Source: Naegleria gruberi
Lineage: Eukaryota
DNA length: 64,000 nt
Strand: one strand, 5' to 3'
Assembly (NCBI GenBank): GCA_000004985.1
Contig: GG738906.1
Shown piece by piece: positions 1 to 64,000 of the stretch (within the stretch, counting starts at the first letter, position 1; each line of letters begins with the position of its first letter). The position numbers and the translations under genes are program-made. The notes under the pieces were generated by a model that made no database searches, was not told the DNA's origin, and worked only from the letters and a program-made list of their open reading frames with translations.

Positions 1-26
1 AAGCATTCAACCCAGCTGACTTTTTT

Positions 27-1110
27 ATGGATCTTGTAACAGAAAATCCTGCTCTAGTAGAAGAGGGAAAAACAACAAAAGTAGAACAAAATCAAAGAAT
101 TGAAACAATACTTTCAAACTATTCTGAAAACTTTGAAGAGTTGGCCTCTGCAAAAAGAGATGGGGTCAATATGGAACACTTGACAAGAAAAAACAAGTAT
201 ACATCGGGTTGGTTTTCTCAATTTTTTGTGGTTTTGATGAGATCTTTTCTCAATACCATAAGAAATAAGGCTGTTACAATGGCTAGATTATTTCAGCAGG
301 TTTCAACTGCTTTCTTACTTGGCTTAATTTATTTGAGGCTGAAAAATGATCAGACTGGTGTTCAAGATAGGCTTGGTGTATTATTCTTTTCTGTTTCCAA
401 TATGTTTTTTGGAAGTTTATCGAGCTCCCTAAATGTATTACTTGGAGACAAGCCTGTGTTTAATAGAGAGAGAGGTGCTAAACTGTATAGAGTTAGTAGT
501 TGGTATGTTGCAAAGGTTATTGCAGACATCCCAAGTGTACTGTTTTTCCCTCTTCTTTTTGGTTGCATCTTATATTTTTGGATAGGGCTTAATGGAAGTA
601 TTGATAGATTCTTAATGTTTCTATTGATTCAAGCGATTTTAGGCTTGACCGGGCAAGGTCTCGGTATTGCTATAGCGAGCATTTCACCAAACGCTTCTGT
701 GGCATTTTCAATTATGCCAGTAATCAGTACCATTTTAATGTTATTTGGAGGGTTCTACTTGAATTTAGACAATGTACCAGTGTACTTTGTTTGGATTTAC
801 TGGTAAGTTATCGAAATAGAACACATTTCATCCTTATCTATTCTAATTATTATTAACAAACAGGACTAGTATCTTTCATTTTGCATTTGAGGCATTTTGT
901 ATTAATGAATTTACGTCCTCAACATTTGAATGCACTTCCTCAAGCTATTGTCCATTTCCAAATGGCGCAGCCGTGTTAGAAAATTTGGCAATGGATTCTT
1001 CAATGTCATCAACTTGGATTAACATTGGTTTATCATGTGCCCTTATTCTTGTTTATCATATTTTTGCTTATTTATGTTTGAGATTTTTCTCTAAACCGAG
1101 AGGTGGCTAA
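27..1110 (+). CDS. ABCG (White-type) half-transporter, C-terminal transmembrane domain; 5' end lies outside the window
   Basis: ORF 27-806 encodes the 6-TM region typical of ABCG. A 61-nt intron at 803-863 (GTAAGT...CTAAT...AAACAG) joins in phase to a second exon 864-1110 encoding ...FHFAFEAFCINEF...SKPRGG*, the conserved ABCG C-terminal motif. Confidence 0.75.
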
Positions 1111-1167
1111 TTTTTACAATAATTTTAATTTATAGTTTACAAATATTTAATAAATAAGTGGATTCAA

Positions 1168-2340
1168 TTACATATAAAAGTGAGAAAAATCCTCATCGTC
1201 ATCATCTAAATCTCTTGGAACTCGGTGATGGTCTGGATTTGGTTGACCACCTCCTCTACCTTGACCTCCAAAAGGTGCATTAGGATAGATTGGATCAAAT
1301 CTAGCACCTGGAATAAAGCCTGGGTTAGGTCTTCTATTATTATTTGAACCTGGAAAGAATAATGGATTGTTTGGACCAACCTGGCTGCCTCCACCAAATG
1401 GAAAACCAGATCCCCTTCCTCCAAAAGGTTGTGGTAAATGACCCAAACCAGGATACAAATCTTCATCACCAATACGATAAGGTCTACCACCAATAGGTGG
1501 TTGAATATATCCTCCTCTTCTTGGAGGGCCAATTCGTAGTGGATCAAAATCGTCATCATCTTCATCATACATACTTCTACTTGGTGGAATGTATTGTCTT
1601 GGTTGACGATCTTCTAATAGAGATGAGGAAACGTTAGTCGTAGTTGCATTATTGGATGATTGTGTGGATGACATGCTAATTGTTTCAAATCCCTCTTTTG
1701 GAACCAGTTTGTTTTGAATTTGAGTTTTAAATTGATATTCCAAGTCTTGTAAATTCTTAAAAACAGAAATAAAATCAATATTATCGTTACTTTGGTTGAT
1801 AACTTCATTAAACTTTTCTCTGTCAATAAACTCAAAAAGATTATTAAACTCCAACTGATAGACTTGTTCTTCTTCTTGTTGTTTGGCATATTGTGACATG
1901 TTCAAGTTTGAATTCTCATTGATATCAATATTTGGGAAAAGTAAAATGGTTGAAAATACTAATAATTTAGTTTGTCCCATCATTAATACTTTTAGAGTAA
2001 AATTAAATGTTCTTTGTGTGTGTTTGTACTTGAGAGAGAACATTTCCACGTTTGAATCAAAGTTGTTCGGAGGAAGAATTTGTCCCTCTGGTAATTCTAC
2101 ACATTGATCAGTTTCATTCAATCCAACACATCTAAATCCATGTTTTAACATTAAAAAGTGTAATACTAATACAAGCCAAGTTTGAGGTTTTGTTTTTTTT
2201 AATTTGTTTTGTAATTCTATATTATTAGTTAGTTGTGGATCGGTTAAATATTCTAAAATATTTGATCGGATCAAAGAACTAGATGATGAAGAATTGTCTT
2301 CTCCGCTGCTGCTGGCGTGGTTATCTGATGATGAAGACAT
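1168..2340 (-). CDS. Proteasome inhibitor PI31-like protein
   Basis: The C-terminal Pro/Gly-rich tail RFDPIYPNAPFGG...QPNPDHHRVP...DDDDEDFSHFYM matches the PI31 C-terminal signature (RFDP..P..PNPDH..PP..DDMYL). The N-terminus is Ser-rich. Single exon. Confidence 0.6.
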   Translation of the reverse strand: MSSSSDNHASSSGEDNSSSSSSLIRSNILEYLTDPQLTNNIELQNKLKKTKPQTWLVLVLHFLMLKHGFRCVGLNETDQCVELPEGQILPPNNFDSNVEMFSLKYKHTQRTFNFTLKVLMMGQTKLLVFSTILLFPNIDINENSNLNMSQYAKQQEEEQVYQLEFNNLFEFIDREKFNEVINQSNDNIDFISVFKNLQDLEYQFKTQIQNKLVPKEGFETISMSSTQSSNNATTTNVSSSLLEDRQPRQYIPPSRSMYDEDDDDFDPLRIGPPRRGGYIQPPIGGRPYRIGDEDLYPGLGHLPQPFGGRGSGFPFGGGSQVGPNNPLFFPGSNNNRRPNPGFIPGARFDPIYPNAPFGGQGRGGGQPNPDHHRVPRDLDDDDEDFSHFYM

Positions 2341-2549
2341 TTTTTATTGTTTATTATTAGATTGATTTTTGTTCATTCCAGAAACTGATGGATGCGTTAT
2401 TTTAAAATTTAAAAAAAAAATCCCTTCTGTTTATTCAGGTTGAACAATAAAAAACTCTCTCCGAATTGACTCGAATGGACAAACAATAACATTGTAACAA
2501 TTCCAAATTATATCACATTCAACACATATGAAAATTTTTAATATTCATC

Positions 2550-4769
2550 ATGGCACGGTTACCAAACACTCCGATCATTGTTGATGAATTTAAATACATT
2601 CCCGGATGTTTCATTTATCTATTAACCCATCTTCATACGGATCACACTGGTGGTCTTACTCCAAGTTGGAATAATGGAATAATATTTTGTAGTGAAATAA
2701 CCAAAAGATTACTCTTGAAAAAGTTTCAATTACAAGAACCAGAGAGAATAATTGCTTTAGAGGAGGGACCAACCTATTACATTCCTCTTGTACCACCCAG
2801 TCCAATGCAGGATCACACAGACACGAATTTAAATATTCATCATGATGTTAATATTTGGAGGGATCCATCCTATTGGGTCAAGTTTAACAATAATCCTTCT
2901 TCCTCTCAAAACAATAGCAGTAACTTGTCACAATCAATGTCAGTTGGTATGAATCAAGCCTTGACTGTTTATGATAAGGATACATCTTATATGCAAGTCA
3001 ATATCATTGATGCTAATCACTGTCCAGGAAGTATTATGTTTTTATTGGAAGGCTATTTTGGAAATGTTTTATTTACAGGAGATTTCAGATATGATGCAAG
3101 AATTCTGCAAGCTCCTTGCTTTAGAGACAAGAAAATTGACCACCTCTACCTTGATGACACATTTCTGGATAAAATGTATGATTTTCCAACGAGACAAGAG
3201 GCTGGTAAACAAGTAATAAGTGTTATCAAGTCACTACCAGATACAACTCATATTCTGATTGCGGTTGACCATTTGGGTAAAGAGGAGTTAATGTTGGCTT
3301 TAGCAACTACTTTTCAAACTTTAATAGTTGTGCCCGAAGAAAGATATGAACTATTAGAATGTATGAATGATATTATCCCAATAGATTTATTTACCTGTGA
3401 TCCTAAACAAGGTAGAATTTTTGTAAAATCAAAGAAGGAAGTCAATATGCGGTCAATAATTGAGCACAAAAGAATTTTTGGAGCAACTACTGTTGGTATT
3501 ATTCCATCTGGATGGTCTTCTGCCCAACTCAAAGATCCAACCTCACAATTAATTTATAGAGTACCCTACTCACTCCATTCATCCTATTCGGAAATAATAG
3601 AATTTGTATCCACATTGAAGCCAAAAAATGTGTACAGTACTTCAAAAGATGAAAATTTAGAATTGAGAGATCAAGTTGGAAAATATTGTGATTATAATAC
3701 ACCCCTAAAACCTGTAATTGTTCCACGTTCTGTACTCTCACACATGGAAAGGTCATCCAATATGATTGATCATAAGAAAATTACAAGTGTTTCAAATATT
3801 TCCCCATCATCATCAATAACTAAAGTGTACAGAAAAAGAAAATCATACCCTCCTTCCCATAAGAAGTTTCTAAAAATTATTCCCCAAAATACACAAACCC
3901 AAAATACCAGTATTATTGACCTAACAGACACTGTGAATACATCCCAAATCAATTTAGAAGATACCCAAGATTTACTCTCCCATATGTACAATAGATCAGA
4001 AACAAGCTTTTCATTGCCATCCACCCCAAATAAGAAGAAGGAGTCCCAAAGAATTGTGGGATCATTAGAAGTTTTAGATGTTTTGGACAATTTTGTAAAT
4101 ATTTCTCCTATACCTAGTCCAAAAATTATTAAGCATTCCCCTCACAGAAAACAACTTGCCTCTAAACATTCAATAGAGCAAGTGTTGGTGGACAATAATG
4201 GAATACCAATTCTGGTACCAAAAGATACAAACTTGGAATCTGATGAAATATATAACTTATCACTTTCTCCCCACAGTGGGGATGAAAATGCTTTTGATGA
4301 AAGTGAGATTTTGAATAATATTGATTTAGAACAATCACCAGAGGAAAGTATTATTATTAAAACTGCTAACAATCAGCAGTTGCCATCAAAGAAAAGAAAG
4401 CATGTTGAAACAAGACAAATTTTAGAATTAAGCGATGATGACGAAATAGTACTCAAACCAGCAACCAACAAGACAACATCTCATTATGAATCCAATACAA
4501 AAAAGTTGAAACTTGCGACAAATCTTTCACAGATAGAATTCTCACTAGAGGCTAATCCTGTTGTTGCTCAAGACGAAATTGACAAGAACGAGCCCTATCC
4601 ACAAGGTTACTCACAAATTTCTTGGGATGATTCAGATGAAGATGTAAAATTAATACCACACCAGAAAAACAAAACAAGCCAAACACTCCATAAAACTACA
4701 AAACCAACCAAACAATCCAGTTCCCTCAGTTTGACAGACATTTTCTTTCCTAAAGCGACAAGGCATTAA
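2550..4769 (+). CDS. SNM1/Artemis (DCLRE1) family metallo-beta-lactamase/beta-CASP nuclease with a long low-complexity C-terminal tail
   Basis: Motifs LTHLHTDHTGGL (HxHxDH), DANHCPGS and PYSLHSSYSEI are diagnostic for SNM1/PSO2/Artemis. 739-aa single ORF. Confidence 0.75.
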   Translation: MARLPNTPIIVDEFKYIPGCFIYLLTHLHTDHTGGLTPSWNNGIIFCSEITKRLLLKKFQLQEPERIIALEEGPTYYIPLVPPSPMQDHTDTNLNIHHDVNIWRDPSYWVKFNNNPSSSQNNSSNLSQSMSVGMNQALTVYDKDTSYMQVNIIDANHCPGSIMFLLEGYFGNVLFTGDFRYDARILQAPCFRDKKIDHLYLDDTFLDKMYDFPTRQEAGKQVISVIKSLPDTTHILIAVDHLGKEELMLALATTFQTLIVVPEERYELLECMNDIIPIDLFTCDPKQGRIFVKSKKEVNMRSIIEHKRIFGATTVGIIPSGWSSAQLKDPTSQLIYRVPYSLHSSYSEIIEFVSTLKPKNVYSTSKDENLELRDQVGKYCDYNTPLKPVIVPRSVLSHMERSSNMIDHKKITSVSNISPSSSITKVYRKRKSYPPSHKKFLKIIPQNTQTQNTSIIDLTDTVNTSQINLEDTQDLLSHMYNRSETSFSLPSTPNKKKESQRIVGSLEVLDVLDNFVNISPIPSPKIIKHSPHRKQLASKHSIEQVLVDNNGIPILVPKDTNLESDEIYNLSLSPHSGDENAFDESEILNNIDLEQSPEESIIIKTANNQQLPSKKRKHVETRQILELSDDDEIVLKPATNKTTSHYESNTKKLKLATNLSQIEFSLEANPVVAQDEIDKNEPYPQGYSQISWDDSDEDVKLIPHQKNKTSQTLHKTTKPTKQSSSLSLTDIFFPKATRH

Positions 4770-4803
4770 TAAAATCTTTACTTATTAAAATATGGAAAAT
4801 GGT

Positions 4804-7800
4804 TTATAAATCTTCATTTAGATATGGATTCACAACGCTCTTTTTTTCATTCTTTTTAAAGGTCTCTGTTTGTTTAAATCTCCAATAGACTCCCATCAAC
4901 TGTTCGGTTGTTTCTACTTTGAGAATTGTGATAAGGTCTTCCAGTTCTTGTGCAGTTATAGCCTCATCTTGCTCCTTTCTAATGTGAAACATTCTCATCG
5001 TTTTCCTGCTGATAGAGAGAGGAAAAGGACTGTACTTTTTAAGGAATCTTTTGTAAATCTTCCTCACATGTTGGGATCTCTCAAACATACTGTGATGGAA
5101 ATTACCTTCAAAGGAATAAATGTCAATCAATTGACGATATAAATATACTAGTGGAAGGGTAAATTCTTTCATTGCATAAAATTCAAACAATGGACCCAAT
5201 ACCGGATCATTTACAACATCTAATAATTCACTGTCAGAAGTATTTTGTGTTTCAGATCCTCTAGTGCAACAAAATGTGTGTTTTCTAGCTGTCATACAAG
5301 CTACAAATCCTCCATAAACCAAGAGAATTAATAGCTTAACCATAAAAAGTAAAATAATTGGAGCAATTTCAAGCATGTGTATGTGAGCTTGTCTGCTGTA
5401 GAGTTGGAAAGCAAGAGAACCCTCATTAAAAGTATTGCTATACAGATTTGGATACATTACGTTCATTACATCATAACCTTCTGCTAGAACAAGTAAACTA
5501 GCCATGAACATATAAGCTATCCATTCAATTTTGAAAAGGAAAACATCTCCATTAAAAGTACCTTCAAATTTCAAAAAGTTGTCAGTCTTTACATCATTGA
5601 AATTTAACATTTTCTTCATGAATATTTCCATAAAAATAATAATAGAGAAGCTAACTATTACACTCAATGTAATTAAGCAAGCCCTTATTAAACTAAATAC
5701 TGTAAATACTAATTTAAAGTTAAGAACTGAAACTGAAGCCAGTACTAGTAATATGATATATGTAACCAGTTGGGCAGCATAAAGAGTCAAACATGGCATA
5801 ACTAAATAGGATCTGGAAGTGAATTTAACATATCTACGAATTGAATATTTTTCATCTTTCTCTTGATACTTTTTCATCAAGAATTGGAATCTTTCCTTGT
5901 GGTAGTATTGCCAAATATTCAACATGTAGAGAACTAGCATGGCACAATATAATGGATCGATAACAGTTCTCAAGGCTCCATCTATTGTATCCATGAAAGG
6001 TATTTCAACACCTGTCAAGAAAATATTCATAATCATTCCATCTCTAGTCAAATTGATAAGTGCTTCGAGTATCAGGACTAGAATTCCAAAAAATGGAATA
6101 AAACCTCTAAACTTTAGCGAAATATTGTGTGGTGTCCTTATACTAAGTAGAAAAATAGCTTGTCCAACAGAGAAAATTAAAATTAAAATACAGGATGTAA
6201 TATCTCCCCAAACCTTATTGGTAAAATCTTGGATAAGTTCAACATCTGATGTGTTTGCCTTCAATACAGCAAAAAGGGTGGTATGATTACAAGAGCAATA
6301 AATTCTATTTAGTCCAGGATTGGAATCATCAGTAATCAAACTATCCTTTGGCTTGGAATTACCGAGGAATGAATAAGATGCCACAGTGGTGCATCCCTCC
6401 TTTGACCATTCTTCTGTAGTTTCATTCCAAAAATGGCATCCACCCCCCATCCACAAGTAAGTAGGTAGGTAGACACTTTGATCAGCAAAGAATACCATCT
6501 CTATTGGTGACTTTAAATTTCTCAATTTCAATGATTGTTGATTGTAGAGTAATTCTACACTTATCATTACGTTTCCAAGTATTTTGGAATTGCCTTCTGT
6601 ATTTTTAAAAGTTACAATCTTGAACCCAACAAATTGATCTGTAATGTTCAAAGGAAGTGGAGATATGATGGATGCATCCAACGAGTTGGCCAATGTGCTT
6701 CTTTCTGTATTAGAATGGATAATCTCATCAGAATTCAACTCAATATCAGAAATGAATAGACTTTGTTGTCTAATTTCAGGTGGAAGTTGGATAAGAAGTA
6801 AATTATTGTTCACTTTCCATTCTCTAGTGTCGTTGGAGTAATCAACAGAAACAGAGGCCCCTTCTCCAAATCCAGCACCAATCAGACTACTCAACAAATC
6901 TCTCTTGTAGCTTATTTCTACGTTATTGTTTGTAATGGTTACAGCAGTTGAAGGCGCCGACTCCTCTAAAAGTCTAATAGACAACTGGTGAATCCATTTT
7001 TGGCAAAAACCAGCAAGAACTTGTGATTTAACAATTATTGTGTTGGCGTTTGCTGTTGACAGTAACGAGTCAAGAATAGTAAGGAAAGAATTAGAATATG
7101 TAGAGAATAGAGATGAAAATTCTACTTTAGGATTGTTGACTTCACTAGTTGGTCTCATATCTATGACATCTATTGTTCTGGTGATGAATAAATTTCGTTC
7201 CTTCAAAAAATTTACAAGCAATGGGTGTAAAAGAGAGTCAACTATGAGCGATATAGATCTAGATGATAGATGTGATGGTTTTTTGGTGAGAGAGGAAATT
7301 AGTTGAATTAAATTAATATCCATTCTGAATAGATCAAATAATGAAAGTGCAAAAGTGTTAGAACTATTAAGTGTTTTCAGTTGTTCTCGAGCCGAGATGG
7401 CTGCACTAGCTATTTGTTCTCTAATTATTCCTTCTTCATCAGAATTATTAAAGGCTGCATACTCATTTAGAGTAGTGCACAATTTGTCCAAGTCTAGATA
7501 AATATCTTGAATAATTTTTGGTTCGAAAACTGTTACATTATTTTTCTTCATTAAATCTGTGATGTTTGGCAAAATGTCAATGACTTGCTGTTGAATGTTT
7601 TGAATTTTGGATTTGGTCGCCTTGAGATAATTGTGATCAGTGCTAGTGTTGTTTAGTTTGATATTTCTAGTTCCAATCCAATATCTAAAGTTGTATGATT
7701 CCTTTGATGGATCATTAATTTGTAAAAATATATGGATATCAACTTGATTTGTGTGAGAGTAGGGTAACCAAGTTGTTAACTTGTTCATATGTGTGGAAGT

Positions 7801-9546
7801 GGTCAAGAGCTTCATTGTATCACCTTCAATAGAGTAATAAATCTCATATATTGCAGAGACGCTGGAAGAAGTAATACCAGGAAATTCAATAACAAATTTG
7901 TCTAATAATGGCCTATTAAATCCATCAAGTAATGGATAAATAGAAATTGAACTGCTATCTATAATACTATCTTGTTGCTTTGAAGCAACCTTTCTCCTAA
8001 ATGTTGAATTAACAATGTATATTTGATTGATAATAGCCTTAACGGAGAACTCATAAATATTAGGACTGGAAGAGTATGCCTTCTCATTGCTCAAAAGAGT
8101 TCTAGGTTCTAAATAGAGTACTGAATTAGAGGAAGTCTTTACAATGGTTGGTGTTTCTTGTTGATCTTCACGTCCTAAATAACTCACAGTCCACTCCCAT
8201 TTCAATGAGGTTACACCAGAAAGTAAAACTCCACCCGGAAAAATTTCACCACTCAATACTATTGCCTTTGTTGGATCCATGAATGTGGTGTCGATACTTG
8301 GGAAAATTCTAACTGCCCAATATTCATTGGCATTTAATGTTCGAAGTATGATAAAAGTGGTGTCAGATCTTGAACCAACACTATAATCAAGGCAAATCAC
8401 ATAGGTATTAAAATATTCAAGATTTTCTGTAGGAATATTATAATTTGATTCAAATGTGTTTACAGGTGTTTCAAATGTACAAGGTAGTAATACTGATGAG
8501 GAAATGTCAGATTTCAATTGAGATTTTCCACTCAGCTTGTAGGAATGGCCTTTTATGTAAAAGCATGACCAAATAAAAGACTCTTTAACAAAATCCACTA
8601 GTGGTAAGTTTTCAGGATCATAACTTGTTGAAAAAAGTTGTAAGGACCCATCTGATTGAATTATACTACCAAAATCAGATTCTTTTGGATATAAATTGGA
8701 ACGAGTATTATAAGAGTAAATTGGTAAATACTCTTCATACAATCCTCCATTGATTTGAGCTATAACATTGGATTTTGGCAATCTTTCTACACTAAATGAG
8801 AAGGAAATATACTCCATAGTAATGTTGCTGTTAGAGGAGTTGTATTCACCAATAAAATCAAAATTATAAGGGATGGAAGGCAGTAAATCATTAGTATTGA
8901 CTTTAAGTAAAAGTCCTCGAGTAATAGAATGCGTTAAAGGGTTGGATGTTAATAAACTCAATAAAGAATTGCCATTGCTAATCTTCCAAAAGTAGTTTCG
9001 TTCATTATTTGAAAATCCTGTAGCAGAAGCATTAAAAATTATCTCCTCATGGCTTGAAACTGAAACTAATTGTTGAGAGTGTATTGCCACATTGTTCATG
9101 TAAATTGTCAAATTGTTCAAGCTTGACTGTTCGTTTGCGTTCACAAAAAATCTGCCAGTTGTCACTGTATCCTCCAAAGCATGATAGTAATGGTGGTAAA
9201 TATTGGAAATGTTTTTTTGTTGAACACCAAAAGATTTGAAAAAGTAAGAATTCACTTGTATATCATGAATGTAAGAACTTTTAACTGCGTTTGATACACA
9301 AAGCATGGTTGATAATATCAAGACCAAATGAATCCAAGAAACAATCATGTGCCATATGCCCTTTCCGAATTGCATACTACTATGTATTCTTTTAGGAATT
9401 GATGAAGACATTTTTAAATTCGTAATATTTAATAGTGATTTCTTGTTAAATAATTCTTGTTTAGTCATTTGTTGTTGATGATGTGAGTTCGGAGGACTTT
9501 TTACATAGTAATTTTTTTGCAAATCTTTGGGTGTTTGGTTTTGCAT
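4804..9546 (-). CDS. Giant GPS/GAIN-domain 7-transmembrane receptor (adhesion-GPCR/latrophilin-like), 1580 aa, intronless
   Basis: An N-terminal hydrophobic signal/anchor is followed by an ~1000-aa N-glycosylation-rich ectodomain. A canonical GPS motif CHFWNETTEEWSKEGC...IYCSCNHTTLFAVL lies at aa ~1040-1095. Seven predicted TM helices and a ~150-aa cytoplasmic tail follow. Confidence 0.65.
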   Translation of the reverse strand: MQNQTPKDLQKNYYVKSPPNSHHQQQMTKQELFNKKSLLNITNLKMSSSIPKRIHSSMQFGKGIWHMIVSWIHLVLILSTMLCVSNAVKSSYIHDIQVNSYFFKSFGVQQKNISNIYHHYYHALEDTVTTGRFFVNANEQSSLNNLTIYMNNVAIHSQQLVSVSSHEEIIFNASATGFSNNERNYFWKISNGNSLLSLLTSNPLTHSITRGLLLKVNTNDLLPSIPYNFDFIGEYNSSNSNITMEYISFSFSVERLPKSNVIAQINGGLYEEYLPIYSYNTRSNLYPKESDFGSIIQSDGSLQLFSTSYDPENLPLVDFVKESFIWSCFYIKGHSYKLSGKSQLKSDISSSVLLPCTFETPVNTFESNYNIPTENLEYFNTYVICLDYSVGSRSDTTFIILRTLNANEYWAVRIFPSIDTTFMDPTKAIVLSGEIFPGGVLLSGVTSLKWEWTVSYLGREDQQETPTIVKTSSNSVLYLEPRTLLSNEKAYSSSPNIYEFSVKAIINQIYIVNSTFRRKVASKQQDSIIDSSSISIYPLLDGFNRPLLDKFVIEFPGITSSSVSAIYEIYYSIEGDTMKLLTTSTHMNKLTTWLPYSHTNQVDIHIFLQINDPSKESYNFRYWIGTRNIKLNNTSTDHNYLKATKSKIQNIQQQVIDILPNITDLMKKNNVTVFEPKIIQDIYLDLDKLCTTLNEYAAFNNSDEEGIIREQIASAAISAREQLKTLNSSNTFALSLFDLFRMDINLIQLISSLTKKPSHLSSRSISLIVDSLLHPLLVNFLKERNLFITRTIDVIDMRPTSEVNNPKVEFSSLFSTYSNSFLTILDSLLSTANANTIIVKSQVLAGFCQKWIHQLSIRLLEESAPSTAVTITNNNVEISYKRDLLSSLIGAGFGEGASVSVDYSNDTREWKVNNNLLLIQLPPEIRQQSLFISDIELNSDEIIHSNTERSTLANSLDASIISPLPLNITDQFVGFKIVTFKNTEGNSKILGNVMISVELLYNQQSLKLRNLKSPIEMVFFADQSVYLPTYLWMGGGCHFWNETTEEWSKEGCTTVASYSFLGNSKPKDSLITDDSNPGLNRIYCSCNHTTLFAVLKANTSDVELIQDFTNKVWGDITSCILILIFSVGQAIFLLSIRTPHNISLKFRGFIPFFGILVLILEALINLTRDGMIMNIFLTGVEIPFMDTIDGALRTVIDPLYCAMLVLYMLNIWQYYHKERFQFLMKKYQEKDEKYSIRRYVKFTSRSYLVMPCLTLYAAQLVTYIILLVLASVSVLNFKLVFTVFSLIRACLITLSVIVSFSIIIFMEIFMKKMLNFNDVKTDNFLKFEGTFNGDVFLFKIEWIAYMFMASLLVLAEGYDVMNVMYPNLYSNTFNEGSLAFQLYSRQAHIHMLEIAPIILLFMVKLLILLVYGGFVACMTARKHTFCCTRGSETQNTSDSELLDVVNDPVLGPLFEFYAMKEFTLPLVYLYRQLIDIYSFEGNFHHSMFERSQHVRKIYKRFLKKYSPFPLSISRKTMRMFHIRKEQDEAITAQELEDLITILKVETTEQLMGVYWRFKQTETFKKNEKKSVVNPYLNEDL
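6262..6430 (-). other. GPS (GPCR proteolysis site) motif within the receptor gene
   Basis: Reverse-complement translation of 6259-6300 gives YCSCNHTTLFAVLK. Upstream are CxxW...W..GC cysteines in the spacing expected for a GAIN/GPS domain. Confidence 0.6.
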
Positions 9547-11268
9547 TTTTTTTAAATTTATTATTGATTTTGAATGGGCTCTTTACAGTGGTAATTGATG
9601 ATTTTTTTATCAATTAACAACTGGAGCTTAGAATTATCTAGAGTTTCTTTGTTTTCCTCTCCACCTTTGGAATTTTCCTCTATAATGTGTTTGAATTGAT
9701 TGTGATCTACTCCAAAACTTTTCCATTGCTCAATATCAGCCAGGAATACTTTTTTGCAAGGTTGTTTGGTTGTTTTGGCCGCTCCAGCAAACAACCAATT
9801 TGGTTGTCCATAACTTGGGATTTAACTTTTTTGAGTGACACACTACCAAAGTTCCACTATCAATGTCCATAAGCTCCTTTCTTTGGATGGGGGCTGATGT
9901 ACAACTTTGGAGGACATAGCTCAATATCCTTACCATTTTCTTTCTTACTGTATCGGTGCAATGTTATTGATCTTGGTTGATGGCTGCCACCAACAAAAAA
10001 TAACTCTAAAGCCCTTCCCTTTGTACTGTTATCCTCTGCTAGAAATTATCTTCCTAAATCTCAAAATCCAATACTTGAAATGTTCAAATTGCTTTCTCCA
10101 AGAAACCATTGAATCACATTGTTATTCCATCTCCAGTCCAGAACTTTTGCAAACAGGTATCAAGAGTGCAAAATCTGAGAAATCATACCAAACACTCTAT
10201 AATGATTTGAATAATCTTCACAAGTCCTGCTTTGCTCACTTGTCCCTCAATGATATTAATCACCAATTTTTGAAAAACTGCTGGTATAGAAGCGGCAACA
10301 AAGGCTATAGAATTAACTGTTTGTTCCCTTAAAAAAGAGCTTACTCTGTCCCTATGTAGGAAACGGCATTTGTTGAAAAGTTTTGCATATCTATTTTTCC
10401 ATTATTAAATGTGTAAGAAAGAAGTCTTGGAATATTATATAATACATCCTGTTTCTCTTTTCAATTCTTTCACTGTTAAGGAGTCCTTTTGTGTTTTTAT
10501 CCAAATATGTGACATGAAAGCATCGTCAGAAAATGATGGAACAATATATCTATACTGGTTCTTGGAAGCATCTCTAAAAGCTGTAGACGGCAAGGTTGAG
10601 TGAGCCTGCGAAGAAAGGGCAGCAAAAAAGATGCTTAATATTAATATATAAAAAAAATATATTGCAACTAAATACTAACAGATTCGTAAATGTATCCAAT
10701 ACTTCACCATTGTGTGTTTGACTATTTGGCTTCCATTGGCAAGCTTAGGTTCGGGCGGTTGTAGTACCCAATCTTTGAAAGAAAAATCTAATCATATCGA
10801 GAGTAAAGTGCCAATGTTTTCAAAAGTGATATTAAATGCTTTCATAAATTTCAAATTTAAGGGACATATTGATGAAATAAAGCCTTTGGAGAAAATAGAA
10901 AAATTGAAGTCTGTAACCATTTCAAGACTAAATTCGAACCATCAAAGTCAATTTGAATTATTATTCTACAGAACTTCTTCTTCTTTCATGCCGAACATTA
11001 TGGTCAATCCACTCTTGTTCTTATCAAAGTGGCAAGATATTTTTGACTGGCAAAAGTTGTTTGACCAATACGTATTTTGTTTTGATACATATTCAGAGTT
11101 GTCACTGATTTCTTACTATTATTTTTACAACATGTAACACTATTGCATCTTGAACGGGTGTTTTTTAACAATAGGTTTTAAGTGTTGTTTCTTGAAGAAC
11201 ATACTGCTAAGAATATTTTCTCATTAAATTGAAATTTCTCAAAAAAACAAAAAAACAACCCATTCAAA

Positions 11269-11532
11269 ATGAATCCACCAACAGAACAAATCGAATCTGT
11301 ATTGCAACCACATCAAATGGTGTATCCTTACAGAAAACGAGCAACACAAACCATCAACACATCTACCATCAACAACAAACAACAAACATCTCCTGAGGAA
11401 GACATTGTTCCTCCCTTATTAATGAATTTCATACCACCTCCTTGTCCAGTTGATAATATTACAAATCCTTCCTTAGCAGCTTTGAAAAGAAATTGTTATT
11501 GGAGAAGGAGATTGTTCTTGCACAATGGATAA
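11269..11532 (+). CDS. Hypothetical Pro/Thr-rich ORF (87 aa). It may be the 5' part of the next gene, separated by a frame discontinuity.
   Basis: ATG in an A-rich context. Ends 8 nt after the start of the next ORF, in a different frame. No clean GT...AG intron was found to join them. Confidence 0.3.
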   Translation: MNPPTEQIESVLQPHQMVYPYRKRATQTINTSTINNKQQTSPEEDIVPPLLMNFIPPPCPVDNITNPSLAALKRNCYWRRRLFLHNG

Positions 11533-12562
11533 AGAAGGAACAACTTATACTGTTCGAACAGTAGATAAGCATGAACGATCGTTAAACAGTAGTCATGATA
11601 ACGCAACTAGTATAACTCGAAGCTCAATTCCGCCCCAAACAACCGCCACCACACAACCACAAATTCACTCTTCAACAACAACATCACCAACAATTTCTCC
11701 AACCTTTGCAACCCTTTATCGAAGTGCCTCCTCATATCGTGCGCATGTTTCAGGCACACCTCAATACGTACAAACATCACCTGCCCAAGTGGTTAGGTCT
11801 TCATCATTTGATAGCCATTTGCCAATTTTCTCACACATTCCCTCCACCAATATCACACATGCAAACACTTTATCCTCTCCTTCTCTGTCACCTAATCATG
11901 CTTATTTTCTTAGCTCAACACCAACCCAATTTCTCTCCACTAGTATTCCAACAATTCAGTATTCATCATCACCAAATTATTGCCCCATTCCAAATACAAC
12001 CTTCTCTCATGTTCCTCTTTTTGTTTCTACACAGCCTGTGACTGTAGTTCCCTCAAATATTCAAAAACCAAACATTTCAAAGAAAAAGGTAAAGACACCT
12101 TCTTCCCCAGTGGCTTCATCTTCATCATCTTCCAGTCAATCATCGCAACATTTACAAATAGTAAGCCAGGAGCATCCTTCTGCTCAAGAAAGAAAACGAT
12201 CAATCTCACCAGCATTTGGAGAGCAAGTCAAGTTAACCCCCCCTGAAAAGAAAACAAAAACCATCGAAATTCCAAAGTCTACACAAGCTTTGAAAATTCC
12301 AAGAGCAGAAATAGCAGAAGCAAAACAACATTCTAAAGACTCACTAAAGGGGAAAAAAACCATTGTGGCTAGATTTCTTTGCCCAAACAATTGCGAAATT
12401 CAAGGCACCCCAATTGTTTCACTAGATTCCTCATCTCACAGTGTAATTATTCAAGGTGTCAGTTTAGTTTATAATCCTCCAGAGTTTGCTCAGTTGGATA
12501 AAACAGTGGTAGTGAAAGGAGAGAACGGATCTCTAGAAGTAAGATTGCCACTTTTAGAGTAG
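11525..12562 (+). CDS. Hypothetical Ser/Thr/Pro-rich protein (345 aa)
   Basis: Long ORF with gene-like codon usage. Low-complexity S/T/P N-terminal half and a conserved-looking C-terminal ~80 aa. No recognisable domain. Confidence 0.4.
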   Translation: MDKEGTTYTVRTVDKHERSLNSSHDNATSITRSSIPPQTTATTQPQIHSSTTTSPTISPTFATLYRSASSYRAHVSGTPQYVQTSPAQVVRSSSFDSHLPIFSHIPSTNITHANTLSSPSLSPNHAYFLSSTPTQFLSTSIPTIQYSSSPNYCPIPNTTFSHVPLFVSTQPVTVVPSNIQKPNISKKKVKTPSSPVASSSSSSSQSSQHLQIVSQEHPSAQERKRSISPAFGEQVKLTPPEKKTKTIEIPKSTQALKIPRAEIAEAKQHSKDSLKGKKTIVARFLCPNNCEIQGTPIVSLDSSSHSVIIQGVSLVYNPPEFAQLDKTVVVKGENGSLEVRLPLLE

Positions 12563-12603
12563 AATGTTATAGAATAATAACATGAACCATTGTACAGTAA
12601 TAT

Positions 12604-14897
12604 TTATTGAGATAAAGATCCTCTTACAATTTCTACCAAAGATGTCAATAATTGGAAAACAACAGTAGTTTGAGGATTGATTAAAATCTTAAACAGAGCA
12701 TTTCTTAAATTTTGGCTATCAGCTTGCTCATTATCTGAGGCAATGTCATTAACATCAACTACCTTATTAATAAGTTCCATTTGTTGTGCTAGGAAAGAAG
12801 AAATTAGAGGATGAGATTTGATAGGTTCTTCCATTAATTTTGCCAATAAGTCTAATACCTTCTTTTCATTCTCATCAATGACTTGTTCATTCTTAATAAG
12901 TTCACCCTTTTCGTAGAGTTGAGAAAACTTTCTACCCTGTGCATCTGTGTAGTGAGTTTCCCCTTCAATTTGTCCGTCAACCCAATATCCCTCAAGAGAT
13001 TCTTTACTGTCCAAAAGAACAAATCTTCCTCTCCCATCAAATTTACCTCTTTTCCAATAACCAACATATGTGTATCCAGATGATGAAAAAGTTCCATAAC
13101 CATCAGAGAAATCACCAAGCCATTCACCTTCATAAACATCACCATTAGGATAGGATTGTTTGCCAAAACCTTCTCTCTTATCATTGTTCCATTCCCCATC
13201 ATAATGGGACTGATTTGCAGCAAATTTCATTTTACCCCTTCCAGATTTGATTGAATTTATAAAGTGGCCTTCGTAGACATCTCCTGAGGCATATTTATAA
13301 ATACCTTTACCTGTTATGGAATCTTTTGAGAATTCACCTTCGTATTTGGATCCATCTGTAAACACCATCTTACCTGCTCCATCTCTCATATCATCAATAA
13401 AATAGCCTTCATATACACCTCCATCGTTGTACATTAAAATACCAAAACCGTGCTTTTGTCCATTTGTGTTTGTGTCACCTTTATAAAATGGTTGGTTGCA
13501 ATCCATATTAAGATTATCACCAAGTCCACTACCAATCGAAATATTATGTGGTAATGTGGCTATATCAATTGAACTTTCAGATTCAACCGATGTTATGGAA
13601 GACAGATTATTCTCTACTTCTAAAACCATCTTAACAGACACTTGCCTTTTGTGATACACTCGGCTTAATGTAGCAGTATTATTAACAACAGTAGGGGTTG
13701 TACTGGCACCAATACTATTCAAATCTTCATCCTCAGTTTGATCATTGCATGTTTGAGAGGTTGCTGTATTTTCATCATTTGTCTGAATGTCTGAAACACC
13801 ATCCTCAAATATTTGAGGAGCATTGACTATTAATGACTTGATGACGTTGGTTGCATTGGAAATATCTCTAATAGTTAGCATGGGATCTTGATCTTTCAGA
13901 TATAATATATTAGGTTGAATTACAATAGCAATATTTTCAGGACTCATTAAATTCTAAAATTCAAACAAATTGAAATAACAATAAATAAAATATTAACAAA
14001 CATTAATAATAAAATAAAAATTAGTTCAATATTTTTGAAATTATTACATACCACTTGTTGTTTTTTCGAAACAGTATTTAAAAATAGGCAAAGTTTTTTT
14101 AGCAGTACATAATTTGCTCTGGGCAAAAGACCACAAATTTGTTGTAATAATTGACATTTACGACTAGTTTCCAATTCCTCAAGTTCTGAAGGTGATAAAT
14201 TATTTGTATCATTATTTGATATTGAAGTGGTATTAATCATTTTTGAAGTTGCAAGAAATGATTCGTATAGTTTGTTTGTTAATAGTGGTTCTCTCAGTTT
14301 CCTCAAATAAACCTTAATGAGAGAGGCTGCTAAATGTACATCTGCATATTCATTAAAATCAACTGTAGCCATTTTAGCTCCACCACTTTTAAATAATTCA
14401 TCAATTTCTTTCATTACCTTTTCTTCTCTACTCTTCGATGTAGAATGTCTGAAAATACCTTGAGTTTCCAAGCCATGTTTCTCCAAATAGTCCATGGCAT
14501 GAAATAGGAATTGGGGAATGTGTTCAGGTGAATTGGAAGGAAATTCATGGCCCCAAATGGTATCCTGATTCAAAATTTTAGAAAGTCCACCATTGATACC
14601 AGTACTACTACTACCCTTTGAATTTTCACCACCATTCAATATTTGTGATGATGAGGATGTTGAAGAGGAACGAGTGGAATTCTTTTTTCTTTTACTTCTT
14701 GTGGTGGTGGTGGAACCGTTATTATTACTACTACATGAGGATTCATCATCATCATGTTGCTGCTGTTGCTTGTCATGTTCATTAATCATTCCTTGTAACT
14801 GATCGTAGAGTGCAGTGGATTTTTGACCGTCAGTGTTTTTGAAGAGTGCCACAGATGCTCTGGGCTCTAATTTGATACGGGAAAATAGTCTTCTCAT
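12604..14897 (-). CDS. RhoGAP domain protein fused to C-terminal MORN repeats (2 exons)
   Basis: Exon 1 (14052-14897) contains a RhoGAP domain (GIFRHSTSK...DVHLAASLIKVYLRKLREPLL). A 98-nt intron at 13954-14051 (GTATGT...CTAAT...TTTTAG) is in phase 0. Exon 2 (12604-13953) carries about 7 MORN repeats (YEGEF/YEGEW...G.G). Confidence 0.7.
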
Positions 14898-15397
14898 AAT
14901 TGTTGAATTAAAGTGTTGATGATAAAGGTGAATTTTGTGGTTTCAAAAAATGTCAAGAGCTGTCACACACCAACAATTTTTGACAACACGGTTTTATGGT
15001 GTGGTAATGGTGCCCTTTTTTTTTTAATTGTTTTAATTTCCTCAAAACGACATTAGACGGATTTGAAAAGAATTAACGACATGAGAAATTTAAGGTAACG
15101 AAGAATAAATTTATTAACTTGTCACATATTACCTGAATGGTATTGTAATTGATGGTTGTGAGTTAAATAGTAGTAAAAACTCATTGTTACCATTTAATTC
15201 TCAAGTGCCAATCTAACATAAGTATCATATCTCTTAGATCTAATGGACTCATTTCTGTTCAATTGATCTCTTAAGAGATCGAGAATTAAAAAAAGAATAT
15301 CCATCCTTGCCTCACAGGGGTTGTCAGACGATTGGTGTTTTTCTTGTTGTTTGGTGTGTCTAATGAGGAGAGATAGACCTGAATATTGTTGAGTGAA

Positions 15398-16410
15398 TTA
15401 ATTTAGTCTAACTAATAACTTACAGTCATTCAAAATACTTTCAAGATCACATCTATTGCTTATTAAAGCTATAAGGAATTTGAGAAATGATTTACAAGTG
15501 TTAAGATCGGGAAAATGTTGTTTTGCATGCTTTCTCTTTTTCAATGGAGGTTGGATTTGAGCTTGATTGTTATTTTGAATGAAAATTGTTACAGACCTCC
15601 ACAATAACTGCTTTTTCAATGTTTGAACAGTTTCGATCAATGATGAGTACACTAAGTTTTCCTCCGATATTGCATCGAAAATTGTTTCAATGAGTGTTTC
15701 TAATCTTCTTCTTGAAATAGGAGAGAAAATTGTTTCAGCTGTAAATCTGGCCTCAATACACAAGGCTAAATATTCTAATTTGATTTGAGAAGTTTTACAA
15801 TTTTCAACAATACTTGTTACAATTTTCAATATACTAGAATCAGCTTGTTCCATTATTTCCTCTGATGATTTAAAGTATGAATCAAATACAAGTCTCATCA
15901 CAAAATCCTTATCAAAATCAGGATTAATGAAATTTTCCAAAACCAACTCTGATAACAATTTAATGTCGAATTGAGGAAAATAGAAAGGAAGATTTAAAAT
16001 ATGTACAAGAAGAGTACATGTAATCTTTCCCATATTTTCAAATAATACAACATGATCATATCTGCAATAAAATCGAATTAGGTTCTCTATTGTAAAATAA
16101 ATAAATACCTAAATTCTTGAGGAGGATGTCTAGTAATTTCAACAAGATACATCAAAATTTTGATTATATAATCATTGATATTCAAGTCTTTTCTGTTCGA
16201 ATAGTTGCACAACATTTCAAATACAGCCTCATCTTGTATTCCTTTCAATAAGAAAGTGATAATTTCCTCCAAAGAATCATAATTAATGTTTCCATTTTCA
16301 ATCATATCTTTTAATATTGAATGTATTGTTTTAAAACATTGATTCATTTCAGTGAACTTATTTGCATCCCTAGCTTGTAAAATTTCCAAAGCCTTTTTGA
16401 TTGACTCCAT
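15398..16410 (-). CDS. Hypothetical alpha-helical protein (~320 aa, 2 exons)
   Basis: Exon 1 is 16109-16410. A 47-nt intron at 16062-16108 (GTATTT...CCTAAT...TTGCAG) is phase-consistent. Exon 2 is 15398-16061. No recognised domain. Confidence 0.45.
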
Positions 16411-16447
16411 CTTGTTTAATAATTAATATTTTTTTTTGTTTTAAAAA
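16411..16447. promoter_or_regulatory. 37-bp head-to-head spacer between two divergently oriented genes
   Basis: The minus-strand ATG is at 16410 and the plus-strand ATG at 16448. The spacer is almost pure A/T (taataattaatatttttttttgttttaaaaa). Confidence 0.35.
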
Positions 16448-17416
16448 ATGTCAGCAACAAGAGAAACTAGCAACATCACACAACAAGCATCATCAGCTAA
16501 TAATAGTAGTAGTAGTAAGGAGGGTGTTGTTAAATATCCAAACAAGTACACTACGGATCCAATTAATTTAAATGATTTTTATTCGTCATTACATTTCTCG
16601 GAGGAAACATTAACACAAGAACAAAGAGACATTTATAAGGAGATGGAAATTTTTGACTATTGCAATCAACAAGCAATTAAAATTGTTGGAGATCCAAAGG
16701 TTGGTCAAGCACATTATATTGAAAGATTATGCTCTATGAAATACTTGAAAGGTTCTTCTTGCTTGGATAAATACGTCTCTTTTAATGCCGAAGAAACACC
16801 AGGAAGACTAAACTCATCAACAAAGGATTACGCCCAATTTTATTATAATTTAATGCACTGTCAGGAACGAGATGAAGATTCAAGTGCCAAGTATAAAGTA
16901 TTATTAGAAGAAAGAGAAGATTTCTCAAATGTCAAATCGCACCAATTGAAAGATGTATTTCCAATTATTCATGATAATTTACTTTTGAAAAATAGTGATT
17001 CCTTAAAGGAAATTTTTTCTAAAATTGATCCTAATAGCGAAGATCGTTCAAAACAACTTTTTGAACATTTAACCAATAGAACTGCATTGCCTCAATATGA
17101 AAATTTGAGGAAATGTGCCAAGGAACGATATGTTAAATCTGTTCATGACGATGATACTTTTGGATTAAACCAAAATAATGTCAACGAACTAGCTCATAAG
17201 TGTTTTGTTCCTTATTTTGAATTTTTCACAAGGATTGGAACTGTCCTTTGTAGAAGGCAAATTGAAAACTGCTTGGCTCTTGGTTTGAAGAAACAACGTA
17301 CAACTGTTCCAGAGGCCAATGTTTTCTACCTTAACACATGCTTTTCAGATGATTCACTCGTGGCTGATTGTATGAAATATACAGAGAAGTATTTTATTGA
17401 TAAGTTAGAAGAATAA
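16448..17416 (+). CDS. Hypothetical protein (322 aa)
   Basis: ATG at 16448 in an A-rich context, only 37 bp from the start of the divergently transcribed gene at 16410. Single ORF, no recognised domain. Confidence 0.45.
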   Translation: MSATRETSNITQQASSANNSSSSKEGVVKYPNKYTTDPINLNDFYSSLHFSEETLTQEQRDIYKEMEIFDYCNQQAIKIVGDPKVGQAHYIERLCSMKYLKGSSCLDKYVSFNAEETPGRLNSSTKDYAQFYYNLMHCQERDEDSSAKYKVLLEEREDFSNVKSHQLKDVFPIIHDNLLLKNSDSLKEIFSKIDPNSEDRSKQLFEHLTNRTALPQYENLRKCAKERYVKSVHDDDTFGLNQNNVNELAHKCFVPYFEFFTRIGTVLCRRQIENCLALGLKKQRTTVPEANVFYLNTCFSDDSLVADCMKYTEKYFIDKLEE

Positions 17417-17594
17417 ATACTTGTCGATTCATAATATCATTGATACAGTTGTTATTTTCAAAGTTTGGTTTAATATAATCATTTATGGCAAGAATTTCAA
17501 AATATGATCTATTTGTGTCTAATGGAATGAACGTGACTTGCATGAGTTCTCTAATTCAAGCAAAAATATTTTTGTTTCAATTAAAAAGGCTCTA

Positions 17595-18821
17595 TTAAGT
17601 TTTCTTATATTTTAGCCAAGTTAAAGCTGCAACAAGAATCAGACAACCAGCCATCCACATTTTTTGCTTTTCCTTCTCATATTCAAAATAGTGTATTGTA
17701 TGTTGAATAATTTCTAAATATTCCCACAAGTGATATTGATTTCGAATTGGAAATTTTGTTGACCTTATTTCTATCTTGGCTGGATTTTCATTGTAAAGTA
17801 TTGATTCATCTTTCTTCCAATCTAATAAACAAGCACTTGTATGATAATCATATGGATTCAACTCTATCAAAATTAAATCATCCTGGTTCAACATGACATC
17901 AAATATATATGACTCGTAATACTTGGACAGTATTGATACTTTTTCATTAAAAAAATTTACAATTTTTCTTGAAGATAATTCAATGTCAATATCTTGATGG
18001 AATACATGCTGATCATATTGAGAAATTGCAACTAATTTACCTTTAAAAACAAAGCATCTGAACTCATTTTTGAAATCAACATTTTCACACCATTCTCTCA
18101 ATATGATATGAGAATGGGAATAAGTGGGATCCTTGTGATAGTAATTATTTGTCAAAATCCATTCAAAACCTCTCCTAATATGCAAATTGTTTAAAAGTTA
18201 AAAAATAAGTAAATACCTTATTCTCTTACTCAGCAAAATTAAAATCACTCCATACATTAGATTATTTTCTGATATTCTCATTAAATTAGTATATGACTTT
18301 CTTATTATTTTAAATATTTCATTTTGATTATTGTAAAATTGATCCAGCTCATTTTCAGTGTGGGAATGTTTTTGAAAATTGTTAAGAAAATTGATGTATT
18401 CCTCAATCGTTGATAATTGATTTCCCAATGTGTTTACCATATAATCTCTATTCCTTCCTAAATTGAAACTCTCAATACTGTCTTTTGGTGAATTTGATGA
18501 TGTTCTCAAAAATACTCCACTACTAGATGGATGTGTTGAAAAATAATTTTCCAATTCTTGTAGTATGTATTTAACAGTTGATATGCAACAAGTGAATAAA
18601 TCTTTTAGATCATCAAAAGAATCCATTTTTATGCTAATCCTCCTTTTAAATTCACTCATGGTTTTTTTATCTGTCATAAATTCGTATAATTGTGTAATTT
18701 GGTCAATTGTTAACGGAATAAAAAAAGTAGGAAATGTAACGTTGGAACAATGTTGATACCAACATTCCACATCATAGGATTTCCAAAATTTAATTTCTTC
18801 GGCTGAACGGCATTGAATCAT
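17595..18821 (-). CDS. CDC123 (D123) family protein, 2 exons
   Basis: The C-terminal exon carries the D123-like motif EFRCFVFKGKLVAISQYD. The N-terminal exon is 18230-18821. There is a ~55-60-nt GTAAGA...YAG intron around 18170-18229; the exact acceptor is ambiguous. Confidence 0.55.
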
Positions 18822-18846
18822 TTTTTTAAAAAAGAAAATATTTTAT

Positions 18847-20415
18847 TTAAAACGTTTCATCATCAGATGAATCAAGCAAATCATCAAGATTAGGTAAAAT
18901 GCTATTCCCTCCTTGTTCTTGTACAAGTGTTGAAATGAAGGTTTGTAAAATATCTCTAAAGATGTGTTCGTTTTCAGGACTTACAACAAGCTGATTCATG
19001 GCCATTCCTAGACCCATATTTTCATTCTCATTGTTGAGACTGTTGGAGTGGTATAAATTTAGAATTTGATCACCATGTTGTCTCATTACTCTCTCTAAAA
19101 TACTCCTTTCAAAGCTATCATCTATTTCAGTATCCATTTTAATATTGACCTTTTGTGTTGATGTTTCCCAGAAGAATAATCTTGAACTTTCAATAGAGTT
19201 GGTAAGTAATCTGTTGTCATTAATGTTGAGAATTAAATGTACAACACCTTCATGGCCATTCAATGTGCGGAGAAGTTTTCCAGAATCCTTTTCATAAATG
19301 TAAACCTTATTATCCTCACTTCCTGTCAGTACATATTTTTCATTATCAAAGAAACAGCTACTGACATTATAACTCTTACATTTGTGATCTTGATACTTTT
19401 GAATAACACTAGAGTCCAAATTACTAATTTGATCAGATGTACCTGTAGGTAATTTTCTAACATCGAACAACCGTATTACACTATCTCTACCACTAGAAAG
19501 AAGGTGATGGTCATCTTTGGTAATTTGTAATTGATTCATTTTTCCTTCATGAGCTTTGATTTTGAAAATTGGTTTGACAGTATTGGAACCTGTATTAGAG
19601 TTGAAAACTAAATTTCTAGAGTCGTACAGTCTAATATATCCATCACGAGATCCTGTATAGAACATGCTAGGTGAATGATTTGTACAAAGTATGGAATTAA
19701 TAGTATTTAATCCACCTAGAATATTTTGAGGGTCATTTTGAATTTGGAACAAAATTTGGTGTTCCTTATTAATATCATATCCGAATATTCTACCTGAAAT
19801 ACAACCAGAAAGAAGAGTCGAATTATCACAAGATGTATCCAAACACCGAATCCAATCTTTGTGATCCTTTAGTGTTTGAATATTATTTTCTCCGTGCCAA
19901 ACTTTGATTGTTTTGTCCAAAGATGATGTGTAGAAAAATTCGTCATCAATTGCATGACTAGTTGATGTTTTTCTATTATCATTTTCAAGTCTATGCTTGT
20001 TGTTATCCATAAAATGTATTTGAGTGACAATTTCTCTGTGTTGTGTTTTAAATTGTTTAGTTTTTTGTCCATCTTCATTCAATAAAAGAAGTTCTGATTT
20101 TCCATTCGCAACTGCAATAACATTCTTTCTTTCATTCATAGAGACAGAGAAACAACAATCCTCTCCTCCTCCATTACCATTTCCCTTTCCGATTGTAGCA
20201 ACTTGTGCTGTTTCTAGTTTATCTATTAAAGCAACCTTTTTAATACGTTCTCTCATAGATTGTTGAACGCTATTTGTTGATCCACGATTTCTTGAAGAAC
20301 TTGAGAGGAATGCTCTATTGTTTACATATTTAAATAAACTTTTTCTTGTCTCTTCAAAATATTTGTCATCATGTGCCATCATTTTTTTAATAATAATTAA
20401 ATTTGATTGGTACAA
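18847..20415 (-). CDS. WD40-repeat protein (522 aa)
   Basis: Multiple WD-like repeats (…GSRDGYIRLYD, …SGRDSVIRLFDVR, …GSEDNKVYIYE). Single exon. Family not assignable. Confidence 0.55.
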   Translation of the reverse strand: MYQSNLIIIKKMMAHDDKYFEETRKSLFKYVNNRAFLSSSSRNRGSTNSVQQSMRERIKKVALIDKLETAQVATIGKGNGNGGGEDCCFSVSMNERKNVIAVANGKSELLLLNEDGQKTKQFKTQHREIVTQIHFMDNNKHRLENDNRKTSTSHAIDDEFFYTSSLDKTIKVWHGENNIQTLKDHKDWIRCLDTSCDNSTLLSGCISGRIFGYDINKEHQILFQIQNDPQNILGGLNTINSILCTNHSPSMFYTGSRDGYIRLYDSRNLVFNSNTGSNTVKPIFKIKAHEGKMNQLQITKDDHHLLSSGRDSVIRLFDVRKLPTGTSDQISNLDSSVIQKYQDHKCKSYNVSSCFFDNEKYVLTGSEDNKVYIYEKDSGKLLRTLNGHEGVVHLILNINDNRLLTNSIESSRLFFWETSTQKVNIKMDTEIDDSFERSILERVMRQHGDQILNLYHSNSLNNENENMGLGMAMNQLVVSPENEHIFRDILQTFISTLVQEQGGNSILPNLDDLLDSSDDETF

Positions 20416-20640
20416 ATTATTGATAGTTAATATTATATTAATATTACACTATTGTTATCAATCACATAAAATTCTATTGAAACAATACTAGTCAATAAAC
20501 AAATACAATTATTAAAAATTAAAGCATCCGCCATGTCGCCGATAATAAATAATAGACCTTCCTTTCCTATCACAAATAAATAGAAGAAATGTGAAGCAGG
20601 AGATCCATTCAACAACACATTTCAAAAAAAATCAAATATC

Positions 20641-22302
20641 ATGGTCCTTCTTAAAAACGTAAAGAATTTTACCAAACATTACGATATTATTGTAATTGGT
20701 GCTGGTGCTGGTCTTGGTAAATTGGGTCGTCCAGCAACAGAATACGGTTATTCTGTTGCCTTGTGCGAGAATGATAAATTGGGAGGAACTTGTTTGAACA
20801 GAGGATGTATTCCAAGTGTATGTTTTTCAAAATTATTCTTTTTGATCCGATCCAATTTTAATGGAAATATAGAAAATGTTGATCCATCCAGCAGAAGTTG
20901 CAAACAATATTGAAGAAGCACATCGTTTTGAAATTGACGTAAAAAAGAAGGAAAATTCTGATGATTTAGATTATGACATTAGATTTTCAGAAATGGTTTC
21001 AAGAGTTTGTAAGACTATTGATGAAGAAAGTGATTCAATCATTCCAAGAGTTGAAGCTAATCAAAAATTAGATTGGTTTGTTGGACAAACTGGTAGATTT
21101 GTTGGAGAAAGAACTGTTCAAGTTGGAAGTCCAGAAGACAATGTTGTCATTACAGGTAAGATATTAATGTCTATAGTGGATTCTAATAATTAAATAGCTG
21201 ATAGAGTTTTTGTAGCTTGTGGAGCAAGAGCATTAGACTTGTCAAAGGAAATTGAAGGATTGGACAAGACCCCATACATGACATATAGAGAGGCTTTGAG
21301 AAATCAAAAGCGATTCAAATCATTGATTGTTATTGGAGCTGGTTATATTGCTACCGAACTTGCACATTTCTTTGCAAGTACTGGAACAAAGACTAATATT
21401 TTTGTAAGAAGTGGATTCTTAAAACACGAGGATGAAGAAGTTCAAAAAGAATTTGACCGAGTCTTTTCTAAAAAGAAGAATATTAATGTAATTAAGGGAA
21501 TGAAAATTTTGAAGGCACGATATGAAAATGACGAATTTGTTTTAACTTATTCCAATCCAAGTGATGAATCATCTGGTACTATTGAAGTAAGAGCCGAAGG
21601 TTTATTGGTTGCTGCTGGTGTTGTTCCAAACACTGACATTTTACAATGTGACAAGGCTGGTATTCAAACAAGTAAGGATGGATTCATTATTGTAGACAAA
21701 TTCTTAAAGTCTGTAAACGCACCTAATGTTTGGGCATTTGGTGATGTTGCTGGTAATTATCTTTTCAGACACAATGCCAATTTTGAATCTGAATATCTCA
21801 TGGAAACAGTAATTTCAAAGATGAGTGAGCCTTATCCAATTGACCATACAGGAATGCGTAAGTATCACACTTTATGTTAGACAATTACTAATCCATTACT
21901 ATAGCTCATGCTGTCTTTTCTCAACCACAAATTGCTGGTGTTGGTTTGACTGAGCAAGAATGTAGAAAACAAGGATTGAAATATGTTTCTGTTAAGAATA
22001 ATTACTCAGCTTCAGCTATGGGTATGGCTCTGTTATCGCAAGAAGGTTTTGTAAAGATCATTGTTGAAAGAGAAACTAGAAAGATTTTAGGTTGTCACAT
22101 AGTGGGGCATGAAGCCTCTACTCTCATCCACCAAGTCATTGTTCTTTTCAGACTTCCTGGAGGACCAAAGTTGGACGATTTATTGAACTGTATCTATATT
22201 CACCCAGCTTTATCTGAAATTGTAAGAAATGCTGCCAGAAAGGCTAAGCAAGCTCTTATCGATGCCGGTGAAACTGTGCCAGCAAGCCTCTATTTCAGAT
22301 AA
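20641..22302 (+). CDS. Class I pyridine nucleotide-disulfide oxidoreductase, dihydrolipoamide dehydrogenase (E3)-like; 4 exons
   Basis: FAD GxGxxG (IVIGAGAG), redox-active GGTCLNRGCIPSK, NAD GxGxxA (VIGAGYIATE) and a C-terminal dimerisation HPALSEI motif. Exons 20641-20817, 20873-21155, 21198-21857 and 21905-22302. Introns are 55, 42 and 47 nt (GTATGT/GTAAGA/GTAAGT donors, one with an ACTAAT branch). All junctions are phase-consistent and match the DLD alignment. Confidence 0.75.
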
Positions 22303-22324
22303 ATTAAAGTAAAAAATAACCCTT

Positions 22325-23053
22325 TTATCTTGGTACGGTGGCTAATCCCTTTTTCAGTAAATTGGTGACTTGTTCCTTGCTGAAATTGAAGGCAATCCCT
22401 ACTAGTCTGAAAAATTCTTTAGGTGTTTCCTGCAAGGCAGCTGTTAGCACCTTACCATCAATCTTTTGTGCTCCTTGTTTTTTCAATACGTACAAGTAGA
22501 AAAGTGCTGCAAGAATTGCAATACCTCCAACTACTCCAACAACCACACCAACAATTATACCAATAGATTCCTCTGTGGACAGGGCAGAAAACTTCACAAT
22601 AATATCCATGGTTGCTTGATTGATACCATCAGGAGGATTTATCTCAAAATCAATTGTTTTTCCATTAGAAGTACTAGCTTTGATAGGAATACTAAGCTTC
22701 ATTGATTTGTCAGTGTCCAGATATTGTTTTTGATCTAAAGCAACCTCTTTGGAACCGCCATTCTCATCACTAACTGAAACAAGTATAGATGATGTCACAG
22801 TGACAGTGAATAATCCTTGCTTATCAGAGTTGGTAGGCTTGATTTCAATTTCCACTGTTTTATCCTCACTTGTTGATATTGTGTATACCAGATATTTCTT
22901 TGAGGGGTTAGTCATTGTTACCCTAGTTGAACCTTCCATTACTTTATCAACTTGATTAATTTTTCTAAGTTTCCCTATTGAAAGTGTTGCATTAATAATT
23001 GATGCCGAGAGGAAAACCGTAAGGATGAACAGTTGTAGATGATGTTTGTTCAT
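22325..23053 (-). CDS. Type I membrane glycoprotein (signal peptide + beta-rich ectodomain + single TM), ~242 aa
   Basis: The true ATG is probably at 23053 (MNKHHLQLFILTVFLSASIINA signal). There is a C-terminal TM IGIIVGVVVGVVGGIAILAALFYLYVL and a short cytoplasmic tail. Confidence 0.45.
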   Translation of the reverse strand: MNKHHLQLFILTVFLSASIINATLSIGKLRKINQVDKVMEGSTRVTMTNPSKKYLVYTISTSEDKTVEIEIKPTNSDKQGLFTVTVTSSILVSVSDENGGSKEVALDQKQYLDTDKSMKLSIPIKASTSNGKTIDFEINPPDGINQATMDIIVKFSALSTEESIGIIVGVVVGVVGGIAILAALFYLYVLKKQGAQKIDGKVLTAALQETPKEFFRLVGIAFNFSKEQVTNLLKKGLATVPR

Positions 23054-23272
23054 TTTATTTGATTTTACTGAGTGAACTTGTAGGGAGTACGAAAATTTCT
23101 GGCGCCATTTTTGAGCCCTTACATGAGACCACTCAATGACTTTCAACATGTTGATAAACCAGCAGTTGACCATATATTTACAATAAAAATTGATAAGTTT
23201 TTCATTAAAGACATGAAGTAGCTGTTAACTTCTGCCTCTTCTCACTTAAAAAATCATTGAGGAAATTAGAGC

Positions 23273-26254
23273 TTACTTTCTTTTGGTATTTATTTTGGGA
23301 AGCCTAAAATTTTCACCTGAGTCAGTACTTCTAGAGGAGATGGATCTCAAATCCATATCACTTTCAATTTGGGCCGTGTGTGTGACCAGATTTTGTTTGG
23401 TATTGGTTTTTGGTTTTGAAGGTGTTGGAGCGCTGCTTCCTGAGTTCTTTTTAAACATTTCCAACCTTTTCATTGGGTCTTTTCTTTCTTCTTTCAATTT
23501 TTTTTGCATTTTCAACTTGTTCATTCTCTTGTTTTTGGCGAACAAATCTTTAGCTGTTTCAATATTCTTAAAGTTCCAATTATTTTTTAAGGCTTCAAGA
23601 TTTGGGTTCGTTCCATTTTGGCTATCAGAAATGGAATTTTTCAAAATACTATTTGAACTGATTCTAATGGAGTCATCTACATCCTCGTCTTCAACATTTT
23701 CTGAGGTATTGATTGTTGATGTATTCACCTCGTCATCCTCATTAGATATCCATTTCTGATTTTTGGAAAGAGTTGAACTTGATGGTTGAGTAGGGAAAAA
23801 GTGTTCCTTGATATTTTCATCACCTCCATGACTTGTTTTGGTATTTACATCATAATAGTACACTTCGAATTTTCTATTCTTTCTTTTTTCTGGAATTTTT
23901 ACATCTATTAAATCAGTATCCACACCTGTATATTCCAAATCGTCAACTGCATTTTCCAACTCAAATATTTCATCAGCTTCGAATTGTCTAGCCCTTTTTA
24001 AAATAGTTCTAACTCTGTATCCTTTCCAAACAGATTGAATCTTGGTTGCAGCTAGGTGTCTCGTATGAAGAGCCTTAAGAATCCAAGGGAGGTTCTTTTT
24101 TCTGGAAATGTAGCCCTTCCACACCTTTTGAATTTTAACCGCTGCCTCATTCTTAAGTTGATCGTTGTGTTTTCTTTTTGCTACTCGCCAGAATCTGAAC
24201 CATCTCTGGATTAGACATACCGAGTGTATTTTGTTAACCTTTTCCTGGTATTCAGTATTTTGACTGAAATGGTTTTGGTGTTTTTTAGGATTAAAGTTCA
24301 AGTGCTCCTCAAAGTGCTTTGATTTTTGTTCTGACTTTTGCTCATACTGGGATAAACGGGTGTCCAATCTCTTTGAGAAACGTTGCTGAACCTTTTGAAA
24401 GCTCCTCTCATCAAATCTCTCAGCACTAAGGCATTGATGGTAATTATTGAATTGAGATCGCTCAATAACTTGTTTGGAACACATATAATAGTAGGTGGTT
24501 TTTGTATTCCACTCTGTTATTGGAAGGGCTTGTAAACTCCTTTGGGACTTGTCCAAGGTGATGGCATCTCTCATAAATTTATATGAATTTTCTCTCAATT
24601 GATTTGCCTCAATTGACGGAACGCAGATTTTTAGTGAATGATTGATAAATGACACCAAATGGCCCACCAATCTTGGAGAATAGTGAACAAGATGAGAAAC
24701 TACACTAAATCTTGAATTCATGCTTACAGGCTCACCATCAAGATTGTTCAAATTTGGGAGAATTCCAATCAATAATTCTCTATATAAAACACCCTTACAT
24801 ATTGGGTTGTCATTGATTTTAACTTCCTCAATGTTTCTACAATATTTTAGGTGTAATATCTCATCTATTGATTGTATATTGTTGAAAGATAAATTAACAT
24901 TCCTCAACATGATACAATTTGAGAGTGGTGATATGTGTTCAATCTTGTTATTGCTCAAGTTCAAATATTGCAAAAGAGGGGAAAATAAAAATTGGTTAGG
25001 AAGCTGAACAATTTGGTTGGTATTCAAATACAAACTCTTTAAAAGTACTTGATGAAAGGATGGAACTTGCATTATTTTGTTTTGGTACAGTATTAAATCC
25101 TCTAACAATAGGTTATACCTCAAGAAATTGTGAAGAGATTCTAATTCGTTGTATCCACAATCCAAGTATTGTAAATTTGAAAATCCATCCAACACTCTTA
25201 AATCTGATATTTGATTAATATCCACTCGTAAATATTGTAAATTTCTATTATTTTGTAATCCACTCAAGTCTTGAATTTTGTTATTACACATATTAATACC
25301 TCTTAATTGGCAAGTATTTCTTAAAGAACCAAGAGAAGTAATATTATTTCCTATGGCATACAATTCTTTGAGTTTTGAAGCTATTTCTCTGTTCATTTGA
25401 ATTGAGGTTAACCTGTTATCATTTAGTGATAAGCACTCAAGTTGATTCAAATTTTTAAGCGTACCCAAAGATTGAAGAACGTTGGTATCAAGAAAAAGTG
25501 CTCTCAAATTATAGAATGGCTCGAAAACTCTTTCTTTGATTGAAGATATTTCTTCTCCTCTAATATTGATCAATACGACTGTGTTGTCATCCTTTTCAAA
25601 AGGCATGTTGTTCTCCAGTTTTTCTTCATCAAGAATTGAAAAAGGCTTTGAAAGAGATGAAGAGGAACTGTCTTTCACAAGTGTTGGTGTTGGGAGTGGG
25701 GGAGGTTTTGAGAAATTTTTGATTGTTGCTCTCCACCTTTCAAAGTCCTGGAATAGAGTCCAACATTTTGACTTTCTAGAATTCTCTACTGACTCTAATA
25801 TACATTTGATAATGTACAGTCTTTTGATAGATTTTAAACGATCTCTTTCCCTCTTCTTTTCTTCTTCAATCCTCTTTTGTTCCATATCTCTTTTGAGCTT
25901 TTCCTCCTCTTGTTGTTTCCTTCTCTTATCCTCTTCTATTCTCTTAATTTCCTGCTCTTTTCTTATTCTTTCTTCTTCTTCTTTTTTTTTCTTTTCCACT
26001 TCCTTGAGTTTTTTGTCATTGTCAATTTTTTTCTTTCTTTGAAGAGCTTTTTCTGTTTTTAATGCTTCGATTTGTTTCCTTTCTTGTTCTTCCTTGAGTC
26101 TTTGCTCTTCTTGTTTCTTGAGCATTAACTTTTCTAGGATCTCTTGTTTTTCAATTTCCTGCTGCAGTTCTTCTTCTTTTTTTTTCTGGGCTGCTACAAT
26201 TTGTCTCTCTATTTCAGCTTGCTGTTTCTTGAATAAGATTTCTTGTTGCTCCAA
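23273..26254 (-). CDS. Leucine-rich-repeat + IQ-motif protein (CEP97/LRRIQ-like) with an N-terminal K/E-rich coiled coil
   Basis: About 12 SDS22-type LRRs plus an LRRcap, then three IQ motifs (IQRWFRFWR, IQKVWKGYISRKK, IQSVWKGYRVR). The reading frame remains open upstream to 26569, so the real N-terminus lies upstream. Confidence 0.6.
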   Translation of the reverse strand: MEQQEILFKKQQAEIERQIVAAQKKKEEELQQEIEKQEILEKLMLKKQEEQRLKEEQERKQIEALKTEKALQRKKKIDNDKKLKEVEKKKKEEEERIRKEQEIKRIEEDKRRKQQEEEKLKRDMEQKRIEEEKKRERDRLKSIKRLYIIKCILESVENSRKSKCWTLFQDFERWRATIKNFSKPPPLPTPTLVKDSSSSSLSKPFSILDEEKLENNMPFEKDDNTVVLINIRGEEISSIKERVFEPFYNLRALFLDTNVLQSLGTLKNLNQLECLSLNDNRLTSIQMNREIASKLKELYAIGNNITSLGSLRNTCQLRGINMCNNKIQDLSGLQNNRNLQYLRVDINQISDLRVLDGFSNLQYLDCGYNELESLHNFLRYNLLLEDLILYQNKIMQVPSFHQVLLKSLYLNTNQIVQLPNQFLFSPLLQYLNLSNNKIEHISPLSNCIMLRNVNLSFNNIQSIDEILHLKYCRNIEEVKINDNPICKGVLYRELLIGILPNLNNLDGEPVSMNSRFSVVSHLVHYSPRLVGHLVSFINHSLKICVPSIEANQLRENSYKFMRDAITLDKSQRSLQALPITEWNTKTTYYYMCSKQVIERSQFNNYHQCLSAERFDERSFQKVQQRFSKRLDTRLSQYEQKSEQKSKHFEEHLNFNPKKHQNHFSQNTEYQEKVNKIHSVCLIQRWFRFWRVAKRKHNDQLKNEAAVKIQKVWKGYISRKKNLPWILKALHTRHLAATKIQSVWKGYRVRTILKRARQFEADEIFELENAVDDLEYTGVDTDLIDVKIPEKRKNRKFEVYYYDVNTKTSHGGDENIKEHFFPTQPSSSTLSKNQKWISNEDDEVNTSTINTSENVEDEDVDDSIRISSNSILKNSISDSQNGTNPNLEALKNNWNFKNIETAKDLFAKNKRMNKLKMQKKLKEERKDPMKRLEMFKKNSGSSAPTPSKPKTNTKQNLVTHTAQIESDMDLRSISSRSTDSGENFRLPKINTKRK

Positions 26255-26564
26255 CTGTTTCTTGACTTTTTCATTCTCTTGTCTTTCTTCATCATCTCTT
26301 TTTCTCTTCTCTTCTTGATATTTTCTTTGTTTTTCCCTAAGTTCAAACTCTTGCTTTTTCCTTTCTATTTCTCGTTCTCTTTCTTCCTCCTCGAATTTCT
26401 TTTTTAAAAGCTCTGAAGAAGAATTGTCAATGGCTTCTTCTGAAATTGTGATAATATCTACTGTAGTATTCGCTGGTTTGAAATTATTTTGAGATTTCTC
26501 TGTGTTGGGATTGATGGATGTCTTGGCAGGGGTGATAATTTTTGGTACAATTTGAACTTTTTCT

Positions 26565-27113
26565 TCAACCTATAATCCAATAACTGTTTGTTTCATTAGG
26601 ATTCCAATTAAATCTACTTACAGCAATGGTAACAGATTCTTTGAGTTCTTTTACGGAAGTCAAATAATTTTCAATAAAATCATCCTCATCCAACATTTTT
26701 CTCACCTCATCAATGTCTTCTCCAAAATTAAAATCCTGTTTTGATTCAAATGTTGTTAAGAAAGCTCCATCACCTGATTGCAACTCATTTCTCTTATTCA
26801 CCAACGATTCAAACTCATCCACATATCTGTTGTAATCATCATAGGAAGAGCGAAGAGAAGAAATATCTGTTAATGTGGCCATTACTACAATACCGAAGAA
26901 AAAATACTTACCATCTCTATAATTTTGTTGTTTGAAACTAAATGTACTTGTATTATCGTCACTCTCTTCCTCCTCCTCCAATTCCAAGTTATAATAACTT
27001 AAAAGATCTTTTAGAACAGAATTTGCCCTTGAGGAATCTCTTGGACTACTTATCATGTCATCCATTGTACCTTTAAAACGATCTAAATCCTTCCATAGAA
27101 TTATTGTTATCAT
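26565..27113 (-). CDS. Acidic 182-aa ORF with a true ATG at 27113; probably the 5' exon or portion of the LRR-IQ gene
   Basis: It ends 1 nt out of frame relative to the open LRR-IQ frame, which begins at 26569. No canonical GT-AG intron explains the junction. Confidence 0.3.
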   Translation of the reverse strand: MITIILWKDLDRFKGTMDDMISSPRDSSRANSVLKDLLSYYNLELEEEEESDDNTSTFSFKQQNYRDGKYFFFGIVVMATLTDISSLRSSYDDYNRYVDEFESLVNKRNELQSGDGAFLTTFESKQDFNFGEDIDEVRKMLDEDDFIENYLTSVKELKESVTIAVSRFNWNPNETNSYWIIG

Positions 27114-27245
27114 TAGATAAGTTCGGAACTAGTGGGCTGCTGTTGTTTTTGGCTTGAGCCACATTAATCATCAAATCTATTTATTTTTTTGGTGTTGGTT
27201 TGTACTTGAAAATGGCGGGATAGTTTGTAGTGGGTAAAGGATCCA

Positions 27246-30200
27246 TCAATATTTGCTAGAATAATTTGTAAATGGCTCTACAATCTCATATTCCTCTTCA
27301 AAGGTCTTTTCTTCTGTTGGTTGTGTGGCCGAGTCATTATTGATAATAGTAAGAGCCTTTTCGATTTCCTTAAACCAGTCCAAGCATTCTTCTTTGGTCT
27401 CACAAATAAAGCCAAGCGGAATTCGTTTAGATGGGGTATTAATGATGAGTGTAAACTGGCGTTCTCCTTTATACTTATCATTAATACTCCATTTTTCTTT
27501 TTCTTCCTTATCTGCTATACTTTGGTCTATTTCAATTGGAGGAAAATCTCTTCCAGGAGATAATTGGTCCATTTCGAACGCAGCTTCATCAGTACCCATT
27601 ACAACAGAGGCACCCTTCAAAGGATAGAGGTTGAATCTGGAGACTAGTTTCTGTACAAAGTTTGTTTCCTTAATTATAACAACGTCACTCATTAAATAAA
27701 CTTGGACATAAAGTTCTGTAAATCTAAGTTCTAAAAGGTCTTCAATTGTTTTGTTTTTTACAGCATCCCAATAAGGTGTAACTTGTCCTCTTATTTCAGA
27801 TATAGTTCCCTTATTATACAGCTTGTTCATTACATCTTTCTTAAAGTTGTTGATGCCCTTGTTTTGACCTAGAATCAATCTACCCTCTTTCAAAAAGAAT
27901 CTACCTGGCTTGAGTAAGGATTCGTTCATCTTTAGTTTTTTTTCAATTTCCAATACCTTATATTTGTTATTAATTCTATAAATGTATTCCTCTTGCTCTT
28001 GTACTATATGTCTAAGTTCTCTTACAACAATTCTAAGGTTTTTAAAATCTGGATGAGAATCTGGTGTATATCTCAATATCTTTTGTAAAAACTTTAGGTA
28101 AATGAATAATCTAGTTACAGGAAGAAGAAGGTATGCATCATAGATATGTCCACTACAAATTGGTAACCTCTTTCTTAGTTTGATATACTTGTCAAATTCT
28201 TCATTTGTTTTTCTCAGTTTGTTTAATACTGCTGCTGCATTTTCGTAAACACTTGGATACTTAACATATAATTGTCTAAATTCTTCCAAACGAGTTTCGA
28301 AAACTTTTGAAATTTCTATGGAATCCTCATTTTTCATAGATCGTGCTTGTGTCAGTGGTAAAAGCTTTGATTTGAGGTCAATATATAATCCTCTAGCATT
28401 TCCTATTATGTCTAGAATAACTGAAGGAAGTACACAATCTCTCTCTGAATTTGAAATATTGAATTCATTTCTATTCTTACAAATATCAAGTAAAGGTTCG
28501 AAAAGTATATCATTAAATACATTCATATGGCTTATATATTCTGTTTCACTATTTAATAATTGCAATAGTAAAACTTGTCGGTTAGGTATGTTCTTTTGAT
28601 ATTGTTCATTGATTTTCTTAATTTCTGGGCTATCTTCTTCGCCTAAACTCTCACTAACACCTCCTCCAAATAGATAATTGGTAGCTTTTACAGACTTTCT
28701 TCTATTTTTTGATTTAATACGCAAATCTTCCTCAGTGTTCAATTTGGAAAGTATAAGGGAAGTTGTATAGTAGAATAAATCATTATCATTGTACTTGAAA
28801 TATTTCAACTTCTTAAGTTGTCTTATATCGTCAGGAACCTCTCTAAGTTCATTTCCTGAAATATTCAGATCCGTTAACGTATTTTTAAGTAGTGATATAT
28901 CATTAGGGAAAATAAGAAGTGAATTTCCACTGAGGTCCAATGTTAAAATATTTGGAAGCTTGAGAATACATCCCGGTACATATTCAAAATTATTGTTACT
29001 TAAATCTAATTCTTTTAACTTTTTCATTTCACAAAAGTTTTCAGGTAATTCATAAAGATAATTATATGGTAAAAATAAATAAGTCAATGACTTTAAAGTA
29101 GTTGCAAACCAGGTAGGTATGGAAGATATGTAGTTATTCGAAATATCCAGAAGTGTAATATTTCCTCCTTCCACGAGGGATTGTATAGGAACTTGTGAGA
29201 GTATGTTGTATCGAAAGTAAACAGCTTGTGTTTTAGAACTTATTGGGGTTGGATTGTGATTTTGTCTGAATGCTCCTTCCCTATCAGTTATTCCATCAAA
29301 TATTTGTTTAAGATTTTTGTGAACAGCAATAGGTTGGTCAATAGAGTGAGACTCAGCTGCCAGCTGTTTGTAATCTAAATCTCCAGAACTTGGTCTCCTA
29401 GATTCCTTATTTGCCTCCTCATTTGCAGTCTCAGATTCCCCATAGTTTACTATCTGTGTTTCTGTGTCAGAATCAGATTCACTATCAGAATAATTTATAC
29501 TATCAGTTGCTGTGCTATCAAAGTCATCTACATTTGCTGTCAAGTTGCCATAACTGATGGATAATCTTTTCCAAGTATTTTTACCTCCATCTATTAAATC
29601 ATTGTCAGAATTTTTAAATTCTGATTTTTCAGTCTTTGCCACTTCTGGAATCGTATCTAATTTTTCTTCTTCTACTGGTTGCTTCAATTCTTTATACATT
29701 TCTCTTAATTCTTTAGTATCCGTAATATCATACTTATTTTTGTTAATATACATTCTTTGCTTTTTTTGTTCCTTCTTATTTGTTTTATATTGTTTTAATG
29801 CTCTTGGTACAGTTGATGTGTTGATTGAGTTTACAAATTCGTATGGTCTGGGCACTGAATAATGATCATCATCAGTTTGGTTGACTGAATCAGTGGTATC
29901 AAAATCTTTCCTGATTGATCTTCTCGGATTACCAAAAGGACCGTTCCTCATTTCTAATGTTTCAAAATCCAATTCATCTATTTGTGTACTAATTTCAAAT
30001 CTTACTTTTTTTCTGGAAAGATTGGATGAGCTGGTATTATTTTTGAGCATGTTGAAATTATAGGTTTGTTGTGATTTGGATGCTTGTGTTTTAGAAGGGT
30101 GAGATATGTTTGTGTTGTAAGACTCATCTAAAAGTTGTACCAAATTTAAAAATGTAATAATGTTCGTTTTAAATGTAATGACTATCGATTGAAGAGCGTA

Positions 30201-30464
30201 TTGAAGTGGCTTGATGAGTGTTGGACATATTATGAGTATTGCTGCAATTATTAAACAAAGAATAACGATATCCGAAGCTATTCGCCCAAAAAATGTTAAT
30301 ATCAAGTACGGAAAGTTTGAAGTATTTGGTGTTGTGGTATTCGCTGAAGTGATTATTTCGGAAATGTTCTCAGAGAGAACCGAAATTACTTGTGTCAGTT
30401 TTTCTTGATGATCATCAAGAGGTGTTGATGAAGTGATATTAAAATAGTTGGCTTGACCATCCAT
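27246..30464 (-). CDS. LRR-containing RhoGEF (Dbl-homology/PH) protein, 1072 aa
   Basis: The central region has LRRs (LDLSGNSL, LNISGNELREVP). The C-terminal part has a DH domain signature (…YLLLPVTRLFIYLKFLQKILRYTP…) followed by a PH-like region. There is an N-terminal hydrophobic segment. Confidence 0.55.
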   Translation of the reverse strand: MDGQANYFNITSSTPLDDHQEKLTQVISVLSENISEIITSANTTTPNTSNFPYLILTFFGRIASDIVILCLIIAAILIICPTLIKPLQYALQSIVITFKTNIITFLNLVQLLDESYNTNISHPSKTQASKSQQTYNFNMLKNNTSSSNLSRKKVRFEISTQIDELDFETLEMRNGPFGNPRRSIRKDFDTTDSVNQTDDDHYSVPRPYEFVNSINTSTVPRALKQYKTNKKEQKKQRMYINKNKYDITDTKELREMYKELKQPVEEEKLDTIPEVAKTEKSEFKNSDNDLIDGGKNTWKRLSISYGNLTANVDDFDSTATDSINYSDSESDSDTETQIVNYGESETANEEANKESRRPSSGDLDYKQLAAESHSIDQPIAVHKNLKQIFDGITDREGAFRQNHNPTPISSKTQAVYFRYNILSQVPIQSLVEGGNITLLDISNNYISSIPTWFATTLKSLTYLFLPYNYLYELPENFCEMKKLKELDLSNNNFEYVPGCILKLPNILTLDLSGNSLLIFPNDISLLKNTLTDLNISGNELREVPDDIRQLKKLKYFKYNDNDLFYYTTSLILSKLNTEEDLRIKSKNRRKSVKATNYLFGGGVSESLGEEDSPEIKKINEQYQKNIPNRQVLLLQLLNSETEYISHMNVFNDILFEPLLDICKNRNEFNISNSERDCVLPSVILDIIGNARGLYIDLKSKLLPLTQARSMKNEDSIEISKVFETRLEEFRQLYVKYPSVYENAAAVLNKLRKTNEEFDKYIKLRKRLPICSGHIYDAYLLLPVTRLFIYLKFLQKILRYTPDSHPDFKNLRIVVRELRHIVQEQEEYIYRINNKYKVLEIEKKLKMNESLLKPGRFFLKEGRLILGQNKGINNFKKDVMNKLYNKGTISEIRGQVTPYWDAVKNKTIEDLLELRFTELYVQVYLMSDVVIIKETNFVQKLVSRFNLYPLKGASVVMGTDEAAFEMDQLSPGRDFPPIEIDQSIADKEEKEKWSINDKYKGERQFTLIINTPSKRIPLGFICETKEECLDWFKEIEKALTIINNDSATQPTEEKTFEEEYEIVEPFTNYSSKY

Positions 30465-30551
30465 TTTTTTAAAGTATTTTTAGGTAACTTCAAGAGGAAT
30501 CCCGCCAATTTTAACAACCGCGCCATAAATTTAAAAAAAATAAACCAAAAA
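30465..30551. promoter_or_regulatory. 87-bp bidirectional promoter region between the LRR-RhoGEF (minus) and MCM2 (plus) start codons
   Basis: The two start codons face away from each other. AT-rich spacer with A-runs before both ATGs. Confidence 0.4.
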
Positions 30552-33143
30552 ATGAATCCGCCAGAAGATGTTGAAACACAAGAGTACGAAGAGGAAATTC
30601 CATTTGATGAAGAGGAGGAGGAAGGTGAAGATTTATTTGCGGATGACGTATTAGAGGAGGACTATACAAAAGGACCAACAGAAGAAGACTTTTATGATGA
30701 GCAATATATTGACAATACTACATACCATCCTATGAGCTATCATGATCGTTTGAACGTTGAAAATTTAATGAATTCTAGAGATGAAGAAGAAGAGGATGAA
30801 ATAGATCAAGCCATTAGACGGAGTGAAAACAAACGTAAGAGTTTGCCTTCTTCCGATGATGCAATTCTACATTTATTGGGAGATGACAATACAGATGAAT
30901 CTCATTCCTTTGAAGAGGACGAAGAAGATGATGGACAAACTTCGTTTGATGAGATTTTTACAGGTGACATTAGAGAAAAAATTGCTATGGAGAGAACAAG
31001 AGCTCTCATATTAAAGGGTTTTAGAAGGTTTTTCACAGAGGAAAAAAGAGAAGTTTATATGGAAGCCATCAAACATGCTGTAGCTAATAATAAGAAATCG
31101 ATAGTTGTCAATTTCACTGATCTTTCAGTTGCTCCTCATCTACTTTTATTATTGACAGATTTACCTGATGCTACCATTGAATTAATGGAAGAAGCTGTAA
31201 ATAGAATTGTAGAATTACAATATCCGAATTATGTGGGAGATGATTTTCATATCAGAATCAAAAACTTGCCAACTGTGGAATCAATTCGTGATTTGAGACA
31301 TTCCAGTTTAAATCAGTTGATATCTGTAAGAGGAGTAGTGACAAGAAGAACTGCCATGTTTCCTCAACTTAAATTTGTAAAGTATGATTGTGTTAAATGT
31401 GGAGAAAGCTTGAGTCCAATAATAGTGAGAAATGCATCAGATGTTTCTAAACCTTCTAGCTGTCCTGGTTGTGCTGGAAAAAACTGTTTCATTATTAATG
31501 AAGCTAAAACTATTTATTCTAATTACCAAAAGATAACAATTCAAGAGCCTCCTGGAACAGTTCCAGCAGGTAGAATACCAAGATCCAAAGATGTGATTCT
31601 TGTTGATGACTTGATTGATTGCACCAGACCTGGAGAGGAAGTTATTGTCACAGGAGTTTATAAACAAAATTATGATGCATTCCTCAATGTGAAACAAGGA
31701 TTCCCAGTGTTTGCCACAATAATAGAAGCCAACTATGTGGAGAAAATATTCGACAAACGAAGTGAAGCCATCACCAAAGAAGATGAAAGAAAGATTCAAC
31801 AATTAGCAAAAAATCCACATATTCAGGAAAAGATTATCAAATCAATAGCACCTTCAATTTTTGGACATGAAGATATTAAGAAGGGTATAGCTTTATCTTT
31901 ATTTGGAGGTGTAAGAAGAGTATCTGAAGAACATACTACAAGAGGTGATATCAATGTTTTACTATTAGGTGATCCAGGTACAGCAAAATCTCAAATCCTT
32001 AAATACATCGAAAAGACAGCAACCAGAGCAGTTTTTACAACTGGTAAAGGTTCTTCTGCAGTTGGTTTAACTGCATCTGTTAAAAAAGATCCAATTAATG
32101 GAGAATGGACTTTGGAAGGAGGTGCTTTAGTGTTGGCAGATGAGGGAGTATGTATGATTGACGAATTTGATAAAATGAACGATCAGGACAGAACTTCTAT
32201 ACACGAAGCTATGGAACAACAAAGTATTTCAATTTCAAAAGCTGGTATTGTAACTACTCTTCAAGCAAGATGTGCAGTTATTGCTGCAGCCAATCCAATT
32301 AGAGGCAGATATGATCCCTCTAAAACATTCCATCAAAATGTGGAACTTTCAGAACCAATTTTATCACGTTTTGATATTTTATTTATTGTAAGAGATACTG
32401 TCGATGAAAAGATAGATGAAAATCTTGCTAAATTTGTTGTAAATAGTCATTTCAATAGTCATCCTAAACAAACCCTGTTACGAAAGGTTCAAGAACAAGA
32501 AGCAGCACGTAGAGAGCTATTAGAAGAAAAGAATGAAGCAACAGAAGAAGATTTTCTTTTCAATAAGGAAGGAATACCACAGGATATGTTTAAAAAATAT
32601 TTAATGATGGCCAAGAGAATAAGACCGAACCTATCTGGTATAAACAAGGAAAGATTGACCAAATTTTATTCTGAACTGAGAAAACACTCTGAGGAAGGTA
32701 GTGGTTTAACAATTACAGCAAGACATTTGGAGTCTATTATCAGAATGTCTGAGGCTAGTGCTAAAATGCATCTCAGATCCACCGTTAATGATAGTGACGT
32801 GAATACTGCCATCTCTGTAATGCTTGAAAGCTTTATTTCTACACAAAAATACTCTGTAGCTGGTTCTCTTAAGAGAAAGTTCAAAAGATATCTTCAATCC
32901 CCAACCGATGATCACCAATTATTACTGCATATTCTCAATGAAATGGTTAAAACAAAAATTTCTTCCATGGCTGATGAAGATGAGGAAGAAGAAGAATTAT
33001 CAATCTCAATTAAGGAATTCAAAAATGAGGTGGCCAAGAATAGAATATTTGACATTTCCACTTTCCTAGACAATGAGGAAGCACTTGCAAAGAAAGGATT
33101 TACAGTATCAGATGGAACAATATTTTGGAAACCCCAACAATAA
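30552..33143 (+). CDS. MCM2: DNA replication licensing factor MCM2
   Basis: Acidic N-terminus, C4 zinc finger CVKCG...CPGC, and an MCM box with Walker A GDPGTAKSQ, Walker B CMIDEFDKM and arginine finger SRFD. The ATG at 30552 lies only 87 bp from the divergent gene start at 30464. Confidence 0.85.
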   Translation: MNPPEDVETQEYEEEIPFDEEEEEGEDLFADDVLEEDYTKGPTEEDFYDEQYIDNTTYHPMSYHDRLNVENLMNSRDEEEEDEIDQAIRRSENKRKSLPSSDDAILHLLGDDNTDESHSFEEDEEDDGQTSFDEIFTGDIREKIAMERTRALILKGFRRFFTEEKREVYMEAIKHAVANNKKSIVVNFTDLSVAPHLLLLLTDLPDATIELMEEAVNRIVELQYPNYVGDDFHIRIKNLPTVESIRDLRHSSLNQLISVRGVVTRRTAMFPQLKFVKYDCVKCGESLSPIIVRNASDVSKPSSCPGCAGKNCFIINEAKTIYSNYQKITIQEPPGTVPAGRIPRSKDVILVDDLIDCTRPGEEVIVTGVYKQNYDAFLNVKQGFPVFATIIEANYVEKIFDKRSEAITKEDERKIQQLAKNPHIQEKIIKSIAPSIFGHEDIKKGIALSLFGGVRRVSEEHTTRGDINVLLLGDPGTAKSQILKYIEKTATRAVFTTGKGSSAVGLTASVKKDPINGEWTLEGGALVLADEGVCMIDEFDKMNDQDRTSIHEAMEQQSISISKAGIVTTLQARCAVIAAANPIRGRYDPSKTFHQNVELSEPILSRFDILFIVRDTVDEKIDENLAKFVVNSHFNSHPKQTLLRKVQEQEAARRELLEEKNEATEEDFLFNKEGIPQDMFKKYLMMAKRIRPNLSGINKERLTKFYSELRKHSEEGSGLTITARHLESIIRMSEASAKMHLRSTVNDSDVNTAISVMLESFISTQKYSVAGSLKRKFKRYLQSPTDDHQLLLHILNEMVKTKISSMADEDEEEEELSISIKEFKNEVAKNRIFDISTFLDNEEALAKKGFTVSDGTIFWKPQQ

Positions 33144-33252
33144 ACTTCAAACTTTTACATTTATTAATCATGGGACATTAAGATATTTAAAATAATAACC
33201 CGCCACCCGCTGTGTTGCAACAGAGTAATTACCGTTAAAAAAAACAGACAAC

Positions 33253-35288
33253 ATGATTTCGGAAAGGGATGTTCGTGCTAAGGATCAACAAGAAAAAGGG
33301 AAAATGATGGTTTCTTTCCGAGAGGATAAGAATATCATGCATTCACCTCCAACAAGCTTAAATAATGAGAGTACAATTATCACTCCCCCTCAAAAATCCT
33401 CCAATCAATTAAATCAATTACCACCCACATCACCTTCAAGAAAGAATCATTTGAACATTAGTACCAGTATTAATAATTCATCACCATCACCCTCAAATGC
33501 ATCTCAACAATTCTTGGTCATTCAACAACAACAAAAATTGAAGGAAAAGGATTTAAGCTTGAAAACTAACTCACCTCTTCTTGGAAGTAGTATTATTACA
33601 TTTGACGAATTGATGGAATTTATAAAGAAGATTGTTGCTTTGAGTGACACAATCAAGGAAACAAAATTAAAAAAGAATGGATCTATCATTCATGTTAGAC
33701 TTTTAAATATTGAGGTAAGATTTATAATTGAACTTTTTTTACATTTTTGCATATTAAGGATGAAATAATTCACTGGGGAAAGGAACTTATTAAACAATCC
33801 AATGACAAACAAATAGGGAAGGCTCTTCAATTACTGTATCAACACCTGACAAAGGTTTTCTCTTTGCTATCAAAAATTCAAAGATGTAAATGGTTCATTG
33901 ATATGAGATTTTCGAAAAAAGCTAAAAAATTAACCGAAGAATTGGACAATGTTACAACCATACTTGGTGTTAGTATAACCTATTTCAAAGCTCAATCAGC
34001 TTATTCAAATGTGCATAAATTAGGAATTGTGTCTGGATATCCAGATATAGATATTTTCGATATGGATGACAAGAACAATTTAGCATTAGCAGCTGATAGA
34101 TTTTATATTGGTCATGGTGTAACTCAGAATTTTGAAATGGCTTTTAGATTATATCTTCATGCGGCACGTTTGGGAGAAGCTCGATCCCAATATGTGGTGG
34201 GAACAATGCTAATTGAAGGGGTTGGTGTTGAAAAAGATACAAGACAAGGTGTAAAATGGACTCTAAAATCAGCAGCCCAAGATTATCCAGATTCTCTAAA
34301 TCAAATGGGTATCTTTTATGAAAAAGGGTTTGTGGTGGAGGAGAATCCAACTTTTGCTGCAAAATTCTATCTAAGAGCTACACATATGGCACACTTGGAT
34401 GGAATGACAAATTATGCATCACTGCTCCTCCATGGAAATGGGGTTGAAAAGAATGAACAAAAGGCTGCTTGGTTATTGAGAAAAGCTTGTGAAAGAAATT
34501 ATGCCAAAGCACAAAATGAACTAGGTGTCATGTTTTACAAAGGATTAGGTATTGAAGAAAACCCAGATAAGGCAGTTGAACTGTTTACATTAAGTGCAGA
34601 CAGAGGTAATGTCTATGCTTTAAATAATCTTGGAATTGCCTACGAAGAAGGAAAGGGAGTAGTTAGAGATTATGCTAAGGCCACTCTTTGCTATGAAAAG
34701 TCCTCGAAACTGGGAAACATAAATGCACTTAACAATCTGGGATACATCAAGCTGCTTCAAAAGCAATATGACGAAGCATTAGAGCTTCTCCATCAAGCTG
34801 CTGATAGAGGAAGCATTGATGCCATGTACAATATTGGAAATGTATACAGGATAGGACTAGGTGTAAATGCAGAACCAAGCCTATCCTTAAAGTTTTTATA
34901 TCGAGCAGCCAACTTGGGCCACCATAAAGCTCAGAAACTTGTGGGTGATATTTTGTATTCTGGTGTTGGAGAAGCAATACCTTCCAATAGAAAAGAAGCT
35001 GCCTCGTTTTACTACAAAGCTGCTCTCAATGGAGATGCAGATGCATGCAACAATTTGGGAATAATGTATGAGGATGGAAGTAGTGGCGTTGAAAAGGATG
35101 AAGAAAAGGCAGTTCTATGGTTCAGAAAAGCATCTAATCTTGGTTCAGATAATGGAATGTTCAACTTGGCAGCCATTTATGAAAGAAGAAACAAGAAGGA
35201 AGAAGCAACAACACTACTCAGAAAAGCAAGCATGTTAGGAAACATTAAGGCTAGAGAAAGGGTTGGACCAGTCGCAGAAATAATTTAA
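33253..35288 (+). CDS. Sel1-repeat (TPR-like) protein, 2 exons
   Basis: Exon 1 is 33253-33714 (N/S-rich). A 44-nt intron at 33715-33758 (GTAAGA...TTAAG) is in phase 0. Exon 2 is 33759-35288 with about 10 Sel1 repeats (…AQ..LG..Y..G.GV..D…). Confidence 0.7.
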
Positions 35289-35338
35289 AAAGTGAAACTT
35301 TACAATGTACTCTTTAATGGATAATCATAATTTAAAAA

Positions 35339-36854
35339 ATGGAGAAAAGTGGGTGTTGTTGTGAAGGCACACTTTGCAAGAGAGGAAAAATAAAAAAATC
35401 GAATGATATTAGGTTGGATTACCTGAATGTGGATCCACAAATTCCGATACCACATTTTAAATTCTGGCCAGGAAATAATCCAATAGGATGCAACGGAAGA
35501 ATTGTTAATGGAAAAGATCAACTGAATTACGCAATTTCTTGGCTCTTGATATTAATTCCTTCTATTGGTTTTTTTTCGTTTGTGTACGTTTTTAATATTT
35601 TGAAAAACATATATGTAATGATTTCCGAATAACAAATTATCTAGTTGTGTGGATTATTTTAGATTTATTAGTATTTTCGCAGGAATACCAATTACATTGA
35701 TAGGATTAATTCTCTTTTTATTAATTGTTTTTTATTTGTATAAAGTTGGAACCATTGATCCAGGTTATTTACCTAAATCAAGCCAAGTTTATCAAGAAAA
35801 ATTCAAACACGATAGAAAACTATTGAGAAAATTAAGAAGAAAGGAGGGAGCTGTCATGTCATCTATAGAAGAATCGACTCTTCACTCTACGGAAGGTGAT
35901 GAAGATGATGGCACTGAAAAAGATGGTCTGAGTGATGAGGAAATGAGTGATGAGGACCCACTTGGAGGAAATAAGGAGGAACACTCTAGTGTTCCAGAAT
36001 TTAAAATAATTACTTTTAATGGTTGTCAAATCAAGCTGAAATATTGCAAAACTTGTAAAATATTTAGATTGCCAAGAGCTAGTCATTGCAGAAGATGCAA
36101 TAGTTGTGGTAAGTAATAGAAAAATGGATAATTAGACAAAAATAGTTTCTAGATTTGATCATCACTGCCCTTGGACTGGAACTTGTATTGGAGAACGAAA
36201 TTACAAATACTTTTACGGATTTTTATTCTTTTTGACAAGTGGAATAGTATATGCAGGAGTAGCTAGTTTAATTGAAATTATTTTATTTGTCTTCTTCGCA
36301 ACTCGAGAGAGTTCTAATTTGGAATATAGTAATGAAACAGTCCAAAAGGCAGTCTTACTTTGCCTCATGTCTTCCCCAGTTTCGTAAGTTGAGAGTCAAA
36401 GATAACATAATTCTAATATTTTAGATTTTTGATTGTTGTTTTTGCTGCCATAATGAGTCTATCTGTTGGTTCATTAGGTTGTTTTCATACCTATCTATCA
36501 TTCACAAACCAGACAACATACGAAAATGTAAGTTTATTCATTTCCATTCTAATTTGCAAATTCAAAAAGATCAATAGAGTTTACAACAAGACAGGAAATC
36601 CATTCAGCAAAGGCTTGCTTTCAAACCTAAAAGAAACTCTCTTTTATAAAGTACCTTTTAGTCAAGTGGCTCTAAATAAGAAGTACTCTATTGCTCAAAT
36701 TGATGCCATGCAACCTAATGAGTTAGTTGGAGAACCTAGTCATTCAGTACTCGAGCTTCAAATGGAAGCCGAAACAAGCCATGAAATAATCTCATCAGAG
36801 AATACTTCACTTGAATCCTCTTATCCTTACTACTCTCGGCAAGAAGTGGTATAA
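35339..36854 (+). CDS. DHHC-type protein S-acyltransferase (zf-DHHC), at least 4 exons
   Basis: Exons 35339-35583, 35663-36108, 36146-36383 and 36425-36854. Introns are 79, 37 and 41 nt. The spliced protein gives the canonical [41 protein letters not shown]. Confidence 0.75.
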
Positions 36855-36870
36855 TTATTTGAAATAAATT

Positions 36871-37812
36871 TTATATTGTCTTAATGCTATTGTAATGTTC
36901 ACCCAAGGCATAATATCTCTTGTGATAGGATACAAAAAGGATGGAGCTGCTTGGGTGAGGTGTCATTGAATTGTCTCCCATAAGTACAATTCCACTATCT
37001 TGCACAATTTTTAAAATGAATTGTTTACCACACAAGTCAAGAAAAGCTTGAATTTCCACTTGTCCTCCCCATTCACTACTAGATTCTACAATGTTCGCAT
37101 ATTCATCCATAGTTTCACAAACATCCATAACAAATGGAAAATATTCATCAGATTTTCTCCTCAATTGGTTAGCAATCAAACTTCTCAAATGAAGATATGT
37201 AAAAAGTCCATTAGAAGTGGTTAAACTTTTTAGCTCTCTCTTATTTTTTTCAGATAGCTCACTATTAGCTCTTTCCAATAATTGTTTGGTGAATGAATTA
37301 TTCAAATTGGTATTTAATTGATCAGCAAGAGATCTATATAAACAATGACCGTCGGAATCAATTTCAAAAATACTTTGATTTGGTTCCAAATATTGTTTGA
37401 TTCTTTCAATCTCAACATCTCTCTGTGTTACACCTCCACTATCCATAAATTCTTGATGTGCCTGTTGTCTGGCATCTGTTTGTTTTTGTACTTTTTTTTG
37501 TTTTTTTTTAGCATTTTTCAACTTTCGTTGTTCTGCCTTCTTCTTTTCCTCCCCGTCTTTGGATATTGTTTGTTTAGGTGTTGATTCTTTTTCATCCTCT
37601 TCATCATCAACAGTGGAAGACATTTTAGCTTCCCATAGTTCTGTCTCATGACGTTGTTCCACTTCCTTCAACTTTTCCTTCCACTTGTTTTCAAACTTTT
37701 TCTTTGTTGCAGCACCAGAGTTGGCAATTTTTTCAAACTCTTTAGCTTTTTCTTCTGCCAGATTTTGCAATTCCTGTTCATGGAGTGCTTCAAGTTCTTT
37801 AACTGACGACAT
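36871..37812 (-). CDS. OTU-domain deubiquitinase (OTUD6-like) with an N-terminal coiled coil
   Basis: The catalytic Cys motif is DGHCLYRSLADQL. K/E-rich N-terminal helix. 313 aa, single exon. Confidence 0.6.
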   Translation of the reverse strand: MSSVKELEALHEQELQNLAEEKAKEFEKIANSGAATKKKFENKWKEKLKEVEQRHETELWEAKMSSTVDDEEDEKESTPKQTISKDGEEKKKAEQRKLKNAKKKQKKVQKQTDARQQAHQEFMDSGGVTQRDVEIERIKQYLEPNQSIFEIDSDGHCLYRSLADQLNTNLNNSFTKQLLERANSELSEKNKRELKSLTTSNGLFTYLHLRSLIANQLRRKSDEYFPFVMDVCETMDEYANIVESSSEWGGQVEIQAFLDLCGKQFILKIVQDSGIVLMGDNSMTPHPSSSILFVSYHKRYYALGEHYNSIKTI

Positions 37813-37921
37813 TTTTTTTGTATTTAAATGTAAAAAAACTAATTAAACAGACTATTCCGAAAAGTATTTTTAATTATTTATAATTAAAATTTTTATTATT
37901 AATAACCAAGTTAATTTCTTC

Positions 37922-38621
37922 TTATTGATTTAAAAAGTATGTATAATCTAATTCGAGAGTCTTTTTTGTTATTGCGAAAAAACCAACACTCAATTGTCCT
38001 CTGTGATGGGTTGCATGATTAAAAACATGAAACAGAGAATCGGAGAGATATTGTTCCATCAACTCATTAGTCGTAGAAAAATAGTGTATTTTCATTGATT
38101 CGAATACTTTTGGTTCATAATTAGTCAATATTGATTCAACAAATTCTTTCCACCTCTCACATTGCTTTAATAATAATTGACAAACCACTTCAGTATCTTC
38201 CACAACACTTGTCCACTCATTAGCTTGATCGTTACCCCAAAATTTGTGTAATTCATCTCTAGTAAATTTGAGTGTGTAATTTTGAGTTGAAATTTCTATC
38301 ATTGGATCCTCATTGGGTTGTTGTTCTGGTGATGAAGATGGTGTATATTTTAAACCAGAAACAACTCTATCAAACCATAACAGTTCCGCTAACAAGCAAT
38401 GAGTTAACACTGAATGCACATTTTTAAAGAAAAGTCCTTGAATTGGTTGTTTCCACAAATTAGTATCATTCTTTTCGTTTCGGATTTCATTTACAACACG
38501 TTGATAGGCCCACTCATGATATCTAAAAATTGTAATACAATTTAATAAACACTCCTTTATTTTTAGTATTACAATTTATTCCTTACCTAACAAAAGAATT
38601 GAGTTGTCTTGATAGACTCAT
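37922..38621 (-). CDS. DinB_2/YfiT-like metal-dependent hydrolase/thiol transferase superfamily protein (bacterial-type), 2 exons
   Basis: The C-terminal motif is FNHATHHRGQL (H..HHRGQ). Exon 1 is 38587-38621 (MSLSRQLNSFV). A 64-nt intron at 38523-38586 (GTAAGG...TTTTTAG) is in phase 2. Exon 2 is 37922-38522. Confidence 0.55.
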
Positions 38622-38826
38622 TTTTATTTTATTTATATTATTTTTTTATTCTAAAATACATACCAGTATACCGTGCATGTGGCGTTGTAATTTTATTAAT
38701 ATTTATTTTACAAGTTTTTAACAATCTTACTACAGTAAAAGGTTCTGGCATGCCATTGTTTCACCAATTTCACTTTTTTTGGCGTATAAAAACAATCTAA
38801 TAATAGCATTTTCCAACAAGAAAAAA

Positions 38827-40410
38827 ATGCCTTCTTCATCAACAGAAGGAAAGGACAGAAAAAAGAAAGACTCGTCCTCTTCAAAAAAGAAGGAATCAAA
38901 AGACAAATCAGAATCTAAAAAATCATCTTCCTCAAGTAAAACTAAAAGCACACCAAATACTACAACAACGTCAAAGGATAATGATGACGATTTTGAAGAA
39001 AAACAATTCGTCTTGAGAGTTCCCGAAGACATCGCAGAAAAAATCCGGGAACGTATTCGTAAAGAAAGTAAATCATCATCAGAGAAAGCTCAACGAGTAG
39101 GATTGGATATGAGCATCAAATTTGGTGACGATGTGGATGTTTTACAATTCCTGCAAGCAGCTAGATTGACAGAAGAAGATGTTAAAGTTAACACTGCAAG
39201 AAAAGAAGACCTAGCTAATGGGTACCTAAGTGATATCGAGTATGGTATTGATAAGAATAGAAGAGGAAGGTTTCAATTTGGTGACAAAATTCTTCCTTGT
39301 GTACTAGTAGATATGCCAACACATGTAGAGGCATATAAATCTATTGATTGCCAAACATATTACAAATGTGGAGATGTCAGCCAAATGATCCTTGTACAAA
39401 AACCATCTGATTTGGAAGCTGATATTCAAAAGTCAAGAGTTAAAAGAAACAAATGTTATCAAAAGAATTCGAATAACAAAACCCACCATCATCATCATCA
39501 TGATTCGAAAAAGAGAAAAACTAAGGACTTGTTAACAAGCTACCTCTTTGAAGATGGTCTTACTTCTCCGATGGAAAGAGTTTTAAGACATTGGAATTCT
39601 CAAAAATTGGAAATTACTAGAAAAGACATTAAAAAACTCAAGGAAAAATATATTCAAATGTTGGAAGAAGAGGATCCAACAAAAGTAAAGATTGAGTTTG
39701 TAGAATATGCTTCAGAGCAAGAGAGATTAGCAGCTTTGCACGAGGAAATGAGTAGCTCATCTTCATCTGATTCGAGTGAATCAGACGAAGACTCTGATGA
39801 TTCTGACAACCTTTTTGATGAATTGAGTGCTAACAGAAAAGATGTAGATAGTGTAAATGGTGACAATGGTACCAACAATCTAGGATCTTCAACACCACTC
39901 AGTCAAGGAAGCTCTAATCCACTAGGCTTTACACCATTCTCGAACACTCCAAACATTCCTAAACATAACCCTACATATATGAGTGAAGATAACATGTCTG
40001 ATGGAGGAGAATCTCAAATTTCTACAATGAGCAAACAGTCTTTGAAACAAAATCCAACACCAAGCCAAATTTCTGATCAGGAAATGAAAGATGAAGACTC
40101 AAGTTCAGAAGATGAATCAGATGACAATGATATGTTTGATGAGGTATCAGCAGCTCCCCAACCATCAGTAGATGTTCGCACAACTCCTCAATATCAAGAA
40201 TTAATTATGAAAAAAGAGTCCTGTGAAAGAATTATTTTTGAAAACGAGTCAAAAATCAAACTGGTGCAAACCAATATAGGAAAAGCTAAAAATGATATTC
40301 AAAAACAAAGAGCTAATGCTGCTATTGCTAGTCTTGGAGATATAGTACAAGATCACAAACAAAAACTTCAAGACATCATTAATGAAATGGATCAATTACT
40401 TCGAAGATAA
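38827..40410 (+). CDS. TAF7: TFIID subunit TAF7
   Basis: QFVLRVPEDIAEKIRERI... and LPCVLVDMPTHVEAYKSIDCQTYYKCGDVSQMILV match the TAF7 core. Acidic/Ser-rich C-terminal half. True ATG at 38827. Confidence 0.7.
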   Translation: MPSSSTEGKDRKKKDSSSSKKKESKDKSESKKSSSSSKTKSTPNTTTTSKDNDDDFEEKQFVLRVPEDIAEKIRERIRKESKSSSEKAQRVGLDMSIKFGDDVDVLQFLQAARLTEEDVKVNTARKEDLANGYLSDIEYGIDKNRRGRFQFGDKILPCVLVDMPTHVEAYKSIDCQTYYKCGDVSQMILVQKPSDLEADIQKSRVKRNKCYQKNSNNKTHHHHHHDSKKRKTKDLLTSYLFEDGLTSPMERVLRHWNSQKLEITRKDIKKLKEKYIQMLEEEDPTKVKIEFVEYASEQERLAALHEEMSSSSSSDSSESDEDSDDSDNLFDELSANRKDVDSVNGDNGTNNLGSSTPLSQGSSNPLGFTPFSNTPNIPKHNPTYMSEDNMSDGGESQISTMSKQSLKQNPTPSQISDQEMKDEDSSSEDESDDNDMFDEVSAAPQPSVDVRTTPQYQELIMKKESCERIIFENESKIKLVQTNIGKAKNDIQKQRANAAIASLGDIVQDHKQKLQDIINEMDQLLRR

Positions 40411-40454
40411 AGTATTTAATTTTTTAATATTTTTGCGCAAAATCATTAAAAAAA

Positions 40455-42416
40455 ATGAAGAAACTCGCAAAAAGTGTACTGCTCCAATCTAAGGTTCTTC
40501 GTCATCAATATAACAAAGGACCAAAATTATGTGGCATTAGTAGTTTAAATAATTTTAAAACTTTTAGTTCAAACTCAGGAGTATTTAACAAAGAGAATGA
40601 TATTATTGAAAGTGATGAAATGGATGAGGATTTAAAACTTTCCCTCTTTGGTGATTCTAGAGGTTCTGATGAATCTAGTTCGAGGTCAAACTATGTTTCC
40701 AGATTGGGCAATGATACTAATGGTGTTTCCTATACAACATATCTTGAAAAAGACAAACACTTCCGAAGACTCACTGAAGAAGAAGTTTCAACTTTAAAAC
40801 AAAAATACAGTGATGTAATGAACCCTCCAACAATAATAACACAATATCCATTCGATTTGAAAACAACACAATCAACCAACTCTACTAAACCACTCGTTTC
40901 ACCTATTAACCATCACGAGTATTTTGCTGTTCTTGATAAAATCAATGCTAGAGTTCTTCAAAGAGGTACCACTGTCACTAAAGTTGGTGTAGCTGTGAGT
41001 GGAGGAGGTGATTCTATGGGTACTGCTATTCTTGTTAAAAAGTGGGCAGACTATTTGAAACAAAAAAAAGGTATCGATATGGAAGTGGTTGCTTTGATTG
41101 TTGACCATCAAATCAGAGAAGAATCAGAACATGAAATGTTATATGTTCATGAAGTGTTAACAAAAACAGTAGGGTACAAAAACGTATTTTGCTTCCAATG
41201 CTTATGGCCAGATAACCAAAAAAAACAACAAAGAATTGCTAGATTGAAGAGACAATTAATTATGTCAAGTGAATGTGTTTCTCAAAAAATTGATCTTCTC
41301 ATTTCAGGTCACCACAAACAAGACAATATCGAAACCATGATTCATAGAGTTGCCTTTTCGAGTGGAATTAATGGCCTTAATGGTATACCTTTGATTTACT
41401 CATATTGTGTAGCAGATGCCACAATAATGCTTGCAAGACCTGGCTTGGTATTTGATTGTAATGAACTTAAAGCAGTTTGTACTCAATACAATATCAAATG
41501 GGTTGAAGATCCAAAAAATAGTGATGAAAGAGAATTCAGATCAATTATTAGATCTAGGTTGGGACTTTTATATCAGTCTGGAGTATCACCTAGTAATTTT
41601 TATAATTTCTTATTGACATTGGGTGCCATTCGTCACATTATGCTTCGTGAATCACTTAACTTTTATAATAGGTATGTGAGGTTTGATGATGAATTGGGTT
41701 TTGCTGGAATTTATTTCTACAGTCTTGAAAAGACTGCCGAGTTTGTTGCTTCAAATGCTCTCAATTCATTAATACAATACGTTACAAATAGAGAATTTCC
41801 AGTAACATTGGGTTCTATTAAGAATGTTGTCAGATATTTACCATCAACGAAACGTTCTCTTGGTGGTTGCTTATTGGTTCCTGATAAGAAGGTTCTCTAT
41901 GTTATTCGTGATACTGGTCCTCTCAGAAGAAAAAAGAATCACACAACCATTAGATTCACTGATAAGGGCATTGTGTGGGATAATAGATTTTTCATTCAAA
42001 TTTTCCAATATAACAAAATGAATATTCCAGAGGAAAATATAACTTATTCAAAAAAGCTTAGCTTGGAAAAACAACCAGAGTATGATAATATTTTAATTCC
42101 AAATTATGATGGAAAGGTTGACACAGATCCAAATGGTATTTACAAAATTAGACCATTTACTGAAACTGACCATAAATACTTTGGTGAACATTATCCACTC
42201 ATGATGAAAGCTGCAAAGCAGTACCCTAATTATTTAACGAGAAGCTTCCCTGTTATTGAGGATAGTAAAGGTACTCTTGGTATTCCTTTCCTTGGTTGGA
42301 AGAGATGCGTCAACATTTTCTGGTACATTAAATTCCTTCCATCTCGTCAAAAGTTTGTGCCAGGTGAAGCTGACAGTTTGTACGATTTTGTTAAACTCTT
42401 TTCAAAGAATAAATAG
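40455..42416 (+). CDS. PP-loop ATPase of the tRNA(Ile)-lysidine synthetase (TilS/MesJ) family with a ~170-aa N-terminal extension (presequence-like)
   Basis: The PP-loop is VGVAVSGGGDSMGTAIL. The N-terminus MKKLAKSVLLQSKVLRHQYNKGPKL is basic/amphipathic. The start codon is only 44 bp after the TAF7 stop. Confidence 0.5.
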   Translation: MKKLAKSVLLQSKVLRHQYNKGPKLCGISSLNNFKTFSSNSGVFNKENDIIESDEMDEDLKLSLFGDSRGSDESSSRSNYVSRLGNDTNGVSYTTYLEKDKHFRRLTEEEVSTLKQKYSDVMNPPTIITQYPFDLKTTQSTNSTKPLVSPINHHEYFAVLDKINARVLQRGTTVTKVGVAVSGGGDSMGTAILVKKWADYLKQKKGIDMEVVALIVDHQIREESEHEMLYVHEVLTKTVGYKNVFCFQCLWPDNQKKQQRIARLKRQLIMSSECVSQKIDLLISGHHKQDNIETMIHRVAFSSGINGLNGIPLIYSYCVADATIMLARPGLVFDCNELKAVCTQYNIKWVEDPKNSDEREFRSIIRSRLGLLYQSGVSPSNFYNFLLTLGAIRHIMLRESLNFYNRYVRFDDELGFAGIYFYSLEKTAEFVASNALNSLIQYVTNREFPVTLGSIKNVVRYLPSTKRSLGGCLLVPDKKVLYVIRDTGPLRRKKNHTTIRFTDKGIVWDNRFFIQIFQYNKMNIPEENITYSKKLSLEKQPEYDNILIPNYDGKVDTDPNGIYKIRPFTETDHKYFGEHYPLMMKAAKQYPNYLTRSFPVIEDSKGTLGIPFLGWKRCVNIFWYIKFLPSRQKFVPGEADSLYDFVKLFSKNK

Positions 42417-42596
42417 GTTTATTAGTGGTTTTTTAGTTGAATCAAAAATTCAATTCTGTTACTTTACAAAATCTGTTACAATTGTAAACTCGGTTGGCTT
42501 GATTGAGATTACTGAAAAGCCTTTTCAATTGATTAGTTTTGAAATTGAAGCGTTTCTGTTTGGGTATGATACAGTAAAATGACATGAGAACTTTGT

Positions 42597-45500
42597 TTAT
42601 TCTTCTTCATCATCATCAGCCAGATTGTGCTTTCGTTTTGTTCCTCTTTTACCCACCAATTGGGGAGCAGGAGTATACGAAGAAGCAGCAGAGGTTTCTT
42701 CTTCCTCTACTGCTGAAGTGTGATTCGTTACTCGAGCAACAGTTGAAGAGCCATTAACAAACTTGGTCTTGAAAAGCACATTAGCATTTTGAAACATTCC
42801 TTCCTTGAGAGAAACAACAATAAATTGAGAATTTGTAAAATGTTGCTTGAGCATTCTACCAATGTTCTGGGTATGAGAGGGATCCAAGGCAGCATCTATT
42901 TCATCCAAAATATAAACAGGAGCTGGTTTAAATCTAAGCAAAGATAAAATAAGTGATAGGGCAAGAAGAGATCTCTGCCCACCACTCAACTCTGTTAGAG
43001 ACTCTTTCCATGCACCATTAAAAGCCACTTTTACCTCCAAACCGTCAAGAGGTCCATTAACTGCATCAGATGGAGGTTCTAATTTGGCTGAGGCACCAAC
43101 CAAAAGCATTGAAAATATTGATCTGAAATATTCATCAACTTTCTTCCAAGTATCCTCTATAGTTTTCTTTTTCTTTTCATCTAATTCCTCAATAACTTCC
43201 CCAATTTTTTTCTTATCTGCTTCCACAATATCCTTTTTTTTCACTAGTTCTGTATATTCATCCTCTGTTTTTTCATAAAGTGCCATAGCCTTTTTGTTTA
43301 TGGTCTTTGAGAGATTTTCACAAGATTCTTTCATTTCGGCCAATCTTTGCTTACAAGCTGGTAGTGTTTCCTTATCCTTACTAAAATGAAATTCACTTCC
43401 TTCCTCATTGAAACTTTCTTCTTCCTTCTTTATCCACTTATTCGCAGTTAAAAGCTTCTTCATTTCTGATGAATGCGTCTCTTGGGATTTTGTCAAATTG
43501 GATAACTGATGTTCTAAGCTTTTGATTGAGAGCTTGGCCTCATGTGATTTCTTAGAAATGTCTTCCTTCTTGGTATGGAGTTTGTTTATCTCTTCATCTG
43601 ACTTTGAGAGGGTGGCTGTGGATTCATTTAGTTTGATATTATTCTCTTTTAAGTCTTGTTCTAGTAAAGTTACATTATTCTGGAGCTCCTTGTTTTCTTG
43701 TTCAAGGATGGATACTGACTTCTTCTTCTCATCTCTTTGATTCTCCAATTCGAGTATGTCTTTTTCTGTTTGTTGTAATCGGTGAGCAATCTTATCTGCT
43801 TCTATCTGTTTCAATGATTGCTTGTAATTAGCAAAATCTGATTTGGCTCTTTTAATATTAGTCTCTATATTTTCCAAATTGTGTTTCTTACGAGATTCTT
43901 CATCGTTACCAAGTTTACTGAAAGCTTCTTGTTGTTTTTCTAGTTCCATTTTATCTTTTTCTCTTGTCTTTAATTCATCACTACAAGACTCTTGATTCTG
44001 TTGCAATGACTCAATTTCACTTTTGATGTTTTCAATTAATTTCTTGGTTTCATTAAAGCTCTTATAACTAATTCTTTTTTCAGTATTGGTATACTCTCTC
44101 TGTTTCATTGATAATTCATCCTTAAGAGAATAATACTTTTCTCTCTTATTTTTATCTATTTTAGATTCTAGTTGTTGCTTCTTTTTGTCCAGTGTATTGA
44201 TTTCCTCCTCTAATGATAGCAATTTCTCGACTCTATTAAGTGTGGATTGATCTATGTTGAATTTTCTTGCACCTCCGGTTAATGTTCCTGCAGGTTCAAA
44301 AACGTCACCATCCCATGTTACAGTTTTGGCAAGTATGTGTTGATCAAAAGCAACTTGCTTGGCTGTCTCCATATTTTCAGCAACTAGAGTATTACCAAAA
44401 CAATATTTCATTGCGTTTTCTACCTTCTTGTCGTAGCTTATTAAATTTAAAGCAAGTTGAGCACCACGTTTCTCAGCAAGAGCTAAGATTTCACTTTTTT
44501 CAAACTTTCTGCTGTAAGAAATGGTATTCAGAGGTACAGTTGTAACACGTCTATTTAAATCACCTTTTTTGATAACATCTTTTGCTGTTTGTTGATTATC
44601 TACTACTAATTGACCAAGTTTTGCACTGGCACATACTTCAAGTGCACAAATGTGTTTTTTTTCCTTTGCCCTAAATAAATTTGCAATAATTCCCATTACT
44701 TCACCAGAAATATGTTTCTTGTTGTAGTCAATATAAATATGTGATAATTCACTTTTCAATTTTACAATTTCATTTTTCTTTTCTTGAATCTTTGTTTCTA
44801 TTTGTTCAATTTCTTCTTCAGTCTGCTTGTATATTATTTCATTAAAGTTTAAATCTTCCAATTTTTTTTTAATTTCTTCCAAACTCTCATTCAGTTGTTG
44901 TAAATGTTGCTTGATGTTAGTATCTTCATTGGATTGAGTTTTAAGCAACGATGTCTTTTCTTCTAGACCCTTTTTTAAATAAGTGAGTGTAACAGTGTTT
45001 TGATTAATTTTAACTTTCAAGGAGGTAATTTGTTTTTCACAGTCCATTATTTGTTCTGTAAGAGTTTTGCCGTTACCATCGTTAACATTGACAGCAATAC
45101 CTGCAGAGACTGCCTCTTGTTGCTTTTTCAAATTTTCCATTCTATTAGTACAATCTTCCATCTTCTTTTTCAATTCTTCTGATTTAATTTTGGCTTCTGC
45201 ATGCTTTTTCGACAATACCTCTCTTGATGCAGTCTCTTCTTCTAATTGCTTCTCCAATTCGTTCAACTTTTCGTTTTCTCTGTTTAGTTCTTTAATTTTA
45301 CTCTCCAATTCTGGTTTCCTTTTACTCAAATCCTTATTGATGGAAGATAAAGAGTTGTGTAAAGTATTTAAATCTTGTTTCATTCTATTTTGTTTTTGAT
45401 TCTTCATAGAGTCTATCTTTTTTTGGATTTCATCTTCTTCGGTGATATACTTTTCGATTTGTTCTCTGACCCCCTCAATTTTATCTTTAAGCGTCTTTTC

Positions 45501-56945: not shown

Positions 56946-57276
56946 GAATGATCATTAATTTTTGATAAATTGAAATTTTATTGAACTATTCATAATTCTT
57001 ACAAGTCGAAAATCTTTCATCTTGAACCATTTCACATTGAGTGAAACCCAATGCTTTCACACTGTGTGAATTAGCATTGTAAAAGATTTCACACCAAAGA
57101 TGACAAGGAAATTGACAAGAGTTTCTTATAAAAATATGAAATAAAAATTTGAAATTGATGTAAACGAATAGAAATGATATATTATATTATATAATTGATA
57201 ACTGATACGACTTACTAGTATGTTGAGGTATTTTTTTTGAAAAATATTTTAAACTGGTTGCAAAAATAGAAAGTGT

Positions 57277-57821
57277 TTATTTTAGAGATGAAGCCAAATA
57301 TGGAAAGACATTTAATATAATGTAAAGGCCATTTTGTGAATTGGTTTGAAGTGAAAAGAGCCATGCTGGCATATTGCTGGTATGAAATCTTGTTTGATCG
57401 TGTCTTTGAATCTCAATTTGTGAATAATCTGGAGAAAATGAATTGACTTGATAAATTTTTAGCTGTTTCTGTAATAATGGAAGATCTTCTAATTGAAATG
57501 AATCCATTAACTTGTCAATTATTCTCACATATTGAATAATGTGTTGAACTATTTCTTGAATTTCACAATAGCTGGGAATTTCCTGAAATAATTCGAGATA
57601 ATAACGACAGAATGTGATCTTCAATGGATTTCAGGGGATTGATATTCTTTGCAATGGATTTTGGGTGCTTGTGAAAAAAGGATGAAATCAAATTCTTTCC
57701 AACGTCGGTCATCAATTAAATTGAGAAATTTCACCAAAATACCTTCATAATTGTAATACATGTTACCATATGAACAGATAGGATTGAATGGTTGCAATAG
57801 AATTGGAGAAACACTATCCAT
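57277..57821 (-). pseudogene. Two abutting ORFs (66 + 115 aa) separated by a +1 frameshift inside the TIR element; probably a decayed internal gene
   Basis: ORF 57621-57821 ends ...KEYQSPEIH*. The next frame opens immediately (…KITFCRYYLELF…). No GT-AG intron fits. No recognisable domain. Confidence 0.3.
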
Positions 57822-58639
57822 TCCGAGTGGTAGTTCTTGAACTTTACTGTTGGTGCTTACGAATCTGGCTTAATTTTGAATATGAATCCATGGATGCATT
57901 TGCTCGTCTTTGGTGGTTGTATGATTGGAAGAAACATGATCACTAGATCTCTCGATGTGAATACTGATAGTGAATTGAAGCATACCATGTTGACTGCCTT
58001 CAACGGAATTGTTGGTTTGTCACTCTGTTATGTTGGTTTAATGTATAGACCAGAAATTGGTATCTTTGGTGCCTTGTCCTATGTTGCCATCAATGCTGAA
58101 TAAGACAAGTTCCTTTCTATTGTCTTTGTCAAGCTTGGCTCCATTGGTTCCCCAGCCACAATGACTAGAACTGTGCAAGCTGCTGAAGCTATTGCTCTCT
58201 ATGGTTTGTTGTTGTTCCAATTCTGATGTATTACCATATCTTCTGATAGCTTAGGTTCATTCATAGTCTTGTTGAAAAGGTAACCAGTACCACTACCGTA
58301 AATGGTATTATTCAATTCCTCTAGACATTGTCAAAATGCTCATTGGTAAAGTGACTAAAAAACAGTGCTTGGAATCCTGTATGAGAACTGTAGAAAGTTC
58401 TTTGAAGCAGGGGATAAAGAAAGTGTTTGGAAGGCAGTTGATGAAGATGTTAAGCTTTATTTTTTTAGTAAAAATTTTCAAAAATATTCACAAGTCTGAA
58501 ATACGTCACCTCCTCCTTCACTGATTTTCATCATCAAAACAACACAAAACAAACAACAACAAATAAACAACACATTACAACATCAAGTAGAACACAACAG
58601 AATATCGATAATTAACTTTGGAGTAACTTTATGTAAAAA

Positions 58640-58704
58640 CGTCAGTGATGACGTCAAAAAAAGCGTCAATCCACCATCAGGAATGACGAAATAAAATGAG
58701 CGGG
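58640..58704 (-). repeat. Right terminal inverted repeat of the element
   Basis: Its reverse complement begins CCCGCTCATTTT and contains TTGACGCTTTTTTTGACGTCATCACTGACG. Confidence 0.55.
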
Positions 58705-59002
58705 TTCTTTGGAGGCAAAAAAAACACTTCCTCAATTGGAACTAGAGACTGTCACAACAAACTCCAGGTCTGCTCTCCAAAGTTTAAAAAATGTTTTGAA
58801 ATATGTAAACGATAATTGTAATATTATTATGATTTCTTTGAAATAATTGACAAAAAGCACCCCATCAATCAAACATTTTAAAAATTTTGAAATAATTTTA
58901 TTAAATATTTTAAAAAAAAATAAGAGGGAACCGCTTTTGCAACAATCACCCAGGAGTTGCCACATTTTTTGATTTGACCAAATTTTTATTATAGTTATCG
59001 TC

Positions 59003-61707
59003 ATGGGTGTATTGTGTCTTTTTGTTCAAGAACAAAGAGAACCTAAATTAAATCTCTTCCTTCATTCGTAAGTTTGTGATCATAGTATTTTAATGACACA
59101 AAAAGTCATCACGAAATTTCCCAAAACCAAGCTATAACAATATCAGATCATTTCGCAAAACTTATCTCTACTAATACATCAGCCAGAGGTGAAGTGTTTA
59201 TTGCTAAAAAATTCAGAGCTGTTTTTATTCTATTGAATGAAGTTTATGTAGTGACTGTTTGTCATAAATCCGACTATCCATATGATGCACTCAGATGTGC
59301 AAACAATGCCAAGTTATTAATGTTTGAGGCTTGTAAAGGAGTGGAAGTGACTGTCATTAATTTGTATAAAAAGTTTGGACAAATAATGTTAGCCCTTGAG
59401 GAATTAATCAATGAAACAAATACATTTAAACCACCATCAACAAGTTTGGAGATGGTTGGAAAATCAAAATTAGGAGAAGCACATCATGTCTCTGCTCAGT
59501 ACAACGGAACTTCACATATTCAAACTAGTAAGACTCTCAATTCTGGTTCTTCTTTTATAGGTTCTCAAGATACACCAAAAAAAGCAAGAAGAGGCACCAT
59601 TAAACAAATGGAAAAGCTTATATCATATACTGCTGATGAAATGTGGAAGGAAAAGCAAAAGCAAATGGAATCACATCAAAAGAGATTCCAAATTTTAGAT
59701 AAATTCCAAGCACCAATTAGTAATGAACAAATTGAAGACAAGACAGTGACAGTGACAGATGATATGCTTCCAGATCCTACTGACATTATCAATTTTCAAT
59801 TTGGTTTTGATTTTACTGCACCAGATGAAGAAGATGCTCTTCCAAGTTTCAACCACAAAAGAGCCAAGTCAACCAACATTTCTACAGGATCTGAGAGTAA
59901 TGGTATTTCAAGTTTTAGAAAACGACAAATGGAACACATTGCTCTTGGACAACAAATGTTTCCTCTTAGTGAAGAGGAATGGCACTCCCTTAAAGTACCA
60001 TCTCTTCCTGAAAATTTAAAACCTGTATTTATTCCTCCACCAACAACCAATCTTCCTCCTCTTCCACAATCATTCGTTACTTTACAACCTCAAAAATTAC
60101 CACCAAAGGTTGGTACTGCATTTGATCGTGGTGATAGCAAACTTATCAGCTTTGAGCCTTTTGATTTACATGGAAGTACTACAAGTAGCAAAATGGAAGG
60201 TGAGGACACTGAAGTCGACATGTCGGATGAAGATTACACTTTCAGATCAGACAAACAAGACAAATTAAGTGACTCCATCTATGACTATAATCCACCAAAA
60301 GTTTCCACACAAAATTCTTTATCAAATATTCTTTTACCAACAAATTTACCTCCTCTACCTTCTACTTTGATAACCAACCAAGGAAGTGTGGCAAATAACA
60401 CTGGCAATACCACATCAACAAACTTTTTGGATGCTTTCCTCGGACCAACCGATCCAATTCCAACAAAAACTCAAAACTCATTATTGTTGGTTGACAGTTT
60501 AATGACCCCATCATTGGATCTAAATTCAACCCTTGTTCAACCTTCCGTCATATCAGGTGCTAATCTTGGTAATAACAATTTTATCCCACCAATACCTACA
60601 ACAATCACTACTAACACCACACCAAATGGTAAAAATGTTAGTAGTAATGAAAATATTCCTACTGTTCCACCATTGAATACTACTATCAAACCAGTTTCCA
60701 CAAATATTACAACTCCTAAAATTACTCCAAATGAGCCTACCAATTTCCTCACAGAAATTCAAAACAAGCAACTCAATCCAATTGCTCAAAATTCTCCATC
60801 CACCCCAATGTTTGATCCTAATGAACTCAAGAAATCCATAGAACAATCTCAACAAAAGAGAGCAGCTGTATTGCCATTCAAAGTACTTGTCACAGAAACT
60901 GTTGTCAAGAACATGTCAGGTCTCACTGAGGAGGAGTACAACTTTATGGGTCAAATTGAACTAATTCTATTCAATCATGAAAGTTATCGTTCTTCGGATT
61001 CGTACAAGTTTATTCTGTCTCTTATTAATGATCAATTTAACAATTCAGAAAACTTTACCAAAATTGCTAAAATTGTTTGTAATCCAAAAATTGCTAATGA
61101 ATTGAGCAATAGTGGTGATGTAACAAGTCATGCTTTTGAATGTAATGTAACTGGTCAAGAAATTAACCCAAAGTCTCAAAATGCAGTCATTCTCAAATAC
61201 AAACTAAAGGAGCATTTGAATCTAGTTCCATTCAAATTAAGGCCTCTCTACTTTATGGCAACCAAGGATGGACAAACAATGCTAAATATTTCAATCGATT
61301 ATATTGTAAATCCTGCTACCCCCCTGGACAAGCTCTCTTTCCTTATTCGCATTTGTACATCAAGTGAACAAATTACGCTAAAATCTCAATCTAAACCTGA
61401 AGGTCGTTGGAATGCTACTAGACAAGAACTATTAGTGAATGTGGATCAACCAGGACCAAAAGGAAGTGTTATTGCTAAATTTTTACTCAATCGTGAAGTG
61501 AAAGATATTGCTGAACTGCAAACAGAATTCTTATGTAAATTTAATGCAAAAGGTCTCCTTGCTGGATTTACTGTGGAAGGAGGTGAGAGCAAGAGAAGTG
61601 CCCACAATCAAGTATTTTTGGGTGGTTGTGAATATTCAATCACCACACCATCTTGGAGGTATAAACTTACCTCGGAGAACTTGAACCCACAATTTGCCAA
61701 CAAGTAA
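59003..61707 (+). CDS. Mu-homology-domain protein with an adaptin-mu/delta-COP-like N-terminal longin domain and a ~400-aa disordered linker; probably 2 exons
   Basis: The N-terminus (FRAVFILLNEVYVVTVCHK...LLMFEACKGVEVTVINLYKKFGQIMLALEELINE) resembles the mu/sigma-adaptin longin fold. The C-terminal ~280 aa (VLPFKVLVTETVVKNMSGLTEEEYNFMGQIELILF...) resembles an MHD. A putative 5' exon at 59003-59067 (MGVLCLFVQEQREPKLNLFLH) joins through a 119-nt GTAAGT...CAG intron (59068-59186) in phase. Confidence 0.45.
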
Positions 61708-61780
61708 ATTCCTTGTTCAATATTTAACTTTGCTTTTATTTTTTTTCAACGAGAGGAATTATTGAGCTACCAAAATAAAC

Positions 61781-62599
61781 TTATTTACTCCAACTAAAGT
61801 ATTGAACCTCTTCAAAGGGATCTTGGGTTGTTAAGGTATCATCAAAAACTCCAGGAAGAGTCAAATTCCAAGCGTGTAACATCATCCTATGAACACCTTC
61901 TTCTCCATCTCTTCCCAATAGACTATAGGTAGCATCACCAAGTATTGGAAATCCTAGCAACTGGGTATGTAGTCTGAGTTGATGCCTCCTTCCTGTTTTT
62001 GGTCTTAGTAAAACTTTTGTAACTGGTATTGTATCATTATCTTTATGGTAAAACCCTCTGCATAAAACAGATCCAAATGTTAGACTTTCCCTACTCTTTT
62101 TCGCCTCTTGAATTTCTTCCTCAGTATTTAATTCAGATAGTAATGTCTTTTCCCTTCCAAGATAAAAATTCCTCATTCTAAATTTTCTTTCATCTGATGG
62201 ATCTTCCCCAATGAATGTCAAAATTTCAAAATCATTAATTAATACATGTCCTCTCAAAACAGCAAGATATTGTTTTTGAGCTGTTCTCTGTTGAAAAGGG
62301 TAGGTAATCTTGGCACAACTCTCTCTTGTAAATGCCAAACATAATATTCCAGAAGTGGCGTAATCAAGTTGGTGACAAAATTTTAATTTTCTTCTTGATG
62401 GGGTGTGCCCGGGTTTATGTTGAATTTCTTCTAGTGGATTTTCCATTTCCGGATAGTAGTTATTAATTAATTTTTCCACAGTTAATTCATAATCTCCATC
62501 GATATGTAAATCGTTTGGTTTATCAATAACAAGTACATCTCTACTTTTAAAAATAATTGGAATGTTTGGCAGGGACTGGTTCATAAATGAAGTCATCAT
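61781..62599 (-). CDS. RluA-family pseudouridine synthase (RPUSD-like)
   Basis: Catalytic motif CHQLDYATSGILCLAFTRE (HRLD-type, Asp conserved). 272 aa. ATG at 62599. Confidence 0.65.
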   Translation of the reverse strand: MMTSFMNQSLPNIPIIFKSRDVLVIDKPNDLHIDGDYELTVEKLINNYYPEMENPLEEIQHKPGHTPSRRKLKFCHQLDYATSGILCLAFTRESCAKITYPFQQRTAQKQYLAVLRGHVLINDFEILTFIGEDPSDERKFRMRNFYLGREKTLLSELNTEEEIQEAKKSRESLTFGSVLCRGFYHKDNDTIPVTKVLLRPKTGRRHQLRLHTQLLGFPILGDATYSLLGRDGEEGVHRMMLHAWNLTLPGVFDDTLTTQDPFEEVQYFSWSK

Positions 62600-62685
62600 T
62601 TTTTTGAGTTTAAAAATCAGTTGGCTGCTGTTTGGAAAATGTGGAATTTATCTTAGAGATTTAACATCTCATTAATTTTATTTAA

Positions 62686-64000
62686 CTAGTTGAGGAATGA
62701 CAAAAGACTGGCACCAATAGTTTCATTTTTAAGGAATGGTGATTGATTACTTTGCATGTTAGGCGTACTGGCAGAATTTCTTTGGGTGGTTGGTTTGAGG
62801 AGAGAAGAGAAATTATTTGGGGAAAAGTGATTATTGTTTGTAGTGACTGTGAGTATTTTCTGGGCTGTATGAGGCGGTAACACAGGATAAAAAGTCATGA
62901 ATTCTGAACATTTACAATCACAACCAGCAGGACAAGTAGAATGATTTTGGAACCAATTTTGCAAGTGCTCCACATGCCCACCATGGTTACAGTTAGGGCA
63001 ATACGAAACAACACCTCTTACTGGAGACCTACAGAGGGAACAATGAATATACTTCTTTGGTAACTGTTGTTGATGTTGTTGCAAAGATAAATTTCGTCTA
63101 TACTGCTCGTTAAGTATTGGAACACTTTCAATATCTATTGAGCATTCAGAAGTTCCGTTCATAAATCTTTGAGTTGTTTGAGTCGAGACATTATACTTCA
63201 TTATTTCACATCTTTGAAGATGTAAACCCCAACTTTGAAGTAGTTTTGCATAGCATTGTCTTACATGAGACATAATAGGTCTCATTTCCTTTTCGATTAG
63301 ATCGCAACTCTCATATACTTCTAGTTTTCTATTCAAAGAGACATCTTGATTAATTGGAATAAATTCGTGTGGTTTGTGTTTTGGATTAAATTCCAGTGCT
63401 AGGTCATCACTCTCTGTATTTCGTAAATTGAAATTAGAAATCTCCAATGAAATATCCTTCAATGCTTGTTGTAACACACAAGATATTACTGCACAGGTTT
63501 GAATATCGTGTTTGCTCAGAAAATGTGTTAATATTTTCTTGACAAATCTTCTTCCCAATGCATGGTGAGTCCACACTGGTGATGGCTTGGCCACATTGTT
63601 CTTTGTTTCATAATAGAGGCGTGGTTCAATTATCTGAGAAAGTATAACCCACATTTTGGAGAGATCTTTTCTTCCCTCCATCAGACAGATTTTAGAATTT
63701 TCCCTACAAACCTCCACAGCATTAATTCCTACAACCCTGTATTGTTGTGCAAGGGAATACGAAACAGGTAATAAGTACTTGCTATCATAGATGTGTATTC
63801 TTGGGTCAGTTCTTGTATCATTGAATGAAATAAAACGTTGCTTTTGTTCGTTGGCAATATAGTGTTGGTCTTCTCCATGCTCGTAAATTTCACCAATATA
63901 ACCGTTATGATTTCCATAATATTGATTAACATCTTCTCCATACTCATCTTCATATTCTGAATAGTATGTATCATCCTCTGAAGACTCATCATGATATTCA
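62686..64000 (-). CDS. GATOR2-type (WDR59/WDR24/MIOS-like) protein, C-terminal part with a RING-like zinc finger; the N-terminus lies beyond the window
   Basis: C-terminal motif CSLCRSPVRGVVSYCPNCNHGGHVEHLQNWFQNHSTCPAGCDCKC (CxxC...CxxCxHGGHxxH...W...CPxGCxCxC). The frame stays open on the minus strand to position 64000. Confidence 0.5.
   Translation of the reverse strand, partial: EYHDESSEDDTYYSEYEDEYGEDVNQYYGNHNGYIGEIYEHGEDQHYIANEQKQRFISFNDTRTDPRIHIYDSKYLLPVSYSLAQQYRVVGINAVEVCRENSKICLMEGRKDLSKMWVILSQIIEPRLYYETKNNVAKPSPVWTHHALGRRFVKKILTHFLSKHDIQTCAVISCVLQQALKDISLEISNFNLRNTESDDLALEFNPKHKPHEFIPINQDVSLNRKLEVYESCDLIEKEMRPIMSHVRQCYAKLLQSWGLHLQRCEIMKYNVSTQTTQRFMNGTSECSIDIESVPILNEQYRRNLSLQQHQQQLPKKYIHCSLCRSPVRGVVSYCPNCNHGGHVEHLQNWFQNHSTCPAGCDCKCSEFMTFYPVLPPHTAQKILTVTTNNNHFSPNNFSSLLKPTTQRNSASTPNMQSNQSPFLKNETIGASLLSFLN

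Follow-up and report, generated by a model that had tools for sequence, protein, structure and literature searches.

The open reading frame at positions 4804..9546 on the minus strand of the analyzed window, a 64-kb stretch of Naegleria gruberi DNA, very probably encodes a heterolobosean GPS-7TM-RGS receptor, i.e., a surface protein in which a GPS/GAIN-like module is followed by seven transmembrane (TM) helices and an RGS-fold tail. Since an RGS tail is combined with a 7TM part that lacks detectable class-B similarity, the protein is placed among the heterolobosean "7TM RGS" proteins that carry a GPS motif. In N. fowleri, 28 7TM RGS proteins have been reported, some of which have GPS motifs, and GAP activity was measured for three of the RGS domains (PMC9283941). 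The architecture was already described in that species in 2022, and no new kind of system is established here.

Open reading frame and gene model

The frame comprises 1580 codons and a stop, and it is free of interruptions. This agrees with the preliminary description of this DNA, which had listed an intronless 1580-aa ORF in an AT-rich protist genome; the GC content is about 33%. Possible start codons are M1, M46 (the choice of the public model), and M58, the last of which lies immediately upstream of a classical signal peptide; the product would accordingly have 1523-1580 aa. The two long homologs, denoted P0002 (N. lovaniensis) and P0003, are colinear with the 1580-aa protein up to the common C-terminus ...NPYLNEDL. 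No paralogs of the protein are present within the 64-kb window. The adjoining genes are ordinary housekeeping and signalling genes, and synteny with the metagenomic homolog is restricted to one adjoining PI31 gene. Literature searches for the locus tag, the accessions, or Naegleria together with "GAIN domain" returned no match.

In the public model of the gene (NAEGRDRAFT_73637; XP_002671368.1, 1228 aa), a 74-nt segment at 5693..5766 (minus strand) is removed as an intron, and the resulting frameshift eliminates TM4-7 and the RGS domain. The segment does have GT..AG ends, and if the model were correct, the gene would encode a truncated protein with three or four TM helices or would be decaying. 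Both options are very improbable. The 74 nucleotides encode TM4 residues that are conserved in N. lovaniensis, the metagenomic homolog, and Willaertia; the 320 codons downstream are stop-free and constrained, with pN of 0.12-0.18 versus pS of about 0.8; and P0003 is a single uninterrupted ORF of 9138 nt. The segment is most likely coding and not an intron. The public model masks the 7TM-RGS nature of NAEGRDRAFT_73637 and is corrected here; proteome-based surveys of N. gruberi GPCRs or RGS proteins will therefore have missed or misclassified this gene.

Homologs and evolutionary constraint

An exhaustive phmmer search yielded only six matches among 1.84 billion representatives. The word-index homolog search missed the N. 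lovaniensis protein, which is 63% identical, and gave no match with the family profile. The paralogs P0005 and P0006, which also combine GPS and RGS, are homologous across the 7TM region (phmmer E=1e-7), and the alignment of P0005 extends from the GPS to the point where the RGS tail ends. P0006 shares 81% identity with a protein of N. fowleri, and P0007, which is from that species and belongs to the paralog branch, has both a GPS and an RGS match in Pfam. Searches of PDB with phmmer, using the whole protein and the tail as single sequences, gave nothing meaningful, and matches were obtained only with the family profile.

Identity to P0002 rises from the helical region of the ectodomain to the RGS tail (44%, 63%, 73%, and 83%), while pN drops from 0.46 to 0.116 and pS stays at about 0.8 throughout. 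Non-synonymous differences are far below synonymous ones in every region; because synonymous sites are saturated, a dN/dS ratio is not reportable and pN is compared with pS instead. Conservation is highest in the RGS tail, which is under strong purifying selection. The AlphaFold model computed for aa 641-1580 from the single sequence is unusable (pLDDT 36). With six homologs, the mean pLDDT reaches 46, and the model is usable only in the RGS tail and in part of the helical region.

Ectodomain

The N-terminal hydrophobic segment (aa 58-90; 9277..9375, minus strand), MQFGKGIWHMIVSWIHLVLILSTMLCVSNA followed by VKS, has a hydropathy peak of 2.13 and is a predicted signal peptide or signal anchor. 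It is homologous to aa 170-201 of P0002, and as a signal peptide it would probably be cleaved before VKS. The membrane-distal ectodomain (aa 91-640; 7627..9276, minus strand) is an orphan, Cys-poor region that is conserved from about aa 167 in the two long homologs, with 43% identity to P0002 and 37% to P0003. Profile searches with the ectodomain in Pfam and in PDB gave no match, as expected from the preliminary description, according to which about 1000 aa are devoid of obvious known adhesion modules. Its other two statements on this region were not confirmed. The NxS/T sites, said to be many, number 17, against 17.1 +/- 3.5 expected from composition (2000 shuffles), i.e., there is no enrichment, and the novel repeats that had been considered possible were detected neither by self-BLAST nor by segment-versus-segment hhalign (every probability <=1.7%). 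REJ/PKD-like beta-sandwich units, suggested by LxWxWTV and IYEFSV motifs, are also unsupported by self-BLAST and segment-wise hhalign. The N. gruberi copy is without about 1400 aa of ectodomain (RCC1-like/EGF-like) found in its long relatives, and a tblastn search did not find this part elsewhere in the 64-kb window.

The membrane-proximal part of the ectodomain consists of a predicted all-helical region with eight helices (aa 641-865; 6952..7626, minus strand) and a beta-rich region that ends in the GPS (aa 866-1096; 6259..6951, minus strand) and would correspond to GAIN subdomain B. A full GAIN fold (Arac et al. 2012) begins with a helical subdomain A of six helices, after which comes subdomain B, a beta-sandwich of 13 strands. 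The secondary structure predicted by AlphaFold has this order, with eight helices (aa 642-861) and then strands up to TLFAV; pLDDT is 56-74 over aa ~670-780 in the six-sequence model and below 50 in the beta part. On this model, the helical region could be the equivalent of subdomain A. No GAIN domain was among the Foldseek matches of the AlphaFold model, which is of low confidence outside the RGS tail.

GPS motif and seven-helix bundle

The GPS core (aa 1036-1096; 6259-6441, minus strand) scores above the curated Pfam cutoff for GPS (PF01825; 22.5 bits), with 27 bits in the whole protein and 30.1 bits as an isolated segment. All canonical positions are present: C1037, W1040, W1047, C1052, C1084, C1086, and H1088-T1089-T1090, followed by LFAVL. 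In PDB, the family profile matched the GAIN domains of ADGRG3 (E=3e-6), ADGRG1, ADGRL3, and ADGRG6 (3e-6 to 2e-3), and the HMMER alignment to adhesion-GPCR GAIN domains extends past the cleavage site into TM1. On these alignments, the motif is homologous to the GPS of solved adhesion-GPCR GAIN domains, and the textbook GPS motif reported earlier just before the helices is confirmed.

The putative autoproteolysis site lies between T1089 and T1090 of the triad H1088-T1089-T1090 (6277..6285, minus strand), 22 aa upstream of TM1. The triad fits the canonical cleavage motif H-X-S/T, as given in PMC13062082, with Thr at position -1, where Leu is usual. The Stachel-like strand that follows, TLFAVLK, agrees with the Stachel consensus TxFAVLM (PMC12716839) at six of seven positions. 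The conservation of TxFAVL may result from packing within the GAIN fold instead of agonist function.

Hydropathy analysis gives exactly seven hydrophobic segments after the GPS (aa ~1112-1419; 5290..6213, minus strand), the number stated in the preliminary description, and seven long helices are also seen there, at low confidence, in the six-sequence AlphaFold model. Lys and Arg residues number 18 on the predicted cytoplasmic segments versus 4 on the predicted extracellular ones, which fits an N-out/C-in topology. The bundle belongs to no recognised 7TM family. Neither Pfam 7tm_2 (PF00002) nor any other Pfam 7TM family was matched (up to E=1 for the whole protein and E=10 for the isolated segment), and in PDB (E<=10) the family profile matched no class-B receptor beyond TM1. 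As a positive control, a single latrophilin 7TM sequence recovers all class-B receptors in PDB at E<=1e-10. The hhalign comparison of the family 7TM profile with a verified adhesion-GPCR 7TM profile gave a score of 13.9 and a probability of 0.1%, versus scores of 14.6-19.4 for reversed controls; these profiles have little depth (Neff about 2.2), and a very remote class-B relationship is possible. The 7TM bundle thus has no detectable similarity to class-B/adhesion 7TM domains.

These results bear on two other assignments. A true adhesion (class B2) GPCR, in which the tethered Stachel activates the 7TM domain as a G-protein exchange factor after GAIN autoproteolysis, would explain the GPS homology running through the cleavage site into TM1, the H-X-T triad with its Stachel-like strand, and seven TM helices with the spacing typical for adhesion GPCRs. 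However, TM2-7 are without class-B signal in Pfam, in the controlled profile search of PDB, and in hhalign, and an RGS-fold tail is foreign to adhesion-GPCR architecture, which makes this assignment quite unlikely. The adhesion-GPCR architecture proposed in the preliminary description consequently stands for the GPS, whose profile scores above its cutoff and which precedes seven helices, but not for the 7TM domain, where 7tm_2 gave no match. GPS/GAIN domains occur in PKD1-family proteins too (PMC3321182), and a large, beta-rich ectodomain would also suit a polycystin-1/REJ-type GPS protein, a channel-associated receptor instead of a 7TM receptor, which had been named earlier as the competing identity. 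This identity is exceedingly improbable and is refuted as far as sequence methods allow: there are seven TM segments versus eleven, no PLAT, REJ, or PKD_channel match in Pfam at lenient thresholds, no PKD-family match in PDB (E<=10), and the C-terminal domain is an RGS fold.

RGS-fold tail

About 20 aa after TM7 begins an RGS-fold domain (aa ~1440-1565; 4852..5229, minus strand), which is predicted to be cytoplasmic. This domain was absent from the preliminary description; because it places the protein in the known "7TM RGS" class, there is less novelty than was assumed there. The score of the isolated tail itself is sub-threshold for Pfam RGS (PF00615), at 18.8 bits over profile positions 5-114 of 117 with a cutoff of 23.9, and the homologs P0003, P0005, and P0006 exceed this cutoff with 24.4, 36.1, and 29.7 bits, respectively. 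In PDB, the family profile matched RGS10 (1.3e-5), RGS12, RGS14, and RGS6 at 1e-5 to 3e-4, and also RGS7 and RGS2. The best 27 Foldseek matches of the tail are nearly all RGS-family domains, most with a probability of 0.98-1.00, with TM-scores to the target of <=0.75. The top matches are RGS8, RGS17, RGS16, RGS18, RGS1, and RGS4; canonical R4/RZ/R7/R12 RGS domains rank above RH domains, which are without canonical GAP function (the rgRGS of PDZ-RhoGEF at rank 23, GRK1 at rank 26).

The three critical contacts of RGS4 with G-alpha are N88, N128, and D163 (PMC8252600). Residues were mapped by alignment in RGS4 numbering, and the numbering was checked against the literature. The equivalents of E87/N88, N128, and D163 are P/L, S, and G in the N. 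gruberi protein and P/L, P/S, and G in its two long homologs; none of these four RGS4 residues is thus kept in the three long sequences of the Naegleria lineage. E/N, N, and D are retained at these positions in the paralogs P0005 and P0006, the Willaertia homolog retains the N128 and D163 equivalents, and the equivalents of R167 and F168 are conserved. Ser is natural at the N128 position in some active RGS proteins (the GAIP/RGSZ group), and in RGS2 the D163 position is occupied by Asn. RGS domains thus tolerate substitutions one at a time, and impairment is argued only in conjunction with the loss of E87/N88.

A canonical 7TM-RGS GAP, like AtRGS1 or N. fowleri 7TM RGS2-4, would use its tail to speed GTP hydrolysis on a (self-activating) G-alpha, with ectodomain input relieving this brake. 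Such a function is possible, if doubtful. The architecture and the genus are shared with proteins whose RGS domains are measured GAPs, and the RGS fold recovered by Foldseek, the conserved R167 and F168 equivalents, the purifying selection on the tail, and the contacts kept in Willaertia are all in keeping with it. The replaced contacts argue against it: the RGS4 substitution E87A/N88A abolishes GAP activity, according to PMC10794492, which cites Srinivasa 1998, and EN>AA in fungal 7TM-RGS receptors largely abolishes complementation (PMC10794492). An RGS domain that is GAP-impaired or non-canonical is modestly favored on these residues. Given that these contacts are replaced in a domain whose conservation exceeds that of every other part of the protein, the tail most likely binds a partner (G-alpha or other) non-canonically, with weak or no GAP catalysis.

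Comparison with known systems and proposed mechanism

The N. fowleri 7TM RGS proteins with a GPS (Bosch et al. 2022, J Biol Chem 298:102167; PMC9283941) share with the N. gruberi protein the genus and the order of parts (complex ectodomain-GPS-7TM-RGS), and the long homologs of the N. gruberi gene carry EGF-like sequence, as reported for 7TM RGS2-4. The ectodomain of the N. gruberi copy differs in that it is shortened and has no recognisable module. Furthermore, 7TM RGS2-4 are measured GAPs, whereas the canonical G-alpha contact residues have been lost in the homolog group described here. Adhesion GPCRs (class B2: ADGRG3, ADGRG1, ADGRL3) have in common with the N. gruberi protein the GPS Cys/Trp pattern, the H-X-T triad, TxFAVL about 20 aa before TM1, a large variable ectodomain, and seven TM helices. 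The N. gruberi protein differs from them in a 7TM part that is not detectably class-B, in having no HRM, and in the RGS-fold tail fused to TM7.

A seven-helix domain with a cytoplasmic RGS is also present in AtRGS1 and the 7TM-RGS proteins of plants, Trichomonas, chytrids, filastereans, and ichthyosporeans, as well as in fungal class VI GPCRs (GprK/GprR). The logic proposed for all of these is shared as well, with a cue from outside the cell acting on a G-alpha regulator that is tethered to the receptor; they have short N-termini and are not known to carry GPS/GAIN. In AtRGS1-type and fungal 7TM-RGS proteins, the E-N dyad is conserved and functionally required (PMC10794492), whereas it is P-L in the N. 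gruberi protein. In the RH domains of GRKs and the rgRGS of RGS-RhoGEFs, as in the N. gruberi tail, the fold is that of RGS but the residues that contact G-alpha are divergent. De Mendoza et al. note that GAP activity has been lost from some RGS domains, which serve as scaffolds.

In the proposed mechanism, the ectodomain would respond to a ligand, a contact, or force, perhaps with autoproteolysis between T1089 and T1090, and thereby alter the state or location of the 7TM bundle. This change would in turn modify the engagement of heterotrimeric G-alpha by the tethered RGS-fold domain at the membrane, as has been suggested for AtRGS1 of plants and for 7TM RGS proteins of N. fowleri. Tethered to the membrane in this way, the tail could act as a scaffold or sequester its partner, much like the RH domains found in GRKs or RGS-RhoGEFs.

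Implications

With its strongly conserved yet catalytically degenerate RGS domain, the protein offers a natural case for asking whether GAP chemistry is dispensable in 7TM-RGS receptors. The protein also represents another clear non-holozoan GPS directly before a seven-helix bundle, which bears on the published view that GAIN and 7TM were first linked in Holozoa. A recent proposal (PMC12716839) puts the origin of this linkage in stem holozoans. As no class-B similarity is detectable in the 7TM part, independent assembly is favored over shared ancestry. A more far-reaching reading, speculative and rather unlikely as a whole, is that a GAIN/GPS-Stachel module is wired to a non-class-B 7TM bundle that signals via an RGS-fold tail no longer acting as a GAP. 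If this were true, it would contradict the stem-holozoan proposal: tethered-peptide, cleavage-dependent control of a 7TM bundle would have arisen or been recruited outside Holozoa, independently of adhesion GPCRs, and the RGS fold would, within this homolog group, have been turned into a docking module for G-alpha or another partner that is no longer catalytic.

Gene model and relatives

The receptor is encoded by one open reading frame of 1580 codons (window 4804-9546, minus strand), GC content is about 33% all along the window, and the source organism, Naegleria gruberi, is identified by a 100%-identical database protein. The public entry for the receptor (XP_002671368.1, NAEGRDRAFT_73637, UniProt D2VX67) is a 'predicted protein' of 1228 aa, which starts at M46, follows the same frame up to residue 1260 and then splices away a 74-nt segment with GT..AG ends (window 5693-5766, minus strand). 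Judged from sequence comparison, this model is almost certainly wrong. Excision of the segment causes a frameshift with a stop 13 codons on. The segment encodes TM4 residues conserved across all relatives, and because of this conservation it is argued to be coding. The 320 codons 3' of it are open, with pN of 0.12-0.18 against a saturated pS of ~0.8, and the metagenomic homolog P0003 is a single uninterrupted 9138-nt frame. The XP_002671368.1 product lacks both TM4-7 and the RGS domain; consequently, proteome surveys will have overlooked the receptor.

Among 1.84 billion representatives, searched exhaustively with phmmer, only six relatives came up, each of them either heterolobosean or without assignment. 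These are the public model of the same gene (XP_002671368.1), long homologs from N. lovaniensis (P0002, 3094 aa, 63% identity) and a metagenome contig (P0003, 3045 aa, 57% identity), a fragment from Willaertia magna (P0004), and distant paralogs from N. gruberi (P0005, XP_002671458.1) and N. lovaniensis (P0006). A word-index protein search missed the 63%-identical homolog present in its own collection, and queried with the family profile this word-index search gave no match; the composition of the receptor probably swamps the list of 8000 candidates. Word-index negatives are unreliable for such AT-rich protist proteins.

GPS motif and GAIN region

Pfam confirms the GPS motif named in the preliminary description: against a curated cutoff of 22.5 bits, the whole protein scores 27 and the segment taken alone 30.1. 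Paralogs P0005 and P0006 also exceed this cutoff. All canonical positions are present: C1037, W1040, W1047, C1052, C1084 and C1086, followed by H1088-T1089/T1090-L-F-A-V-L-K, the slash marking the putative cleavage point. The first part agrees with the H-X-S/T cleavage triad (PMC13062082), and TLFAVLK agrees with the tethered-agonist consensus TxFAVLM (PMC12716839). The family profile, built on the shared GPS-7TM-tail module, matches the solved GAIN domains of the adhesion GPCRs ADGRG3, G1, L3 and G6 (3e-6 to 2e-3). In the AlphaFold model, of low confidence here, the predicted secondary structure follows the order that served Arac et al. as a criterion (PMC3321182): helices first, then a beta subdomain whose last strand is the cleaved one. 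Foldseek of this low-confidence part of the model gave no GAIN match. Within a GAIN fold the TxFAVL strand lies buried. Its conservation therefore need not imply an agonist role.

Seven-helix bundle

Seven hydrophobic segments follow the GPS, as had been claimed, and seven long helices occupy the same places in the better AlphaFold model, although at low confidence. Lysine and arginine number 18 on the predicted cytoplasmic segments versus 4 on the predicted extracellular ones, as would be expected of an N-out/C-in protein whose glycosylatable ectodomain faces the cell exterior. A Cys-Cys pair lies right after TM7 (KHTFCCTRG, aa 1426-1427, window ~5266-5271, minus strand); it is kept in close homologs (HTLCC, HTICCC, YISCC), is absent from the paralogs, and might be palmitoylated, which would anchor the RGS tail where it begins.

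The class of the bundle is a different matter. Neither Pfam 7tm_2 nor any other Pfam 7TM family matched, even with the isolated segment searched up to E=10, and the family profile searched against the PDB found no class-B receptor past TM1. A single latrophilin 7TM sequence, used as positive control, recovered every class-B receptor in the PDB at E<=1e-10, as far as those for calcitonin, CRF, secretin, VIP and GLP-1. With hhalign, a six-member Naegleria/Willaertia 7TM profile compared with a reference of five adhesion-GPCR 7TM sequences recovered from PDB alignments gave a probability of 0.1% and a score of 13.9, against 14.6-19.4 for three reversed-sequence controls. Membership of the bundle in the adhesion/secretin class is thus not demonstrable. 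Pfam, and the family profile searched against the PDB, also gave no match to polycystin, REJ, PLAT or PKD-channel families. Consequently, the protein should not be classed as an adhesion GPCR: of the proposed architecture, the GPS before seven helices stands, while class-B similarity of the 7TM region is not detected. As far as sequence can tell, an adhesion-GPCR-type GPS/GAIN element is carried on a different, orphan seven-helix scaffold.

RGS-fold tail

The last ~150 residues form an RGS-fold domain, which the preliminary description overlooked. With Pfam RGS the isolated tail reaches 18.8 bits, under the 23.9 cutoff, yet its match spans positions 5-114 of the 117 in the model, and three relatives pass the cutoff (24.4, 36.1 and 29.7 bits). 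The family profile matches the solved RGS10, RGS12, RGS14 and RGS6 domains (1e-5 to 3e-4). The tail is also the best-predicted part of the six-sequence AlphaFold model (pLDDT 66-79), and its top 27 Foldseek matches in the PDB are nearly all RGS-family domains, most with probability 0.98-1.00, with target-normalised TM-scores up to 0.75 and rmsd ~3 A.

N88, N128 and D163 are the three critical G-alpha contacts (PMC8252600). According to PMC10794492, E87A/N88A abolishes RGS4 GAP activity, and fungal 7TM-RGS receptors carrying the same E-N change are largely unable to complement deletion mutants. The tail was aligned to human RGS4, with numbering confirmed to reproduce the literature residues. 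The N. gruberi receptor, P0002 and P0003 carry P-L at E87-N88, S, P and S respectively at N128, and G at D163; at these positions Q-Y, N and D are found in the Willaertia protein, whereas paralogs P0005 and P0006 retain E-N, N and D. In some active RGS proteins, Ser naturally stands in for N128 or Asn for D163. The argument for impaired GAP activity therefore rests on the combined changes. Despite these degenerate residues, no other part of the protein is as well conserved as the tail: identity to P0002 is 44% in the helical region, 63% in GAIN-B, 73% in the 7TM region and 83% in the tail, where pN is lowest (0.116).

GAP activity has been demonstrated for three isolated 7TM RGS domains of N. 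fowleri (Bosch et al. 2022, PMC9283941), and canonical GAP action by the present tail is conceivable, if rather doubtful. Somewhat more likely, and with a slight balance of probability behind it, is that the tail in this homolog group interacts non-canonically, with weak catalysis or none, as a scaffold or sequestering module like the RH domains of GRKs or RhoGEFs.

Ectodomain and genomic context

The 'many NxS/T sites' reported earlier amount to 17 sequons, equal to the composition-matched expectation (17.1 +/- 3.5), and the suggested internal repeats were found neither by self-BLAST nor by segment-wise profile comparison (all probabilities <=1.7%). P0002 and P0003 have ~1400 additional residues straight after a homologous signal peptide, with weak RCC1-like and EGF-like matches (P0002 aa 202-1636; the P0003 frame is at 1943-11080 of metagenomic contig L001); the N. 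gruberi region compared is window ~9048-9283 (minus strand). Because this part is encoded nowhere in the window, the N. gruberi receptor is read as a shortened form, assembly collapse being less likely.

A PI31 proteasome-regulator gene (window 1168-2340, minus strand; L001 454-1602; 54% protein identity) lies near the receptor gene in both the window and L001. A convergent SNM1/DRMBL gene (2550-4769, plus strand), 34 nt from the receptor 3' end, was not found on L001. Two adjacent minus-strand frames join leucine-rich repeats to signalling modules: RhoGEF (27246-30464, 1072 aa) and IQ motifs (23273-26254, 993 aa). The plus-strand frames 46424-48856 (810 aa) and 59194-61707 (837 aa), for which the starts given are TTG and GTG, had no Pfam match at E<=0.001.

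Proposed mechanism and wider meaning

7TM-RGS proteins are known in plants, many bikonts, chytrids, filastereans and ichthyosporeans (PMC3971589). N. fowleri has 28 '7TM RGS' proteins (Bosch et al. 2022, PMC9283941). Some of these carry GPS motifs and have EGF/lectin ectodomains, and thereby share with the N. gruberi receptor the order complex ectodomain, GPS, 7TM, RGS. One N. fowleri protein (P0007), with GPS and RGS Pfam domains, is a relative of the paralog branch. The architecture is therefore already published for this sister species; the N. gruberi receptor is distinguished by its corrected gene model and its degenerate RGS domain. Among searchable papers, none on the NAEGRDRAFT_73637 locus was found, nor any pairing Naegleria with 'GAIN domain'.

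What the sequence shows is which parts are present and in what order, along with the topology, the tail fold and the selective constraint; a mechanism may be proposed on top of this. Ectodomain events, possibly including autoproteolysis at the putative H1088-T1089/T1090 site, would change the bundle's state or where it is located, and the tethered RGS-fold domain would then meet its partner at the membrane differently, following the bundle-to-RGS logic put forward for AtRGS1 and the N. fowleri 7TM RGS proteins. That a tethered peptide functions in control of a bundle outside class B, with the RGS fold repurposed, seems unlikely.

The GAIN-7TM linkage has been stated to arise in stem holozoans and to be restricted to holozoan adhesion GPCRs (PMC12716839). 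The Naegleria receptor is a counter-example to this holozoan-only linkage: its GPS is immediately followed by seven helices with no detectable class-B similarity, which favours independent assembly.
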